A stretch of 64,000 bases of DNA from contig JBAZJB010000001.1 of the NCBI GenBank assembly GCA_041651575.1, forward strand, positions 546,096 to 610,095, given 5' to 3'. A program made the position numbers and the translations under genes. A model generated the notes under the pieces. That model worked only from the letters and a program-made list of their open reading frames with translations. It did no database searches and had not been told where the DNA came from. Position 1 is the stretch's first letter, and every line of letters begins with the position of its first letter. Positions 1-64,000 of the stretch are shown piece by piece. This DNA is from Candidatus Nanoarchaeia archaeon (lineage in GTDB: Archaea; Nanobdellota; Nanobdellia; SCGC-AAA011-G17; JAFCDX01).

Positions 1-765
1 CAATCATTACAAGGAGCCGATATGGTTTTCATTACTTGTGGTTTAGGTGGAGGAACAGGAACTGGAAGTGCGCCTGTTGTTGCTGATATTGCTAAAAAAA
101 TGGGTATTCTTACTGTGGCTATTGTTACTTTACCTTTCTCAATGGAAGGACAAAGAAGATATGAAAATGCTATTATGGGTCTTGAAAAATTAGAAAATAT
201 TGTTGATACTTTAATTGTAATTCCTAACGATAAATTATTAGAATTAGCTCCTGATTTACCATTACAAACTGCATTCAAAGTTGCAGATGAAATCTTAACC
301 AATGCTGTTAAAGGCATTACAGAGCTTGTAACTAAAGCAGGACTAGTTAATCTTGACTTTGCAGATATAAGAACTGTAATGGGTAAAGGAGGAGTTGCAG
401 TAATAGGCTTAGGAGAATCTGATACTGAAAACAGAGCTCTTGAATCTGTAGAAAAAGCATTAAACAATCCTTTATTGGATGTTGAAATTTCTGGTGCAGA
501 AGGTGCTTTAGTAAACATTACTGGAGGACCTGACTTTACATTAGATGAAGCAAGAAAAATAGTTGAAAGTATATCAGAAAAATTAGACGAAGATGCAAGA
601 ATCATATGGGGAGCTCAAATTTCAGAAGATCTTGATAAAACAATAAGAACAATGTTAATAATTACAGGTGTATCAAGTCCTCAAATTTTTGGTCCTAAAA
701 GATCTATCCAAACACGTAAAAAGAAAGAAATAGAAGATGAATTGGGTATAGAATTCTTGGATTAA
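1..765 (+). CDS. ftsZ: Cell division GTPase FtsZ, 5'-truncated by window edge (frame open from base 1)
   Basis: Tubulin/FtsZ signature GGGTGTG right after the window start; remaining sequence fits the FtsZ C-terminal domain (NxDFAD, GxAxxGxG). Confidence 0.85.
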
Positions 766-803
766 AACAAAATCTTTTTAAATACTTAAAATGCTTTATT
801 TTT

Positions 804-989
804 ATGAATATTAAAGATCTACTTGTTAAACTAAAAACCTTTATCTTAGAATGTAAAAGGGTTTGGACAATAACAAAAAAACCAGGAAGAGTAGAATATA
901 TGAGTATAGTAAAAGTTACTGGAATCGGAATATTAATAATAGGGTTAATAGGTTTTATTATACACCTAATTTGGCAATTTATACAATAA
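804..989 (+). CDS. secE: Preprotein translocase subunit SecE / Sec61-gamma
   Basis: 61 aa with a single C-terminal TM helix (KVTGIGILIIGLIGFIIHLI). Sits directly upstream of nusG-rplK, the conserved secE-nusG-L11 arrangement. Confidence 0.7.
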   Translation: MNIKDLLVKLKTFILECKRVWTITKKPGRVEYMSIVKVTGIGILIIGLIGFIIHLIWQFIQ

Positions 990-990
990 A

Positions 991-1458
991 ATGGTAATAT
1001 ATATTTTAAAAACAACTGCAAACAGAGAAGATCAAGTAATGGATTTTGTAGAATCTAATATAGAAAAAAAGAATTTGGATGTTTATGCTGTTGTAAGACC
1101 TCATGGTTGGAGAGGATATATTATAATTGAAGCAGCAACAAAACAAGACGCTGAAGAAGCTTTTACAGGTGTTCCATATGCTAAAGGAGTTTTACCAAAA
1201 CCTACAATTTATTCAGAAATAGAAAATGTTCTAGAACAAATTAAAGTACAAGTTAATATTGAAAAAAATGATATTGTTGAAATAATTTCTGGACCTTTTA
1301 AAAGAGAAAAAGCTAAAGTTAAAAAGATTGATGAAGTAAAAGAAGAAGTTATTGTTGAATTATTAGAAGCAACAGTTCCTATCCCAATTACTGTAAAATT
1401 GGATGCCGTTAAAGTTATAAGGAGAGAAGGCGAAGCAGAAGAACCTAAAGAAGACTAA
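991..1458 (+). CDS. spt5: Transcription elongation factor Spt5/NusG
   Basis: NGN-like N-terminus (YAVVRPHGWRGYIIIEA) and a KOW motif (ISGPFKREKAKVKKID); lies between secE and rplK. Confidence 0.75.
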   Translation: MVIYILKTTANREDQVMDFVESNIEKKNLDVYAVVRPHGWRGYIIIEAATKQDAEEAFTGVPYAKGVLPKPTIYSEIENVLEQIKVQVNIEKNDIVEIISGPFKREKAKVKKIDEVKEEVIVELLEATVPIPITVKLDAVKVIRREGEAEEPKED

Positions 1459-1459
1459 A

Positions 1460-2152
1460 ATGGCAGATAAAATTAAATTAATGGTTGAAGGCGGAAAAGT
1501 TAGTGCTAATGCAACAATGGCACAAGCACTTGGTCCTAAAGGAATTAATATTCAAGAAGTTCTAAAAAAATTAAATGAAAAAACTGCAGATATGAAAGGA
1601 ATGCAAGTTCCTGTTGAAATTTTAATTAATAAAGATAAAACTTACGATATTACTGTTGGAACACCACCAACTTCAGAATTAATTAAAAAAGAAGCTTCAG
1701 CAGAAAAAGGATCAAGTTTTCCAAGTAAAGAATATGTTGGAAATTTAGCAATGGAGCAAGTAATTAAAATTTCTAATATCAAAAAAGATTCTGTATTAAA
1801 TAAAGATATAAAAGCAGTAATTAATAGTATTCTTGGAACATGTAATCAAATGGGTGTAATGGTAGAAAATGAAAATGCAAAAGATATTATTAAAAAAGTA
1901 AAAAAAGGAGACTTTGATAATTTAATAAAAAACAATAAAACCGATGTTGATTCTGAGAAAAAAGAAATATTAAAAAAAGGTTTAGAAGATATTCAAGCTA
2001 AATTTAAATCAGAAGTTGAATCATTAAAAGCTAAAGCTAAGAAAGAACCTGGTGCAGCAGCTCCAGCAGCAGAAGGAGCAGCCCCTGGTGCAGCAGCTCC
2101 AGCAGCGGCTAAAAAAGAAGAGCCTAAAAAAGAAGCTAAAGCTAAAAAGTAA
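1460..2152 (+). CDS. rpl11: 50S ribosomal protein L11 (uL11) with an unusual ~80-aa C-terminal extension (Ala/Pro linker plus Lys-rich tail)
   Basis: N-terminal 150 aa match the L11 consensus (GGKVSANATMAQALGPKGINI...MQVPVEI...GTPPTSELIKKEA). C-terminal tail is KKEPGAAAPAAEGAAPGAAAPAAAKKEEPKKEAKAKK. Confidence 0.85.
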   Translation: MADKIKLMVEGGKVSANATMAQALGPKGINIQEVLKKLNEKTADMKGMQVPVEILINKDKTYDITVGTPPTSELIKKEASAEKGSSFPSKEYVGNLAMEQVIKISNIKKDSVLNKDIKAVINSILGTCNQMGVMVENENAKDIIKKVKKGDFDNLIKNNKTDVDSEKKEILKKGLEDIQAKFKSEVESLKAKAKKEPGAAAPAAEGAAPGAAAPAAAKKEEPKKEAKAKK

Positions 2153-2205
2153 AGAATTCTATAAAGAGCAATCTTTAAATATTTAGAATAAAGAAATTTT
2201 ATAAT

Positions 2206-2279
2206 GGGGTTATGGTCCAGCTTGGTTATGATTCGAGGTTTGGGACCTCGCGACCCCGGTTCAAATCCGGGTAGCCCCA
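2206..2279 (+). tRNA. tRNA-Pro (anticodon TGG)
   Basis: Hand-folded cloverleaf: 7-bp acceptor GGGGTTA/TAGCCCC, anticodon stem CGAGG/CCTCG with loop TTTGGGA, T-arm CCCGG-TTCAAAT-CCGGG, discriminator A. Confidence 0.75.
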
Positions 2280-2318
2280 TTCAATAAAATTTATAAAGAA
2301 GTTGTTTTTAGTTAAAAA

Positions 2319-2537
2319 GTGGTAAAGACAAAAAAAGTTGGATCAACAGGCCGTTTTGGCGCTAGATATGGTAGAGGAATCAAGCAAAGAGTTTTAGATG
2401 TCGAAGTTAGACAAAAAGCAAAAAAAACTTGTCCTTACTGCGGAAAACATGGAAGAGTAAAAAGAATTGCAGTTGGTATTTGGCATTGCAAAAAATGTTT
2501 AAAAAAATTCACAGGAAAAGCTTATACAATTGAATAA
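2319..2537 (+). CDS. rpl37ae: 50S ribosomal protein L37Ae (eL43)
   Basis: C4 zinc ribbon (CPYCG...CKKC) and strong similarity to eL43 (GARYGRGIKQRV). Confidence 0.9.
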   Translation: MVKTKKVGSTGRFGARYGRGIKQRVLDVEVRQKAKKTCPYCGKHGRVKRIAVGIWHCKKCLKKFTGKAYTIE

Positions 2538-2539
2538 AA

Positions 2540-2677
2540 ATGGCAGTCTATAAATGTTTCAAATGTGGAAAACAAGTAAAAGAGGAATACGCAAAAAGGA
2601 AAATAAGATGTCCTTATTGCGATAGCAAAATTTTATATAAACCTAGAACCATAAGTTCGAAGGTTAAAGCAATTTAA
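2540..2677 (+). CDS. rpoP: DNA-directed RNA polymerase subunit P (Rpo12/RpoP); below the 60-aa cutoff of the ORF track
   Basis: 45-aa protein MAVYKCFKCGKQ...RCPYCDSKILYKPR, a typical RpoP zinc ribbon. Sits in the conserved position after rpl37ae. Confidence 0.7.
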   Translation: MAVYKCFKCGKQVKEEYAKRKIRCPYCDSKILYKPRTISSKVKAI

Positions 2678-2715
2678 ATTTTACGGGAGGGAAGTAATTT
2701 TAAATTAATTATAAA

Positions 2716-3048
2716 ATGGAAAATTCAGATACTGAAAAGAAGATAATGGAATTGCAGATGATGGAGCAAAATATGCAGAATTTTGCAATACAAAAGCAAA
2801 GATTCCAAGCAGCTTTAACAGAAATTGATAATGCTTTAGATGAAATTAAAAAAACTAAAGATTCTCCTTACAAAATTATAGGAAATATTATGATTAATGT
2901 TAAAAAAGAAGATCTAGAAAAAGATTTGAAAGAAAAAAAGAATGTTCTTGAAATAAGATTAAAAAATATAGAAAAACAAGAAGTCAGTATTAAAGAAAAA
3001 TCTAAAGAAGCACAACAAGAAATAATGAAAAAATTAAATAAAAAATGA
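2716..3048 (+). CDS. pfdB: Prefoldin beta subunit
   Basis: 110-aa coiled-coil protein with the beta-hairpin core; conserved rpl37ae-rpoP-pfdB synteny. Confidence 0.7.
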   Translation: MENSDTEKKIMELQMMEQNMQNFAIQKQRFQAALTEIDNALDEIKKTKDSPYKIIGNIMINVKKEDLEKDLKEKKNVLEIRLKNIEKQEVSIKEKSKEAQQEIMKKLNKK

Positions 3049-3320
3049 CAAAAACAACTACAAACGACAGAGAAAAAATTGAAAATATAGTTTCTTTGTT
3101 AAATCAAATTGAAAAAGAGGATACATTACCTAAAAGTATAAAAATAAAGCTTCAGGAAATTGTTTGTTCTATGAATGATTGTAAAAATCCTAATATAAAT
3201 ATGACGATAGATAAGGCTATTCAAGAGTTAGATGGTGTAGTAGAAGACCCTAATTTACCAAGTTATGCTAAAATGCAGATTTGGAATGTGGTTAGTTTAC
3301 TTGAGAGCAGTAATAAATAA
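3045..3320 (+). CDS. UPF0147-family small archaeal protein
   Basis: 91 aa; resembles the conserved archaeal family usually found downstream of prefoldin beta (motif DPNLP...IWNVVSLLE). Confidence 0.5.
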   Translation: MTKTTTNDREKIENIVSLLNQIEKEDTLPKSIKIKLQEIVCSMNDCKNPNINMTIDKAIQELDGVVEDPNLPSYAKMQIWNVVSLLESSNK

Positions 3321-3370
3321 CTTTTAGAAATATTTATATATTTGATACTGTAACAATTGGATAGGAGAAA

Positions 3371-3790
3371 ATGGCAAGTTTCATTTCAAAACTAAAAGAG
3401 AGATTCGGAAGTAATTCTGGTTTTCCAAATGATTTCACAGAAGATTATGTTGAGATTGATACAGTTAAATCAGCTAGTGCAAAATCAAAGATAGTTATAA
3501 GACCATTTTTCATTGAAGATTTTCCAGATATTAAACCAGTATTAGACACTTTAAGAGAAGGTTATACTGTTGCTTTAGTTAATATTAGAACATTAAAAGA
3601 TAAAGATTTAGTTGAATTAAAAAGAGCTGTTAGTAAATTAAAGAAAACCTGTGATGCTATTGAAGGAGATATTGCAGGATTTGGAGAAGATTGGATTGTA
3701 GCAACTCCTAACTTCGCTAAAGTTTACAGAGCAGCAGAACCTGCAGAAGATGTAGGTACAGCTCCAAAACCACAACTAGAACCATTCTAA
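3371..3790 (+). CDS. sepF: Cell division protein SepF (FtsZ anchor)
   Basis: SepF/DUF552 core (IVIRPFFIEDFPDIKPVLDTLREGYTVALVNIRTL...DAIEGDIAGFGEDW) with an N-terminal amphipathic helix. Confidence 0.75.
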   Translation: MASFISKLKERFGSNSGFPNDFTEDYVEIDTVKSASAKSKIVIRPFFIEDFPDIKPVLDTLREGYTVALVNIRTLKDKDLVELKRAVSKLKKTCDAIEGDIAGFGEDWIVATPNFAKVYRAAEPAEDVGTAPKPQLEPF

Positions 3791-3867
3791 ATTCTTGATT
3801 ATATTAGATTAATACATATATTTAGTAGTAAGATAAATTTTATAAATGGTTAAATTCTAAAATAATT

Positions 3868-4392
3868 ATGGAAGAATTAAAAAAACAGGAATGTCCTTTG
3901 TGTAAAACTAAAAATTTAACACTAAGTGAAGAAGAAAAAGAAGTTCCTCATTTTGGAAAAGTATTTTTATTTTCTATGGTTTGTTCTAATTGTAATTATA
4001 AAGTATCCGATGTAGAATCTGCAGATGTTAAAGAACCTATCAAAGTAACATTTACTGTTGAAAATGTAAAAGATCTTAATGTTAAAGTTGTAAAATCAAG
4101 TACTGCGTCTGTTAAATTAGTTGAATTAAGAATGGATATGACTCCAGGTCCTGCTTCAATTGGATTTATTTCTAATATAGAAGGATTAATCACTAAATTC
4201 GAAGAAGTTTTAAAAGCTCAAAAAGAAACTGCAGAAGAAGACGAAGACAAGACAAAAGCAAAAAATTTACTTAAAAAAATCTGGAAAATAAAATGTGGAG
4301 ATATTCCTTTGAAAATAGTAATTGAAGATCCTTCTGGAAATTCTGCCATATTATCTGATAAAGCTAAAGTTGAGAAATTAAAGATTAAATAA
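3868..4392 (+). CDS. ZPR1-type zinc finger protein
   Basis: CPLC...CSNC zinc ribbon followed by the ZPR1 A-domain motif EDPSGNSAI. Confidence 0.7.
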   Translation: MEELKKQECPLCKTKNLTLSEEEKEVPHFGKVFLFSMVCSNCNYKVSDVESADVKEPIKVTFTVENVKDLNVKVVKSSTASVKLVELRMDMTPGPASIGFISNIEGLITKFEEVLKAQKETAEEDEDKTKAKNLLKKIWKIKCGDIPLKIVIEDPSGNSAILSDKAKVEKLKIK

Positions 4393-4394
4393 AT

Positions 4395-5180
4395 TTATTT
4401 TCTATCGTCATCAAAAAATTCGTAGTAAGACAAAATTGCTATTGCTGTCAATATCATCCAAAAAAATAGTTCTTCAAATGGAAAATTTATCCCAAAAATA
4501 TTTATCCATCCTATAAATTGTTTGCTTGGAAATGCCCATTGCCCCAATTTAAGTGCAGTTATTTCATAAATAAAAGAAAAGTAAAAGAAATAGGCTATTA
4601 TTTTAGAAATTTTAGTATATAAATTTGGACATTTTAAAAAAACTAAAAGTACGGGAAGTAGAACTAAAACAATTCCCATTTTTAAATAGAAATATGAAAC
4701 ATTTAAAATTATTGGATTTATAATTAAAAAGATTAAAAAGAGAAATATAGCTAAACAAGATATTATTATAAGATATTTTAAATTAGGGGAATATAATTTA
4801 TCTTTAAATTTATGTTCTATAAAATATTCATAATACATAACTATAAAATAAGAATATAAAAAACCCCACAAAAATTGTTCTATCACTATGACATTAAATA
4901 ATTTTGGAAATAAAGAGAATGGAACAACCCAGGTTTTTGTTATTTCTGCCATATATTCAACAATTATAGTTACAGGTATTGTAAGAATAATTGAAAATAA
5001 AGCCGCTTTTTTAATTAATTTTTTATCTAAAAAGGAAAATATTAAACAAGGCCCTCCAAAAAAGATTAAGGTTGAAACTAAAAAATTAGCTTTTAATAAA
5101 AAAGATAAAAAACATGCAAAAATAGGATATAATAACAAAATTACCCTAATCTCTTTTTTGTTCATATACAAAAGAGGCAT
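4395..5180 (-). CDS. Polytopic membrane protein, unknown function
   Basis: 261 aa with about 7 predicted TM helices; no recognisable catalytic motif. Confidence 0.5.
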   Translation of the reverse strand: MPLLYMNKKEIRVILLLYPIFACFLSFLLKANFLVSTLIFFGGPCLIFSFLDKKLIKKAALFSIILTIPVTIIVEYMAEITKTWVVPFSLFPKLFNVIVIEQFLWGFLYSYFIVMYYEYFIEHKFKDKLYSPNLKYLIIISCLAIFLFLIFLIINPIILNVSYFYLKMGIVLVLLPVLLVFLKCPNLYTKISKIIAYFFYFSFIYEITALKLGQWAFPSKQFIGWINIFGINFPFEELFFWMILTAIAILSYYEFFDDDRK

Positions 5181-5247
5181 ATATTATATTTAAGGTTTTT
5201 TATTTATAAATAATTAAATTTAAATATCCTTTCCTTACTAACTAATT

Positions 5248-5850
5248 ATGAAAACATTATTTATTGAAGCAAGATCAAAAGAAAAGATAGATGAAGTTCT
5301 AAAGAAAGTAAATATTCCTGGAAAAGTTGGTTTAATTACTACAATACAATTTCTTGACCAAGTTAAACAAATTAAAAATAAAAATTATATTTTTGCAGGA
5401 CAAGTTCTTGGTTGCAAAGCAGACAATGCAATTAAAATACAAAAAAAAGTTGATTCTTATTTGTATATTGGCTCTGGAAAGTTTCATCCAATTTGGGTTG
5501 CTCTAAAAACAAAAAAACCAGTTTACATTGCTAATCCAAACACAAATGAATTTTCTAAATTAGATGAAAATGAAATCATTGAATATGAAAAAAAATTAAA
5601 AGGAAAATTAAATAAATTTTATGCAGCAAATTCTTATGGGATTTTAGTTTCTGTAAAACCCGGACAATATAATTTAAAAAAAGCTTTGGAATTAAAAAAC
5701 AAACTAAAAAATTCTTATATTTTCATGTTTAATACCTTAAATGAACTAGAATTCGAGAATTTTAATAAAATAGACCTCTGGATTAACGCTGCCTGCCCTA
5801 GAATTGAAGGCAAAAACATTATAAATCTAGAAGATTTACCTAAATTATGA
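5248..5850 (+). CDS. dph2: Dph2-like protein (diphthamide synthesis), N-terminally truncated version lacking domain 1
   Basis: GQVLGC, YIGSGKFHP, VSVKPGQ and AACPRI motifs line up with domains 2-3 of archaeal Dph2. In-frame stops lie upstream, so the N-terminal third (first Cys ligand) is absent. Confidence 0.55.
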   Translation: MKTLFIEARSKEKIDEVLKKVNIPGKVGLITTIQFLDQVKQIKNKNYIFAGQVLGCKADNAIKIQKKVDSYLYIGSGKFHPIWVALKTKKPVYIANPNTNEFSKLDENEIIEYEKKLKGKLNKFYAANSYGILVSVKPGQYNLKKALELKNKLKNSYIFMFNTLNELEFENFNKIDLWINAACPRIEGKNIINLEDLPKL

Positions 5851-7304
5851 TTACAATAGAGGAATTAGCTACATTCTGTAAAAAAAAGGGTTTTGTTTAT
5901 CCTTCTTCTGAAATATATGGAGGATTAGCAGGATTTTGGGATTTTGGTCCTTTAGGTATTGAATTATTTAATAATCTTAAAAAAGAATGGTGGAATTATT
6001 TTGTTTATCAAAAAGATAATATTGTAGGTATTGATGCAAGTATAATATCTAATCCAAAAATATGGAAAGCTTCTGGGCATATTGCAAATTTTTCAGATGT
6101 AGCAGTGGTATGTAAAAAATGTAAGCTTTCTACTAAGATGGATAAAAGCGAAGTTGGAAAAGTAAAATGTCCTTGCGGTGGAGACTATGAAGTAAAAGGA
6201 GAATTTAATTTAATGTTCAAAACAACAGTTGGTGCTTTAAATCCTACAGAAGTTTATTTACGTGGTGAAACTGCCCAAGGAATGTTTACAGATTTTAAAT
6301 TAGTACAACAGACTTCTAGAATGCAGTTACCTTTTGGTATTGCACAAATTGGAAGATGCTTAAGAAATGAAATTGCTCCAAGAGATTTTTTATTTAGAAG
6401 CAGAGAATTCCATATTGGAGAATTTGAATTCTTTATAAATCCTGAAGAGAAAAAATGTGATTTACTTACTAAAACTCATTTAAATTTGAAATTAAAAATT
6501 TTAGATGCAGGAACACAAACTGCTAAAAAAGATACTCTTAAACAAATTACAATTGGAAAAATGCTACAAGAGAAAAAATTAGAAGAGTGGCATGCTTACT
6601 GGTTAGCAGAACAGATTTTATTCTTTAAGTCTATAGGATTAGAAGAAATAAAAGTTAGAGAACATACAAAAGAAGCATTAAGCCATTATTCAAGCGCTAC
6701 TTTTGATATTGATTATGAGTTTTCAATAGGAAGCCAAGAAATTGCAGGTAATGCTAATAGAGGTCAATTTGATTTAACACAACATATGAAAAATAGTGGG
6801 GAAAAAATGGAAATCTTTGATGAAAAATATAAAAATAAAATAATTCCTAAAGTTATTGAACCTACATTTGGTATGGAAAGAGTTTTCTTAGCAATATTAA
6901 CAAAAGCATATAATTATGATAAAAAAAGAGAAAATGTTGTTTTAAAATTACCTGCAAAATTAGCTCCAATAAAAGCAGCAGTATTTCCAATAATAAAAGA
7001 TAAAAAATATGAAAAATTATCTTTAGAAATTGTAAAAGATTTGAAAAAAGAATTTAATGTTGTTTACGATGAGTCTGGTTCTATTGGTAAAAGATATGCA
7101 AGAAATGATGAATCTGGAACACCTTATTGTATCACTATAGATGAAAAATCTCCTTCAAAAAAAGATATTACAATTAGAGATAGAGATTCTACAAAACAAA
7201 TTAGAGTTAAAATAAAAGATTTAAAAGAAACTTTAAAGAAATTAATTAATTCTGAAATTAAATTTGAGAAAGCAGGAAAATTAGTTAGTACGAGAGTAAA
7301 ATAA
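5847..7304 (+). CDS. glyS: Glycine--tRNA ligase (archaeal/eukaryotic type)
   Basis: Class II aaRS motifs and a GlyRS-specific N-terminus (FVYPSSEIYGGLAGFWDFGPLG...FRSREFHIGEFEFF). Confidence 0.9.
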   Translation: MITIEELATFCKKKGFVYPSSEIYGGLAGFWDFGPLGIELFNNLKKEWWNYFVYQKDNIVGIDASIISNPKIWKASGHIANFSDVAVVCKKCKLSTKMDKSEVGKVKCPCGGDYEVKGEFNLMFKTTVGALNPTEVYLRGETAQGMFTDFKLVQQTSRMQLPFGIAQIGRCLRNEIAPRDFLFRSREFHIGEFEFFINPEEKKCDLLTKTHLNLKLKILDAGTQTAKKDTLKQITIGKMLQEKKLEEWHAYWLAEQILFFKSIGLEEIKVREHTKEALSHYSSATFDIDYEFSIGSQEIAGNANRGQFDLTQHMKNSGEKMEIFDEKYKNKIIPKVIEPTFGMERVFLAILTKAYNYDKKRENVVLKLPAKLAPIKAAVFPIIKDKKYEKLSLEIVKDLKKEFNVVYDESGSIGKRYARNDESGTPYCITIDEKSPSKKDITIRDRDSTKQIRVKIKDLKETLKKLINSEIKFEKAGKLVSTRVK

Positions 7305-7913
7305 TTAAACATTAGGCATACAAACCTTTTCAAATAGTTTTTCAAGCATTTCTACATCTTGTTTGCAGTGTTCATTTATAATATCCCAATTATTTTCATG
7401 ATATAATCTTTCTACATCCTTCCCAAAGAATCTTTTATCAGGAACTTCTATTCCATGCATCCTACATAAAACATCCAAATTAGGATTTATAAAATTTCCA
7501 TTAAAAGAGAAAAATTGTATTGTATCAAAATGATTTGAAGCTTTCATAGAATAAACATTTGTATTAATTTGTGTTTCTCTTGGAATTTGAATTCCATTTG
7601 AATAAGATCTTATTAAAATAAAAGGAATATCAAATTTATATCCGTTATGTGTAACTATTTTGTAAATTGGATGTTTCATGACAAAATCTTTAATAAAATC
7701 CCAGAATTTAGTTAATAATTCTTTTTCATTTTCTCCAGATAATATTTTAGTAGGTTCATTTGTAACTTTCAAGCCAATTGTAATTATTTTAGAATAATTT
7801 GGATCAAGACTTCTCGCTTCTTTAGAAATTTTTTTATCCATCAAATATTCTTTTATATGTTCATTTTCTATCTTAAAAGGTACAGTTTCTATGTCTAAAT
7901 AAAGAAATTTCAT
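7305..7913 (-). CDS. RNase H-like 3'-5' exonuclease (DEDD / PolB-exo-like)
   Basis: Exo I motif YLDIETVP and Exo II-like HNGYKFDIPFI. Confidence 0.5.
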   Translation of the reverse strand: MKFLYLDIETVPFKIENEHIKEYLMDKKISKEARSLDPNYSKIITIGLKVTNEPTKILSGENEKELLTKFWDFIKDFVMKHPIYKIVTHNGYKFDIPFILIRSYSNGIQIPRETQINTNVYSMKASNHFDTIQFFSFNGNFINPNLDVLCRMHGIEVPDKRFFGKDVERLYHENNWDIINEHCKQDVEMLEKLFEKVCMPNV

Positions 7914-8000
7914 AGATTATTATACATTTAATAAGTTTATATATATTTATGGTTTAAAGTATATAAAAATCTTTATAAATGCGTATACCACATAGTAAAT

Positions 8001-10478
8001 ATGCATAAAAAGAGGGTTAGAGACAGTTTTTATTATTATACAACCAAAAGGGAAGGTAATAAAACTAAAAGTATCTATCTTGGAAGAAATTTAATAGAAG
8101 CTAAGAAAAAAGAAGCTAAAATTCTTGGTTTTAATTCAAATATACCACATAGAAACGTTTTTTTAATTCCTTTAGTATTAATTTTATTATTTTTTGGATT
8201 TTATTTTATTGGAAGTTATACTGGATTCTTTATTTCTAATGAAAATGAAAGTTTTTTTGTTGAACCTGTAATTGATGAAAATATTATTGTATCTGAATCA
8301 ATTAATTCTACTGAAACAATAGAAGAAACCAATTTAACAGAAATTCCTGTAGAAGAACCTATAACTATTCCAACTGAAGAAAATGTTAATGAGACAAATA
8401 TAACAGAACCAAATGAAGAAATAATTTTAGAAGATAATACCACTTTAGAAACTCAAAAAAATCCTTTAATGGGGGGATTTGATTTAATGGCAACTTCAGT
8501 AACTCAATGTATTCAATTAGATACATCAGGAACAGAATATCAATTAGCCAATAATGTTAATGCTTCCGGAACTTGTTTTAACATTACTGCAGATGATATT
8601 ACTTTAGATTGTCAAGGTTATAAAATTAATTTTTCTGCTAAATCAGTTGGATATGCTATTAATGATTCTTCTGGTTTTAATAATCTTACTGTTAAGAATT
8701 GTAATATGACCACCGGTTCTAATCAAAATCTTGCTTGGGCAATGGTTCTGAAAGGAGCAAATCATACTATTATTAACAATACTATGTTTAGTCAGGGATA
8801 TGGATTAACCGGAGTTAATATGAATAATTCTTATATTATAAATAATACAATTGTAATTTCTGCAACAAGTCGTATTGCTATTTATCTTCAAGCAACAAGT
8901 GAGAATAATACAATTATAGGAAATACTCTAAAAGGTACTGGAGTACAACACTATATGATGTATTCAGCCTTCTCAAAGAATAATATTTTTAAGAAAAATA
9001 CTATAAATGCTTCAAGGTCGTTTGGATTTTATTTTGCGGCAACAGAAAATAGACTACAACAATTTAATCATTCCATAGATGATACTAATTTAGTACAAGG
9101 AAAACCAGTTAATTTTACTTTTAATGTAAGTAATACAGTTTATGATGGAATTAATTATTCAAATTATGGGCAAGTTATTTTTGCTGCATGTCATAATATT
9201 ACATTAAATTATAGTAACTTTACAAACCACAGTTTATATTTATTAAATTCATATAACTGGACAATAGATAATAATAATTTTACAAGCGGAGATGCTTATG
9301 CAAATCTTTATGCTTATCTTTCAAGAGATATTAATATTAGTAACAATTGGTTTAATGGAGGAACTACTGGAGCTTATGAAAATATATATGCAGATACTGG
9401 AGCGAGTTTTAATATAATTAATAATACGCTTAATAAAGCAGTAACTTATAATTTATATTTATATAATACTCCTTACAGCCTAATAAAAAATAATAATGTT
9501 ACTGCAGTTATTGGTGGTGCAATAGGTATGTATAATTATTGGTCTATCGATGATGAATATTCAAACAATTCTATTTATTCTTCTACAGGTGCAGGTTATG
9601 GTATTGTTGGAAGATATGAAAAAGGAACAAGACAGTATAATAATACGATTTTCATGTATGGTAATAATTCTTATGGATATTATCATGCAAGCAGTACAAC
9701 TCAATGGGGGGATAATGTAACTTTAAAAGGAAATAATATACAAATGAGGGGAGTAAATTCTACTGGGGTTGGAATTAGTACAAATCTCAATATTTCTTTA
9801 GAAGATAATATAATTAATGTATCAAGATATGCTTATTCTGCAGGAAGGGATATTAACATTACTACACCAACAACTAATCCTGGAACTCAAGGTACAGTGA
9901 ATGTAACCAATTGTACAAATTCTTATGGAATTTTAAATGTAACTGTTATTGGAGGAAGTAGAAATAATATTACTGTGAATATACATCATTATTTAGATGT
10001 CCTTGTTTATGATACCTCAACAAGTTTATTTGTAAATTTAGCAAATGTTTCAACCTTTAATAGAACAGATACATTATATAAAAATGGAACAACAAATTCT
10101 AACGGAAACATTACATTTACTTTACAAGAATATATGATGAATGGTACTGGAACTTATTATTTTACTAATTATACAATAAATGCTACTTATGGAGAATTTA
10201 TTTCACAAACAGAATCTGTAAATATTACTAATTTTACAACTATTTTATTAAATATAACTTCAATTACGAGTACTTGTACTTATTCTTCTGGTGATTGGAA
10301 TATAAATTGTGCAGATAATTGTGATTTAACTACAAATTACGATTTAAGTGGAAATAATATTTATTTTACTGGTGCTGGAAGTTTCTATCTAAAAGCAAAT
10401 GTAACTAATTTTGGATTATTAAGTTTAAGTAACGATTGTAATATTATTTTATATGACTCTTCTTTAGCCCCTAGCTAA
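8001..10478 (+). CDS. Large secreted/surface protein with right-handed parallel beta-helix repeats and many N-glycosylation sequons
   Basis: N-terminal TM anchor, then repeated NxT/NxS sequons and PbH1-like repeats (NNTI..G, IINNT...). Confidence 0.6.
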   Translation: MHKKRVRDSFYYYTTKREGNKTKSIYLGRNLIEAKKKEAKILGFNSNIPHRNVFLIPLVLILLFFGFYFIGSYTGFFISNENESFFVEPVIDENIIVSESINSTETIEETNLTEIPVEEPITIPTEENVNETNITEPNEEIILEDNTTLETQKNPLMGGFDLMATSVTQCIQLDTSGTEYQLANNVNASGTCFNITADDITLDCQGYKINFSAKSVGYAINDSSGFNNLTVKNCNMTTGSNQNLAWAMVLKGANHTIINNTMFSQGYGLTGVNMNNSYIINNTIVISATSRIAIYLQATSENNTIIGNTLKGTGVQHYMMYSAFSKNNIFKKNTINASRSFGFYFAATENRLQQFNHSIDDTNLVQGKPVNFTFNVSNTVYDGINYSNYGQVIFAACHNITLNYSNFTNHSLYLLNSYNWTIDNNNFTSGDAYANLYAYLSRDINISNNWFNGGTTGAYENIYADTGASFNIINNTLNKAVTYNLYLYNTPYSLIKNNNVTAVIGGAIGMYNYWSIDDEYSNNSIYSSTGAGYGIVGRYEKGTRQYNNTIFMYGNNSYGYYHASSTTQWGDNVTLKGNNIQMRGVNSTGVGISTNLNISLEDNIINVSRYAYSAGRDINITTPTTNPGTQGTVNVTNCTNSYGILNVTVIGGSRNNITVNIHHYLDVLVYDTSTSLFVNLANVSTFNRTDTLYKNGTTNSNGNITFTLQEYMMNGTGTYYFTNYTINATYGEFISQTESVNITNFTTILLNITSITSTCTYSSGDWNINCADNCDLTTNYDLSGNNIYFTGAGSFYLKANVTNFGLLSLSNDCNIILYDSSLAPS

Positions 10479-10611
10479 AAATGAAAAATTAAGTGGAATA
10501 AACACTATTTAGAGTTATAAAAATGTTTATAAATATAAATACCCCAATAGATATGTATGAAAAGAGGTTAGATATAATTTCTATACCTAAAAAAAGAGCC
10601 ATGATTAACAA

Positions 10612-12006
10612 ATGAAAAAAAATATTTTTTTATTGAGTCTGATATTCTTATTATTAAGTGGAATAGTCTTTGCAGATAGTTTCCCTATATATGTTAAACC
10701 TTTAAGTGGAGGATCTGTTCAGCCAAGTACAGCTTTTGATTATAGATTTGATTTTACCTCTGATCAAGCTTGTGCAAGTGTATTACATTCTGTTACAAAA
10801 ACTATAACCACAGATAAATATGGGATTGGTTTTGCTGAATTAGATATAAGTCCGTTAAATGACACTCCTTCTTATTTATGTGAATATAGGGCAGCAAGCG
10901 GAGGTGCAGTAACTTTAAGACAAACACATAATATAAGCACCGGACTTTTTAACAGGACTTTAGGAAAAGATATTAAATATAATTATGTCAATGTAACTGG
11001 AAATGTAACTTTAGGTCAACAAATTTCTTTCAAACTCGGTTCAATTATAAAAGAAATCTCAAGTTGGGTCATATCAACTACATCTTTGGCTATCCAAGGA
11101 GATTTAAATGTAACTGGAAATGTAAATGTTACAGGATATGTAAATGCTTCAACAGTTTATTCTGGAGGAATAAATCTAAGTGAATTAGGAACTTATGCTT
11201 ACAATCAAACTACATATGCTTTAGTTGTAATTAGTACAAATATTAGCGCTTTAAACGAATCATTATTAACTTATATTAATTCTAATATTACAAACTTAAA
11301 TGCCTCTATAAATTATAATTATAATGAATCAAATTATGTTCTTACAATAACAAATACAAATTTTACAGCATTAAATGAATCAGTAACAAAATGGCTTTAT
11401 AATATGAGTGATGGAGGAGCAGATGGTTCTTACAATGCAACTTACGAATGGATCAATACTACTTATAATAAATATTGGTATAACATGAGTGATGGGAGCT
11501 ACAATGTTAGTTATGCAGAAGGAGATATTAATTTACAGTCTAATATTTCTGCAGTCAATACTTCTTTAATGAGTTATATTAATTCTAATATTACTTCTTT
11601 GAATAATTCTATTGTTACAAATTATATTACTGATTTTATTAAATATTGGTATAATCAAACTTTAGCTACCCTTACCTATTTAACTGAATCTTCTAATAAT
11701 TTACAAACAAATATTTCTGCAGTCAATACTTCTTTAATGAGTTATATTAATAATAATATTACAAACTTAAATGCATCATTAATTTATAATTATAATACTA
11801 CGACTTATGCTCTAACCACATTAGCAACTAATATTACAAACTTAAATGCGTCTGTAACAAAATATTTGTATAATCAAACATGGTTGAATATAGATTATTT
11901 AAATGTAACAAATAATTTTAATGCCACAAATATAACAACAACAAATATCTCTATAGGAAATGGAGTAATATTCTGGAATGGAAGTAATTTAATAATTAGT
12001 GGTTAA
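10612..12006 (+). CDS. Secreted sequon-rich surface protein with internal tandem repeats
   Basis: Sec signal peptide (cleavage near VFA/DS) and three ~50-aa repeats (NISAVNTSLMSYINSNIT.LN.S). Contains a perfect 43-bp DNA repeat. Confidence 0.6.
   Translation: MKKNIFLLSLIFLLLSGIVFADSFPIYVKPLSGGSVQPSTAFDYRFDFTSDQACASVLHSVTKTITTDKYGIGFAELDISPLNDTPSYLCEYRAASGGAVTLRQTHNISTGLFNRTLGKDIKYNYVNVTGNVTLGQQISFKLGSIIKEISSWVISTTSLAIQGDLNVTGNVNVTGYVNASTVYSGGINLSELGTYAYNQTTYALVVISTNISALNESLLTYINSNITNLNASINYNYNESNYVLTITNTNFTALNESVTKWLYNMSDGGADGSYNATYEWINTTYNKYWYNMSDGSYNVSYAEGDINLQSNISAVNTSLMSYINSNITSLNNSIVTNYITDFIKYWYNQTLATLTYLTESSNNLQTNISAVNTSLMSYINNNITNLNASLIYNYNTTTYALTTLATNITNLNASVTKYLYNQTWLNIDYLNVTNNFNATNITTTNISIGNGVIFWNGSNLIISG
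11541..11583. repeat. 43-bp perfect direct repeat, copy 1 (inside surface-protein CDS)
   Basis: aatatttctgcagtcaatacttctttaatgagttatattaat occurs again at 11710-11752. Confidence 0.8.
11710..11752. repeat. 43-bp perfect direct repeat, copy 2
   Basis: Identical to 11541-11583. Confidence 0.8.
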
Positions 12007-13087
12007 TATGAAAAAAGTTTTAATTTGGGGCCCCATCTTCTTTTTATTAATTATAACTATAGCCTTAGCCGATGAAGAATTATTTATTCCTGCCTTAGGT
12101 GATCAAGAAATGAATGGAGAAATGTTTGTTGGAGATGAACAATTAGGAGTTGGTCCAGCATTAGATTCATCAATCACAGTTACTCCTACGCCTCCTAGCG
12201 GTCCATCTGGCGGTGGAGGAGGTGCAGGTGGTGGAGCAGCAGCACCCAAAGTTATATTCAGTATGTATCCTCAATTAATACAAACCTATTTACCAATAGA
12301 AAAAGATGAAATAAAAACAGTAACAATAAATAATGAAGGAGAAACACAATTAATACTAGAATTAAAATTAATTAATTTAGAAGAAATTGTTAAAATAGAA
12401 ACAACTAATTTAGTAATACCCCCAAAACAAGAAAGAACAATAGAATTAAAGATATTCAATGGAACCCAAAAACCAGGAATTTATTCTGGACAGTTGCAAT
12501 TAATTTCAAAAACTTTAGTAAAAATGATTCCTATAATTATAGAAATAGAATCTGAAAAGCCATTATTTGATGCAAGCATAGAAATACCAAAAGAATCTTA
12601 TGAAATAGAAGAAAATGGTCCTTTAACTTCAAAAATAACTTTAATCAATAAAGCAAACACAGGAAAAGAAGTAAACGCAGAAGTAACATATACTATAAAA
12701 GACTTTGAAGGAAATGATCTTTACACAGAAAAAGAATCTGTTACAGTTTTAGATACAATAACTTATGATAAAAAATTAAATATAAACTTAAAAGAAGGAG
12801 AATATATTCTTGCTATAAAAGTTGATTATGGAGAAACTACTGCAGTTTCAAGTTCAACATTTAAAGTACTTCCAAAGACAATAAAAGGTATGCAAAAATC
12901 AGAATTATACTTAATAATAGGAATAGCAGCAATTTTAATAACAATGTTAATAATTGGTATTTTAAATTATGTAAAAATAATAAATATTAAAATTAAAAAA
13001 CCAAGATTGCCTGTAAAAGAAGATTTGTCTGATAAATTAAAATTAATTAAAAAGGCCTACAAAGAAGGGATATTAAAGAAGAAATAG
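11999..13087 (+). CDS. Secreted Gly-rich surface protein with C-terminal TM anchor
   Basis: Signal peptide, GGGGAGGGAAAP linker, C-terminal TM segment plus basic tail; overlaps the upstream gene by 8 nt. Confidence 0.55.
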   Translation: MVNMKKVLIWGPIFFLLIITIALADEELFIPALGDQEMNGEMFVGDEQLGVGPALDSSITVTPTPPSGPSGGGGGAGGGAAAPKVIFSMYPQLIQTYLPIEKDEIKTVTINNEGETQLILELKLINLEEIVKIETTNLVIPPKQERTIELKIFNGTQKPGIYSGQLQLISKTLVKMIPIIIEIESEKPLFDASIEIPKESYEIEENGPLTSKITLINKANTGKEVNAEVTYTIKDFEGNDLYTEKESVTVLDTITYDKKLNINLKEGEYILAIKVDYGETTAVSSSTFKVLPKTIKGMQKSELYLIIGIAAILITMLIIGILNYVKIINIKIKKPRLPVKEDLSDKLKLIKKAYKEGILKKK

Positions 13088-13097
13088 TAAGATTTAA

Positions 13098-13826
13098 ATG
13101 AATATAAACCATAACAAACTTATGAAAAGAGGATTATTAATATTTTTATTACTAATTCCTATAGTATTTTCTAGCGAAATTATTATGAATCAAAAAGAGG
13201 GCATAATTACTTACAATGTAGAATTAACTTTAGAAAACACATCACTAACCCAAGATTCTTTTGTAAATGCAAATGTGAGAATAAGTGGTTTACCTGATAC
13301 ACAAAAAAGACAATTTATTATTAATTTTTATATAAAAGATCTTAATGACAAAATAATAGCAAAAGACACAAAAACAATTGTTATAGAAAAGGAATTAAAT
13401 GTTAAAAAAGAATTTTATTTAACTAAAAGATTAGAACCAGGAAAATATAATTTTATAGCAGAAGCAATATATCAAGATACCCTTGTTTCTGATTCAAAAC
13501 CCTTTAATGTGGAACTAAAATTAGATAAAAAAAGTTATTTCTCTTATAGTTTATACTCTCTAATTATTATAGCAATACTAGTAATCTCCTTTTTAATTAT
13601 CTTTGAAAGAAACAAGCTAAAAGATATAGAAAAGAAGCTTCCAGAACAATTAAGAAAAATATGTGGAGATTATAGAAAAAACAAGAAAAAACAAGAAACT
13701 TTAATAAAACTAAAAAAACAACTAAGATTGATTAATGAAGCAAAAGATTTAAGGGTAATTTCAGACGAATCTTATGAAAAAGCTTCAAATTCTATAAAAA
13801 AGGTAATAAATAAGATAAATCGATAA
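13098..13826 (+). CDS. Secreted protein with C-terminal TM anchor
   Basis: Signal peptide, then a C-terminal hydrophobic helix followed by a basic coiled tail. Confidence 0.5.
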   Translation: MNINHNKLMKRGLLIFLLLIPIVFSSEIIMNQKEGIITYNVELTLENTSLTQDSFVNANVRISGLPDTQKRQFIINFYIKDLNDKIIAKDTKTIVIEKELNVKKEFYLTKRLEPGKYNFIAEAIYQDTLVSDSKPFNVELKLDKKSYFSYSLYSLIIIAILVISFLIIFERNKLKDIEKKLPEQLRKICGDYRKNKKKQETLIKLKKQLRLINEAKDLRVISDESYEKASNSIKKVINKINR

Positions 13827-13864
13827 ATAGAAAGTTTTATAAATATAAATTTTTATTATTATTT

Positions 13865-14161
13865 ATGGTTAAAAAAGATAAGAAAGCTATTGACCAAGCT
13901 TTAAACGATATAAAAAAAGAGCTGAATATTCTTAAAAAGGATAAAAGCGGTGTAGAAAAGAAATTAGGGGATTTAAAAACTTCTTTAGCTTATACAAGAG
14001 ATAGAGAAGTAGAACTAAGAAATAAGATTTCTGAATTAATATCAAGAGAAACAAAATTAAACGAAAACAAAGATAGAGTTCAAACTCAATTAGAAACACT
14101 TAACGACAAGCTTGAAAAAGTAAAGAAGATAAGTGAAGAACTAAAAGATGTAGAAGAATAA
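13865..14161 (+). CDS. Small coiled-coil protein
   Basis: 98 aa, heptad-rich and charged. Confidence 0.4.
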   Translation: MVKKDKKAIDQALNDIKKELNILKKDKSGVEKKLGDLKTSLAYTRDREVELRNKISELISRETKLNENKDRVQTQLETLNDKLEKVKKISEELKDVEE

Positions 14162-14191
14162 ATTTATATAATTCTTTATTAGATTTTTTAT

Positions 14192-14935
14192 ATGCAAAAG
14201 AAAGTATATTTTAATAATCAAGTTGGAGAAAAGATAGTAGGAATACTACATACCCCTAATAAAAATACCAAAAAAGCAATTATAATGGTACATGGTTTTA
14301 CTGGTCATAAAGAAGGTTATTTTACTTTAGGATTATCAAATTTATTAGAAAAAAATTATAATTTGTTAAGATATGACTTTTCTGGAAATAAAGAATCTGA
14401 AGGAAAGTTTGAAGATCAATCTTATTCAAAATATATAGAAGAGCTACATTTAGCAATTGAATTTATGAAGAATAAAGGATTTAAAGAAATTATTTTAGTC
14501 GGGCATAGTTTAGGTGCAACAATCTCTTTGTTTGAATATCAAAAATACAAAGATTCAGATAAAATTATATTTATTGCTCCTGCATTTTACTTAAAGAAAA
14601 AATTTATGTTAAGTATGGTTTTAAGATTTTTTATAACTTTAATCAAAGGAAAAATAAATTATAAAGATGCTTTTGGAAATGAAATAACTCTTAAAAGAAA
14701 ATTCTTCACAGAACGATTGTTTGTTTATAAAAAACATAAAGCCTTGAAAATTTTAAATATTCCTTCATTAGGAATCTTAGCTGAAAAAGATAAGTCCATA
14801 AATAATAAAAAATGTGAAAAGTTATTTAAAAAATATAATCTTAAATATTATATAATAAAAGAAGCAGCACATAATTTTAGAGAAGAAAAATATTTAAAGG
14901 AAGTTAGTAGTTATATATTAAAATGGCTGAAGTAA
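14192..14935 (+). CDS. Alpha/beta-fold hydrolase
   Basis: HGFTGHKEG oxyanion region and the GHSLG nucleophile elbow. Confidence 0.75.
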   Translation: MQKKVYFNNQVGEKIVGILHTPNKNTKKAIIMVHGFTGHKEGYFTLGLSNLLEKNYNLLRYDFSGNKESEGKFEDQSYSKYIEELHLAIEFMKNKGFKEIILVGHSLGATISLFEYQKYKDSDKIIFIAPAFYLKKKFMLSMVLRFFITLIKGKINYKDAFGNEITLKRKFFTERLFVYKKHKALKILNIPSLGILAEKDKSINNKKCEKLFKKYNLKYYIIKEAAHNFREEKYLKEVSSYILKWLK

Positions 14936-15351
14936 AAGATTGTATTTTCTGTAAAATAATAAAAGGAGAAATTCCTTGTACTAAAATATATGAAGATAAA
15001 GATACTTTTGTAATGTTAGATATAAGTCCTGCAAGCCCGCAAGGAGGCCATACTTTAGTTATGCCAAAAAAGCATTATGAATTAATTACAGACATACCTG
15101 ATAAAGAATTATGTGAATTAACTAAGATTGTTAAAAAAATGTCTAAAGTTTTACTAAAATATGGTCAAGGATTAAATATAATTCAAAACAACAAAAAAAT
15201 AGCAGGCCAATTTGTTCCTCATGTTCATTTTCATTTAATACCCAGGTTTGAAAAAGATGGTGTCTTAATAGAGAAGTGGGCTACTCATAAATACCCAGAT
15301 GGAGAAATGATTAGGGTAGCAGATAGAATAAAAAAGCTTTTAAAAGCTTAA
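14923..15351 (+). CDS. HIT-family (histidine triad) nucleotide hydrolase
   Basis: Histidine triad HVHFHLIPR; CIFCKII zinc-binding N-terminus. Confidence 0.85.
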   Translation: MAEVKDCIFCKIIKGEIPCTKIYEDKDTFVMLDISPASPQGGHTLVMPKKHYELITDIPDKELCELTKIVKKMSKVLLKYGQGLNIIQNNKKIAGQFVPHVHFHLIPRFEKDGVLIEKWATHKYPDGEMIRVADRIKKLLKA

Positions 15352-15369
15352 TTTCATCAATTCTCTTAA

Positions 15370-15441
15370 GGCACCTTAGCTCAGCGGTAGAGTACGAGTC
15401 TCATGAGCTCGACGTCGCCGGTTCAAATCCGGCAGGTGCCA
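15370..15441 (+). tRNA. tRNA-Met (anticodon CAT), elongator type (or Ile2 CAU)
   Basis: Acceptor GGCACCT/AGGTGCC, D-arm GCTC-AGCGGTA-GAGT, anticodon loop CTCATGA, T-arm GCCGG-TTCAAAT-CCGGC. G1:C72 rules out the initiator. Confidence 0.75.
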
Positions 15442-15448
15442 TTTTACA

Positions 15449-16027
15449 ATGAAAAGAGGATACAAAAAACATTTACACAGATTAAAACATCCAAAGACTT
15501 TGCTCTTATTAGGAACAATTATTCTAGCTTATATTATATTTGAAGGAAGAAATTTTGGTCCATTTCATCAATTTTTAATAGATATTGGTTATTTAGGTTA
15601 TTTGATTGCAGGAGGGTTCTATGCTTATGGATTTACAGCAGCTCCAGCAACAGCAGTTTTATTAGCAATAGCAAAAGAACATAATTTATTTTTTGGTGCA
15701 TTAATAGCAGGTATTGGGGCTTTAATTGGAGATCTAATAATATTTTTCTTAATAAGATATCCATTGAAAAAAGAACTTAAAAGTTTAGAAAAAGAAAAAG
15801 TAGTAAAATTCTTAGAAAAGGAAGAAGAAAAGGTTTTTGGAAAATATAAAAAATATTTCTTAGCCACATTTGCAGGATTTATAATTGCTACACCTTTACC
15901 ATCGGAAATAGGAATTGCATTAATGTCTTCTATAAAAAGAATGTCATTGAAAAAATTTGTAATAATTGCTTATATTTTACATACTTTGGGAATCTTCATA
16001 ATACTGTCTATAGGAAATTTAATATAA
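15449..16027 (+). CDS. Membrane protein, unknown function
   Basis: 192 aa with 4-5 TM helices. Confidence 0.45.
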   Translation: MKRGYKKHLHRLKHPKTLLLLGTIILAYIIFEGRNFGPFHQFLIDIGYLGYLIAGGFYAYGFTAAPATAVLLAIAKEHNLFFGALIAGIGALIGDLIIFFLIRYPLKKELKSLEKEKVVKFLEKEEEKVFGKYKKYFLATFAGFIIATPLPSEIGIALMSSIKRMSLKKFVIIAYILHTLGIFIILSIGNLI

Positions 16028-16040
16028 AAAAAAGAAATAA

Positions 16041-16352
16041 TTATTTTTTTGTTAGGTCTATTTCTATAGTAGAAACTCTTACTGTCTTCCCTTCTTCGTT
16101 TTTAAATTGCTCTGAGTTTATTCTTATATTGTTTACAACAACTTGATTTTCTAAGAATCTCTTTGTTGCTACTTCTGCTATATCTACTGCTCTGCTAATA
16201 AATTTCCCTCTTGCCCTAATACTTACTTCTGCTGCTCCTTGGGTTGTAAACTGCATAACCAATCCAGTAACATAATTCATAAAAGGTTTGTTACCTACGA
16301 AAATTACGTGCGAGTCCTTATCTTTTGGTTTTTCTGTTTGATTTTCTGCCAT
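16041..16352 (-). CDS. albA: DNA/RNA-binding protein Alba
   Basis: VIFVGNKPFMNYVTGLVMQF...VSIRARGKFISRAVDIAEV matches the Alba consensus. Confidence 0.9.
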   Translation of the reverse strand: MAENQTEKPKDKDSHVIFVGNKPFMNYVTGLVMQFTTQGAAEVSIRARGKFISRAVDIAEVATKRFLENQVVVNNIRINSEQFKNEEGKTVRVSTIEIDLTKK

Positions 16353-16454
16353 TTTAACCCTCCAAATCGTTATTTCTGTTATAAGGTTATTAGCCTATAA
16401 ACTCCTAAAAGAAAACATATATATAAAATTTACGTATTATAAGTCTATTAAACC

Positions 16455-16649
16455 CTATTTTAAAGCACTTTTCTTAACTAACTTAGAAATATGACCTGCT
16501 ATAACATTTCTTAGTTTTTTTGAAGGAATATGTGCTAATTCATCAGATAATTTTTTATTAGCTTCGAAATTATTTCCAAATCTTCCTTTACCTGCTTTAA
16601 ATATATCCATCGCATTTCTCTTAATTAACTTAGTTTTTATTCTTCCCAT
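16455..16649 (-). CDS. rps17e: 30S ribosomal protein S17e
   Basis: MGRIKTKLIKR...NKKL...LRNVIAGHISKLVKK matches eS17. Confidence 0.85.
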   Translation of the reverse strand: MGRIKTKLIKRNAMDIFKAGKGRFGNNFEANKKLSDELAHIPSKKLRNVIAGHISKLVKKSALK

Positions 16650-16694
16650 GATTTAAACCACTTATTTTATTTTATAAAGCTTGCTATTTTAGAA

Positions 16695-17663
16695 TTATAA
16701 GGTCTTTATGATAACCCTATTCCTTAGCTGTTTTTCTATATATTCTTGTATTTTCTTTGTAGGCTCTCCATTTGTTATGTATAATAAAGGTAAGTTAGAT
16801 TGGGCAGCTTCATTAAATGCCAAAGAAATATCTGCTATAGATAGTTTCTTCTTATTTTGTGCTTTTGCAAAGAAAGTCATATTTCCTATTTTAGTAGGAA
16901 CTTTAACAATATAATTAGATTCTTTTCCTTTCTTTATTATCTTTGATTCCATTGCATCTATTTCATGATCTTTTAAAAATGAAAGAACTTTCTCTTCAAA
17001 TTCTCCTTTTTCTATAACTTTTGTTTCATTCTTTTTTCTTTCAACTTTAGGTTTTTTTATTTTTTCTTCTATTATTGGTTCTTCTTTCTTAACTTCTTGT
17101 TTAATTTCTTGTATTATTTCTTTTGGAAGTTCTTTTTCAACTTCTTTTTCAACTATTTTTTCTTCTTTGACTCCAAGATTACTCATTATTCTACTTTTGG
17201 CTTCAGAATCAGGATACATATACCATTTCCAAAATCTTTCTGTAATATCATTATCATTTACATCTATAGGTATAGCAAAATCTTTTATTTCTCTTAATGC
17301 CACTCTTATTGCAGGTTGCATTTCTTTATCTCTAAGAACTAATTTTTGTTTTAATAAATCAAAAGCTTCTCTTTCTTTTTCTTTTAGATGTTTATATAAA
17401 GTTTGTATTTTGTGTTCTTGACCTATGACATAATATAAAGGACTTCCACCAAATTTAGCATTTGTGAATAATACTTTTTTAGATCTAACTAAATCCGATA
17501 AAAAAGCAGAAGCATAAAAAGTATCTCTTCCTATTTCTTTTCCTACTTGAATTGGTAAAACAGGACCGTTCTTTCTAATAAAAGCAAATGCTTTTTCTTT
17601 TAGATCTTGTGAATTCTTTAATTGATCTGCACCACTCACTTTATTTGGATTTATATTAAACAT
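16695..17663 (-). CDS. Hypothetical protein with N-terminal winged-helix-like region and Glu/Lys-rich linker
   Basis: 322 aa; no confident family assignment. Confidence 0.4.
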   Translation of the reverse strand: MFNINPNKVSGADQLKNSQDLKEKAFAFIRKNGPVLPIQVGKEIGRDTFYASAFLSDLVRSKKVLFTNAKFGGSPLYYVIGQEHKIQTLYKHLKEKEREAFDLLKQKLVLRDKEMQPAIRVALREIKDFAIPIDVNDNDITERFWKWYMYPDSEAKSRIMSNLGVKEEKIVEKEVEKELPKEIIQEIKQEVKKEEPIIEEKIKKPKVERKKNETKVIEKGEFEEKVLSFLKDHEIDAMESKIIKKGKESNYIVKVPTKIGNMTFFAKAQNKKKLSIADISLAFNEAAQSNLPLLYITNGEPTKKIQEYIEKQLRNRVIIKTL

Positions 17664-17764
17664 GGTTTTAGAACTATACTAAGCTATAAATAAGTTTTGT
17701 TTATGGTTTTAACTTAGATAAAGTAATAATTAAATTTAAATAGTTTAAAGTTTAATAAGTAAAT

Positions 17765-18049
17765 ATGTATCCAATTGAAAGAATTAGAGATATACATGAA
17801 TTAGAGTTATTTTTAGGACATTCTACTTCAGGAGCTATTTGTGAAGATCATGGAAGTAATCGTTTACCTCAAAATAGACAATCTGAACCACAACATAAAC
17901 CCAGAAGTTATGAAGATCAAGAAACAATTAGGGTAGAATGTTTTGGATTAAATGATAAAGGCGAGCTTTACTCTAAACTATGTGATAAATGTGAACATCC
18001 ACAACCTAATTGTGTATATTCCATCAGAAAAAAAGAAACTAAATCTTAA
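17765..18049 (+). CDS. Hypothetical small Cys-containing protein (doubtful)
   Basis: 94-aa ORF lying between two minus-strand genes, with atypical composition. May be non-coding. Confidence 0.2.
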   Translation: MYPIERIRDIHELELFLGHSTSGAICEDHGSNRLPQNRQSEPQHKPRSYEDQETIRVECFGLNDKGELYSKLCDKCEHPQPNCVYSIRKKETKS

Positions 18050-18050
18050 T

Positions 18051-18635
18051 TTAAGGTCTTACCCAATTTACTTCATAATAAGTGACATCAGATTCTTCAT
18101 CAGCTATACCTAAAAGTAATCTTTTTTTTGTAGAATGAGCTACTCTGTTTTTAGCTGCAAATTCATACCAAGTCATTGTTTCTGATTCATGCACAGGATA
18201 TACTATCCATTTAGCATGTTCATCTCCTGGTTTAACTCCACGATCATAAACTCTGAAATCTGCTCCAAATTTTAAAGCAGTTTTAACAATATATCCACGT
18301 TTTCTTAAATCTCTATAAACACAATATCTTGTCCAAAAATTAGGTTCGAATTTTCTTGCTTTTTTTATAAATTCATTTACCTTCATTTTCTTATCTTTTT
18401 CATAAACATCGAGTCTTTCTCTCTCAATTAAATAAAGAGCTTCGATTAAAGCATATTGGAATCTTCCTTTTTCATTAACTTCTCCAAATCTTGATTTATC
18501 ATACAATTCTCTAGAAACATTATTTTCTTCTGCAAGAACATTTTGTCCTACAAACAAACCTACAAACTTCTCATTAGAAGAGTCTATAATTTCTAATTTA
18601 GTTTCAATTTTCTTAGGTTCTACCTTTTTTATCAT
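18051..18635 (-). CDS. endA: tRNA-splicing endonuclease EndA
   Basis: C-terminal catalytic domain motifs KFGADFRVY and AHSTKK. Likely start is the internal Met (MIKKVEPKK); the ORF extends to 18719. Confidence 0.75.
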   Translation of the reverse strand: MIKKVEPKKIETKLEIIDSSNEKFVGLFVGQNVLAEENNVSRELYDKSRFGEVNEKGRFQYALIEALYLIERERLDVYEKDKKMKVNEFIKKARKFEPNFWTRYCVYRDLRKRGYIVKTALKFGADFRVYDRGVKPGDEHAKWIVYPVHESETMTWYEFAAKNRVAHSTKKRLLLGIADEESDVTYYEVNWVRP

Positions 18636-18696
18636 ATAATACTCTTTGAAAAGGAGTATAAAAAGTTTTTTATATACTAAAATTGGACTTATTAAA

Positions 18697-19590
18697 ATGA
18701 AAATCATATTTTTAGGCACTGCAGCAATGCAACCTACAAAGGATAGAAGTTTATTTTCAATTATATTAAATTATAATGAAGAAAGCATTATGATAGATTG
18801 TGGAGAAGGAACTCAAAGGCAAATGAAAATTGCTGGATTAAAACCAACTAAATTAACTAAAATTTTAATTTCACATATGCATGGAGATCACTTATTTGGG
18901 TTACCTGGATTAATGCAATATCTTAGAGCAAATGATTATCAAAAAACTCTTGAAATTTATGGTCCTTCAAAATTAAAAGACTTTTTATCTTGTGTTATTA
19001 AAACAGGAACCATTGAAGAAAATATAAAATATAATATTAATGAAATTAAAGAAGGAATTATTTATTCCGGTAAAGATTTTTCTATAAAAGCCTTGAAATT
19101 AGATCATACTGGAATTTGTTATGGATTCCAATTCATAGAACACGATAAAAGAAAAATAGATTTAAGTTACTTAAAAAAATTTGGATTGAAACAACATCCT
19201 ATTTTAAAAAATTTACAACAAGGAAAAGATATTATTTGGGATGGAAAGAAAATTTCTGCTAATAAAGCAACTAAATTAATTAAAGGTAAAAAAATTGCAT
19301 TTATTTTAGATACAAAACTTTGTAAAAATTGTTATGAATTAGCAAAGGATTCAGATGTTTTAATATCTGAAGCAACTTATCTTGATGAATTAAAAGATAG
19401 AGCAGAATTATACAAACATATGACAGTAAAACAAGTAGCTGAAATAGCTAAAAAAGCAAATATTCAAAAATTAATTTTAACACACTTTTCCCAACGATAT
19501 AAAGATACAAAAGAGCTTGAAAACGAAGCAAAAAAATACTTTAAAAAACAAGTTATTTGTGCAAAAGACTTTTTAGAAATTGAAATTTAA
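18697..19590 (+). CDS. rnz: Ribonuclease Z (tRNA 3'-end processing), metallo-beta-lactamase fold
   Basis: HxHxDH motif (ISHMHGDH), MKIIFLGT start and a C-terminal His; transcribed divergently from endA. Confidence 0.8.
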   Translation: MKIIFLGTAAMQPTKDRSLFSIILNYNEESIMIDCGEGTQRQMKIAGLKPTKLTKILISHMHGDHLFGLPGLMQYLRANDYQKTLEIYGPSKLKDFLSCVIKTGTIEENIKYNINEIKEGIIYSGKDFSIKALKLDHTGICYGFQFIEHDKRKIDLSYLKKFGLKQHPILKNLQQGKDIIWDGKKISANKATKLIKGKKIAFILDTKLCKNCYELAKDSDVLISEATYLDELKDRAELYKHMTVKQVAEIAKKANIQKLILTHFSQRYKDTKELENEAKKYFKKQVICAKDFLEIEI

Positions 19591-19785
19591 TTACTTTTCT
19601 TGTGATTCTTCTATAAGAAATTCTATAACTTTTGGACCTCTTCCATTACCAGAAAGATATTTTACTTGCACTTTATTGTAATTTTCATCTGCTTTTTCAT
19701 CTGGCTCATTTAATAATTCAAAACCTTCTCTCATAGCAATCCCCTTATGAGATTTCAATAAATATAATTCTTGATATAAATCCAT
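19591..19785 (-). CDS. Small hypothetical protein downstream of tfb
   Basis: 64 aa with a 1-nt gap to tfb; no family recognised. Confidence 0.35.
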   Translation of the reverse strand: MDLYQELYLLKSHKGIAMREGFELLNEPDEKADENYNKVQVKYLSGNGRGPKVIEFLIEESQEK

Positions 19786-19786
19786 T

Positions 19787-20707
19787 TTATTTTTCTTCTA
19801 ATTTTTTTTCTTTTAATTTATCTTTTAAATTCAACTCTTTTAATAATTCTTTGTATCTGTTTCTGATTGTAACTTCGGTAACACCTGCAACATCTGCAAC
19901 CTCTCTTTGTGTTCTTTTTTCATTATTCAATAAAGCTGCAACATATAATGCTGCTGCTGCAATTCCAGTAGGACCTCTACCAGAAGTTAATTCTGCTTTT
20001 GTTGCTTTTTGTAATAATTCTACTGCTTTTGATTGTGCATCTGCACTTAATTTCAATGCTGAAACGAATCTTGGTAAATAATCAACAGGATCTGAAGGTA
20101 ATATTCTAATTCCTAATTCTCTTGTAATAAATCTGTAAGTTCTTCCAACTTCTTTCTTTTCTATACCTGAAGCTTCGGATAATTCATCTAATGTTCTTGG
20201 AACTTCATTTCTTCTACATGCAGCATATAATGCTCCTGCAACAACAGATTCCATAGATCTTCCACGAACTAAACCTCTTTGAACAGCCATATGATAAATT
20301 CTTGCTGCTTCTTCGTCAACTGATTTTGGTAATTTTAAGAATGAAGATACTCTTTTTAATTCTGCTAATGCTAATTTTAAATTTCTTTCAATTGCAGTTG
20401 ATACTCTGTATTGCCATTTTCTTAATCTGAAGAATTTATTTCTTTCTTTTCCGCCTAATTGGAATATATCTCCTGTTTGACCAATAGAAGTTCCTAAACC
20501 TTTATCATATTTAGTATAAGTTAAAGCTTGACCTGTTCTACGCCTTGATTCTGCCTTGTCTTCAAATTCACGCCATTCTTGGCCGAAATCAACCATTTTT
20601 TCTTCTATAACAAGACCACAATCACGACAAATAACTTCACCTCTATCTTTCTCTATACTCAAATTATTAGAACCACATTCGGGACATTTTTCAACATAAT
20701 GAGGCAT
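19787..20707 (-). CDS. tfb: Transcription initiation factor IIB (TFB)
   Basis: N-terminal zinc ribbon CPECGS...CRDCG and two cyclin-fold repeats. Confidence 0.9.
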   Translation of the reverse strand: MPHYVEKCPECGSNNLSIEKDRGEVICRDCGLVIEEKMVDFGQEWREFEDKAESRRRTGQALTYTKYDKGLGTSIGQTGDIFQLGGKERNKFFRLRKWQYRVSTAIERNLKLALAELKRVSSFLKLPKSVDEEAARIYHMAVQRGLVRGRSMESVVAGALYAACRRNEVPRTLDELSEASGIEKKEVGRTYRFITRELGIRILPSDPVDYLPRFVSALKLSADAQSKAVELLQKATKAELTSGRGPTGIAAAALYVAALLNNEKRTQREVADVAGVTEVTIRNRYKELLKELNLKDKLKEKKLEEK

Positions 20708-20945
20708 TTTTAGTTACCATCCTGCAATGCTATAACAAGATTTATAAATAGTGTCTAAATCGCATATATAAACGTTTTCATTTATCTTTTAAAAGCTTCT
20801 AATGCCCACTAAATAGGTTTAAAATTTTAAAATTATTAGTTTTAGTTTCATTCTAACATAAATATTGCAGAATATAGGTTTTTAGTATTTTTATTGAAAT
20901 CGAAGTCTAAGAAAGATTTAAATCTCAAATCAGTTTATTATTTAT

Positions 20946-21203
20946 ATGCAAAAAAATTATTTAATTGTTTTAATTATTTTTTTATTATTGTTAGCTATAT
21001 TTTTCTTCCCAAAACCTTGTAAAGAAGGGTTTGTGCAAGAAGATGCTATTCAAAAAGATTGTAAATGTTTAGGTATAAAACATGCTTTCTCCTCCATAAA
21101 TAAATGGGCATGTTCAGGATGTGGTTGGAAAACTTATTGTTTAGGAATACCTTATTCTTATTCTTGTGAAAGTATGAGTAAAGGTATAGTTCCTTGTAAT
21201 TAA
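20946..21203 (+). CDS. Small secreted Cys-rich protein
   Basis: Signal peptide plus 10 Cys in 85 aa. Confidence 0.35.
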   Translation: MQKNYLIVLIIFLLLLAIFFFPKPCKEGFVQEDAIQKDCKCLGIKHAFSSINKWACSGCGWKTYCLGIPYSYSCESMSKGIVPCN

Positions 21204-21691
21204 AAATTAATTATCCCTAATGCAGGCAATATTCCACCGAAAATTAAAATTAGTAAAACCATTGTATCTCTTATTGTTCTATCTGGTTTTCTTATTTCTA
21301 AATGGAAAAATGCAGTATACAATTCGTAAGCAAGATATAAACTAAAAAAAGCAAGTCCTATTGGAAGAGAAATATATCTTACTGTTAATAATCCTAAAGT
21401 ATTATATAAAAAAGCTAGAGCAACTCCAGAAGAAATTTTATTTAAAGTATAATATTTTCTTAAACTTTCAAAATCTACTATTTTTGATTGCGAAACTAAA
21501 GCTGCTATCCAAAAAGGTATTGATAAAACTAATTGACCTGCAATTAAATTTGATTCTAATAATTCAGATTTTACAGTAAGCATTAAAATAAAAATAGTAA
21601 TAGTTACTCCTAAAAATCTAGCATCAACAGTAACATATTGAGGAGAACGTTTTAATCTCTGAATTTCCTCTCTCCTATCCTCTTTTTTCAT
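21200..21691 (-). CDS. Membrane protein, unknown function
   Basis: 163 aa, 4 TM helices. Confidence 0.45.
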   Translation of the reverse strand: MKKEDRREEIQRLKRSPQYVTVDARFLGVTITIFILMLTVKSELLESNLIAGQLVLSIPFWIAALVSQSKIVDFESLRKYYTLNKISSGVALAFLYNTLGLLTVRYISLPIGLAFFSLYLAYELYTAFFHLEIRKPDRTIRDTMVLLILIFGGILPALGIINF

Positions 21692-21725
21692 AAATTTAAT
21701 AAGGTTATAGAATTTAAAAAGTTTG

Positions 21726-22103
21726 TTATATCAAAACTGCGTTTAAAGTTCCTTCTTGCCCAGGTCTTGAAGTTACTTTTGCTTTTCCTAATTCAGTATC
21801 AATTATAGCTCCTTTTGTCATAATGTTTCTTCTAACATAATGTCTATTTGCAGGATTTTCTACAATGGTTTTTATTTTTACAACTTTAGATTTTTTTGTT
21901 TTTGGATTAAATACATTTGCTACATTTGCAGTTAACATTTTTTGTTTTTGACAACCACTTCTTGCTCTTACTGATTTTTTCTTAGTTTCTTGTAAAGAAG
22001 TTAGAATAGGATTTCCTGCTAATTCAGAAATTTTTTTCTTTCTAAAATTAATATATTTTCCACTAGTTATTTTCCTTTTTGCTCTTAAATGCGATCTTAC
22101 CAT
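21726..22103 (-). CDS. rps8e: 30S ribosomal protein S8e
   Basis: Basic N-terminus MVRSHLRAKRKITSG and C-terminal ...TKGAIIDT typical of eS8. Confidence 0.8.
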   Translation of the reverse strand: MVRSHLRAKRKITSGKYINFRKKKISELAGNPILTSLQETKKKSVRARSGCQKQKMLTANVANVFNPKTKKSKVVKIKTIVENPANRHYVRRNIMTKGAIIDTELGKAKVTSRPGQEGTLNAVLI

Positions 22104-22201
22104 AGAAAAAATGGAGTATTTTCATTTAAAAATCTTTTCCTTTTCAAAAACCGAATAGTTTAAATACTATAAATTAAACAAAATTCTAGGGGGTTTTAAA
22201 T

Positions 22202-22429
22202 ATGCCTGAATCTGAAAGACCTTTAGATGCATTGAATAATGCAAGAAACAAGAAAATAATTGTAGAACTAAAAAATGGTAAACAATTAATAGGAAAGCTA
22301 AAAGCTTTTGATATTCATATTAATGTTGTTCTAGACGATACAGAAGAACGTGAAGCTGGAGAAATAAAAAGGAAGCTTGGAACAACTTTTGTAAGAGGAG
22401 ATACAATAATACTTATTTCACCACAATAA
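22202..22429 (+). CDS. Sm-like archaeal protein (SmAP/LSm)
   Basis: Sm1/Sm2 motifs (IIVELKNGKQLIGKLKAFDIHINVVLDD...FVRGDTIILI). Confidence 0.85.
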   Translation: MPESERPLDALNNARNKKIIVELKNGKQLIGKLKAFDIHINVVLDDTEEREAGEIKRKLGTTFVRGDTIILISPQ

Positions 22430-22442
22430 GTGAGGATTTAAA

Positions 22443-22640
22443 ATGGGAACTGGAACTCCTTCTATGGGTAGAAAATCTGGTAAAAGAAGATTAGTTACTA
22501 GATGCAGACGTTGTGGAAAAAGATCTTATCATGTTAGACATAAGAAATGTTCTTCTTGTGGTTTTGGTAGATCAGCTAAATTAAGAGGCTATAATTGGCA
22601 AAAACCAAATAAAAAGTATATAAAAAAAAGAGCTAAATAA
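22443..22640 (+). CDS. rpl37e: 50S ribosomal protein L37e
   Basis: C4 zinc ribbon [11 protein letters not shown]...CSSCG; conserved Sm-L37e pairing. Confidence 0.85.
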
Positions 22641-22680
22641 TTCAAAACCTTTTTAAAATAGATTTCTTTTATATTTGTAT

Positions 22681-22762
22681 GCGGGAATGCCGGAGCGGTC
22701 AAACGGGCTAGGTTTAGGCCCTAGTGCTTAGTGCTACGCAGGTTCGAGTCCTGTTTCCCGCA
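22681..22762 (+). tRNA. tRNA-Leu (anticodon TAG), type II with long variable arm
   Basis: Perfect 7-bp acceptor GCGGGAA/TTCCCGC, anticodon stem CTAGG/CCTAG with loop TTTAGGC, 13-nt variable arm, T-loop TTCGAGT. Confidence 0.75.
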
Positions 22763-22812
22763 CTTATTTTTCAATAGAAAAATTTATATACTATAACCAA
22801 CTATAGTTTGAT

Positions 22813-23031
22813 ATGGCAACAACAATTCAAATAACAGAAAATCTTCAAGGAGAACTAAACAAAAAAAAGATTTTTGATAGAGAAACTTATGAAGAAGTTA
22901 TATGGGATTTAATAGAAGATACTAAAGAACTTTCTGAAGAGACAAAAAAAGAACTTGCTCAATCTCGTGAAGAAATTAAAAAAGGAAAAATTCATACTCT
23001 TGAACAAGTTAAAAAAGAGTTAAGATTATAA
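22813..23031 (+). CDS. Putative antitoxin of a type II toxin-antitoxin pair
   Basis: 72-aa acidic protein; its stop overlaps the start of the downstream RelE/ParE toxin (TAATG). Confidence 0.5.
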   Translation: MATTIQITENLQGELNKKKIFDRETYEEVIWDLIEDTKELSEETKKELAQSREEIKKGKIHTLEQVKKELRL

Positions 23032-23279
23032 TGTATGAAATAATATTTTCAGATACTGCTAAAAAACAGCTTGAAAAATTAGAAAAGAGCGTTCAAGAAA
23101 GAATAATTAAAGCACTTGAAAGAATTAAAATACGCCCAGAATCATATATCACCAAACTTATAGGAGATCCTGGATATAAATTTCGTGTTGGAGATTATCG
23201 TTTAATTTTAGATGTGAATAGAGATAAACTACAAATTCTTGTAATTAAAGTCGGTCATCGTAAAAATGTTTATAATTAA
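23031..23279 (+). CDS. RelE/ParE-family toxin
   Basis: C-terminal motif FRVGDYRLILDVNRDKLQILVIKVGHRKNVY, the hallmark of RelE/ParE. Confidence 0.8.
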   Translation: MYEIIFSDTAKKQLEKLEKSVQERIIKALERIKIRPESYITKLIGDPGYKFRVGDYRLILDVNRDKLQILVIKVGHRKNVYN

Positions 23280-24007
23280 TTAAGAATTGCTTTAAATTTC
23301 ATTTCTATTAAAATAATTAAAGAAATTATAATTATTAATACTAAAAAAGAGATTAAGATTGGAACTATTAAAAAAGCCAGAGTATAAATTCCTAAGAAGA
23401 AACAAGCAGTTAGATAAGATATTATTAAAAGAATTAAAACAAAATATAATAAAATTAATTTCCAATTTTTTGCTGATTTTAATATATTTTTAATAGAATT
23501 TATATTTAGATAAGATAATAATAAGAAATATGGAAGTATTAATAATATAATTAAATATATTATTGAAAAAATTAATGAAAATTCTGATAATTGGTTAAAT
23601 AACTTTGATAGTATAAAAATTATTATTAAATAAAAAGGAATTGTTATTATTGAAAATCTTAATAGATATTTTTTAAAATTCTTTTCTTTTGAAAGAGTAT
23701 AAAAATTATAGGATTGGAATATACACCAAATTATAAAAAAAGATAAAGGTATGAATATATACCAAAAATATACCATATTTGATATCATTGAATTTAAATC
23801 TGTTAATTGGGTATTTGCTGCTGCTATATTAGAAGTTATATTTTCTTGTAAAGATTGTTGTATATTTTGTATTTGGTAAGAAACTAAAGTTAATTTTTGA
23901 ATATAAGAGGACATTTGTTTTTTTATAAATAAAGAAATTGAGATTAAAAATACTGTAAAAAGTATGTTAATTGTGAATAGTTTTTTGAATTTAGTTTTTT
24001 TAATCAT
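23276..24007 (-). CDS. Polytopic membrane protein, last gene of the giant-protein operon
   Basis: 243 aa with 6-7 TM helices; 4-nt overlap with the upstream giant gene. Confidence 0.5.
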   Translation of the reverse strand: MIKKTKFKKLFTINILFTVFLISISLFIKKQMSSYIQKLTLVSYQIQNIQQSLQENITSNIAAANTQLTDLNSMISNMVYFWYIFIPLSFFIIWCIFQSYNFYTLSKEKNFKKYLLRFSIITIPFYLIIIFILSKLFNQLSEFSLIFSIIYLIILLILPYFLLLSYLNINSIKNILKSAKNWKLILLYFVLILLIISYLTACFFLGIYTLAFLIVPILISFLVLIIIISLIILIEMKFKAILN

Positions 24008-27000
24008 TTTATTAAGGCATTATATGCTCCGATAATTAACCACTTATCTATATCTTTTTTTTCTGTTACTCCAGTTAATGTATTATCTTGTTTTGCAAAA
24101 TTTTTTCTAGTAGTATCATCTCCTTCTTTTTCTATTTGAATAATTCTACAATGTTCATCAGCATTACACATTTTTACTATTTGAGTTATACCATTTTTAA
24201 AATCTTTTGTAAAGGTTATTCTTTTACTATTACCTAAAAATATCCACCCTTGATTTGTATTATAAGTATAACTTTCTAAAACAGTATTTTCAAATGTTCT
24301 AATCAAAATGTTTATTCCTTTCAAAGCAATAGTATTACATCTATTGTCCCTCCAAGTACATTTTTCTTTACATTTAGAGATGCATTCAGATTTTGATAAA
24401 CTATAACAAACATCACATTGATCTAGTGGAGTAATAGGCTTGCATTTATTATTTTCCAAAATACAAGTTTTATCACATTGCATACAAAGAAGTTTAGTTT
24501 CTTCTAAATTATTTAAATCATTAAAACTTTCACACTTTCCACCACAATCACTACAAAAGAAATTATAACTTCCGAAGACACTATAAGTAGCATAGCAATC
24601 TGATCCCTTTTTTTCATTGTTACATTCTTCTTTATCACAAGTGTTTAAAGCACCATTTCCACAATCTGAACATTTAGAAATTAATCCCGGAAGTGTAGTT
24701 GATGCTAAATACTTTACTTCTATGGTGGCGGTATTATCTGTTAATCCTTTTAAATTTAATTGCACTCTTTTATTATATTCCTTACAATATACCTCCACAG
24801 GGGTATCTTTATATAATATTTCTCTTACACTTATACCGGTGAAACAAGTTTTTGGTAAAATTATGCTAGCCGTAGTTGGAATAGGTTCTCCTACTCTTTT
24901 TATTTCTTCAACTATTTCTTGCTCACTATCAGATATTACTGAAAGTTTTCTTTCTTTTGCGGTTGTTGTTCCTATACTCTCTAATTTTATCCAAAATTCT
25001 GGAAAATCTTTTAATATTCCTTTTTGCATTTCTCCTTCTTTAATTGTTATTTTTTGTGTATTTGATAAAACAGTTTGTGTAGCAGGATTATTACATGTAT
25101 TTACCTTCCAAATACAAGGGAATAGACAAGCAGCAGGATCAAAAACTTTTGTACAATCGCTCTCTGTTGTTTCACTTCCTCCTCCACCCTTATTATTTAC
25201 ATTTATGGTTTCTTCCACACATTTCTTCTCTACACATCTAAACCCTTTAAGACATTCGTTAACATTATCTCCGCATTCAACTCTTTCAATAGATGTTTTA
25301 ATTGTATCTCCAAGCAACATATAAATTTCTCCAACTCTTATTTGAGACCATATTTTTATAGAAGTATCTAAAGAATATTGTGATAATTCTACATAATTTA
25401 TTACTGCTTCATTATTTGAAGGAATATCTTTTTCTGTTTTTTCTTTATTAAAACCTTTAAAATCATTTCCAGATAATAAACCAATCAAAATTTCTTTTTT
25501 GCTTTCTAAATTTTTATTTTCTTTAGCAAGACTTAATTTAGATTCTAATTCTGCAAAATAAGCTTTACTTTTTTGTACATCAAATAAACCCGCTAAAATT
25601 TCATTATATTTTGCTGTTCCTTCATCCATTTGTTTCTTATTCAAAGCAAAGGCATTCATTACATCCTCTCTTTTTTCTTTATTTTTTATATCAATTGTCT
25701 TTGTATTTATCCAACAAATACCTAAATCATTTCCAGATTTATCTTTTCCACAAGTACTTCCTGCAATTGGACTCCAATCATTTGCATTGGTTCCAGAACC
25801 AGGATTTATAGTAGAACAAGTTCTTACAATTCCAGTACTTATTGCACCATATTCTTCTGGTAAAACTACACTTCCCAAACTCGTACTTAAGGTAGGAGAA
25901 TCAGGAACACATTGTTTTTGAGAAGTTATTTTTCTAGCTGCTTCGTTTTGTACAATCTCATCATTTAATGCATTCAAAGCATAATTGGTAGTTACTTTTC
26001 CAAATCCACATTCTGTACTTCCACTTATAGAAACACAAATTTTAGTCATTCCAGGTTTATCAAATACTTTATTATTTTTATCAGCATATTTTCCATATTC
26101 AATTATTTCATAAGCAGATCCTCTCTGTTCTGAAGTTACTGGTATAGAATATCCTTGATCATCCACCAAATAAACAGCATATTTTACTCCTTTTGAATTT
26201 ACTCCTGTTCTTAATGCTTCAGGAATACTTCCTGCATATATGTGGAAATAAACATTATACAAAGACATTTCTTGTAAATTTCCTAGTTTATTTGTTCCAG
26301 TTGAAGGAATATTTCCTGCTTCTGTTATATAAGGAGATTCATCAAATTCAGCATAAAATTGTGGAGGATTTTCTGGCTCAGAAATTTGATCTAATAAACT
26401 TCCTACTTCGGCAAACTTTCCAAATATTGCAGCCTTACAAATTTTTGTACCAAATTCTTGTGTGCTCATTGCATTATAAGCACTAAATGCACTTGAGGCA
26501 TATTCTTTTGTAAAGTAATTAACCATATTAGAGGTTGTTTCCATATTTGTAGTAAAGTCTAAATATTCAGAACCTCCAGAATTTATTCCAAACATTTTTT
26601 CTGAAATAAAGTTTATCAATCCTCCCTGCATATTAAAAGTATTAATTATTTCTTTCCATAATAATTCACATATTCCTAAGGATCTTATTTTATCACAAAT
26701 TCCGATATTTTCATGATTTATTTTTGAAGTATGTAGACATTGAACAAATCCTTCTAACAAAGACCTTATACTTTTTAATCCAGCAGAAATTCCAGGCAAG
26801 CAAATAGGTAAAGGGGTTTCTGGATAATTTGGCATTCCTAAAACCAATGAACCAATAATTCCTGTTTCTACAACACTTCCAGAAACTTCATAATTGCCTC
26901 CTAAATTAAATCTTGAATTAGGACACATTACAGGATCACAAACTGCAAACAAAGTCTTACAATCATCTGGATCCATAAAATCTTGACAATTTGCATTTGT

Positions 27001-30000
27001 ACTTGATTGTGCTAATTTATATCCTTGCATACTACACAAGAAAGGTCTATTTGTATTTGGATTTAAAGAACCCATTAAAGAACCTCCTTCTGTACAAGTA
27101 CTTGATTTATATTTTGCTACCAAGTTTTGACACAATCCCTTTGTATCTTCTCTGGTATTGATTACATCTTTTCCTGCAATTAATCTATCTTCTCCAGAAC
27201 AAAGTAATCCATCTGCTCCAACATTCCAATATTCACAATCATTAGGAGTTCCATATTCATACCAACTTAATATTTTTACAAAATTACCATTAGAACCTGT
27301 TGGAAGACAGAAAGGTTTTCCTTTTTCTATAAATTCTGCTTTTGCATTTTGAGCATATTTATCATTTAATCCAGAATCAGCCGATTTTAATGATTGAAGT
27401 GCAATTATATATTTATCATCCTTAGTAGTATCTTTATAAACATTATATCCTTGGAATTTCCATTCAGAGTCTAAACATGTTTTTTTAGTTGATTCAGAAG
27501 AACATATTATATTTTTAACATTTTCCGGTGCATCACTTACCTTAAGTAATTTATAAGTTCCAGAATCTGTTATTGTTACTTTTCCAGTAGTGGAATCTAT
27601 ATTTGTAGAATAAGTAGTTGCGGTAATTCCAGTCTCAATATTAGTTTCAGATACTAAAGGTTCTATTTTTACATTTTTAGCATCTATCCCGAATTCGTTA
27701 TTAAATTGATTAATATATCTCTTTTCATCCTCAGGACTGATTTTAGCATTTGTATCTAAAACTCCCAATGCCAGGTTGTATAAATATTGGAATCTGCTAG
27801 TTGCTTCTGTTTTTTTATTTGCAGATAATTCATTAAAATTTGTTGTTCCTATATTAGATTTCTCATATGCTGCATCATATGCATTTAATTTATTTTTAAT
27901 AGAATTTTTTGCATCATCACATTTATCTTCTCTATATTCATCTATTCCTAAATTTTCATTTTTCATATCCACACAATAAAATTGATAATCTAAAAATTGA
28001 GCTTTATCAACAGGATTTGCTATTAAAGCATTTTTATTTAATTCTGCTGCATTTTCAATTATTTTTTTATTTTCATCATTATCATAAAGGTCAATTCCAC
28101 TTAAACAAGAATTATCTTTTGAAGTAAGGCAATCATTTCTTTTACCTACCAAACCTTCTGCAACATTTAATGTAGATTCAATTTCATCAGCTTTATCAGT
28201 AAGACATTGACTCATTGTTTTTTTCTCAGGACTGCTTAAAATTTCTTTCTTACATTCATCATTATACATCGGCATTACTTCTTTTCTTGCTAAGGCTCTA
28301 TCTGCTGCACCTGCAGTAAAAGCATTTTTAACAATTAATAAACCATAAGTAACCATACATACATTCTTCCAAACTTTTATTATATCATCAAGTTGTTTTA
28401 TAAATTTACTAAGTTGGTCTATTTGTTTTTGAGTTGCATTTATCATTTTATCAATCTGTTCTGGAGTCCATTCTATCATTCTTTTATCTACACCTAAATG
28501 AACTTGGAAATTTGAAGTAGAATATGCTTCTCCTGTTCCAGGATAAACTGTAACATATGCTCTTTTCTTTGAATTTATTTTTTTAAGAGAAATATCCACT
28601 ATAGAATTTTGTACTGGTTTTCCATCGGTCCCTATATCTTTATAAATTGTAGTTGCTTTTCCAGGATTAATATATACTGTTTGTTCAGAAACCTCTGAGG
28701 TTACACCTAAGGTGGATTTTGTCTGACGTTTTCTGGATAAATAAACTGTATTACTATCTATTTTATCTATATACCAAATTAATTTCTCTCCTACAGAATT
28801 AAATTGATAACTTGTTCCATCAAGTATAGATATAGGTTCTCCTTCTCTATAAATACCTGATACTCCTCCAATAGTTAATTCTGCAGTAGATTTATCTGCT
28901 TCAGCCACAGGAATTATATCTACTAAACTGACAAATGCTCCTTCATCTTCTAAATAAACCATCTCTGATTTTGAATTTGTATAAAGATCATTTTTTAATT
29001 GGGCTATTTTTGTTGTAATTTCATTTGTCTGTTCTGCATGGCCATAATAATAAATTGCTATTTTTTTTGCATTAAATGAATCTGTATTTACAGGAAGTAT
29101 ATCTGACAATCTTTCATAATTTTGTCCAATTAAATCATAAGCATAATAAGTATATTTTTGATTATCTCCTGCATCTTTTATTGAGTCTTTTAATTTTTGT
29201 ATAGAAGTACAATATAATTTCATTGCATTATCATTATCATTTTTATCGTTATTACTTTTAACTAAATCATTTAAAGTTGGAGTTTCTTGTAATATATTTT
29301 TATCACAAAGATTATTTTCTATTCCTTCAACTTGAACTTTATCAGATAAAATAAGAGTTTCTGTCTCTCCTGTAGCTTTATCATTATATGTTCTATATAA
29401 AATTTTTATATCTCCATAAGAATTTCTTATTATTACTTGTTGAGTTGTTAATTTTTGAGCACTTCCTGCAGATACACATTTTCCACTATAACACGTTAAT
29501 CCACTTGGACAATTAGCATCAGTCTTACAACTTATTTCAGTAGTATCATTAGAAATTGAATCTATTATCCAATTTGAACCAGAATAAATTTTCATTCCTC
29601 TTGCAATTGTTTTTGTAGTTTGTTCTCCATTAACTGTAACTTTTAGCTGAGCAGTATCTTCTGGTTCACTTACTTCATTTAATTTTAAAGTAAACCTATC
29701 ATTAAAAAATGAAGAAGAACCAGGTAAAGACATTGTTCTTGAATCTCCTTTGGTTAAAACAACAATTCCTCTTCTTTCTAATTCACTTGCGTCTCCAATT
29801 CCCAATAATCCAAAACCAGAACCATAAACTTGTATATAGGCCCTATTCCCTTCAATTTTAGTAACTCTCAAATAACCTTTTCCATTCCAAAAAGAATTTG
29901 AAATAGAATCTGTTTTTTTCCAATCCTCTTCAACAGAAGATTCTTTTAAAATTAAATCCTGTGCAGATACATCTCCAAAACCTCTATTAAAATCAAAATA

Positions 30001-30510
30001 TAATTTTAAAGTTAAATTTAAATCTATTTTTTCTGGAACTTTTGTCTCATCTTTTACTTGTTTTAATAATAAATAAATATATCCCATATTATCTAAACTT
30101 CTTGCATAAGTTTGTGGCATTATAAATTGTGGTTGAGAAGCTAAATATTCTGTAGAACCAGAAACAGAAACGTACCCTGATTTTATTATTGGTTGTCCTA
30201 TAAATGGTTCGGATTCAGGAGAATTTTCTTGCATAAATAAAGAACCCAATGTACTTCCTTCAAGATAAACAACAACAGGAACATTTCTTGATTCTATAAG
30301 TGAAGAAGCAATTACTGGAGGTTGATAGTTTACTACATTAACAATTATAGCTTCTCCTAAATCTTGATTATCTAAATTATTTTCAATTGCAGAAGTTGGG
30401 AAAGTTGGATTTATAGTCATATCTTCTACAGAATAAACAGAAGCAGGAACAATCAAAATAGTTATCACTATCATAAACATTGCTATTATTATTTTATTTA
30501 TTTCTTTCAT
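24004..30510 (-). CDS. Giant secreted Cys-rich surface protein (2168 aa)
   Basis: N-terminal signal/TM segment; many Cys clusters (EGF-like CxxxxC spacing, especially in the C-terminal 400 aa); sequon-rich. No known catalytic motif found. Confidence 0.6.
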   Translation of the reverse strand: MKEINKIIIAMFMIVITILIVPASVYSVEDMTINPTFPTSAIENNLDNQDLGEAIIVNVVNYQPPVIASSLIESRNVPVVVYLEGSTLGSLFMQENSPESEPFIGQPIIKSGYVSVSGSTEYLASQPQFIMPQTYARSLDNMGYIYLLLKQVKDETKVPEKIDLNLTLKLYFDFNRGFGDVSAQDLILKESSVEEDWKKTDSISNSFWNGKGYLRVTKIEGNRAYIQVYGSGFGLLGIGDASELERRGIVVLTKGDSRTMSLPGSSSFFNDRFTLKLNEVSEPEDTAQLKVTVNGEQTTKTIARGMKIYSGSNWIIDSISNDTTEISCKTDANCPSGLTCYSGKCVSAGSAQKLTTQQVIIRNSYGDIKILYRTYNDKATGETETLILSDKVQVEGIENNLCDKNILQETPTLNDLVKSNNDKNDNDNAMKLYCTSIQKLKDSIKDAGDNQKYTYYAYDLIGQNYERLSDILPVNTDSFNAKKIAIYYYGHAEQTNEITTKIAQLKNDLYTNSKSEMVYLEDEGAFVSLVDIIPVAEADKSTAELTIGGVSGIYREGEPISILDGTSYQFNSVGEKLIWYIDKIDSNTVYLSRKRQTKSTLGVTSEVSEQTVYINPGKATTIYKDIGTDGKPVQNSIVDISLKKINSKKRAYVTVYPGTGEAYSTSNFQVHLGVDKRMIEWTPEQIDKMINATQKQIDQLSKFIKQLDDIIKVWKNVCMVTYGLLIVKNAFTAGAADRALARKEVMPMYNDECKKEILSSPEKKTMSQCLTDKADEIESTLNVAEGLVGKRNDCLTSKDNSCLSGIDLYDNDENKKIIENAAELNKNALIANPVDKAQFLDYQFYCVDMKNENLGIDEYREDKCDDAKNSIKNKLNAYDAAYEKSNIGTTNFNELSANKKTEATSRFQYLYNLALGVLDTNAKISPEDEKRYINQFNNEFGIDAKNVKIEPLVSETNIETGITATTYSTNIDSTTGKVTITDSGTYKLLKVSDAPENVKNIICSSESTKKTCLDSEWKFQGYNVYKDTTKDDKYIIALQSLKSADSGLNDKYAQNAKAEFIEKGKPFCLPTGSNGNFVKILSWYEYGTPNDCEYWNVGADGLLCSGEDRLIAGKDVINTREDTKGLCQNLVAKYKSSTCTEGGSLMGSLNPNTNRPFLCSMQGYKLAQSSTNANCQDFMDPDDCKTLFAVCDPVMCPNSRFNLGGNYEVSGSVVETGIIGSLVLGMPNYPETPLPICLPGISAGLKSIRSLLEGFVQCLHTSKINHENIGICDKIRSLGICELLWKEIINTFNMQGGLINFISEKMFGINSGGSEYLDFTTNMETTSNMVNYFTKEYASSAFSAYNAMSTQEFGTKICKAAIFGKFAEVGSLLDQISEPENPPQFYAEFDESPYITEAGNIPSTGTNKLGNLQEMSLYNVYFHIYAGSIPEALRTGVNSKGVKYAVYLVDDQGYSIPVTSEQRGSAYEIIEYGKYADKNNKVFDKPGMTKICVSISGSTECGFGKVTTNYALNALNDEIVQNEAARKITSQKQCVPDSPTLSTSLGSVVLPEEYGAISTGIVRTCSTINPGSGTNANDWSPIAGSTCGKDKSGNDLGICWINTKTIDIKNKEKREDVMNAFALNKKQMDEGTAKYNEILAGLFDVQKSKAYFAELESKLSLAKENKNLESKKEILIGLLSGNDFKGFNKEKTEKDIPSNNEAVINYVELSQYSLDTSIKIWSQIRVGEIYMLLGDTIKTSIERVECGDNVNECLKGFRCVEKKCVEETINVNNKGGGGSETTESDCTKVFDPAACLFPCIWKVNTCNNPATQTVLSNTQKITIKEGEMQKGILKDFPEFWIKLESIGTTTAKERKLSVISDSEQEIVEEIKRVGEPIPTTASIILPKTCFTGISVREILYKDTPVEVYCKEYNKRVQLNLKGLTDNTATIEVKYLASTTLPGLISKCSDCGNGALNTCDKEECNNEKKGSDCYATYSVFGSYNFFCSDCGGKCESFNDLNNLEETKLLCMQCDKTCILENNKCKPITPLDQCDVCYSLSKSECISKCKEKCTWRDNRCNTIALKGINILIRTFENTVLESYTYNTNQGWIFLGNSKRITFTKDFKNGITQIVKMCNADEHCRIIQIEKEGDDTTRKNFAKQDNTLTGVTEKKDIDKWLIIGAYNALIK

Positions 30511-30511
30511 T

Positions 30512-32536
30512 TTATTCTGGATATCTAAACATAGGTAAACCTGCGTTTTCCTGTATTGAATTATAAATGATATTCATATTTTCCTGGGTTGAAGGTATTT
30601 GATCAACAATAGTATAAAAGTTCATTACATTTTTCTCTGCAATTTGTTCTCTTTCCAAATCAAATTCAAATTCTGCTCCACCCTTTATTGCTTGCTCTAC
30701 AATTATATCTTCAATTTTTACAGAATAACATTTTTCTTCTTCTCCAAACAAGTTCCAAATTGCTGGCTTTGATACTTTTACACATTTATTTATTTCTCCC
30801 CCTTGTAGTTTTATTGGCCAAGTACTACTTCCCATAATATAAGATTTAACTTCATATCTTCCTGGAATTAAATCAATTTGTGCAGCAGGTTCTTTTATTG
30901 AATAAGCAAAAGAAGCTGTAAAATCATTATCCATATTTTTCAATTCAAAAATAACAGTTTCAGATTCATAAGGATCTCTTACTTGCCCAGTACTTTTTTC
31001 TATTAATTTAACTGTAGGAGTTATTTTATAGATAGGTTCTAAGATTAATGAAATACTTTTTTCTTCGTTTGTAGATACTATTTGTTTTGCTTTGTAATAA
31101 CCTTCTTTTTCTCCAATTATTGCTCCATTAATACAAGAAGGGAATAATCCAGATAAGTAAGCTCCTTCATCTGTCATTTTTATATCACATTGTGTAGTAA
31201 AGCATTTGAATTTTATATTTGTTTCTGGAAGAGGAATCATATTTCCATAATTATCTGAAGCAAAAGTATAAACATCTATTTTTGTTGAAGGATTTTTACA
31301 TATTCTCGATTCAAATTCTGGTTGATCATAAGTTCCATAAATATTTTTCTTTGGTTGATTATTATCAATTATAACTTGCGAAGCAAATTGGAAAGTATAA
31401 CCTTCTCCATCCAAAGCAGCTGTATCTGTTAAAATAACTAAAATAGGATATTTTAAATCATAAATAAAATGATAATTATAAATGCACATTAAATAAGCAA
31501 TTGGTCCTGCATATTCGCTTAATTTCTCGGTAAGAGAAGTTCCCTGCATCAAATCTCCGTCACTTGGATAAACATCTACAATTGTAGGCCAAGTATTTGA
31601 ATACATAAAATTTATATCCAAATTTGCAGCGCTTGTTTTTGGATCCAACATAAAATAAGAAGCGTCTTGGTTTACTGAAGAAAACTTCGAACCTTTAACA
31701 AGATAAGCAGGAGTATTAATTGATAAAGCATCTTTTATATTATTTGTAACTTCTTGCTTTGACCAGAATTTAGGTTTACAATCAAAATCGGTTCCAGAAA
31801 AAGGAATATTTTCATAAGCAACTAACATATCAATAGTTTTTTCTTCAAAGAAATTTAATTCTTGTTGTTTCATAATACCGGAAGAAACCTTATACATTTT
31901 TCCTAAAGGAACGTCTAATTTTGCTTGATGCTCTTTCAAATTAAAATTAAAATCTTTTAAAGTAAATGAAACAGGCATTTCTAAATTAATTAAAACAGAA
32001 TTATCTAAAATAGAAACATCATATTTTCTTTCAGTAGTTACTATGAAAGAATATCCTTGATTAGTAAGTCCTTCCAATCCACTTATACATTCTGCCATAT
32101 TATTAGCAACATATTCTCCAATCTCTTTTTCCATAGATTCAATAGTTGGAATTTGTTCTTGTTGTATTCCATTTGAAGTTTCATAAAACCAATAAGCTGT
32201 TTTCAATCCAGGAAAAGATTCTAATTTATTTGAAAAAGGAGTTACAGGTGTAACTGGAAGATTATCCACTGGAATTTGTATATAGCCTCCTTGAATACCC
32301 ATTGTAACTATTGCTTTTTTTGCAAGTTCATAAACACAAGAATCAATATACTCTTTTACAGGAACAGCTTGATCTGGCACAGTTCCGGCCTTTAAAATAT
32401 TAGTGTCTGTTCTACTTTGAATAAAATATTGTCTTACAAAAAAGGCAGAAATAATTATCAATAATATAATAAAACCCAAGATTATATAAATCGTTACCTG
32501 GCCCCTTTTTTCCATATAAATACTATTAAAAGTCAA
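30512..32536 (-). CDS. Large extracellular protein with pilin-like class III signal peptide (674 aa)
   Basis: N-terminus MEKRGQ/VTIYIILGFIILLIIISAFF fits the archaeal prepilin (FlaK/PibD) motif. The true start may be the internal Met at 32515. Ends 1 nt before the giant gene. Confidence 0.55.
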   Translation of the reverse strand: MTFNSIYMEKRGQVTIYIILGFIILLIIISAFFVRQYFIQSRTDTNILKAGTVPDQAVPVKEYIDSCVYELAKKAIVTMGIQGGYIQIPVDNLPVTPVTPFSNKLESFPGLKTAYWFYETSNGIQQEQIPTIESMEKEIGEYVANNMAECISGLEGLTNQGYSFIVTTERKYDVSILDNSVLINLEMPVSFTLKDFNFNLKEHQAKLDVPLGKMYKVSSGIMKQQELNFFEEKTIDMLVAYENIPFSGTDFDCKPKFWSKQEVTNNIKDALSINTPAYLVKGSKFSSVNQDASYFMLDPKTSAANLDINFMYSNTWPTIVDVYPSDGDLMQGTSLTEKLSEYAGPIAYLMCIYNYHFIYDLKYPILVILTDTAALDGEGYTFQFASQVIIDNNQPKKNIYGTYDQPEFESRICKNPSTKIDVYTFASDNYGNMIPLPETNIKFKCFTTQCDIKMTDEGAYLSGLFPSCINGAIIGEKEGYYKAKQIVSTNEEKSISLILEPIYKITPTVKLIEKSTGQVRDPYESETVIFELKNMDNDFTASFAYSIKEPAAQIDLIPGRYEVKSYIMGSSTWPIKLQGGEINKCVKVSKPAIWNLFGEEEKCYSVKIEDIIVEQAIKGGAEFEFDLEREQIAEKNVMNFYTIVDQIPSTQENMNIIYNSIQENAGLPMFRYPE

Positions 32537-32587
32537 TATATAAAGTTTTTGAATACGTTTAAATATCTAAAATTTACAGTATAAAAC

Positions 32588-33781
32588 ATGAAAAACAAAC
32601 CAGAATTATTAAGTCCTGTATCTGACTTTACAAGTCTTACTTCTGCTATAAAATCTGGTTGTAATGCTATATATTTTGGTGTAAAAGAACTAAATATGAG
32701 AATAACTGCAAATAATTTTAAATTAAATGAATTAAAAAAAGTTGTGGATATATGCCACAAAAATAAAGTCAAGGCTTATCTAACTTTAAACACAATAATC
32801 TATAATAATGAATTAAATAAAATTAAAAAAATATTAAAAACTGCTAAAAAAGCAAAAATAGATGCAATAATTTGTTGGGATTTTTCTGTTATACAAGAAG
32901 TTAAAAAATTAAAATTACCTTTTCATATAAGTACACAAGCTTCTGTTTCAAATATAGAATCTGCTAAATTTTATAAAAGTCTTGGAGCTGAAAGAATTAT
33001 TTTAGCTAGAGAATTGAGTTTAGAACAAATAAAAGAAATAAAGAAAAAAGTAAATATTCAGGTTGAATGTTTTATTCATGGTGCAATGTGTGTTGCATTA
33101 TCTGGAAGATGTTTTACAAGCCAATTTGTTTTTGGAAGATCTGCAAATCGTGGTGATTGCTTACAACCTTGCAGAAGAAATTACATTGTTAAAGATAAAA
33201 GAATTGGTTATGAATTAGAACTAGAAAATGATGCTGTTTTAAGTCCAAAAGATTTGTGCACTTTACCTTTTATAGAAAAATTAATTGAATCTGGAATAAA
33301 CTCTTTTAAAATTGAAGGACGTGCAAGAAGCCCAGATTATGTTTCTACTGTTACAAAAGTTTATAGAAAAGCTATTGATGCTTATTTTGAAAATAAATTA
33401 ACAAATAATTTGAAACAAGAATTAATTTCTGAATTAAAAATAGTTTATAATAGAGATTTTAGTTCTGGATTTTACTTAGGTAAACCAATAAATGAATTTA
33501 CAAGTCCAGATAATCAAGCAACAAGAAAAAAAGTCCAAATTGGAATAATAAAAAATTATTATAAAAATATAAACGTGGCTGAAATAAAATTATTAACAAG
33601 AGATTTAAAATTAAACGATTTAATTATGATTCAAGGTCCAACAACAGGAGTAATAGAACAAAAAGTAAACTCTATGGAATTAAACAATAAAAAAATTGAT
33701 ATTGGAAAGAAAGGAACAATTATTGGAATTAAAATTAATAACTTAGTAAGAAAAAACGATAAAGTTTTCTTGATAATTTAG
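32588..33781 (+). CDS. Peptidase U32-family protein (RlhA/TrhP-like RNA hydroxylation family)
   Basis: U32 motifs: TIM-barrel N-domain, E-x-F-x-H-G-A-x-C and the Cys cluster CFTSQ...GDCLQPCRR. Confidence 0.8.
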   Translation: MKNKPELLSPVSDFTSLTSAIKSGCNAIYFGVKELNMRITANNFKLNELKKVVDICHKNKVKAYLTLNTIIYNNELNKIKKILKTAKKAKIDAIICWDFSVIQEVKKLKLPFHISTQASVSNIESAKFYKSLGAERIILARELSLEQIKEIKKKVNIQVECFIHGAMCVALSGRCFTSQFVFGRSANRGDCLQPCRRNYIVKDKRIGYELELENDAVLSPKDLCTLPFIEKLIESGINSFKIEGRARSPDYVSTVTKVYRKAIDAYFENKLTNNLKQELISELKIVYNRDFSSGFYLGKPINEFTSPDNQATRKKVQIGIIKNYYKNINVAEIKLLTRDLKLNDLIMIQGPTTGVIEQKVNSMELNNKKIDIGKKGTIIGIKINNLVRKNDKVFLII

Positions 33782-33853
33782 TGGACCCAAAGGGAATCGA
33801 ACCCTTGATCTTCGCTAAGTCAAAGCGACGTCGTACCACTAGACTATGGGTCC
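33782..33853 (-). tRNA. tRNA-Val (anticodon GAC)
   Basis: Reverse-complement fold: acceptor GGACCCA/TGGGTCC, anticodon stem TCGCT/AGCGA with loop TTGACTT, T-arm AAGGG-TTCGATT-CCCTT. Confidence 0.7.
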
Positions 33854-33867
33854 TTAAAATAAAAATG

Positions 33868-33939
33868 AGCCTCAGGGGAGAGTTGAACTCCCGACCTGCT
33901 GATTACAAGTCAGCTGCTCCACCACTGAGCTACTGAGGC
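33868..33939 (-). tRNA. tRNA-Thr (anticodon TGT)
   Basis: Acceptor GCCTCAG/CTGAGGC, D-arm GCTC-AGTGGTG-GAGC, anticodon loop CTTGTAA, T-arm GGGAG-TTCAACT-CTCCC, discriminator U. Confidence 0.75.
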
Positions 33940-33976
33940 ATAAGAATCAATTCCAGAACTAAATTTAAATACGTTT

Positions 33977-34549
33977 CTATTCTAACTTTTTAAAGGTTTT
34001 AACAACTAAATAAGATAAAGGATATATCTTTTTAAGGTCTTTTTGAAGGTCTTTTTGTAATCTAAAAGAGATTATAGCATCTATCAATTCTTGATAATTT
34101 GAATTTTTAACAAATTCTTTTACATCTTCATCTAGTTTTTTTCTTACGGCAGTTAAAACTGCGTTTTGTGGTTTATGTTTTGAAAGAGCCAATATCTTTA
34201 GTATTACTTTTACATTATCTTTTGTCTTTAAATTCTTAGTTTCATCTATTTTTCCTTTAGACATTTTTGTTAATCTTCTTGAATAAGCTTTAACAATTTC
34301 ATACCCCATTATTTCTGTTGCACCTTTATTCTCTTTTATTTCTTTAACTTTGAATATGACTTTAAAATTCTGTTTTTTAGGATCTCCTGTAAGCATGGAT
34401 AAATTTGCATCTATTACTTTTCCAACTAATTGAGAAACATCATAAACATGGGATTCTCCAAGTTCTACATTAGTAAACTCTTTAGAGGCCATTAAAGGCA
34501 CCCAAATTTTTTTCAAATTTTTCTTGCTTATTGTTGTCTGTTCTGCCAT
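33977..34549 (-). CDS. rps3ae: 30S ribosomal protein S3Ae (eS1)
   Basis: 190-aa basic protein with an eS1-like N-terminus (KKIWVPLMA). Confidence 0.75.
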   Translation of the reverse strand: MAEQTTISKKNLKKIWVPLMASKEFTNVELGESHVYDVSQLVGKVIDANLSMLTGDPKKQNFKVIFKVKEIKENKGATEIMGYEIVKAYSRRLTKMSKGKIDETKNLKTKDNVKVILKILALSKHKPQNAVLTAVRKKLDEDVKEFVKNSNYQELIDAIISFRLQKDLQKDLKKIYPLSYLVVKTFKKLE

Positions 34550-34591
34550 TTTAATTTAGATTTTTTTGAGAGATTAATTTAATAAAGCTTT

Positions 34592-36034
34592 CTATTTAGC
34601 TTCTTTTAAAACTTGTATAGCTGTACTTAAAAAGTCTTTTTCTTGCTCTAAAGAGAGTATACAACCTGCTGCTTCTCCATGACCTCCGAATTCTGCATCT
34701 TTTAAAGGCAATTTTTCAGAAATACTTTCTACTAATTTCCTAAGATCCTTTTTAGTGTCTATCCCCCTTATAGAAGCTTTTAAACATCCATCCAAGGTAT
34801 GCCCTACAGTCATTATAATTGTTCCATTGGGATACAAATTAGACTTAGTAATCATAGAAGTTAGAGTTCCTATCATAGTATCTTTCAAATTATCTTCTGA
34901 ATTTATCAAAACATAACCAGGTCCTTCTTGAATAGTTTCTGTTTTTCTTTTCGAATAAAACCAATTTAATGCTTTAATAATTTCTTTTTTATAATCCAAT
35001 AATAATAAATTTGCTTTTTCTTTGGAAATAGAATCATTCAAACATACTCCAATACCTAAAGAAGGTTTTCCCATTTTACTACAAGCATTTAATAAAGTTG
35101 CAAATTCTTTTGCATTTCTTGTTACAGAATCTTCTGCTTCATCTACTAAAGTATAAATATCTCCTAAAACATCGTCTGGATTTTTTTCACTACCCATTCT
35201 TTTTAAGATTATAGCAGTAGTTAATTTTTTAATTTCTTCATCTGATAAATCACATAATCTTCTAAATTTGTTTTCTGGATTTTTTGCAGGAATTCCTAAT
35301 TCATTTAAAAGTTGTGATGCATTTTCTTCTGATCCAGTAATACCTGGAATATAAGGATCTGTACTATACTCCAATAATCTATGTAAGGGTTTTGTCTGAG
35401 CTCCAAACATTCTAAGTCCTCTCTCAACTTTAATTTTTTTAACAGAAATTGCATCTTCTAAAATTCTTTGATTTAAATAACTGAATTTATCTTCATTATA
35501 TTCATTTGTGTCATATGCTTGAATATCTCCTAAGGCACCAATTAAAGCTAAATGAGCCAAATCAATATTTTTTTCATTCAAATTTTTAAAAAAGATGTAA
35601 GTAACTCCTGCTCCAGAAACTTCAAAAGAACCGTCGATATCAAATAAATGTGGATTCACTATAAAAATATTTTCTGAATTTTCTTTTAAAAGTTCTTTAT
35701 CTATTATATGATGATCTAAAATAAAGATTATTTTTTCTTTTAATATTTCTTTCATAAAATGTATACTTCCAGAACCTAAATCTGTAAAAAAATAAACTTT
35801 ATAATCTTCGTTTTTTAATTCTTCTAATTTTTTCTTAGTAAGTTGTTTTACTGTTGAAATAGAAAATTTTAAACCCTCTCTTTTAAAAGCTGCACTTGCT
35901 ATTGCTGCAGAACAAATCCCATCTGCATCTCTGTGAGAAATTAATTTTATTGGTTCTTCTTTTAAGTTTTCTAAATTTTTAAATTTAGCTACGATATCAT
36001 TTACATAATTAACAAAAGTTTCATAATTATCCAT
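34592..36034 (-). CDS. DHH-family RecJ-like nuclease (GAN/Cdc45-RecJ homolog)
   Basis: DHH motifs ISHRDADGICSAAI and ILDHH, plus a DHHA1-like C-terminal GGHGEAAG. Confidence 0.8.
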   Translation of the reverse strand: MDNYETFVNYVNDIVAKFKNLENLKEEPIKLISHRDADGICSAAIASAAFKREGLKFSISTVKQLTKKKLEELKNEDYKVYFFTDLGSGSIHFMKEILKEKIIFILDHHIIDKELLKENSENIFIVNPHLFDIDGSFEVSGAGVTYIFFKNLNEKNIDLAHLALIGALGDIQAYDTNEYNEDKFSYLNQRILEDAISVKKIKVERGLRMFGAQTKPLHRLLEYSTDPYIPGITGSEENASQLLNELGIPAKNPENKFRRLCDLSDEEIKKLTTAIILKRMGSEKNPDDVLGDIYTLVDEAEDSVTRNAKEFATLLNACSKMGKPSLGIGVCLNDSISKEKANLLLLDYKKEIIKALNWFYSKRKTETIQEGPGYVLINSEDNLKDTMIGTLTSMITKSNLYPNGTIIMTVGHTLDGCLKASIRGIDTKKDLRKLVESISEKLPLKDAEFGGHGEAAGCILSLEQEKDFLSTAIQVLKEAK

Positions 36035-36050
36035 TTTAAAAATAAAAGGC

Positions 36051-36509
36051 TTATCCGCCCATAATTAATTTAACTGCTTCTTGGCTGTATTTCCAATCTT
36101 TTGGAAGTCTTCCAATTTTTTTGTAATAATTTACAAGCCTATTAATCTTTGATTCTGCTAATATTAAACCACGTTTAGCAGACATATCTTTCTTATTTTT
36201 TTCTACATGTTTATTAAGTTTAATTTGAGTCTTAATTAAAGCAGTTAAATCTTCAGGTAATTTTGTTAATAAATCGTGTTCTTTTAAAACTTGCAATAAT
36301 TTCTTTTTTAATATTACAGAAACATCTGGGATACCATAAACATCTCTTAAAACAATTCCAATTTGACTTGGAGTTTTTTCTTCTTTGAATAATTTGATTA
36401 TAATTTGTTCAACTTCTTTTGAATCATATTTTAACCAAGTAGGTTTAACTTTTTTAAAGGGCTTTTTAGATCCACTTTGTCCTTTGATATGTCCATACAT
36501 TCTTGCCAT
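36051..36509 (-). CDS. rps15: 30S ribosomal protein S15 (uS15 / S13e type)
   Basis: N-terminus MARMYGHIKGQSGSKKP followed by the S15 helical domain. Confidence 0.8.
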   Translation of the reverse strand: MARMYGHIKGQSGSKKPFKKVKPTWLKYDSKEVEQIIIKLFKEEKTPSQIGIVLRDVYGIPDVSVILKKKLLQVLKEHDLLTKLPEDLTALIKTQIKLNKHVEKNKKDMSAKRGLILAESKINRLVNYYKKIGRLPKDWKYSQEAVKLIMGG

Positions 36510-36645
36510 TTTGTATTTTAACCGAGAATAAGCTTAGTTTAATGGTATAAACAAGCCGTAACCGGTCTATCCTAATTTCATTGCTTTTAACTTATTTATA
36601 AAGGTTTGTATAGCCCTAGGAGGATTCGAACCTCCGTCAGAAGAT

Positions 36646-36658
36646 TTCTTTTCGAAAT
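36646..36658 (-). other. Putative canonical (37/38) tRNA intron, 13 nt
   Basis: Intron ATTTCGAAAAGAA. Removing it gives anticodon loop CTTTGGA. Both splice sites fall 2 nt into 3-nt bulges separated by a 4-bp helix. Confidence 0.55.
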
Positions 36659-36674
36659 CCAAAGTCTCCTATCC

Positions 36675-36695
36675 CTAGCCTTGGTTTTAACCAAT
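36675..36695 (-). other. Putative non-canonical D-loop tRNA intron, 21 nt
   Basis: Intron ATTGGTTAAAACCAAGGCTAG. Bulges AAA and AGG flank the 4-bp helix GGCC/GGCT. The intron's own 4-bp stem is TTGG/CCAA with loop TTAAAA. The remaining D-arm is GTCT-AGTGGCCAA-GGAT. Confidence 0.45.
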
Positions 36696-36754
36696 TTGGC
36701 CACTAGACTATAGGGCTGTATAAAGATTGAGAACTAAAGCTTTTAAAAAACTTT

Positions 36755-37216
36755 CTAAAAGATTAATTTAAACAAATAGAATGCATCCAATCCCAATAAA
36801 GCTACAAATAACAAGATTTCAAAGATAGAACCTGTTTTGATAAAACCAGATACTCTAAAAGTAAGGATTGGATTCAAAAAATTTATTCCAGAAACAGTTA
36901 GAGCATCTAATATTAAATGTGAAAAATAACCTATTAAAATTGCAAAACCCATTAAATTTAAGTTTAAAATATAATTAAATATTAAAAATAATAATATTGG
37001 GATATAAATTGAATGGAAAATTCCTCTGTGTGAAAATAACTTTGCTATAAACCATAATTTTTTACCTAATTTAGATCCTGCTTCATCTACATCTGGAATT
37101 ACAGAAACTAAACAAACTAGTAAAATAAAAATATATTTGTTTGAAATATCAGGTAAATATTTTAAAGAAAATAATGAACATAAAAGTCCAAAAGCTAAAT
37201 GGGTATAAAACATCAT
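36755..37216 (-). CDS. Membrane-bound metal-dependent hydrolase, YdjM/DUF457 family
   Basis: HRGIFHS motif and HLILD in a 4-TM scaffold. Confidence 0.65.
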   Translation of the reverse strand: MMFYTHLAFGLLCSLFSLKYLPDISNKYIFILLVCLVSVIPDVDEAGSKLGKKLWFIAKLFSHRGIFHSIYIPILLFLIFNYILNLNLMGFAILIGYFSHLILDALTVSGINFLNPILTFRVSGFIKTGSIFEILLFVALLGLDAFYLFKLIF

Positions 37217-38199
37217 TTTAATAACACTTCTGCTAATTTTACATAATCAACTGCTTCTGCTTCATTTGCAGCAAATTCTAATCTATTCATCATTTCATTT
37301 CTATTTACTTTTCCTTTTAATAAAAATTGTTTACCAAGAACAGAACTTTTTAATTCTTCAAATTTTTCAAGATTATTTTTCATTTCTACTAATTCTGTTT
37401 CATTTCTTTCTAATATCAACTCTGCTTGATTTCTAAATGCTACAACACGAATATTTGCTGAACCATCATCAAAAAAGAAATTAACAAAAGGAATTAATTT
37501 TGGTTCTACTACACTATGTTCTTTACAAGCGAAAACTCCATCTTCAATTCTTACTCTAGAGCCACATAAAGGACAAACTTCAAAAAATCTTGGTTCAAAC
37601 ATTTGTACTATTGTTCCAAGAACTTCTGCATAATCATTTTCTTGTAATTCTGATATCTTTTTTCTTATCAAAGTAGGTTTTACGAGTACATTTGAAATAG
37701 TTTCTCCTTCTGGGTTTATTATTAATTGAGATTTACTTGCTAAGTGTAATTCTTTATAACCTTGATTTTCTCTGCATGAAGCTCCCCTTATTTTAACAAT
37801 ATCATTTTCTTTCAAATTTTGTTTTAATATTTCATTTATTACGACTTCGTCCCAAATAACCAATCTTGTTGTTGCAGTTTCATCCCCAATCAACATAGTA
37901 GCTAATCTTGCTTTTCTTCCATCTTTATTAAATTCTCTAACTCCATAAAAATTAATTACTTTTCCAGCCAAATTAATCAATCTCATTCCAGGTAAAACGT
38001 CTTTAATTTTTAGAACTTTAGGAACATCCATTAATTTTACATTTAATTCATTTGCAATAATATGTGCTGCTCCTTCTCTGCTAATTAAATTAGAAAGCTC
38101 TTTTAGTTTTGCATTAATTCTATCTTGAAGTTCTTCTTTTGTTATAGTTGTATTTTCTAAAATAGTAGAAATTATTTGTTCATAACTTAAATTCAGCAA
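37213..38199 (-). CDS. rpa: Replication protein A (ssDNA-binding, OB fold plus zinc ribbon)
   Basis: OB-fold signature (GKVINFYGVREFNKDGRKARLATMLIGDETATTRLVIWDE) followed by CPLCGSRV...C. Confidence 0.75.
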   Translation of the reverse strand: MLNLSYEQIISTILENTTITKEELQDRINAKLKELSNLISREGAAHIIANELNVKLMDVPKVLKIKDVLPGMRLINLAGKVINFYGVREFNKDGRKARLATMLIGDETATTRLVIWDEVVINEILKQNLKENDIVKIRGASCRENQGYKELHLASKSQLIINPEGETISNVLVKPTLIRKKISELQENDYAEVLGTIVQMFEPRFFEVCPLCGSRVRIEDGVFACKEHSVVEPKLIPFVNFFFDDGSANIRVVAFRNQAELILERNETELVEMKNNLEKFEELKSSVLGKQFLLKGKVNRNEMMNRLEFAANEAEAVDYVKLAEVLLK

Positions 38200-38214
38200 C
38201 TTTTTTACCCCCGA

Positions 38215-38937
38215 TTAACTTATTTGATTTGAACTTTTTAATGCAAATACAAATGCAATGTTTTCATTAGTACATGGATTTTTAATATTTTGCACATTAC
38301 ACTTTATTAAACTATCGCTTTGTATACATTGTAAGTTACTACTCTGAGAACATACTTCAAAAGATTTGGAAGATAAACAGGTTTTAAGTTTATATGCCTC
38401 ATCTATAATCTCTTGTATTTTGGTTGTATCTGCATTAATTTCTGTATTAAAGTTTATGTTTAATTTGTAAGTTATATCCATTTTTTCTTTCATTTCTTGT
38501 AAAGTTAATGAATCTGCAACGGCTTTAATTTTAATTTTATTTCCATAATCTAAAGTAAAAGTATATTTATAATCTGTTTTAACTCTTTCTTTGAAATTAT
38601 TTTTAAATTCTGATTCGAAATATTCGCTAAAAATAGGGTTGCAATTAGGAGTAAAATCCCAAACCATATGATTTCCTACAAGACAATTTGGATTATTTAA
38701 CAAACCTTTTTCTAAACTTATTTGTAAAGCATTACAAGCAGCAAGTTTTGCATTTTCTTGTATTGAAAAAACCATATTTTCTTTTTCTGTATAAAAATTA
38801 ATTAATTCTGTAGAAAACATACCTACGTTTTTTTGTTCATCTTTTATAATATCACTATAAAAAATCCCCAAAAATATTACTGTAAAAAGAAAAGCAAATA
38901 TTGCTAATAGGGGTAAAAATATTCCTTTCTTATTCAT
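38215..38937 (-). CDS. Pilin-like protein (class III signal peptide)
   Basis: N-terminus MNKKG/IFLPLLAIFAFLFTVIFLGIF; last gene of the pilus-like operon. Confidence 0.5.
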   Translation of the reverse strand: MNKKGIFLPLLAIFAFLFTVIFLGIFYSDIIKDEQKNVGMFSTELINFYTEKENMVFSIQENAKLAACNALQISLEKGLLNNPNCLVGNHMVWDFTPNCNPIFSEYFESEFKNNFKERVKTDYKYTFTLDYGNKIKIKAVADSLTLQEMKEKMDITYKLNINFNTEINADTTKIQEIIDEAYKLKTCLSSKSFEVCSQSSNLQCIQSDSLIKCNVQNIKNPCTNENIAFVFALKSSNQIS

Positions 38938-39434
38938 TCTATCACCAACTTTATTTTTATTTCTTTATCAAAATCGGGTAAATTGAATTCAGAAGAAGTT
39001 GTTTTATCTGTTTCTATTATTCCGCCTAATTCTGCAGGTGTTCCAAAATCTTCGCTCATTGCTACTTTTCCCTGAGAAATTATTTGATTATCTATGTACA
39101 AGTTATATTGATCAAATAGTTTATTGAATATCTTCTGGTTTATACCTTCTAAATTTGTTCTATATTTTTCTTTGTTTTTAACATACATTCTTATTAAATC
39201 GGAAACTAAAACTTCTTGTCCTTCAACATTTACCGGTGTTCTTAAATAATTTAATAAAATACTGTTAACATCTATTTTTTCTTTAGCAAGAATTTCTTGT
39301 TTAACAGAATCAATTCCAAAAGAGAATATAAAAAATATAATTAGTGTAACAAATATTAAAATTATAGCTCCAAGATTATAAAAAATCATACCTATTCCTT
39401 TTTTCCCAATTTTATCAAGTTTAAACATTTTCAA
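38934..39434 (-). CDS. Pilin-like protein (class III signal peptide)
   Basis: ...GKKG/IGMIFYNLGAIILIFVTLIIFFIF; overlapping gene boundaries. Confidence 0.5.
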   Translation of the reverse strand: MKMFKLDKIGKKGIGMIFYNLGAIILIFVTLIIFFIFSFGIDSVKQEILAKEKIDVNSILLNYLRTPVNVEGQEVLVSDLIRMYVKNKEKYRTNLEGINQKIFNKLFDQYNLYIDNQIISQGKVAMSEDFGTPAELGGIIETDKTTSSEFNLPDFDKEIKIKLVIE

Positions 39435-39897
39435 ATATCACGTCATAATTTAAAATAGCCCCTTGTTTTTTATTATCTTTTACTAAAAGAACATAATCCT
39501 TTTTTTCATAAAAAGTATATTTCTCGTTTTTTATTTTTATATTTTTTAAATTTTTATTTAAATCATATTCTTTTTTATTATAATAAGTATCAATTTTTTC
39601 TCCGTTAAGAGTTTCTATAGTTATATTTAGTTGCAGATCTTCATTATTGAAACAAGATTCTATTAAAGGAAATTTATTTGCATCTATTATTCCAAAATTA
39701 TTTCTTTCATCTTCATAAGATAAACAAGAATAAGCTTTATACAAAACAAGTTGGGGTTCATATTCAGAAACATCTATATTTCTTGTTAAAAAAGTCCAAG
39801 TTATTGAAGCAAATATTACTAAAATTACTGCTAAAACCAATATATTAAATGCCCATACAGGAATATCTATATCTAAGGAATCTCCTTTTTTATTCAT
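39421..39897 (-). CDS. Pilin-like protein (class III signal peptide)
   Basis: MNKKG/DSLDIDIPVWAFNILVLAVILVIF. Confidence 0.5.
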   Translation of the reverse strand: MNKKGDSLDIDIPVWAFNILVLAVILVIFASITWTFLTRNIDVSEYEPQLVLYKAYSCLSYEDERNNFGIIDANKFPLIESCFNNEDLQLNITIETLNGEKIDTYYNKKEYDLNKNLKNIKIKNEKYTFYEKKDYVLLVKDNKKQGAILNYDVIFENV

Positions 39898-40283
39898 GAT
39901 ATTGAAACCTCGTTATTTTCTTTTTTAATGGTTATAATAGGAGTTTTAGCTTCTTTTTCAACATTGGAATTAAAAAAACATTTATATGAAGAAGGAGTTC
40001 TTGAATAAACTTTTTCACTTGATTCATAAATTTGAAGCAAACATGGTTTTTTTATGTTCAAAACATAATCTGAACTATCAAAATTAATTTTTATAGAAAT
40101 ATCATTTGGACTTGCTGAAACTGCATCCAAAGCAAAAGCAGATTCTATAGCTAAATATTTTTGTTTAAATAATTGATCTTCTGCTATTTTCACTGATAAT
40201 CCCACAAATGCTCCAAGAATTAATATTGCAAGAAACATGTACGACAGCCACAAGTACTGCATCTCATACCCTCTTTTATTCAT
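39894..40283 (-). CDS. Pilin-like protein (class III signal peptide); start taken at internal Met MNKRG
   Basis: MNKRG/YEMQYLWLSYMFLAILILGAFVGL. The listed ORF extends to 40349 and would overlap the upstream gene. Confidence 0.5.
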   Translation of the reverse strand: MNKRGYEMQYLWLSYMFLAILILGAFVGLSVKIAEDQLFKQKYLAIESAFALDAVSASPNDISIKINFDSSDYVLNIKKPCLLQIYESSEKVYSRTPSSYKCFFNSNVEKEAKTPIITIKKENNEVSIS

Positions 40284-40326
40284 AAAAAGAAAAAGATTTG
40301 TTAATTTATAATGGTTTTGATTACAC

Positions 40327-41982
40327 CTAACCAAAATATTGATTTGCATATTTTGTTCTTATTCCGATATCTCTCTCGGGCTTAGCTGGATTTTCTATGT
40401 TTATCACAAACCAAGCCACCCATTCATTTCTAGTTTTTTGTTTTACTATTTCAGTGCCATAAAAAGTTTTTAAATAAAATACCATAAATTCAATTTGTTT
40501 ATTATAATCTAAAAGAGCATTTAATTTATCTTGACTATTTGCATTTTCTAGAGTATAATATTTTAAGAATTGTCTTCCCAAGGCGGTTTTTCCACAAATA
40601 TTATATTGCCATAATCCATAAGAACAATAGTTAGTTGAACCTATTGGACTAGGATCTCCCATATTATTATAAGAAAGAGCAGATTCTCCAACAGCATTTG
40701 CAACCATAGCTTCTGCTAAATTAATATTATTAAATCTAGCATTTATATCATCCCTTAATTGGTTTGCAGAAACATATAATAATTTTGGTTTTTTCACATT
40801 TATGGCCCCGCTACTTTGAGTTTGTGATGAACCTATTTGTGATTGTTCAATTGTAGAAGGAACATAAGTTGTTGAAGAAGCTTGTTGATTTTGTATAGCT
40901 GTAAGTGTTGGAGAATTTTCACAATTAGTACAACTAGGAGAAATTTCATAACCGGAATGAGGCAAATAATTTAATGGATCTCTTTCATAATTAGGTTTAC
41001 CAATATCTGCAGAAAAATCTTGAGATAAATAAACTTTAAAATCTAAATGAGGTCCTTCTGAAAATCCAGTATTTCCTGACAATCCAATAATATCTCCTTT
41101 CGTAACTTGTTGTCCTTCTGTAACTTTAATTTCGGATAAATGATCATATCTTGTGTATAAATTTTCATTGTGTTTAATTATAATATATCTACCATAGCCT
41201 CTGCAAAGTTCTTTATAATCAATATCCTCTTTACCACATATTTCTATTACTGTTCCATCTTCAACAGTTTTAATTTCTGTACCTATAGGAGTTGTAAAAT
41301 CTACACCATCATGCCAATCATTAGTTCTTTGACCATAAGCAGAAAAAATAATTGGATTAGCTAAAGGAAATATACTGAATATTGAAGAGGTAGAAAGAGT
41401 CTCTTCAACAGGTTTTTCTTTATATATAATTAAAACTCCATTTTCTTTTTTGAAATAAATTGTTTTAGAATCTTTGTTATTTTCTGCAGAAATGTAATTA
41501 TCTCCAAAACCAACAAAATCTATTTTTTGTATATTTTTTAAAATATCTACTAATTCTTTTTTTCCACAATAATAATTATCTGTACAATAATATCCCTCTC
41601 CTTTTTTCTCAACTTCACAAACACAAAGTTTAGATTTACCTAAAATTTCATTACTCATTTCAGTAGAAGTTATCTGTAAAGAAAGGTCTGCTTTAGAAGG
41701 ATAAAAACCAGCAAGAATGCACTCTTTATTTTCAAAATATACTATTGTCTCTTTTATTTTATTTTCTTCAAGAATATTTATATCATTTAAAAGAATATTT
41801 AAAGCACTTGTTGTTTGATCATCCATGCATGCTTGAAAAGGTATTGTTGTTTTGTATAAATTACAAGAAGTAGTAATAAAAAATAATAAGAGTATAAGTC
41901 CTAAAATTAATCCAACTGGAACCTCTTGAAAATTCAATCCTTTTTTCATTTTAATTTTTTGGTATAGTATCTGCTGTTCCAA
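40327..41982 (-). CDS. Pilin-like protein fused to M23-family peptidase and lytic-transglycosylase-like (SLT) domains
   Basis: N-terminus MKKG/LNFQEVPVGLILGLILLLFF (likely start at 41949). M23 core: WHDGVDF (HxxxD)...GNTGFSEGPHLDF. C-terminus GESALSYN...SYGLWQ resembles the SLT catalytic motif E-S...G-L-M-Q. Confidence 0.6.
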   Translation of the reverse strand: MEQQILYQKIKMKKGLNFQEVPVGLILGLILLLFFITTSCNLYKTTIPFQACMDDQTTSALNILLNDINILEENKIKETIVYFENKECILAGFYPSKADLSLQITSTEMSNEILGKSKLCVCEVEKKGEGYYCTDNYYCGKKELVDILKNIQKIDFVGFGDNYISAENNKDSKTIYFKKENGVLIIYKEKPVEETLSTSSIFSIFPLANPIIFSAYGQRTNDWHDGVDFTTPIGTEIKTVEDGTVIEICGKEDIDYKELCRGYGRYIIIKHNENLYTRYDHLSEIKVTEGQQVTKGDIIGLSGNTGFSEGPHLDFKVYLSQDFSADIGKPNYERDPLNYLPHSGYEISPSCTNCENSPTLTAIQNQQASSTTYVPSTIEQSQIGSSQTQSSGAINVKKPKLLYVSANQLRDDINARFNNINLAEAMVANAVGESALSYNNMGDPSPIGSTNYCSYGLWQYNICGKTALGRQFLKYYTLENANSQDKLNALLDYNKQIEFMVFYLKTFYGTEIVKQKTRNEWVAWFVINIENPAKPERDIGIRTKYANQYFG

Positions 41983-42127
41983 TAATGTCTTTTACAATAT
42001 TTCCTAGTTTTAAAATTAATTTAGAAATATTTCCTCCAAAAAATATTATAACTATTGCTAAAACAATTAAAAAAAGAATTACAACAACTATAGTATTAAT
42101 TGGTAATTCCTGTGATTTTTTATTCAT
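41951..42127 (-). CDS. Small pilin-like protein (58 aa, below ORF-track cutoff)
   Basis: MNKKSQELPINTIVVVILFLIVLAIVIIFFGG... Its stop lies 2 nt before the MKKG start of the downstream gene. Confidence 0.4.
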   Translation of the reverse strand: MNKKSQELPINTIVVVILFLIVLAIVIIFFGGNISKLILKLGNIVKDIIGTADTIPKN

Positions 42128-42145
42128 TTTAAAAATAAAAAGGAA

Positions 42146-42505
42146 TTAACAAGCGCCTTCTGCTTCTATTACAGGACAACTCATTCCTAATTTCTTGCAA
42201 GTCAATCCTTTTTCATCAGATCCAATGTTTCCATTACCATTTAAGTCTACATTGAATTTTTGGTTACAGAAGTTATCTCTATAAGCAGTTATTGGATTGT
42301 TTTCGTACTGCATACAATAATTATTACATCTGTTTGTTGCTTCTGGAACATCTGTTAGTTGACTACCAAATAAAGCCTTTATTTTAGTAGTTAAACTTGC
42401 CATCCCACCTGTGAAAAATATTGCAACTATAACTAAAACTATAATTACTATGATAGTTATAATTATAACATCCATAGAAATTCCTTGTCCTCTCTTATTT
42501 TTCAT
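42146..42505 (-). CDS. Pilin-like protein (class III signal peptide), Cys-rich C-terminal domain
   Basis: MKNKRGQ/GISMDVIIITIIVIIVLVIVAIFF; 8 Cys in the globular part. Confidence 0.6.
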   Translation of the reverse strand: MKNKRGQGISMDVIIITIIVIIVLVIVAIFFTGGMASLTTKIKALFGSQLTDVPEATNRCNNYCMQYENNPITAYRDNFCNQKFNVDLNGNGNIGSDEKGLTCKKLGMSCPVIEAEGAC

Positions 42506-42571
42506 TTAATCACCTAAATAAAGACAAAATATAAATATTTAAATGTTTTGATTACACAAAATCAATAAAAA

Positions 42572-43237
42572 TTAGGTACAATAAGGTAATCTACTTGTTG
42601 TAATATAGTTACTTAAATCCTCATCTGCGATAAATTCCCCTGATTGAGATCTACTTACAACAAAACAAATCTGATTATCTTTTTTATAAAAGATTATATT
42701 ATTATAAAAAAAGTAATATTTATCAAATAATCCAGAATCAGTATTTACATTTTCTCTATCTTCTAAGGCTCTTGTAACTTCGTAAGATAAAATAGCTGCA
42801 TTTCCTTTTAAATCTTTTATAGTGCCTTTTTTATCTATATCATAAGATTCTAGATAACAATTCATCGTTTTTCCAGTAAAAAGATTTTTTCCATTTACAA
42901 CAGAACTTTCTAATTGTTCCCATTGACTTCCTTTTCTTTTTTCTAGAGAAAGTATTCCTTTAGTTACAACAATTCTATAATTTATAGAAAAACTCGGGCC
43001 TACAATTTTACAAACACAATCACTATTTTTAGAATCAAAACAAGTTTTATAATTATTTTTTAAAACTGAAAAATCACTTATAACTTGGGAATCTGTTTTT
43101 GAATCTCCCCCAAGAATTTTATCATAAGCCGTTGTTAATTTGTTAATTAAATTAATAGGACCAAGTAAGCTAACACCTACGATTAAAAGTAATAAAAATC
43201 CCGCCATTATTGTTTTTAGAGTAAAACTCGTTGCCAT
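42572..43237 (-). CDS. Pilus-associated secreted protein (N-terminal hydrophobic helix)
   Basis: MATSFTLKTIMAGFLLLLIVGVSLLG; ATG start at 43237 (the ORF track extends to 43246 via a non-ATG codon). Confidence 0.45.
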   Translation of the reverse strand: MATSFTLKTIMAGFLLLLIVGVSLLGPINLINKLTTAYDKILGGDSKTDSQVISDFSVLKNNYKTCFDSKNSDCVCKIVGPSFSINYRIVVTKGILSLEKRKGSQWEQLESSVVNGKNLFTGKTMNCYLESYDIDKKGTIKDLKGNAAILSYEVTRALEDRENVNTDSGLFDKYYFFYNNIIFYKKDNQICFVVSRSQSGEFIADEDLSNYITTSRLPYCT

Positions 43238-43238
43238 T

Positions 43239-43391
43239 TTATCCAAACCCTAATTTTGTAAATATCATTTCAATTATATTATATATTTTTTCTTTTCCCA
43301 TCCAAACCAAACCCAATAAAATAAAAAAAATTATTAAGGCTAAAACTAATTTTACTAATTCAGATACTTCAATTTCTCCTTTTTTGTTCAT
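43239..43391 (-). CDS. Small pilin-like protein (50 aa, below ORF-track cutoff)
   Basis: MNKKG/EIEVSELVKLVLALIIFFILLGLVW. ATGA overlap with the upstream gene stop; 1-nt gap to the downstream start. Confidence 0.45.
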   Translation of the reverse strand: MNKKGEIEVSELVKLVLALIIFFILLGLVWMGKEKIYNIIEMIFTKLGFG

Positions 43392-44212
43392 TGACATATT
43401 TTTTTAACCTCTTCAGAATTAAAAATAAATACTCCTTGATAAGCTTTTTCATGGTATATTGTTGTTCCAATAGCTGTAGGTATTGCTGCCATAAAACCTC
43501 CCAAAATAGCTCCGGGTCCTGACCATGAAGTTGCTGCTGTTCCAGCAACAAAACCAGCAACAAAAGCTTCACCTAAAAATATTAATCCTTCTTTATTTGT
43601 TAATTGTTCCCAACCAGGATTAAGTTTTGCTATGTAATAAATATAAACAGGTTTATTCAAAGGAACTTTATCTAAGTTTCCAAGATCTTTTATATTTAAA
43701 TCTTGAGAAATTGGATTTTTTGAACTAGTAAAATATTGTAAATAAGTTTGGTCTCCTGCAGGAATTTTTGTATCTTTCAAATAATCCCATAAATTTACTT
43801 GTCCATTTGTTAAATCTTCAGAAAAATCAATTTTTGAACATAAAAAACAATTAAGACCATAACGATTAAAACTAAATTTTTTTAAGAAGTTTATTTTTCC
43901 TTCCCCAAATTGATACCAACAATTATACATTTCAGTAGCAATCGTCTTTTCTACTTTATGTGGAGTAGATATTTTATCTATAAACACTGGATTTGATTTA
44001 CAAAATAAAGGAGTATTCATAAATTGCCCAACACCTACACTATTTAATCTTGCCTTAAACTCTACGCTTATTTTACATAATGCCACATTGGAAACTGAAA
44101 AAAGTCTTGGTCCTAAAGTTACAGTTAAAACAAGAATTAAAATAACTGTTGCCATTAAAAGCACGGCTAATTTTACTACAGTTTCATGAGTCATCCCTTT
44201 TTTATTCAACAT
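43388..44212 (-). CDS. Pilin-like protein (class III signal peptide), 274 aa
   Basis: MLNKKG/MTHETVVKLAVLLMATVILILVLTV. Confidence 0.55.
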   Translation of the reverse strand: MLNKKGMTHETVVKLAVLLMATVILILVLTVTLGPRLFSVSNVALCKISVEFKARLNSVGVGQFMNTPLFCKSNPVFIDKISTPHKVEKTIATEMYNCWYQFGEGKINFLKKFSFNRYGLNCFLCSKIDFSEDLTNGQVNLWDYLKDTKIPAGDQTYLQYFTSSKNPISQDLNIKDLGNLDKVPLNKPVYIYYIAKLNPGWEQLTNKEGLIFLGEAFVAGFVAGTAATSWSGPGAILGGFMAAIPTAIGTTIYHEKAYQGVFIFNSEEVKKICQ

Positions 44213-44331
44213 TAATTTCCCCCCAAAAAAAGAGTAGATATATCTGTTTTATACATCATCAATATTATTATTCCTGCTATAACTATTAAAAACACTAATA
44301 AAAATATTAAAAATAATAAAGTATCATTCAT
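44212..44331 (-). CDS. Tiny single-TM peptide (39 aa), doubtful
   Basis: MNDTLLFLIFLLVFLIVIAGIIILMMYK...; TAATG overlap with the downstream pilin gene. Confidence 0.25.
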   Translation of the reverse strand: MNDTLLFLIFLLVFLIVIAGIIILMMYKTDISTLFLGGN

Positions 44332-44365
44332 AATTATTCATAAGTTTATTAATATATAAACTTTG

Positions 44366-46426
44366 TTAACCTCCAGAGGTTATTGAACTTGCTATTGCTG
44401 AACTAGATAATATTGTTGAAGATAATAAATTAAATATTAAAATAACTATCAAAGCCAATATGAAGTATAGCATAGTCCCTCTTAACAAATTTTTACCTAG
44501 CAAATATTTTTCATTTAATTTATCTGGACCATTTTCAATACCATTTGCTAATATTGTTAAAATAAATATAACTTCTACAACATAAACACCAACAACTAAT
44601 TGGAAATAAAATGAAGGAATTATATCTTGTACTTTAAATAAATTAGCAACCATAGCAATATTTCCACCCATAGTTTCTTGTGTAGCACCTGCACCGACTT
44701 TAGTAAACAATTTTTCCATGTTTACAATTATTCCAGTAATCATAGATCCAATACCGACAACAATTCCAGCTATAACTGGGGCCATAAAAGAAATTTGAGA
44801 TTTCATAGAAGAAACTATTTCTGTTAATAAATCTTTTAATCTTTCATTTACTCTATGGATTTCATCAACGTAATTTGAAATGCTAATCAAAGATCTTGCA
44901 GCAACTCTTGGACCTTTTTTAACACTCTCTAATAAAACCTCCATAGAAGATTGAACTAATGTTGAAGGATAAGATAAAATTGCTCCTGTTTTTTCATTGA
45001 AAATTGCTTCTTTTAAATTCATTCCTAAATTTCTTATATTAACGCTTACTATTCTGAAAAAATCTCCTGTTGGAGTATTAGACATATTTTGTGCTACTGT
45101 ACCTACTGCCAATTCTGCAGGAATTCCATCTTCAAGTCTATTTCCTAATTGGAATAATGAAGAAGCAAATTCTTTTTCAAGAGATTTAGTTTCTTCTCTC
45201 ATTTTAACTAAATCTTTTGCTTGATTTTTATAATAAATTGATAAACCAAATGCTAATCCTAATGGGAAAAATAAACTCATTAATGCTGCACCTAAACCAA
45301 ATGGCCCACAAGCACCATCGCATCTATAATCCAAAACATTTCCCATTTTTTCTGTAATTAAATAATCTTGTTCTGGAGAAATATAATGTAAAAACAAAGG
45401 TAATATTCCTATAAAACAGAATAAAATTATAATAATTGCTGGAAAGAATTTTGATTTTTTTTCTTTCAACATATCTTGTTCTATTGAAGATTCTCCATAA
45501 CCTGTAGGTCTTTTACTAAGAATATCATAACCAAAAGTAAATACTGCTAAAGGCAATATAATGTTGTAAAGTAAAGCTAGATGATACCATTTTACTATTC
45601 CTCCCATAAAAGAAGAAACTAATGGAAATATCACCAGCCCTAAAATTGGTAAAATTACCCCAAGCATATGTAACATTGTAATTGGATTTTTTAATTCTTG
45701 AGCATAATGCAACATTTTTTCATAAGTTCCGTTTAACATTACTTCAAGAGCTTTGTCAAGTAATTGTATTCTTCTTTCTTCAGAAGGTTCTAATAAAGAA
45801 GATTCAATTAAATGGAATGAATTTACAAATTCTAAATTATAATCTCTCCAATTTTCTAAATAAGAATTTAAAGATTCTTTTATTGTAGAATATCTTCCTG
45901 TTTCAATATCCCAAAAAACTTTTCTAAAATCTAAAGATAATGGTGACCCTATATGTTCTGTTGCGAATTTAATTGCGTGTTCCAAATTTGAAGTATGACG
46001 CATGTACATAACAATATATAAAACACAAAGAACCATTTGATTAGAAGCTTTTAATCTCCATCTATTTGCAAGATAAATTGGAGCATTTGATAAGGGTTTT
46101 AAAATAACTGCGGCAAATATAATTAATATCAATGGAAAAAATACCATTGTTGTTCCTGCTTCTTCAGATAATCCTGTTTCTTCATCAATGGCTCCTTCTG
46201 AAGGATTTGATAATAAATAAGAACCTGCCATTAAAGTAATTGCAAACAATACAAGAATTATTGCAGCCAAAACAGCCAAACTTGTTGCACCATTTGGACT
46301 AATGTTTAAATGAGTTGTTTCTATTGCTTTTTCTAATTTTGGTCTAGTTTCTTCATTAGGTTTTATTGTAATTATTTTTTCTGCAATATTACATAAAGAC
46401 TCGTATCTAGAAGAAGTTTTTGGCAT
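44366..46426 (-). CDS. Type IV pilus / archaellum platform membrane protein (TadC/FlaJ/GspF-like)
   Basis: 686-aa polytopic membrane protein with two cytoplasmic helical domains; sits between the ATPase and the pilins. Confidence 0.65.
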   Translation of the reverse strand: MPKTSSRYESLCNIAEKIITIKPNEETRPKLEKAIETTHLNISPNGATSLAVLAAIILVLFAITLMAGSYLLSNPSEGAIDEETGLSEEAGTTMVFFPLILIIFAAVILKPLSNAPIYLANRWRLKASNQMVLCVLYIVMYMRHTSNLEHAIKFATEHIGSPLSLDFRKVFWDIETGRYSTIKESLNSYLENWRDYNLEFVNSFHLIESSLLEPSEERRIQLLDKALEVMLNGTYEKMLHYAQELKNPITMLHMLGVILPILGLVIFPLVSSFMGGIVKWYHLALLYNIILPLAVFTFGYDILSKRPTGYGESSIEQDMLKEKKSKFFPAIIIILFCFIGILPLFLHYISPEQDYLITEKMGNVLDYRCDGACGPFGLGAALMSLFFPLGLAFGLSIYYKNQAKDLVKMREETKSLEKEFASSLFQLGNRLEDGIPAELAVGTVAQNMSNTPTGDFFRIVSVNIRNLGMNLKEAIFNEKTGAILSYPSTLVQSSMEVLLESVKKGPRVAARSLISISNYVDEIHRVNERLKDLLTEIVSSMKSQISFMAPVIAGIVVGIGSMITGIIVNMEKLFTKVGAGATQETMGGNIAMVANLFKVQDIIPSFYFQLVVGVYVVEVIFILTILANGIENGPDKLNEKYLLGKNLLRGTMLYFILALIVILIFNLLSSTILSSSAIASSITSGG

Positions 46427-46566
46427 TAATTCCGCTCTAAATTCTTGGTATTCATGAGAAAATTTTATAGGAGTATCAACATCTTCTGTTTCTATTTTTC
46501 CTTTTAATAATTCTTCATATCTTTCAATTATCTTTTCTGTTTCTTTATCCGCTATACTCCCACCTC

Positions 46567-48873
46567 TTATATCTCAGACTTTTCAAATGTTTTTTGTTTA
46601 ATATACTTTTTCAATTCATCTTCCCATCTAAAAAATATTTTTTTATCATCTAATTTTCCAGTTTCTGTTCTTACGTCGCTTGAAATCTTATGAAATATAT
46701 CATTAAATAAAACTACTGTTTCTGATTCTAATAAATCAGGCATATTGGTTATTTTAGAATATTTGACTAAGGTTTCTTTTAATTTTGCTCTTAATAAAAT
46801 ATTATTCCACACCGCATCCCAATTGCCTGCCCATTCTTTTATGTTTCCAGCTATTGCTTTTACAATTTCAGATTCTCCATTTATCAAAGCATCTGTTGGT
46901 TGCAAAGAATCTGTTTTTGAATCATATTTCATTAAATCTACAAATCCATTTTCTTTTAGAGGATCATCTTCCCATTCTTTTCTTACTTCAGTAATTTGAG
47001 TTATTCTTCTCCATTTATGCATTCCATCTGGGCTCCTTATTGGATTACAAATAATTATTATATCTGTAGCTTTGAAACTAGTTCTAGGAACTTTTAAATC
47101 ATTTACAACTCTATCAAAAACACCATAAGGACTATCTCCATGAATTGTTCCTGCTACAACATTAGCAAGAGCACCGACACGCATTGCTTCATACAAAGCT
47201 AAAGCTTCTGTGCTTCTAATTTCTCCAACTATCAAAGAAGAATCTCCCATTCTTAATGAAGTTCTTATACCTTCATCTGCTGCAATTTCAGAAGATTTTC
47301 CCATTAAAGCAGCTCTAACTTTCATAGGTTGAATATTATATCCTAAATCTCTTAATTTATCTGTGCTCAATTCAAAAGTATCTTCAACAGTAATTATTCT
47401 AAATTTTCTCATTATTTCTAATAAACAAGAATCTAAAAAACTAGTTTTACCAGAACCTCTTGTACCTGCAACTATCATTGTCCTTGCTCCATCAATTAAA
47501 AAACTAATTAAACCAGCTGCCAAAGGAGATAACATTCTATTTTCAATATACAAAGGTAAAGTCCAAGGCTTATCTCTGTGTCTTCTTAATGAAAATGCTA
47601 GACCAGATGGATTTAAAGGTCTAGTAATTATTGCTACTCTGTTTCTTGAATTTGGAAGAGTTAATTCTGTATCTAAAACAGGATTTGCTTCATCCAAAGG
47701 TCTTCCAGATAATAATCTAAATTTAGTTGCCCAACCTTCTCCATCATCTAAACTAGGATAAATATTTGTAACACATTCATCATAATCTGAATGAACGATA
47801 AAAATTGGAGTTTGTCCTATAGGCCCATTAATAGAAATATCTTGAACTTTTTTATCATTCAATAAAATTTCTATTAATCCAAATCCTACAGTATATCTAA
47901 CTAAAATATCTGCAAGCTCTTCTATTTCATTATAAGAAATCTCTATTCCTCTATGAGTCGCTAATTCAGTAAGTAAATCTTTTCCTATATTGAAAAAAGT
48001 TTTTCTTATTCTTTCTGGATCTACGAATTCTTCTGCTTTTGGTTTGTGTTCTGACAAAACAGATTTTGCTAAAGTTAATAACATATATTTATCTTCAGAA
48101 ATTTTAAATTCTGGAGGTTCTAAATGATATAATAATTTTATATCTCCAGGAGTTCTAAAAATTGTTACATTTGTTTTTGCATCCACAGAATAAGCATCTA
48201 TTTCTTCTCCATTCAAAGGAGGATCTGCCATTAATCTTGTATACATAAAATCAGGAGTGATAACTGCTCTGAAAATTTTTCTATAAACATCTCTCGTACC
48301 TACTTGATATCCATCAATGTAAGGTTTTGCCATTGCAATTAATTTTGTTTTGTCTAAAAAATTCTTTACTAAATTCAGTAAATTCATATAATGTTGTCTA
48401 CATTCCGAACATTTTGGAATAGTTGTTTTTCCTTGTAAAATTGTTTCTTCTCTAACTAACCTTTTTAATTCTACGTAAGCACCTATTGGATCTGATCTTA
48501 ATAAATTAAGAATAATATACTGAACTTGGGATAATCTTTCAGGCAAGCAAGTTGTACATTCTAAACTAGTTCCCATCGCACCTAAAGATAATATTTTTTT
48601 CTGTTTTAAAAAATAATTATGTATTGTAGCAATTTCTAATAACATTGAAGTATTATCAAAACTATATTCGTAATTTTTTCCATATTGAGAAAAAACAATT
48701 TTGTGCACGCTAGGATTTTGCATTAAATATTCTATTGTTTTAGACATACAAATATCACTATCTTCAATTGAAGGAGAAAAAGGATAATTATTATAATTCA
48801 TCCATATAATTTCTTCATTACCTTCTTTTATTACTTCGTAATCACCTGGTTTTGTTTTCTTGCTAAATAACAT
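46567..48873 (-). CDS. Type II/IV secretion-system ATPase (FlaI/TadA/VirB11 family) with ~250-aa N-terminal extension
   Basis: Walker A AGTRGSGKTSF, Asp/Walker B box SSLIVGEIRSTEA, and a His box. Confidence 0.85.
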   Translation of the reverse strand: MLFSKKTKPGDYEVIKEGNEEIIWMNYNNYPFSPSIEDSDICMSKTIEYLMQNPSVHKIVFSQYGKNYEYSFDNTSMLLEIATIHNYFLKQKKILSLGAMGTSLECTTCLPERLSQVQYIILNLLRSDPIGAYVELKRLVREETILQGKTTIPKCSECRQHYMNLLNLVKNFLDKTKLIAMAKPYIDGYQVGTRDVYRKIFRAVITPDFMYTRLMADPPLNGEEIDAYSVDAKTNVTIFRTPGDIKLLYHLEPPEFKISEDKYMLLTLAKSVLSEHKPKAEEFVDPERIRKTFFNIGKDLLTELATHRGIEISYNEIEELADILVRYTVGFGLIEILLNDKKVQDISINGPIGQTPIFIVHSDYDECVTNIYPSLDDGEGWATKFRLLSGRPLDEANPVLDTELTLPNSRNRVAIITRPLNPSGLAFSLRRHRDKPWTLPLYIENRMLSPLAAGLISFLIDGARTMIVAGTRGSGKTSFLDSCLLEIMRKFRIITVEDTFELSTDKLRDLGYNIQPMKVRAALMGKSSEIAADEGIRTSLRMGDSSLIVGEIRSTEALALYEAMRVGALANVVAGTIHGDSPYGVFDRVVNDLKVPRTSFKATDIIIICNPIRSPDGMHKWRRITQITEVRKEWEDDPLKENGFVDLMKYDSKTDSLQPTDALINGESEIVKAIAGNIKEWAGNWDAVWNNILLRAKLKETLVKYSKITNMPDLLESETVVLFNDIFHKISSDVRTETGKLDDKKIFFRWEDELKKYIKQKTFEKSEI

Positions 48874-48946
48874 TTTATCTATAAATACATTTATATAGGG
48901 GTTTATATACTTTAATAAATATAACTATTAAAACTTTCGATTTAAA

Positions 48947-49300
48947 ATGCCTGAGGTGACCATAACAGCAGAAAATGTTCTAGCAGATTTAAATGCTAGA
49001 ATAAGAGTTCTAGAAGAAAAGCAGAACATTTTAAGAGAGAAATTACTTGTAGTTAATCAAAATATGCTAGAAGAATATAAAAGGCTTATACAAGAAATAA
49101 AGATTATAAACACCGATTTAAGAGATTTAAAAGAAGATTTATCAAATAATAAAGAAATGATGAGGCATTTTATAAAAGAAATGGAAAATTTCGCTAGAAA
49201 AGAAAATTTATTAATTTTAGAAAAGTATATTAAGTTGTGGGACCCTATGAAATTTGTAACTGAAGAAGAGGTTATAAAACTAGTAAAAGAAAAGAGGTAA
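48947..49300 (+). CDS. Coiled-coil protein, divergent from pilus ATPase
   Basis: 117 aa, heptad-rich. Confidence 0.4.
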   Translation: MPEVTITAENVLADLNARIRVLEEKQNILREKLLVVNQNMLEEYKRLIQEIKIINTDLRDLKEDLSNNKEMMRHFIKEMENFARKENLLILEKYIKLWDPMKFVTEEEVIKLVKEKR

Positions 49301-49303
49301 ATA

Positions 49304-49876
49304 ATGGCAAACGAATTCAGGGACATAAAAGAAGGTGTAGCAAGAAGTTCTGATAATCCTGGAATTAGTGGAATGCAACCATCTATGTTACCTAAAGAAG
49401 AAATTACAATGGCTGAAGAAGAAGCACCTTCTGCAGAACCAGAACTTCCAGAAGAAGAAGTTGAACAACCTATTGAAGAAGATATTCCAAATACTCCTTT
49501 GATACCTACAACCTCTGTTCCAATGGTTGAACAACCAAGAAGAGATTTCCAAGAACAAATAGAAGAAATTACAGAAGCAGTAGTTAATGAAAAATGGGAA
49601 GAGTTAATGACCAATGTTGGAAATATTGCCATATGGAGAGAAAAAATTAATACAGATGTAAGATCAATAAAACAAGAAATAATAAGAATTGAAGAAAGAT
49701 TTGGAAGTTTACAAAATGCAGTCATTGGAAAAGTAGAAGATTATCATCAAACTATGACAAATGTTGGAGCAGAAATGAAAGCTCTTGAAAAAGTTCTTGA
49801 AAGAATAATGCAACCTTTAGCAACAAACATCAGAGAATTAAATAAAATAACAGAAGATTTAAAGAAGAAAAAATAA
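49304..49876 (+). CDS. Acidic coiled-coil protein
   Basis: 190 aa, Glu/Pro-rich N-terminus then a coiled-coil C-terminus. The antisense ORF 49057-49725 is judged spurious. Confidence 0.4.
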   Translation: MANEFRDIKEGVARSSDNPGISGMQPSMLPKEEITMAEEEAPSAEPELPEEEVEQPIEEDIPNTPLIPTTSVPMVEQPRRDFQEQIEEITEAVVNEKWEELMTNVGNIAIWREKINTDVRSIKQEIIRIEERFGSLQNAVIGKVEDYHQTMTNVGAEMKALEKVLERIMQPLATNIRELNKITEDLKKKK

Positions 49877-50401
49877 TTATTTACTTCCTATTTGATGTCC
49901 GACAAATCTTACAGTTAAAGAAGCAATTATTAATAAAAATATAGCTCCAAGGGTTCTTGGGTGAAATAATGTTCTTAAGGTTTCAGAACCGATAGTTTTA
50001 GTTGTATTTCCTACAGTTTGATAAGGAGTAAAAACATCTCCAAATACTTGGGTTAATCCAATTAATAAAATTAAAAAAGCAATTATCATTACTGTCCATA
50101 CACTCAAATTATTCCAAATATCTTGTTCTTTTATTCCAAAGTGCATTAACACTCCAAATAATAAAATTAAAAATATTGCAATGAAAACAAACCAAGGAAT
50201 AACATAATTAATTAAATCAACTATTGAAGCAGTAAATAAAGTTATCATAGCGACAGAAAATGCAGCTATAAATTTTAATGCATTATTTTCTCCAAGGATT
50301 TTTGTTTTATCCAATAAAGCATACAATCCTGCAAATATAAACAAGAAAGTAAAAATTGGTAAAAAATAATTCAATAATCCCATATCCATTAAGGTTGCCA
50401 T
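49877..50401 (-). CDS. Paralogous membrane protein 1 of 3 (tandem family)
   Basis: Shares an N-terminal motif (YLLPFLLVF.I.FALLEK.KILG) with the next two genes. Confidence 0.5.
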   Translation of the reverse strand: MATLMDMGLLNYFLPIFTFLFIFAGLYALLDKTKILGENNALKFIAAFSVAMITLFTASIVDLINYVIPWFVFIAIFLILLFGVLMHFGIKEQDIWNNLSVWTVMIIAFLILLIGLTQVFGDVFTPYQTVGNTTKTIGSETLRTLFHPRTLGAIFLLIIASLTVRFVGHQIGSK

Positions 50402-50404
50402 TTT

Positions 50405-50950
50405 TTAACTTTTTCCAAAGAAAGCTTTTACCATATCTTTTGCTGGACTTTCGTTTTTTGGTTTTCTAGTGAACATTGCTACAACGACTACAATAGTAAC
50501 TATTAAAATTATCCAAGCTTTATCTTCATCTGTTGGATGGAACCAAGTAGGCATATATATTCCTGCACTTGGTGAAATTGCCCAAATTATTCCAAGAATA
50601 CAAACTATTAAAGCAATTATCATTGCTATTCCACCCCAATCTCCTGCATAATCAGAACCAAACATTCCCAATACTAATAAAAACATTAAAATAACTATTA
50701 TCATCAAAGAAACTTTTGGTAAAAATTGATTAATTAAATAAACTATTTGTGGTTGTGCTATTAACAATGCACCCATTGCAAAAGAAACAACAACATTAAT
50801 ATTTGTTTTTGGATTTTCTTCTTTATCTTTTCCCAAAATTTTTAATTTTTCTAATAAAGCAAAAATAATTGAGAATACTAATAGGAAAGGAAGTAAATAT
50901 TCGTATACTCCCATTGCTTGTAATGATTGAAGTGTTGAAGCTATGCTCAT
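50405..50950 (-). CDS. Paralogous membrane protein 2 of 3
   Basis: See paralog 1. Confidence 0.5.
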   Translation of the reverse strand: MSIASTLQSLQAMGVYEYLLPFLLVFSIIFALLEKLKILGKDKEENPKTNINVVVSFAMGALLIAQPQIVYLINQFLPKVSLMIIVILMFLLVLGMFGSDYAGDWGGIAMIIALIVCILGIIWAISPSAGIYMPTWFHPTDEDKAWIILIVTIVVVVAMFTRKPKNESPAKDMVKAFFGKS

Positions 50951-50961
50951 TTTTCCTCTTT

Positions 50962-51540
50962 TTAATCTTCTTTTTTATTTGGCTTAAAACCAGTTACATA
51001 TAAGATTGCTCCTATAATAACGGCTAATAAGATTATACTTGAAACTGCTGATCCTCCCCAATTTCCCATAACATAATTATATGCTTGTTCAAGCCAAGAA
51101 CATTCTTGACCAGAAGTACAATAAGGAGATTCACCTAATATTGAAGACATAAATATAATTATAACTCCTGCAAACATCCCTATTGTAAAAATATAATAAA
51201 AGGTTGTATGTTTCTTTTTCAAATCAAATTCATCTGTAGTTGCAAATACTCCAATCATCAATAAGAAACTAATTGAAATCATAACTAATAAAATTATGTT
51301 TGGTAAAGCTAAATTTAATGCAGTTACAACTCTATTGCTTGCAACAACTAATAAAGCAATAACAAAAGCAACCATAGAATCAAGATTTTTCTTTGGTTTC
51401 TTATCTTCTGCACCTAAAATCATAGTTTTTTCTAAAATTGCAAATACAATTGTGAAAACTAATAAGAAAGGTAATAATATATCAAATAAGCCAAATGATT
51501 TAAAAAATTCAATGGCTCCTGCCAAAGGTGAATCTGCCAT
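50962..51540 (-). CDS. Paralogous membrane protein 3 of 3
   Basis: See paralog 1. Confidence 0.5.
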   Translation of the reverse strand: MADSPLAGAIEFFKSFGLFDILLPFLLVFTIVFAILEKTMILGAEDKKPKKNLDSMVAFVIALLVVASNRVVTALNLALPNIILLVMISISFLLMIGVFATTDEFDLKKKHTTFYYIFTIGMFAGVIIIFMSSILGESPYCTSGQECSWLEQAYNYVMGNWGGSAVSSIILLAVIIGAILYVTGFKPNKKED

Positions 51541-51624
51541 ACATTTTTATAGGATATATTATTTATAAAGCTTATTGTTTAATAATATAAAGAAAAAAAT
51601 AATATTTTAAGAAAAAATTAAAAT

Positions 51625-51960
51625 TTAATCCAAATCTTCTTTTATTTCAGAATTTCCGCCGTCTTCCATCGATGGAATTGCTGTTTTTGAAATTATCATT
51701 ACTTGATCTATTGCTTTAACAAGTGGATGTGGAACTATAACTCCTTTTGCACCACCAAGCATTTTAGTCAATAATGAACCTTTTGTTGCTCTTACACGCC
51801 AACCAGCAATTTTATTTCCTTGTAAAATTGATTCTTCTACAACTCCAAAGAAAGAACCTTCATCAGTGTAAACTCCCATTTCAAAAAGTTCTGTTACGTT
51901 TCTGACTCTTAACATTTTATTCCTCCTTATTAATCCTTTATGAGTGGATACTAATGGCAA
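51625..51960 (-). CDS. PRC-barrel domain protein
   Basis: Small beta-barrel protein; the start may be the internal Met (MLRVRNV) at 51915. Confidence 0.45.
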   Translation of the reverse strand: MPLVSTHKGLIRRNKMLRVRNVTELFEMGVYTDEGSFFGVVEESILQGNKIAGWRVRATKGSLLTKMLGGAKGVIVPHPLVKAIDQVMIISKTAIPSMEDGGNSEIKEDLD

Positions 51961-51991
51961 ACTTTTTAAGTTTATATAATTTTCCTTTTTA

Positions 51992-52672
51992 ATGATAACT
52001 TACAAAAATCTGACTTTAATTGGTACTTCACATATTGCTATACAAAGTGTAAACCAAGTTAGAACTTTAATTCAAGAAGAAAAACCAGAGATTGTAGCTT
52101 TAGAACTAGATAAACCTAGATTTGAAGCTTTAATGTCAAGAAAAAAATATAAATTAAGATTAAGAGATATTAACAGATTTGGATTAAAAGGATTCTTATT
52201 TAATTTTTTTGGAGCACTTGCAGAAAAAAAACTTGGAAATTTAGTTGGAAGCAAACCTGGAACTGAAATGAGGGTAGCTACAGAAGAAGCAAGAGCAATA
52301 AATGCAAAAATTGCTTTAATAGACCAAGATATCTCTATTACTTTAAGAAGATTATCTCAAAAATTAACTTGGAAAGAAAAATTTAGATTTATAATAGATA
52401 TTATAAAAAGTTTATTTGTTAAAGAGAGGATAAATTTTGATTTAAAAAAAGTTCCAAGTCAAAAAATTATAGATAAATTAACAAAAACAGTTAAAAAAAG
52501 ATATCCAAATTTCTATTTAGTTCTTGTAGATGAAAGAAATAAGTACATGGCAAAAAATTTATATAATCTAATGCAACAAGATAATAAGATAATTGCGGTT
52601 GTTGGTGCAGGTCACGAACAAGAAATAATTAGTGAAATTAAAAAATGGGAATATTTAGTAAAAAAGAGGTAA
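51992..52672 (+). CDS. TraB/PrgY-family protein
   Basis: N-terminal GTSHIA motif, conserved E...RN and a C-terminal GAGH motif. Confidence 0.6.
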   Translation: MITYKNLTLIGTSHIAIQSVNQVRTLIQEEKPEIVALELDKPRFEALMSRKKYKLRLRDINRFGLKGFLFNFFGALAEKKLGNLVGSKPGTEMRVATEEARAINAKIALIDQDISITLRRLSQKLTWKEKFRFIIDIIKSLFVKERINFDLKKVPSQKIIDKLTKTVKKRYPNFYLVLVDERNKYMAKNLYNLMQQDNKIIAVVGAGHEQEIISEIKKWEYLVKKR

Positions 52673-53406
52673 ATAAATTAATTATTGCTATTCTTATATT
52701 AAGTTTTATTTTTGGTTATAATGATAAAGCTACAGCTTTTAATTGGAATCATTGGTTAACAAATTTCTTTTTGGTTTTAATTGTTGTTTGTTTTTCATTT
52801 TTATTACATCAAATAGTTCAAAAATTAGTTGCAAAAAAATATGGATGTCAAACTGAATTTGATTTATGGAAAATAAAAAGATATGGATATAGAGCAAAAG
52901 ATAAATTTCCAAAAAAGTTTGGACCTTGGACAATTAGCGGACTTCCAATATATCTCTTCTCTATTTTTATTACTTTAATTTCAAATGGATTATGGTTTTT
53001 TGCTGTAGTAGGAACTACGATTATAGAAGCAAATGAATCAAAAAGAATAGGAAAGGTTTTTCCAAAAATAACTGGAATTGAAAAAGCAATTGTAATGTTT
53101 TCTGGAGCATTAGTAAATTTACTTTTGGTTTTAATATTTTCAAATTTAGCGACTTGGACTGGAATAAATTTTGACTTATTTATTATAATAAATCTGTGGA
53201 TATGTGTTTTTAGTTTAGTTCCTTTACCAGGACTAGAAGGTTTAGAAATTTTATTTGGTTCTTTACCATTTTATATTTTTAGTATTGCTTTTTTTGCATT
53301 TTCTTTAGCTTTAGTTCAAGTGAATTTTATTTTAGCAACAGTAACTACAATATTAATTTCATTTGCAATAATGATGTTTTACATTTATATTTATGAAAAG
53401 AAGTGA
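52645..53406 (+). CDS. Site-2-protease (M50)-like membrane protein with degenerate active site
   Basis: M50 C-terminal signature INLWICVFSLVPLPGLEGLE (LNxxLxxFNLLPxxPLDGG). HExxH is replaced by HQIVQ. Confidence 0.5.
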   Translation: MGIFSKKEVNKLIIAILILSFIFGYNDKATAFNWNHWLTNFFLVLIVVCFSFLLHQIVQKLVAKKYGCQTEFDLWKIKRYGYRAKDKFPKKFGPWTISGLPIYLFSIFITLISNGLWFFAVVGTTIIEANESKRIGKVFPKITGIEKAIVMFSGALVNLLLVLIFSNLATWTGINFDLFIIINLWICVFSLVPLPGLEGLEILFGSLPFYIFSIAFFAFSLALVQVNFILATVTTILISFAIMMFYIYIYEKK

Positions 53407-53648
53407 TAAATATGGGATTAAAAGGATTAACAGAAGATAAGTTCGATGATTGGGCAAAACAAAAAATTGCAGAACATGCCGGACATGGATATTTAGCATA
53501 TTGTTGGGATGCTATAGAAATAAGGGGTGAAATAAAATTATATTATGCTCTCTTTAAAATATGTGGAGATGGGAATAGGAACGGAACTTTAATTACTTAT
53601 TTAAGACCAAAACCTCCAGAAGAGACACAACAAAAGAAAGATATATAA
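53403..53648 (+). CDS. Hypothetical protein
   Basis: 81 aa; start overlaps the upstream stop. Confidence 0.35.
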   Translation: MINMGLKGLTEDKFDDWAKQKIAEHAGHGYLAYCWDAIEIRGEIKLYYALFKICGDGNRNGTLITYLRPKPPEETQQKKDI

Positions 53649-53670
53649 ACAACCATATAAAGAATTTTTT

Positions 53671-54054
53671 ATGATAACTCTTCACAAAACCGGCGGATTT
53701 AATGCAATAGAAGAAAATAAAGTAATTAAATTTTTAAATGTAACAAAGAGTTTAGAAGAGCATTTTAAAGAGGATCCTCATTATATACAAGAACAATTTA
53801 AATCATTTGAACCACACCTCTTAGGAAAACTTTCTAGAACTTATAGAGATATGATAACTTTAAATGAAGATATTAGAAACTTAAATCAATATTCTGAAAA
53901 TTATAAAAAGAAATCTAAAAAATTAGTAGATTTACATTCAGAATTTATGGGTTTACTTTTAATGTATAAAAAAATTTGTCCTTCTGAAGAAAATAATTCT
54001 AAAGAAATTATTGATGATTATATGAAAAGAGATTGGCTTCTTAAAAAAAACTGA
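53671..54054 (+). CDS. Hypothetical protein
   Basis: 127 aa. Confidence 0.35.
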   Translation: MITLHKTGGFNAIEENKVIKFLNVTKSLEEHFKEDPHYIQEQFKSFEPHLLGKLSRTYRDMITLNEDIRNLNQYSENYKKKSKKLVDLHSEFMGLLLMYKKICPSEENNSKEIIDDYMKRDWLLKKN

Positions 54055-54093
54055 ATTAAAAAGGTTTAAATAATAATGTTCGTATAAGAATAT

Positions 54094-54927
54094 ATGGATA
54101 AAAAAGCGGTTTTGGAAAAAATCAATACCGAATTACAAATTCAGGGGAAATCAAAACAAACACAAAAAGCTTATTGCTTCTATAATGAAATGTTTCTTAA
54201 TTTTATAAAAAAAGATTGTTCTAAAATCACCGAAGACGACGTGAAAAAATTCTTAGCATATTTATTATCAGAAAAAAATTATGATTGTTCTTCTGCTGCA
54301 TTGGCAAAAGCTTCTTTGAAATTTTTTTATGATGGATTATTAAAGAAAAAAATAATGGATGATATAAAAACTCCAAAAAAAGTAAGAAAATTGCCAGATG
54401 TTTTAACTAAAGAAGAAATAAAAGTTCTAATAAATAATTCAAAAACCTTAAGAAACAAATTAATGATCGAAATTATGTATTCTTCTGGATTAAGAGTAAG
54501 TGAATGTTCTAAGATAAGAATGGCAGATATTAATATTGAAGATAAAACTGGATTATTAAAATCTGGAAAAGGTGGAAAAGATAGATTTTTTATTTTATCT
54601 GAAACACTAATAAAAGATTTAAAAGAATATATGAAAGAAGAGCCAAATTTAACTTATATTTTTTATGGAAAAAATAGGGATGAACCTATAAGCGTTAGGG
54701 CAATTCAAAGAGTTGTAAGTAGAGTTGCAAAAAGATCTGGAATAAAAAAACATGTTTATTGTCATTTACTTAGACATGCTTTTGCTACACATTTGCTAGA
54801 GTATGGAGTAGATATCAGATTAATTCAAGAATTATTAGCTCACACTAATTTACAAACAACACAATTCTATACCAAAGTCAGTAAAACCCAATTAAAGAAG
54901 GTTAAAAGCCCTTTAGATACTTTATAA
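54094..54927 (+). CDS. Tyrosine recombinase (XerA-like / phage-integrase family)
   Basis: Catalytic box HLLRHAFATHLLEYGVDIRLIQELLAHTNLQTTQFYTKV (R..HxxR..Y). Confidence 0.8.
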   Translation: MDKKAVLEKINTELQIQGKSKQTQKAYCFYNEMFLNFIKKDCSKITEDDVKKFLAYLLSEKNYDCSSAALAKASLKFFYDGLLKKKIMDDIKTPKKVRKLPDVLTKEEIKVLINNSKTLRNKLMIEIMYSSGLRVSECSKIRMADINIEDKTGLLKSGKGGKDRFFILSETLIKDLKEYMKEEPNLTYIFYGKNRDEPISVRAIQRVVSRVAKRSGIKKHVYCHLLRHAFATHLLEYGVDIRLIQELLAHTNLQTTQFYTKVSKTQLKKVKSPLDTL

Positions 54928-54988
54928 GTAATTACTATTAAGTGATTAAAATAGAAAGGTTTATAAATAATATTTGAATAGCTAAGTT

Positions 54989-55792
54989 ATGACATCAATC
55001 GAAGAATTAGGGGATAAGTTAGTCTTGAATCCAGAAGAAGCATTAGAAAGATCTCCTGGAATTTTTGCAATATATAATGCTTTAAGGAAAAAAAGTTCTG
55101 AAACTGCGGTTTCTGTAGAAAAAGGTTTATTTAAAAAAACAAAAGTAAGGGCATTTGAAAAAACACTTTATGAATTTTTAAGTTTAGAATTATGGCATAA
55201 TGTGCTTAAAAATTATTCTGAAACAAATAATCTTAAATTCAGAGCCCCTGAACCAAAATTTATAATTGAAGAGGATATAAATTATCAACCAATACATAGT
55301 TTGATAATGGAATATATCGAAGGTTATGAAGTTAGTTTATTATTAAAAAGAAAAATTCCTTTAAAATCAAATGGAGATAATCCTTCAGTCAAACTTTATC
55401 CTGCATGTGCTCTTCATTTAGGGGCATTAAACAGAATTAAAGAAATGGAAGGATTTTTACATTCAGATTACGATGAAAGACATATAAAATTTATTCCTTT
55501 TAAAGATGTTGCTATGGCAATAGTAGATTTAGAAAATTCTATAAATGATAGTTCAGAAATGGTAAAGGTAGAATCAAATAAAATATATGAAAATTTTATA
55601 AAAAAGACCAATGTTCCAAATAAAGAAAAACAGAATTTAAGAAATAAATATGAACAAGGTTTTGAAAGTATAAGAACACCTATAGATGGAATTCAATTTT
55701 TTAAAGAACTAGAAGCTATTAATAAAAAATATGGAATAAAATTAGATCCAATAAATGGATATATTAATGAAATTAGAGTTAATATAAAATAA
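54989..55792 (+). CDS. Hypothetical protein
   Basis: 267 aa. Confidence 0.4.
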   Translation: MTSIEELGDKLVLNPEEALERSPGIFAIYNALRKKSSETAVSVEKGLFKKTKVRAFEKTLYEFLSLELWHNVLKNYSETNNLKFRAPEPKFIIEEDINYQPIHSLIMEYIEGYEVSLLLKRKIPLKSNGDNPSVKLYPACALHLGALNRIKEMEGFLHSDYDERHIKFIPFKDVAMAIVDLENSINDSSEMVKVESNKIYENFIKKTNVPNKEKQNLRNKYEQGFESIRTPIDGIQFFKELEAINKKYGIKLDPINGYINEIRVNIK

Positions 55793-55807
55793 AAAAAGAG
55801 AAAAGAA

Positions 55808-55927
55808 TTTATCTTTTCTTTTTTCCTCCACGAGCCATTTGAGCTTCGCAGACGTTACCTTTACCATCTACATAGTAAAGAAAACCTTTTTTTCTTTGAA
55901 CTACATTTTTTACTAAAATTTTTCCCA
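55808..55927 (-). CDS. Small basic protein (39 aa), possibly nucleic-acid-binding
   Basis: MGKILVKNVVQRKKGFLYYVDGKGNVCEAQMARGGKKKR; not in the ORF track. Confidence 0.3.
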
Positions 55928-56090
55928 TTTATTTTCACCTCACATAATTTTTTTATTAATTATTACATTTAATCTGATTAGTTTATTTATAAATCTTTTT
56001 ATATCGACGGTAAATTTAGATTTTCCGAAGAAAAGTTTAGAAATTTTATTTTATTAAAAGTTTTAAGTAATGCTTAAAATATCTAAGCTG

Positions 56091-56146
56091 TATTGCGCTT
56101 AAAAGCTTTAAGAATTGATTAAAGGTTTTGTTCTATCTCAAAAGAA
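56091..56146. promoter_or_regulatory. Palindromic CTTAAAAG-n-CTTTAAG motif block, copy A
   Basis: attgcgcttaaaagctttaagaattgattaaagg; a related ttaaaagttttaag lies 40 bp upstream. About 85% identical to copy B at 62235-62288. Confidence 0.4.
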
Positions 56147-56155
56147 ATATCTTTT

Positions 56156-56644
56156 TTATTTTTCAAAGTCTACAATAATTTCTAAATCTTTAAATTCTAA
56201 TTTTTTAGCTTCATCGTCGGAAAAATATAGATGATAAGCATTTAAATCTCCATCGTGATATAATAAAAAGAAGGTTTTGTTCTGATAATATAATCTTTCA
56301 GATAAATGTTCAAAAGCATCTTCTCCTCTTTCAAAATAAGATATAAGTGGAAGTTTTTCTTCGATAGAAGATCCATTATTTGCAACTACATAAACTTCAA
56401 GTTCTATAACTCTACAATCTTTTAAATCTTTAAATCTTGCATTTAATGTACTTTGGGTTATTGGAATATGCTCTTCTTTTAGCAATTTGGCTCTTTTTCC
56501 GAAGATAATCCTATATTCTTTATTGCATAACCAGGCATACGGATTAATTAAAAAACTATTATTATAATAAAATTTTTCTTCAAAAATACCATATTTCAAT
56601 AAATTTTTTTTAATCTTTCTTTGTTTTTCTTCTAAAGTTTCCAT
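56156..56644 (-). CDS. Hypothetical protein
   Basis: 162 aa. Confidence 0.4.
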   Translation of the reverse strand: METLEEKQRKIKKNLLKYGIFEEKFYYNNSFLINPYAWLCNKEYRIIFGKRAKLLKEEHIPITQSTLNARFKDLKDCRVIELEVYVVANNGSSIEEKLPLISYFERGEDAFEHLSERLYYQNKTFFLLYHDGDLNAYHLYFSDDEAKKLEFKDLEIIVDFEK

Positions 56645-56955
56645 ATTTTTGCAGAATAAACTTAATATTTAAGCATAGTTGTCTAAAAACATATAAATTA
56701 AGGAGAATAAATAAATTTATAAATCGATTTTGCATTAATTTTATATGCCTACAAAAGAAAAATTGCTAAAAATAATGTGCAATTATTGTAATTGGTATAT
56801 TAAAACCCTTGGAAATGCACCAGGTTATCCTACACTGATTATATTTGCTTTGGTTTTATTATTAGGTTCTAATTAAATTCTCGTCGATAATTACTTCATT
56901 TAATCGTTCTTATACGAACAGAAAGAGATATAAGTTTCTTTTATTTGAATAATTT

Positions 56956-57423
56956 ATGAAAAAGGTGTTGATTATTCTCTTAGTATTATTAATAAGTTTT
57001 GTTTTAATTTGGGGTTGTACTAAACAACAAGTTAATTGCTGTAAATATGGTTTAGGTTGCCCTGAAAAAGAAATTGATAAAATAGTAAAAAACCAAGATA
57101 TAAACTCTTGTAAAAATATAAAACCCGAAGCAATAGGAAATCCTTATTATGGTAATTACTGTGAAGCAGAGTGTATTTCCCACATAGCTTCTTTAAAAGA
57201 GGATCCAACTCTTTGTGAATTAATTCTAGTTAAAAATATATCTGAGGTAAAAGGATGGGAAAACCCTTGGGAAACTGGATCTATTAAAGATTATTGTTAT
57301 AAAGAATTGGCTTTAAAATTAAATGATTCTTCTTTATGTAAAAAGGTTATAGCTTCTCCTCAAAAAGAAATGTGTTATACTCATTTAGGATTATCCCCAA
57401 CAATAGAAATTAATAAAGAATAA
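56956..57423 (+). CDS. Secreted Cys-rich protein (lipobox-like signal)
   Basis: Signal peptide ending LIWGC; 12 Cys. Confidence 0.4.
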   Translation: MKKVLIILLVLLISFVLIWGCTKQQVNCCKYGLGCPEKEIDKIVKNQDINSCKNIKPEAIGNPYYGNYCEAECISHIASLKEDPTLCELILVKNISEVKGWENPWETGSIKDYCYKELALKLNDSSLCKKVIASPQKEMCYTHLGLSPTIEINKE

Positions 57424-57490
57424 TTATCATATGTTCGTTTAAGCTTCGTTATATGGATAGTTTTATTAATTCTCTCGTATTCTGTCAAGT

Positions 57491-57697
57491 ATGCCTAAGA
57501 GAACTGATGAATTTACAAAAAAGCTTGAAGAAGCCTTAGGTGATCCTGCTTTTGAAGTAATTATAGATTTTAAGAATAATCCTCACCATAAAGATGTTGT
57601 AAATTTCTTAAAAGAACTTGCTGAATATGAAAAAGCCGATAAAGATATTCATTTTGTAGTTAAATATCAACATAAACCAACATATGATTCTGCGTAA
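57491..57697 (+). CDS. Hypothetical small protein
   Basis: 68 aa. Confidence 0.3.
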   Translation: MPKRTDEFTKKLEEALGDPAFEVIIDFKNNPHHKDVVNFLKELAEYEKADKDIHFVVKYQHKPTYDSA

Positions 57698-57728
57698 GAT
57701 TTATTAATTCTTTAATTTTATTATAAAT

Positions 57729-58079
57729 ATGATATCCTGGCTAATTTTAGGTGTTTTAATATTAGTGGGTATAATAGCGATAAGTTTAATAGTTTATAGA
57801 AAGAGAAAAGGTCTAAAGCAAGAAACAGACTATAAAGCCTTCTTTATTTTAGGTATTTTTTGGATAATTGTGGGTATTATCCCAGGCAATTTATCCTTTT
57901 TAATAATGGGTATTGCTTTTATGGTAATTGGATTAGTTAATAAAAAGAAATGGAAGAAATACAAACCTTGGAATAAATTAAGCAAAGCAGAAAGGCAATA
58001 TAGGAAAGTAGTGATGATTATTGTAGGTTTATTGATATTAAGTTGCTTAGTTCTAGTTATTTTGAATTTGTTAAAGTAG
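57729..58079 (+). CDS. Small membrane protein
   Basis: 116 aa, 3 TM helices. Confidence 0.4.
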   Translation: MISWLILGVLILVGIIAISLIVYRKRKGLKQETDYKAFFILGIFWIIVGIIPGNLSFLIMGIAFMVIGLVNKKKWKKYKPWNKLSKAERQYRKVVMIIVGLLILSCLVLVILNLLK

Positions 58080-58514
58080 TTATGCTATTTCTTTAAGTTT
58101 CTTTTGTATCTGGGCTTTAATTTCTTGTCCATATTTGTCAGTATGCAACATTTTATGATGATTAGGACATAATCCTATTAAATTATTAGGATCTTTATTC
58201 TTATGATTTTCATCTAAGTGATGTAAGTCAACTACTTTATCAAAACCACAAACTAAACACTTTTTAGTTTTTTCTCTGTATAGTTCTAATGAAATTTCAT
58301 GCCATTTGTTATAATTATATCTTTTAACATTATCATAATGATGTAATTTGATATGGCAAGTACCACAAAGGCCAAATGCTTTATGTTTTAATTTTCTTCC
58401 ACAATTTTTACAAATGATTAGATTTGGGGCAAGAGTTTTTCTATAGCAATTAAAACACATCTTTTTTGCATGATGTTCTTTTTCCTTTCCACAAGATTTA
58501 CATTTAACTAACAT
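58080..58514 (-). CDS. HNH endonuclease with tandem zinc ribbons
   Basis: Three CxxC pairs followed by the HNH core DLHHLD...N...LCPNHH. Confidence 0.75.
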   Translation of the reverse strand: MLVKCKSCGKEKEHHAKKMCFNCYRKTLAPNLIICKNCGRKLKHKAFGLCGTCHIKLHHYDNVKRYNYNKWHEISLELYREKTKKCLVCGFDKVVDLHHLDENHKNKDPNNLIGLCPNHHKMLHTDKYGQEIKAQIQKKLKEIA

Positions 58515-58693
58515 ACTCTATTAATGATATTTATATATTAAAACTTTTAGAATCACTACGAAGTGTACGTATTTATTTTTTAAACGTAGCGTCTTATAAT
58601 GAATATTATATGAACACTATGCTTCAGATGCCTTTAGAAGGGGTTATTTATGGTAAAAAGGTAGGTATTTCACAATAAATTTCCTATTTTCTT

Positions 58694-59176
58694 TCATTTT
58701 TTAAAACTTTTAATATAAAACCAAATACAATAAGGGATAGTATAAACTATTCCAAAAATAATAATGAATAATATTAAACAGAGGATTAAAAAAATAACAT
58801 TCATTATATCCGGTAATCCAGCAGTTGCAACAAATTTCAGGGTGGGAGGAATATAAAAAATAATTCCATAAAAAGAGAGTAAAGCGGTTATGATACTATA
58901 AATAAATGTTCCTAAAGCAAACCATTTAGGAAAAAACATCTTTTCTTTCTTTTTAGGATTAATACTTCCTTTAATATAAAATATTACAAAGTATATTATA
59001 ATAAATAAAAAAATGAAATCTAGGATAGGTTTGATTACTACAGCCCAAGAATTTGATTTATCTAAATATAAAAACCGAAATGCATAAGAAATGATACTTA
59101 TTAAAGCAAAAATTAAAGTTATCCAAGCTAACCATTTAGGAACTTTTGGGAATTTAAATTTCTTCTTTGTAGTCAT
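58694..59176 (-). CDS. Membrane protein
   Basis: 160 aa, 4 TM helices. Confidence 0.4.
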   Translation of the reverse strand: MTTKKKFKFPKVPKWLAWITLIFALISIISYAFRFLYLDKSNSWAVVIKPILDFIFLFIIIYFVIFYIKGSINPKKKEKMFFPKWFALGTFIYSIITALLSFYGIIFYIPPTLKFVATAGLPDIMNVIFLILCLILFIIIFGIVYTIPYCIWFYIKSFKK

Positions 59177-59200
59177 TTTAACAATAAAGTAACCTTCTTT

Positions 59201-59815
59201 TTAACCCTTTCTAAATTCAACTAACTTGCCTGCTTTAATTTCTATCTTATCTGCTTTACGTAAATTAGCTATCTGTTTCTCATCTAAAATAGAATAATGC
59301 TTAACACTATCAAGATAATCATGAATATACCATAAATCTTCTTTATCTGTTGCCCAGTTTTTATCATCAAATACTGAAAGATCTACTGGATTAGAAAAGC
59401 TTCTTAATGTTTTCTTGCCATTATCCATAAAATACTCATGGAAATAACTCATCACTAATTCTCTTATATCTCTATAAATTGGTTCTCTATATCTCAATAC
59501 AGCATGATTTGTTTTTGTTATAGCCCCCCATTTGCCGTTTTTTTGAAATACGGCCAGTACATGTTCATAATCTTCTTTTGTCGTCTTTAAATCAACTAGT
59601 AAAGGTTTTTCACCTTGTATTCTTAATGCTAAAGCAGCTAATATTGCTCCTTCTATACAATGAGCTTTTTTTGTTTTAAGAACCATTCTCGGAGACATAC
59701 ATGTATCTCCTTGTTCTTCAAAGTTTATTTTAATTTTATTTAAAAAATTCTGAATCTTTTTAGGAGTATCTAGTTTCTTTAGAACTTTTAACTCTTTTTC
59801 ATTTAAATTTAACAT
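59201..59815 (-). CDS. Putative transglutaminase-like / papain-fold Cys peptidase superfamily protein
   Basis: Candidate Cys-His-Asp arrangement (KKAHCIEGAILAALAL...EHVLAV...). Confidence 0.3.
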   Translation of the reverse strand: MLNLNEKELKVLKKLDTPKKIQNFLNKIKINFEEQGDTCMSPRMVLKTKKAHCIEGAILAALALRIQGEKPLLVDLKTTKEDYEHVLAVFQKNGKWGAITKTNHAVLRYREPIYRDIRELVMSYFHEYFMDNGKKTLRSFSNPVDLSVFDDKNWATDKEDLWYIHDYLDSVKHYSILDEKQIANLRKADKIEIKAGKLVEFRKG

Positions 59816-59816
59816 T

Positions 59817-60191
59817 TTAACTACCTTTTTTAAAAGATTTACTCATTTCTGCTCTTGCTAATCTAAATTCCATTAACTCTTTTTCTAAAGAGTCTGTTTT
59901 AAAACCTAATCTTTTAAGATCTTGTATGTGCCCTTTCATAGATATTATTAATTGTAATGCTTTTTCTAATTCTTGCTTTTTAAGTAAATACCTTGTTTCT
60001 TTAATTAAAGGGGCAAGGATTTCAGAAGTATTAGAAAAATATTCTGAATCTTCTTCAGAAAGGGGTTTTATATTTTTTCTTTCTATTTCTTCTTCTGAAA
60101 GAGTTCTATCTGGATAAGGATCAGAAGACATTAACAAAGTTAATCTTTCTAAAAAGGCATTTGCTTTTTTAATTAGTTTAGAGATATCCAT
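59817..60191 (-). CDS. Hypothetical protein
   Basis: 124 aa. Confidence 0.35.
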   Translation of the reverse strand: MDISKLIKKANAFLERLTLLMSSDPYPDRTLSEEEIERKNIKPLSEEDSEYFSNTSEILAPLIKETRYLLKKQELEKALQLIISMKGHIQDLKRLGFKTDSLEKELMEFRLARAEMSKSFKKGS

Positions 60192-60237
60192 AGTATACTA
60201 AGGAATAATGAGAAATATTTAATTGTTTCTAAAAGAA

Positions 60238-60627
60238 TTATCCTGGATAGAGAGTTTGTATTGTTCGTTCAAGTGCTTTAGCGTCTTCTTCAGGACTTAC
60301 TGGCTTAATTTTTGCTCTTTCTTCCATAATTTTATTTTTTTCTTGAGGAGTTAAAAAAGTTACTTTTGGTTCAACTGCCTCTAAAATTCTATGATATTCA
60401 ATTAAATGTTCTAAAAATAAACGTGCTTCTTTTGAGGTTTTAAGATAAGAAGTCAGAGAAACATTAGATTGATACCAATGACATAATTTTAAGTATTCTC
60501 CTTGAAAAACTTCTTTATTTGATTCTTTTCTAACTCTTTCTAATAGTTTTGGCATATATTTATTTATAAAAGTTAATTGTTGTGAAAAATCTCCTTTTTT
60601 ATTTAAGTATTGTTCTAAGGTAACCAT
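60238..60627 (-). CDS. Hypothetical protein
   Basis: 129 aa. Confidence 0.35.
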   Translation of the reverse strand: MVTLEQYLNKKGDFSQQLTFINKYMPKLLERVRKESNKEVFQGEYLKLCHWYQSNVSLTSYLKTSKEARLFLEHLIEYHRILEAVEPKVTFLTPQEKNKIMEERAKIKPVSPEEDAKALERTIQTLYPG

Positions 60628-60666
60628 AGTTTTAATGAAGAAGGATAAATATTTAATCCTTTCTTT

Positions 60667-61035
60667 TTAGAATTTAAACTCTCTTTTAAAAAGTTTTGTA
60701 TCAGTGTGGTCATCAATCATAGTAAAAAAGTTTGCAAGCCACCCATTTGAATCTTTTACTTCTTTACCTTTTTCATCTAAAATAAACATTTCTTTTTTCA
60801 TAAAAACTTCTAAAACCAACATAAATTTGTCAGGAAGTAATTCAAAGCCATATGATCCTTCTATTTTAGTAACTCTAAAAACTTTAGAAGTAATTCCGCT
60901 GCCATAATTTTCAGGTCTAACTTTTGAATAAATCTCATCTTTTCTTAATTCAGGTATCTCTTTTTCATATCCCATAAACTTAAGCATAGAATAAGTTTGT
61001 TTTTCATTTAATGCTTGCCAAGATTTTATTGTCAT
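60667..61035 (-). CDS. Hypothetical protein
   Basis: 122 aa. Confidence 0.35.
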   Translation of the reverse strand: MTIKSWQALNEKQTYSMLKFMGYEKEIPELRKDEIYSKVRPENYGSGITSKVFRVTKIEGSYGFELLPDKFMLVLEVFMKKEMFILDEKGKEVKDSNGWLANFFTMIDDHTDTKLFKREFKF

Positions 61036-61069
61036 AAGAAAAATATAATGAGGATATATTTAAACATTA

Positions 61070-62200
61070 TTATTTTTTATTTAATAAATTATAAACATAA
61101 ACGTACATTCCACAAGACCAAGCAAAAGGATAATCTGCTTTAAAGAACATTTTCTTTACAGGTTTTTTATTAAAATATACTTCATAGACTTCTTTTTCTG
61201 CGTTAATAACTTCTGCGATTTGATTAAAGGTTTTAAGCGCTTCTTTTTTCCTTCCTAGTTTATTCAAAGCCAAAACATTAAAGCAGCCTATCCATAACCA
61301 AGAAAAACCATTGTGATATAATACTTTTCCTCTTAAAAAATTTAAAGGAGCTCTTCTCCATAATGGATAAATAGGATAAGAATTGGGCAAAGGAGTTTTA
61401 TCTTTTAATCTATCTAAAATATAATTTTCTATCCTTTCTGCTTGATCTTTATTTGCAACCCCAAGTAAAATAGCCAAGGCATTTCCTGCAGTACAACAAT
61501 AAAAATCTTTTTTAGTTGTCCAGGAACTATAAAAATTTCCTTTCCAGAATTTATTATTAATTTCTTCTCGTAATAAACGCGCTTTTTCCTTGTAATCTGC
61601 ACAATCTAACTCTAAAAGGTGTGAAAGTACTACAAAAGCATTTAATGCGCCATAATGCAATACATTTGTGTATAAAACATGTCCTCGTTTTATCGTTGTA
61701 TCTTCCCAATTTGCAAAAAATCCTTCTCTAATTAAATTATTTTTGTAATGTAAAAAATTCCAATCAATTATTTTCTTTATTTTTTGATAATTTCTTTGTA
61801 AATATTCCAAATCTTTTGTTTCTTGAATATAAGCAAGTAAAATAATTAAAAAAATTGAGTTTTGATCTAATGCTTTTGTTAAAAATAAGGAGGTTGAATA
61901 TCTTATTCCTAATTCTTTTCTTTTTATTTTAATTCCTAAATATTTTAAACCGACATGATAACGATCTATTCTCCTAGGTATTTGCCCATTTTCATCTAAA
62001 TTTGATAAAAATAAATTTAAATTTGTCCTTACGATATCAGAATCTCCTGCTTTTAATGCTCCCAATGATGCAAATAAAGAATCTCTTGCCCAATAATCAT
62101 CAAATCTATGTAATCCTGCTACAATTCCAGAATCAGAATAACATTCTTTTAATCCTTTTAATGAAATATTGTAGGCTTCTTTTATTGAGTTTTTTTCCAT
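61070..62200 (-). CDS. Six-hairpin glycoside hydrolase (amylo-alpha-1,6-glucosidase / glycogen-debranching-like)
   Basis: GLHRFDDYWARDS and later YHNGFSWLW motifs typical of the (alpha/alpha)6 GDE_C/GH63-like fold. Confidence 0.55.
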   Translation of the reverse strand: MEKNSIKEAYNISLKGLKECYSDSGIVAGLHRFDDYWARDSLFASLGALKAGDSDIVRTNLNLFLSNLDENGQIPRRIDRYHVGLKYLGIKIKRKELGIRYSTSLFLTKALDQNSIFLIILLAYIQETKDLEYLQRNYQKIKKIIDWNFLHYKNNLIREGFFANWEDTTIKRGHVLYTNVLHYGALNAFVVLSHLLELDCADYKEKARLLREEINNKFWKGNFYSSWTTKKDFYCCTAGNALAILLGVANKDQAERIENYILDRLKDKTPLPNSYPIYPLWRRAPLNFLRGKVLYHNGFSWLWIGCFNVLALNKLGRKKEALKTFNQIAEVINAEKEVYEVYFNKKPVKKMFFKADYPFAWSCGMYVYVYNLLNKK

Positions 62201-62234
62201 TAAAATTTGAGAAATGAGTAGATATTTAAGATTT

Positions 62235-62288
62235 ATTGCGCTTAAAAGTTTTAAGCGTTGCTTAAAGATTTTGTTATTCTATTTATTA
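62235..62288. promoter_or_regulatory. Palindromic GCGCTTAAAAGTTTTAAGCG motif block, copy B
   Basis: Near-perfect palindrome CGCTTAAAA-G-TTTTAAGCG in the divergent promoter region between 61070-62200 (minus) and 62327-62668 (plus). Confidence 0.4.
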
Positions 62289-62326
62289 TACAAATATTTA
62301 TATATTTTAATTACAAATTATAAGAT

Positions 62327-62668
62327 ATGGTAGAAACAAGGGAAGACTTAGTTAAAAAAGAACTAAGGGAAATAAGAGTAGCCATTATTAAGTATCAAAA
62401 TGAAAAAAGAGATTATGAAAAACATTTTGGAAGCTTATCTGAAATAAAGGGTAAAAATAAAGGTATGTGGAAAGAATTCTCTTTAATTATCCCAGAAATA
62501 CTTATAAAAATAGAAAAAGCCCTCAAATATAAAGATCGATTTAAAAATATCATTGAAGAGATGGATGCAAGAGAAAAGGATTTTTATTTAGTTGTATTTG
62601 GTGAATTAAAAAAATATAGAAGAAAATTAAATAGGGATTGGAATATTTTAAAAGAAGAGCAAATTTAA
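62327..62668 (+). CDS. Hypothetical protein
   Basis: 113 aa, charged. Confidence 0.35.
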   Translation: MVETREDLVKKELREIRVAIIKYQNEKRDYEKHFGSLSEIKGKNKGMWKEFSLIIPEILIKIEKALKYKDRFKNIIEEMDAREKDFYLVVFGELKKYRRKLNRDWNILKEEQI

Positions 62669-63165
62669 AGTTTTTCTTTTATTAAATAAACCTCTGAATC
62701 TGCTTTTTTTTCTAAGAAATAAACTCCTTTCCCTAAGCCAGGGTAAGTTGTTCCATTCATAGACTGTTGTATTATAAGGTTACGTTCTTTGATTAAAGAA
62801 GCTTCAACTTCTAAATGAGATTTACCAATGATAGCAATCAAATTTTTATTAAAATCTGTTAAATAAGAACAGATAAATTCTGCCATTTTATTTAAATAAT
62901 CAAATTCTGGAATACCTTTAAATTGCTTTACTAAAGGTAAACAATTCTTTTGAGAGGTTATCTCTTTAAATTCTTTATAACTATCTTCTATTCCTTCCTT
63001 AGGATCTTCTAATGCAAGCATAAATGAATCTTTATTTAAATTATTTAGAATTAATTTTTGATTATCGCTCCATTTTTTATCTCCATGAAAATCTCCTATA
63101 AATGTTAATGGAGTAGATTGTATTTTTTCTATTAAATCACTAAAATTTACTCTTCTTATTTCCAT
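62665..63165 (-). CDS. Hypothetical protein
   Basis: 166 aa; FIGDFHGD motif of unknown significance. Confidence 0.35.
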   Translation of the reverse strand: MEIRRVNFSDLIEKIQSTPLTFIGDFHGDKKWSDNQKLILNNLNKDSFMLALEDPKEGIEDSYKEFKEITSQKNCLPLVKQFKGIPEFDYLNKMAEFICSYLTDFNKNLIAIIGKSHLEVEASLIKERNLIIQQSMNGTTYPGLGKGVYFLEKKADSEVYLIKEKL

Positions 63166-63284
63166 TTTATGTCACAGATTAAGAAAGAGAGTAGATTTAT
63201 AAATCTTTCTTATTGTCACCACTTAGGAGTACAACCTTTTCCAAACAAAAGATTTAAATTCTAAGGAGTTACCCAGTATAAAGC

Positions 63285-63884
63285 ATGTTATCGTGGTTAT
63301 TCAAAAAAGCAGGTGTTCAAGGTGATCAGGTTAAATTAGACACCAAATTGCATGAATCTTTTTCTAATATAAAAGTAGATATAAAAGAAATTGGAAACTG
63401 GATAAATCATTTTAAGCAAAAGCACGACGAGAATGATGAAAAACATGAGAGTCATGAGAAAAATATTATTAATTTATCGCGAAGAATTAGTGCTATTGAA
63501 GATACCCTAGAAAATTTAAGTGTTCAATCGTTCATGAACGTTCATGAACGCTCACCTAAAATAGGTTTAAACGAGGCAACTCCTTCGAATTCAGGTAGTC
63601 AACTGTTCATGAACGTTCAATCGTTCATGAACGTTCAAACTATCGAAAAATTGACTCCTGCACAGAAAAATATACTTGGTTTGTTAGTTTATGCAGGTGG
63701 TCCGCTAGGTTATGATGATATTTCAAAAAAGTTAGGGTTGAGTACAGTCACAGTTAGAAGACATATCAATGATATAAAAAAAGTTGGATTCAAATTAGAA
63801 GAAAAAAACAGTGCTAAAGGGAGAAAAAAATTATTTTATTTTGGTGAAAAAGAAAAAAGAGCCATATTAAAAGAAGCAAAGTGA
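63285..63884 (+). CDS. Winged-helix (HTH) DNA-binding protein; the N-terminal half contains palindromic repeats and may be non-coding
   Basis: C-terminal HTH (LTPAQKNILGLLVYAGGPLGYDDISKKLGLSTVTVRRHINDIKK). An in-frame ATG at 63627 just after the repeats would give an 85-aa regulator. Confidence 0.5.
   Translation: MLSWLFKKAGVQGDQVKLDTKLHESFSNIKVDIKEIGNWINHFKQKHDENDEKHESHEKNIINLSRRISAIEDTLENLSVQSFMNVHERSPKIGLNEATPSNSGSQLFMNVQSFMNVQTIEKLTPAQKNILGLLVYAGGPLGYDDISKKLGLSTVTVRRHINDIKKVGFKLEEKNSAKGRKKLFYFGEKEKRAILKEAK
63522..63640. repeat. Cluster of four palindromic TTCATGAACG decamers, including a duplicated 19-mer GTTCAATCGTTCATGAACG
   Basis: Copies at 63531-63540, 63541-63550, 63606-63615 and 63624-63633; the 19-mer occurs at 63522-63540 and 63615-63633. 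Confidence 0.8.
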
Positions 63885-64000
63885 GAGTTCTGATAGATCT
63901 AAAAGATTAATTAAAAGTTAAAAAAGAGATAAGATTTTTAATAAAAAAGTGAGTTTTTGTAGCAAAAATTTCATAGTTTTGGGTAGGTAAAAACCTCAAA

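What the first reader, a model, noticed from the sequence alone, without database searches (positions are those of the whole stretch)
40327..41982. Pilin-like protein carrying peptidoglycan-hydrolase-type domains (M23 peptidase plus lytic-transglycosylase-like) in an archaeon
This gene sits inside a type IV pilus-like operon and begins with an archaeal class III (prepilin) signal, MKKG/LNFQEVPVGLILGLILLLFF. The middle carries an M23 (LytM) core with HxxxD = WHDGVDF and GNTGFSEGPHLDF; the second zinc-ligand motif reads H-L-D rather than HxH. The C-terminus resembles the lytic transglycosylase catalytic signature (GESALSYN...SYGLWQ against E-S...G-L-M-Q). Archaea lack murein. A murein-targeting enzyme delivered on a pilin-like anchor therefore suggests an attack or attachment device aimed at a bacterial partner or prey, or at pseudomurein. 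Alternatively it is an HGT-derived moonlighting protein. A tip-located cell-wall hydrolase on an archaeal pilus would be a previously undescribed arrangement.
Basis: partly seen in the sequence, partly recalled or inferred. Interest (0 to 1): 0.85.

Follow-up and report, generated by a model that had tools for sequence, protein, structure and literature searches.

The report
Archaeal pilin carrying bacterial-wall-cutting enzymes
A tiny DPANN archaeon encodes, inside a conserved type IV pilus-like operon, a pilin-like protein whose outer part is a two-enzyme cutter of bacterial cell wall. It belongs to a small archaeal family whose recognisable cargo is only such enzymes, which suggests a pilus-linked tool for breaching bacterial walls.

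Summary
The gene is on the minus strand and most likely starts at the ATG at 41949 (540 aa), not the TTG at 41982.

It encodes four parts:
- an MKKG leader plus hydrophobic helix, like about nine neighbouring pilin-like genes;
- a Cys-rich carrier domain;
- a clear M23 peptidase (Pfam E=1e-25) with HxxxD intact and HxH changed to HxD;
- a C-terminal domain of the phage-tail-lysozyme family PF18013, not the SLT family.

The contig is archaeal (TFB, Alba, S8e, Spt5), from a Nanoarchaeia/Woesearchaeota-type organism.

New findings:
- The carrier domain defines a family of 91 sequence clusters. Named members are all Nanoarchaeia or Woesearchaeota, and 90% carry the [KR][GA] leader.
- Every Pfam-recognisable cargo in that family is a murein hydrolase: SLT, Amidase_2, M23, M15/VanY, glucosaminidase.
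- The gene keeps a fixed operon slot. A near-identical genome (ATPase 96% identical) carries SLT+Amidase_2 there instead.
- In other lineages, M23 is fused to a second pilin-like carrier from the same operon.

Best reading: a modular minor pilin that displays a bifunctional murein hydrolase against bacteria. Enzyme activity, leader cleavage and tip location are untested. Peptidoglycan hydrolases in Nanoarchaeota and modular pilins in bacteria were already known; their combination appears undescribed.

The parts
46567..48873 (-). Secretion ATPase of the type IV filament family (768 aa), first gene of the operon
   Evidence: Pfam T2SSE E=1.6e-15. NCBIfam FlaI 5.7e-35 and TadA 2.6e-32. 96.5% identical in the sister genome L053.
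44366..46426 (-). Polytopic membrane protein (686 aa) in the position of the platform protein
   Evidence: Conserved position in L001, L003, L006 and L053. 85% identical in L053. No T2SSF Pfam hit, so the role is inferred from position.
43388..44212 (-). Pilin-like protein, 274 aa (MLNKKG + hydrophobic stretch)
   Evidence: Motif scan. Only 27% identical in L053.
43239..43397 (-). Mini pilin-like protein, 52 aa (MSMNKKG...)
   Evidence: Syntenic 50-59 aa genes in L003, L006 and L053.
42572..43237 (-). 221-aa protein with an N-terminal hydrophobic helix but no K-G motif
   Evidence: Syntenic in all related loci.
42146..42505 (-). 119-aa pilin (MKNKRG|QGISMDVIIITIIV...), candidate major pilin
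   Evidence: The best-conserved pilin-like gene, 86.6% identical in L053. The major-pilin role is inferred.
41951..42127 (-). 58-aa mini pilin-like ORF (MNKKSQELPINTIVVVILF...). Its stop codon lies one base before the target's ATG.
   Evidence: Read from the sequence. Syntenic 50-64 aa genes in L003, L006, L007 and L053. 60% identical in L053.
40327..41949 (-). The gene in question: 540-aa modular pilin-like murein hydrolase (stop codon 40327-40329)
41938..41949 (-). Leader MKKG (aa 1-4), putative prepilin-peptidase site after Gly4
   Evidence: The same M-x-K-[KR]-[GA] start occurs in about 9 operon neighbours and in 82 of 91 family representatives. Cleavage is not tested.
41860..41937 (-). 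Hydrophobic N-terminal helix (aa 5-30; Glu at +5 after the Gly)
   Evidence: AlphaFold helix 9-35 with pLDDT about 95.
41410..41841 (-). Cys-rich carrier domain (aa 37-180) with six conserved Cys: C41, C77, C109, C111, C122, C128
   Evidence: Alignments A2, A4 and A11. 91 family representatives, always at aa ~40-165. AlphaFold pLDDT 79: one helix plus 7 strands.
40885..41370 (-). M23 metallopeptidase domain plus a clade-specific tail (aa 194-355). Key residues: H213, D217, H270, H301, D303.
   Evidence: Pfam 90.3 bits. PDB M23 hits. Residue census. AlphaFold pLDDT 80-90 here.
40774..40884 (-). Ser/Thr/Gln-rich linker (aa 356-392)
   Evidence: Sequence. pLDDT below 50.
40330..40773 (-). Phage-tail-lysozyme-like domain (aa 393-540) with invariant E422-S423 and G445-L-W-Q-Y-N450
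   Evidence: PF18013 E=2.5e-5, 24.9 bits. 45% identical to P0006, which passes the cut-off. 35-40% identical to phage proteins that pass it. Alignment A8.
39894..40283 (-). Pilin-like protein, 129 aa (MNKRG...)
   Evidence: 49% identical in L053.
39421..39897 (-). Pilin-like protein, 158 aa (MNKKG...)
   Evidence: 46% identical in L053.
38934..39428 (-). Pilin-like protein, 164 aa (..KIGKKG...)
   Evidence: 55% identical in L053.
38215..38937 (-). Pilin-like protein, 240 aa (MNKKG...), last gene of the operon. Its homologues in other Woesearchaeota carry M23 and other wall-enzyme domains.
   Evidence: A profile of this protein matches the N-termini of the M23 proteins in L014, L017, L011 and L013 (E=1.5e-14 to 2.6e-6 in a 10-sequence set). 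Cargo of L011, L014 and L017.

Best explanation
The gene encodes a modular minor pilin of a DPANN (Nanoarchaeia/Woesearchaeota-type) type IV pilus-like system.

Shown:
- The protein has a [KR]-G leader plus hydrophobic helix and a Cys-rich carrier domain.
- An M23 endopeptidase module and a phage-tail-lysozyme-type module are joined to it by a flexible linker.
- The gene sits at a fixed slot in a conserved operon of an ATPase, a membrane protein and about ten pilin-like genes.

Inferred:
- After export, a prepilin peptidase removes the leader after Gly4.
- The hydrophobic helix inserts the protein into the filament or a short pseudopilus. Because the protein is bulky, it most likely sits at or near the tip.
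- The two enzyme modules are thereby presented outside the cell.
- On contact with a bacterium, the M23 module cuts peptide cross-links and the lysozyme-like module cuts glycan strands. This opens the murein locally so the archaeon can attach closely, feed or lyse the cell.
- This is the same two-bond strategy that phage tail-associated lysins use.
- The HxD variant of the zinc site is probably still active, with Asp replacing His as a metal ligand.
For: Domains:
- M23: 90.3 bits, with four of five catalytic residues invariant.
- The HxD variant is conserved in 12 of 14 archaeal rows (two are duplicate sequences). It also occurs in 7 bacterial hits whose precomputed Pfam domains include M23 and, in six of them, a Csd3-type N-terminal domain.
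- C-terminal PF18013 relatives pass the Pfam cut-off, and E-S and GLWQYN are invariant.

Pilin character:
- A leader plus hydrophobic stretch is shared with about 9 operon neighbours and with 82 of 91 family members.
- Ordinary Sec-type signals in the same window look different.
- The AlphaFold model of aa 1-189 (pLDDT 79) shows a long N-terminal helix, a second helix and a 7-strand sheet.

Operon:
- Conserved synteny in L001, L003, L006, L007 and L053.

Target is murein:
- Every Pfam-recognisable cargo among the 91 carrier-domain clusters is a murein hydrolase: SLT 14, Amidase_2 10, M23 8, Peptidase_M15 3, plus one each of M15_4, VanY, M15_3 and glucosaminidase.
- Among the two-cargo members scanned, each pairs one glycan-cutter with one peptide- or amide-cutter.

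Independent fusion:
- In other Woesearchaeota, M23 is fused to a second pilin-like carrier, the homologue of the operon's last gene. In L011 it is accompanied by a 3D domain. A further 1336-aa pilin-like protein, L016, combines M23, SLT and YkuD.

Host-interface signature:
- Against the sister genome L053, housekeeping and machine genes are 86-96% identical but minor pilins only 27-59%. The same-slot protein there carries SLT+Amidase_2.

Precedents:
- Phage proteins with M23 followed by Phage_lysozyme2, and tail lysins combining PF18013 with M23 (PMC10194240).
- Bacterial modular pilins (PMC8179133).
- Peptidoglycan hydrolases prominent in Nanoarchaeota (PMC12352652).
Against: - No enzyme assay exists, and the zinc-ligand His of HxH is replaced by Asp.
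- Pfam and NCBIfam searches returned no family other than M23, PF18013 and a weak biotin-lipoyl match for this protein, so no class III signal or pilin model was hit.
- No prepilin peptidase was found in the 64-kb window.
- The platform protein has no T2SSF hit.
- The fold of the C-terminal domain could not be modelled (pLDDT below 50). Its own Pfam score is below the cut-off.
- The host or prey organism is unknown.
- Whether this genome lacks murein synthesis genes could not be checked from the window.
Confidence: 0.55

Rival explanations
1. Membrane-anchored ecto-enzyme only. The N-terminus acts as an uncleaved signal-anchor. The hydrolase sits on the archaeal surface or is shed, and is merely co-expressed with the pilus. 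It digests bacterial wall at the contact zone, or free murein debris as a source of amino sugars and amino acids, without being part of a filament.
For: - No class III or pilin model hits the protein.
- No prepilin peptidase was found in the window.
- The carrier fold is not recognisably pilin.
- Published readings of DPANN wall hydrolases are antagonism or scavenging (PMC9723730, PMC12352652).
Against: - The conserved [KR][GA] motif ahead of the helix occurs in 90% of the family and in all neighbouring small pilin-like genes. A plain anchor would not need it.
- The gene keeps a fixed slot amid the pilin genes in the five genomes checked.
- Wall enzymes were fused independently to a second pilin-like carrier of the same operon.
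Confidence: 0.25
2. Adhesin rather than enzyme. The HxD M23 domain is a degenerate, non-catalytic murein-binding module, as in EnvC, NlpD or SpoIIQ. The protein then mainly tethers the pilus to bacterial wall, and any cutting is left to the lysozyme-like domain.
For: - The zinc-ligand His is replaced.
- Degenerate M23 folds with binding or regulatory roles are well known (PMC9662197).
Against: - Only one of five catalytic positions differs, and the replacement, Asp, can bind metal.
- The change is conserved across the clade, and flanking residues are strongly conserved.
- P0004, a family member, keeps HxH in the same architecture.
Confidence: 0.12
3. Self-wall 'space-maker'. The archaeon itself has a murein-like sacculus, and the enzyme opens it locally so that the pilus can be assembled. 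This would resemble VirB1, FlgJ or PrgK-type hydrolases in bacterial secretion and flagellar systems.
For: - Bacterial trans-envelope machines often encode a dedicated, membrane-anchored bifunctional wall hydrolase in the same operon (established knowledge).
- One relative, L016, even carries a YkuD L,D-transpeptidase domain.
Against: - Archaea are not known to make murein (established knowledge).
- No wall-synthesis gene was recognised among the roughly 35 window ORFs scanned against Pfam.
- A housekeeping space-maker would not be expected to swap its whole catalytic cargo between genomes whose ATPase is 96% identical.
Confidence: 0.05
4. Artefact: a bacterial (for example CPR) or phage fragment mis-assembled into an archaeal bin.
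For: Both catalytic domains have their nearest non-archaeal relatives in bacteria and phages.
Against: - The gene lies on the same contig, within a few kb, as archaeal RPA, S15, GAN/Cdc45, S3Ae, TFB and Alba genes.
- GC content is uniform at about 27%.
- The same arrangement was recovered in independent assemblies and samples.
Confidence: 0.01

Closest known systems
Bacterial modular type IV pilins (e.g. Streptococcus sanguinis PilB and PilC; Raynaud et al. 2021, PMC8179133)
   Same: A small pilin module (class III leader ending in Gly, a ~21-residue hydrophobic helix with Glu5) has a bulky functional module grafted on through a linker. It is a minor subunit and is predicted to be tip-exposed. 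Many alternative modules sit on the same kind of carrier.
   Different: - The known cases are bacterial.
- Their modules are mostly adhesive (vWA, lectin) or of unknown function.
- Here the host organism is an archaeon, the carrier is an unrelated Cys-rich domain, and the cargo is catalytic murein hydrolases.
Phage tail-associated (virion-associated) peptidoglycan hydrolases, e.g. phi29 gp13 (lysozyme-like + M23) and enterococcal tail lysins with PF18013 + M23 (PMC10194240)
   Same: - A glycan-cutting lysozyme-like domain of family PF18013 is combined with an M23 endopeptidase on one polypeptide.
- It is carried at the end of a filamentous or tubular device to breach murein locally from outside.
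- Phage proteins with M23 followed by PF18013 in the same order exist (L044, L045).
   Different: - The carrier is a pilin-like module of a cellular type IV filament system, not a phage tail.
- The phage M23 in L045 is only 28% identical and degenerate, so the cassette was not copied whole.
- In phi29 gp13 the domain order is reversed (from memory of Xiang et al. 2008).
Archaeal peptidoglycan hydrolases that kill bacteria (Strock et al. 2025, PMC12352652) and GH23 lytic transglycosylases of 'vampiristic' Woesearchaeota (Vigneron et al. 2022, PMC9723730)
   Same: These are murein hydrolases of bacterial type, including M23, encoded by archaea and especially by Nanoarchaeota/Woesearchaeota. They are interpreted as weapons or feeding tools against bacteria, and domain shuffling is noted.
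   Different: - Those studies define hydrolases by a catalytic domain plus a wall-binding domain, or by CAZy class.
- They do not mention pili, pilins or class III signals.
- Here the partner of the catalytic domains is a pilin-like carrier in a pilus operon.
Sulfolobus bindosome (class III-signal sugar-binding proteins assembled by BasEF)
   Same: Non-pilin functional proteins carry class III signal peptides and depend on a type IV filament-type ATPase and membrane protein for surface assembly. The window's ATPase shows a weak BasE match.
   Different: - The bindosome cargo is solute-binding proteins used for uptake.
- No hydrolases are involved.
- No filament is known to extend from the cell.
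Dedicated wall hydrolases of Gram-positive conjugation systems (PrgK, TraG: TM anchor + SLT/LytM/CHAP)
   Same: An N-terminal membrane helix is followed by two or three different murein-hydrolase domains, encoded inside the operon of a trans-envelope machine.
   Different: - Those enzymes open the producer's own wall.
- An archaeon has no murein of its own.
- The cargo here is hypervariable between near-identical genomes.

Membership tests
Peptidase M23 (PF01551; LytM/lysostaphin type) | Profile match above the curated cut-off | tested here: met
   90.3 bits against a cut-off of 28.7, E=9.6e-26. PDB M23 chains match at E=3e-15.
Peptidase M23 (PF01551; LytM/lysostaphin type) | H(x)nD zinc-binding motif | tested here: met
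   H213-D-G-V-D217. Invariant in all 14 archaeal rows and in 118 of 119 other domain rows.
Peptidase M23 (PF01551; LytM/lysostaphin type) | HxH motif (first His catalytic, second His a zinc ligand; PMC9662197) | tested here: not met
   The motif reads H301-L-D303, so the ligand His is replaced by Asp. The same holds in 12 of 14 archaeal rows and in 7 bacterial M23 proteins. It is a variant site, not a lost one.
Peptidase M23 (PF01551; LytM/lysostaphin type) | Catalytic His about 30 residues before HxH (LytM His260) | tested here: met
   H270 in YDHLS, present in all 14 archaeal rows.
Peptidase M23 (PF01551; LytM/lysostaphin type) | Zinc-dependent cleavage of murein peptide bridges | not testable with these tools
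   Requires an enzyme assay.
Phage tail lysozyme (PF18013, Phage_lysozyme2) | Profile match above the curated cut-off | tested here: inconclusive
   The target scores 20.9 bits (whole protein) or 24.9 bits (domain alone), below 28.2. Relatives 35-48% identical over the full domain pass: P0006 30.2, L043 29.2, L044 37.0, L045 37.6.
Phage tail lysozyme (PF18013, Phage_lysozyme2) | Conserved acidic catalytic residue | tested here: met
   E422 (with S423) is invariant in alignment A8 of 7 sequences. Its catalytic role is inferred, not shown.
Phage tail lysozyme (PF18013, Phage_lysozyme2) | Lysozyme-like fold | tested here: inconclusive
   The AlphaFold model of this region has pLDDT 22-47. No second modelling job was available. 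There are no PDB sequence hits.
SLT / family 1 lytic transglycosylase (PF01464, GH23) | Profile match to SLT | tested here: not met
   No PF01464 hit at E<=1. hhalign of the C-terminal family against archaeal SLT domains gives probability 0.9%.
SLT / family 1 lytic transglycosylase (PF01464, GH23) | Motifs E-S, G-L-M-Q and A-Y-N-x-G | tested here: inconclusive
   E-S and G-L-W-Q are present and invariant. No A-Y-N-x-G equivalent was seen. This is a resemblance only.
Type IV pilin / class III signal-peptide protein | Short charged leader ending in Gly/Ala, followed by about 20 hydrophobic residues | tested here: met
   MKKG|LNFQEVPVGLILGLILLLFF. The same pattern occurs in about 9 neighbours and in 82 of 91 family members.
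Type IV pilin / class III signal-peptide protein | Match to curated class III signal or pilin N-terminal models | tested here: not met
   The Pfam and NCBIfam scans at E<=1 returned no such family for the target or for any operon neighbour.
Type IV pilin / class III signal-peptide protein | Long N-terminal helix packed on a beta-sheet head ('lollipop') | tested here: inconclusive
Type IV pilin / class III signal-peptide protein | Cleavage by a prepilin (class III) peptidase and incorporation into a filament | not testable with these tools
   No peptidase candidate was found in the window. The rest of the genome is not available here.
Archaeal type IV filament system | Secretion ATPase, platform protein, pilins and a class III peptidase | tested here: inconclusive
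   The ATPase is present and pilin-like genes are present by motif. The platform protein is assigned by position only, with no T2SSF hit. No peptidase is in the window.
Modular pilins (sensu Raynaud et al. 2021) | An N-terminal pilin module fused by a linker to a functional module not specific to pilus biology | tested here: met
   The architecture is leader, helix and carrier (aa 1-180), then M23, an S/T/Q linker and a lysozyme-like domain. Alternative cargo sits on the same carrier. The pilin identity of the carrier carries the caveats given above.

The most novel reading that the evidence does not exclude
Woesearchaeota/Nanoarchaeia-type DPANN archaea possess a dedicated pilus-borne 'lysin' system. 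The minor pilins of one conserved type IV filament operon serve as interchangeable carriers for polymorphic murein-hydrolase cassettes that sit at the filament tip and breach the wall of bacterial hosts or prey. The cargo and neighbouring minor pilins turn over rapidly in an arms race, even between genomes whose housekeeping proteins are 86-96% identical. This would mean that the lineages carrying this system live on bacteria rather than on other archaea, and it would give the first molecular handle on how they do so.
Probability: 0.35. Interest if true: 0.85.

Novelty: new variant of a known kind. Interest (0 to 1): 0.7.

Why it matters
Most DPANN archaea are uncultured. Their hosts and their mode of contact are largely unknown, and all cultured examples live on other archaea.

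A conserved pilus operon that carries interchangeable bacterial-wall hydrolases ties the published 'archaeal peptidoglycan hydrolase' arsenal to a specific delivery apparatus. It predicts cross-domain (archaeon-on-bacterium) parasitism or predation.

It also supplies concrete reagents and tests: the carrier-domain family as a genomic marker, recombinant ectodomains for muropeptide assays, and antibodies for cryo-ET or immunolabelling of enrichments.

Finally, it extends the 'modular pilin' principle to archaea and to catalytic cargo. The compact two-bond lysins could be of practical interest as enzybiotics.

Tried and rejected
1. Searching the 5.8-billion-protein index with the C-terminal domain alone returned nothing, although P0006 had been found with the full-length query. 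This is a word-index limitation, and the last search of that kind was lost.
2. The full-length AlphaFold model built on a 5-sequence alignment was poor outside M23 (mean pLDDT 45.7).
3. A composite alignment (full-length target plus domain fragments) was misaligned by MAFFT. N-terminal fragments were stretched over aa 1-346 and C-terminal fragments over aa 196-540, so it was discarded. The last modelling job went to the N-domain only.
5. hhalign of the C-terminal family against SLT domains was negative. PDB sequence and profile searches with the C-terminal domain gave only chance hits.
6. No prepilin peptidase was found in the window by Pfam on multi-TM ORFs or by a GxGD motif scan.
7. The first bootstrap of archaeal M23 monophyly used a wrong taxon set. 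It was redone: the archaeal domains are monophyletic in the NJ tree, but with only 90 of 200 bootstraps. A single origin is therefore suggestive, not established.
8. The bacterial HxD M23 proteins are not, as a group, sister to the archaeal clade. The origin of the variant is unresolved.
9. Contamination or mis-binning was considered and rejected.
10. Pseudomurein as the substrate was rejected on the cargo spectrum (D-Ala-specific M15/VanY, MurNAc-L-Ala amidase).
Full report
**1. What is at the coordinates**

The window is AT-rich (GC about 27% throughout) and archaeal. It encodes TFIIB/TFB, Alba, Spt5-NGN, ribosomal proteins S8e, S3Ae, S15 and L11, FtsZ, an RPA-like protein and a Cdc45/GAN-like DHH protein.

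The ORF 40327..41982 lies on the minus strand and is 551 aa if read from a TTG. Public gene calls use the internal ATG at 41949 (540 aa; P0001, named 'peptidoglycan DD-metalloendopeptidase family protein [Candidatus Nanoarchaeia archaeon]', on contigs up to 766 kb).

Reading the 'intergenic' DNA shows a 58-aa ORF at 41951..42127 (MNKKSQELPINTIVVVILF...). Its stop codon is one base before that ATG. Genes of 50-64 aa occupy the same position in four related loci. The ATG start is therefore the better one. All residue numbers below use the 540-aa protein.

**2. Domain anatomy**

- aa 1-4: MKKG leader.
- aa 5-30: hydrophobic helix, with Glu at +5 after the Gly.
- aa 37-180: Cys-rich domain with six conserved cysteines.
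- aa 194-355: M23 domain plus a clade-specific tail (VY..DFS.D.GKP.Y.RDPL.YLP...C..SPT).
- aa 356-392: Ser/Thr/Gln-rich linker.
- aa 393-540: C-terminal domain.

*M23.* Pfam gives E=9.6e-26, 90.3 bits against a cut-off of 28.7. Solved M23 enzymes match at E about 1e-15, including ShyA, zoocin A, lysostaphin and LytM.

According to the M23 review PMC9662197:
- zinc is held by the His and Asp of H(x)nD and by the second His of HxH;
- the first His of HxH, and a His about 30 residues upstream, activate the water molecule.

In this protein H213, D217, H270 and H301 are present, and the ligand His is replaced by D303. An HMM-guided census of 133 M23 domain rows collected here gave the following:
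- 12 of 14 archaeal rows (two are duplicate sequences) have Asp at this position, and the other four positions are invariant in all 14.
- Three further carrier-family members also have Asp.
- Seven bacterial hits read GPHLDF[RS]. Six of these carry a Csd3-type N-terminal Pfam domain, and one is named MepM/NlpD by its source.

The variant is therefore natural and conserved. It is unlike the multiply degenerate EnvC/NlpD type. I infer that the domain is probably active, with Asp as the metal ligand; this is not shown.

E422-S423 and G445-L-W-Q-Y-N are invariant in a 7-sequence alignment. The family, however, is Phage_lysozyme2 (PF18013), not SLT.
- The target scores 20.9-24.9 bits against a cut-off of 28.2.
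- It is 45% identical over the whole domain to P0006, which scores 30.2 bits.
- It is 35-40% identical to phage proteins from IMG/VR, including contigs of about 290 kb, which score 29-38 bits.
- There is no PF01464 hit.
- Profile-profile comparison with archaeal SLT domains is negative.

PMC10194240 describes PF18013 as a structural homologue of the lysozyme-like domain of the phi29 tail enzyme. It notes that the domain is combined with M23, CHAP or amidase in enterococcal tail lysins.

Two of the phage relatives found here (L044, L045) have M23 followed by PF18013, the same order as the target. Their M23 is only 28% identical and degenerate, so the cassette was not transferred whole.

**3. 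The operon and the signal**

The genes run downstream of a FlaI/TadA-type ATPase (46567..48873) and a 686-aa polytopic membrane protein (44366..46426).

Almost every gene down to 38215 starts with M-x-K-[KR]-[GA], a few mixed residues, and about 20 hydrophobic residues. A strict motif scan of all six frames of the window gives 8 hits, 7 of them in this 6-kb stretch. Ordinary secretory signals in the same window (for example at 10612, 24004 and 56956) lack the Gly/Ala and the spacer.

No curated class III signal or pilin model fires on any of these proteins. No prepilin peptidase is present in the window. Processing is therefore inferred.

**4. The carrier domain defines a family whose cargo is murein hydrolases**

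A profile of the Cys-rich domain without the helix found 91 representatives among 1.84 billion sequences clustered at 50% identity. The domain always lies at aa ~40-165.
- 82 of the 91 have [KR][GA] within the first 13 residues. At least one exception, P0127, is a mis-called start: P0204 shows the same sequence with an upstream MKKRG.
- The members that carry names are all Nanoarchaeia or Woesearchaeota.

Pfam scanning of all 91 gave only murein-hydrolase families among domains of known function:

| Pfam family | Members |
|---|---|
| SLT | 14 |
| Amidase_2 | 10 |
| Peptidase_M23 | 8 |
| Peptidase_M15 | 3 |
| M15_4, VanY, M15_3, Extensin-like_C, Glucosaminidase, Phage_lysozyme2 | 1 each |

Three domains of unknown function (DUF2272, DUF4971, DUF5715) also hit one member each.

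Every two-cargo member scanned pairs one glycan-cutter with one peptide- or amide-cutter:
- SLT+M23: P0004, P0176, L009.
- Glucosaminidase+M23: P0003.
- SLT+Amidase_2: P0165, P0125.
- M23+lysozyme: the target.

D-Ala-specific peptidases and MurNAc-L-Ala amidases make sense only for bacterial murein, not for pseudomurein (established knowledge).

**5. Synteny and hypervariability**

The gene keeps the same slot in several loci. The order is: ATPase, membrane protein, ~270-413 aa, ~52 aa, ~220 aa, ~120-130 aa pilin, ~50-64 aa, the hydrolase pilin, ~103-151 aa, ~160 aa, ~160 aa, ~240-284 aa, RPA.

The most telling comparison is with L053, from another Nanoarchaeia MAG:

| Gene(s) | Identity to window |
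|---|---|
| ATPase | 96.5% |
| RPA | 95.7% |
| S15 | 96% |
| GAN | 90% |
| 119-aa pilin | 86.6% |
| Other pilin-like proteins | 27-59% |
| Same-slot protein P0165 | 33%, over the carrier region only |

P0165 carries SLT+Amidase_2 in place of M23+lysozyme. This pattern is what one expects of a surface component engaged with a variable partner. That reading is an inference.

**6. A second, independent fusion**

A scan of GTDB genomes found the nearest M23 relatives in Woesearchaeota, Nanobdellota and Iainarchaeum MAGs, and in two short contigs labelled Methanosarcinales.

In several of them (L011, L013, L014, L017) the M23 protein is the last gene of a multi-pilin operon, directly upstream of RPA, and is 795-1056 aa long. 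L011 also has a 3D domain. L016, a 1336-aa protein with a pilin-like N-terminus near a contig end, combines M23, SLT and YkuD.

The N-termini of the L011, L013, L014 and L017 proteins match a profile of the window's last pilin-like gene (38215..38937) and its orthologues. E-values are 1.5e-14 to 2.6e-6 in a 10-sequence search. Wall enzymes have therefore been grafted onto two different pilin-like carriers of the same operon type.

In a neighbour-joining tree the 15 archaeal M23 domains form one clade. Support is weak, at 90 of 200 bootstraps.

**7. Structure**

The full-length model was reliable only in M23 (pLDDT 80-90).

A model of aa 1-189 built on a 34-sequence alignment reached pLDDT 79 and pTM 0.65. 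It shows helix 9-35, helix 44-61 and seven strands. This is compatible with a pilin 'lollipop'.

**8. Mechanism**

The best-supported reading is a modular minor pilin that presents a two-bond murein hydrolase on, or at the tip of, a type IV pilus-like filament. It would open bacterial wall locally on contact.

- Shown: domain content, signal motif, operon, family cargo spectrum, cargo swapping, and the independent second fusion.
- Inferred: leader cleavage, filament incorporation, tip position, catalytic competence of the HxD site, and a bacterial target organism.

Rivals considered:
- a co-expressed but non-filament ecto-enzyme;
- an adhesin with a non-catalytic M23 domain;
- a self-wall space-maker;
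- an assembly artefact (rejected).

**9. Comparison with the literature**

Already published:
- Peptidoglycan hydrolases occur in about 5% of archaeal genomes and are 'particularly prominent' in Nanoarchaeota, with M23 in four Nanoarchaeia genomes (PMC12352652).
- GH23 transglycosylases occur in 'vampiristic' Woesearchaeota (PMC9723730).
- Modular pilins are known in bacteria (PMC8179133).

Not found:
- The two hydrolase papers do not contain the words pili or pilin.
- The 2016 census of archaeal type IV pili and a 2026 preprint on archaeal type IV filament systems do not contain the words peptidoglycan or hydrolase.
- Further full-text searches found no description of a pilin-hydrolase fusion in archaea.

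I therefore rate it a new variant of known kinds, of clear specialist interest. It is not categorically new.

Noticed in passing
window 41951..42127 (-) and 43239..43397 (-): Two very small pilin-like ORFs (58 and 52 aa: leader, one hydrophobic helix and a short tail) are conserved in position in all related loci. The 58-aa one falls below the 60-aa ORF listing threshold, and it fixes the target's start codon.
   Followed up: partly
window 23276..32515 (-): A second module of surface proteins lies here. It has a 667-aa protein with a class III-like start (MEKRGQVTIYIILGF...), a 2168-aa protein with a Sec-type signal, and a 243-aa 7-TM protein. None has a significant Pfam hit. It may be an adhesin or contact apparatus.
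   Followed up: partly
window 49877..51540 (-) and 48947..49876 (+): Three tandem paralogous ~180-aa proteins with about five predicted hydrophobic segments each lie upstream of the ATPase. Two divergently transcribed proteins of 117 and 190 aa lie between them and the ATPase; their only Pfam matches are weak and to helical or coiled-coil-type families. Genes of matching size, order and orientation flank the ATPase in L003, L006 and L053. Their function is unknown, and they may be accessory parts of the filament system.
   Followed up: partly
window 38215..44212 vs L053:7769-13833: The minor pilin-like proteins are 27-59% identical between two genomes whose ATPase, RPA and S15 are about 96% identical. 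The whole minor-pilin set is hypervariable, not just the hydrolase.
   Followed up: yes
L016:373-4383: A 1336-aa Woesearchaeota protein with a pilin-like N-terminus combines M23, SLT and a YkuD L,D-transpeptidase domain. YkuD is a cross-linking or tethering enzyme rather than a hydrolase. It could in principle attach something covalently to host murein.
   Followed up: no
P0076, P0082, P0087, P0093, P0099, P0109, P0119 (bacterial hits): Seven bacterial M23 proteins also have HxD (GPHLDF[RS]) instead of HxH. Six carry a Csd3-type N-terminal Pfam domain. As a group they are not sister to the archaeal clade in the NJ tree, so the variant may have arisen more than once.
   Followed up: partly
L044:3870-5456, L045:3921-5468 (IMG/VR contigs, up to ~290 kb): These phage proteins have M23 followed by Phage_lysozyme2, the same order as the target. 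In L045 the M23 lacks the HxxxD His (NAYD), so it is possibly a degenerate binding domain.
   Followed up: partly
L051:8001-10295 (P0006): The closest cellular relative of the C-terminal domain is a 764-aa protein with an FGE-sulfatase-type domain plus PF18013. It lies next to a 1794-aa protein, enolase, deoxyhypusine synthase and a RelA/SpoT-type gene. The organism was not identified.
   Followed up: no
window 8001..13826 (+): A run of four secreted or membrane-anchored proteins lies here: 825 aa with a sub-threshold right-handed beta-helix match, then 464, 362 and 242 aa with N-terminal hydrophobic segments. None has a significant family assignment.
   Followed up: no
L012 and L015 (contigs labelled 'uncultured Methanosarcinales'): Two short contigs carrying DPANN-type HxD M23 proteins are labelled Methanosarcinales in their records. 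This is likely mis-binning of DPANN DNA, or a hint of physical association. Not examined.
   Followed up: no
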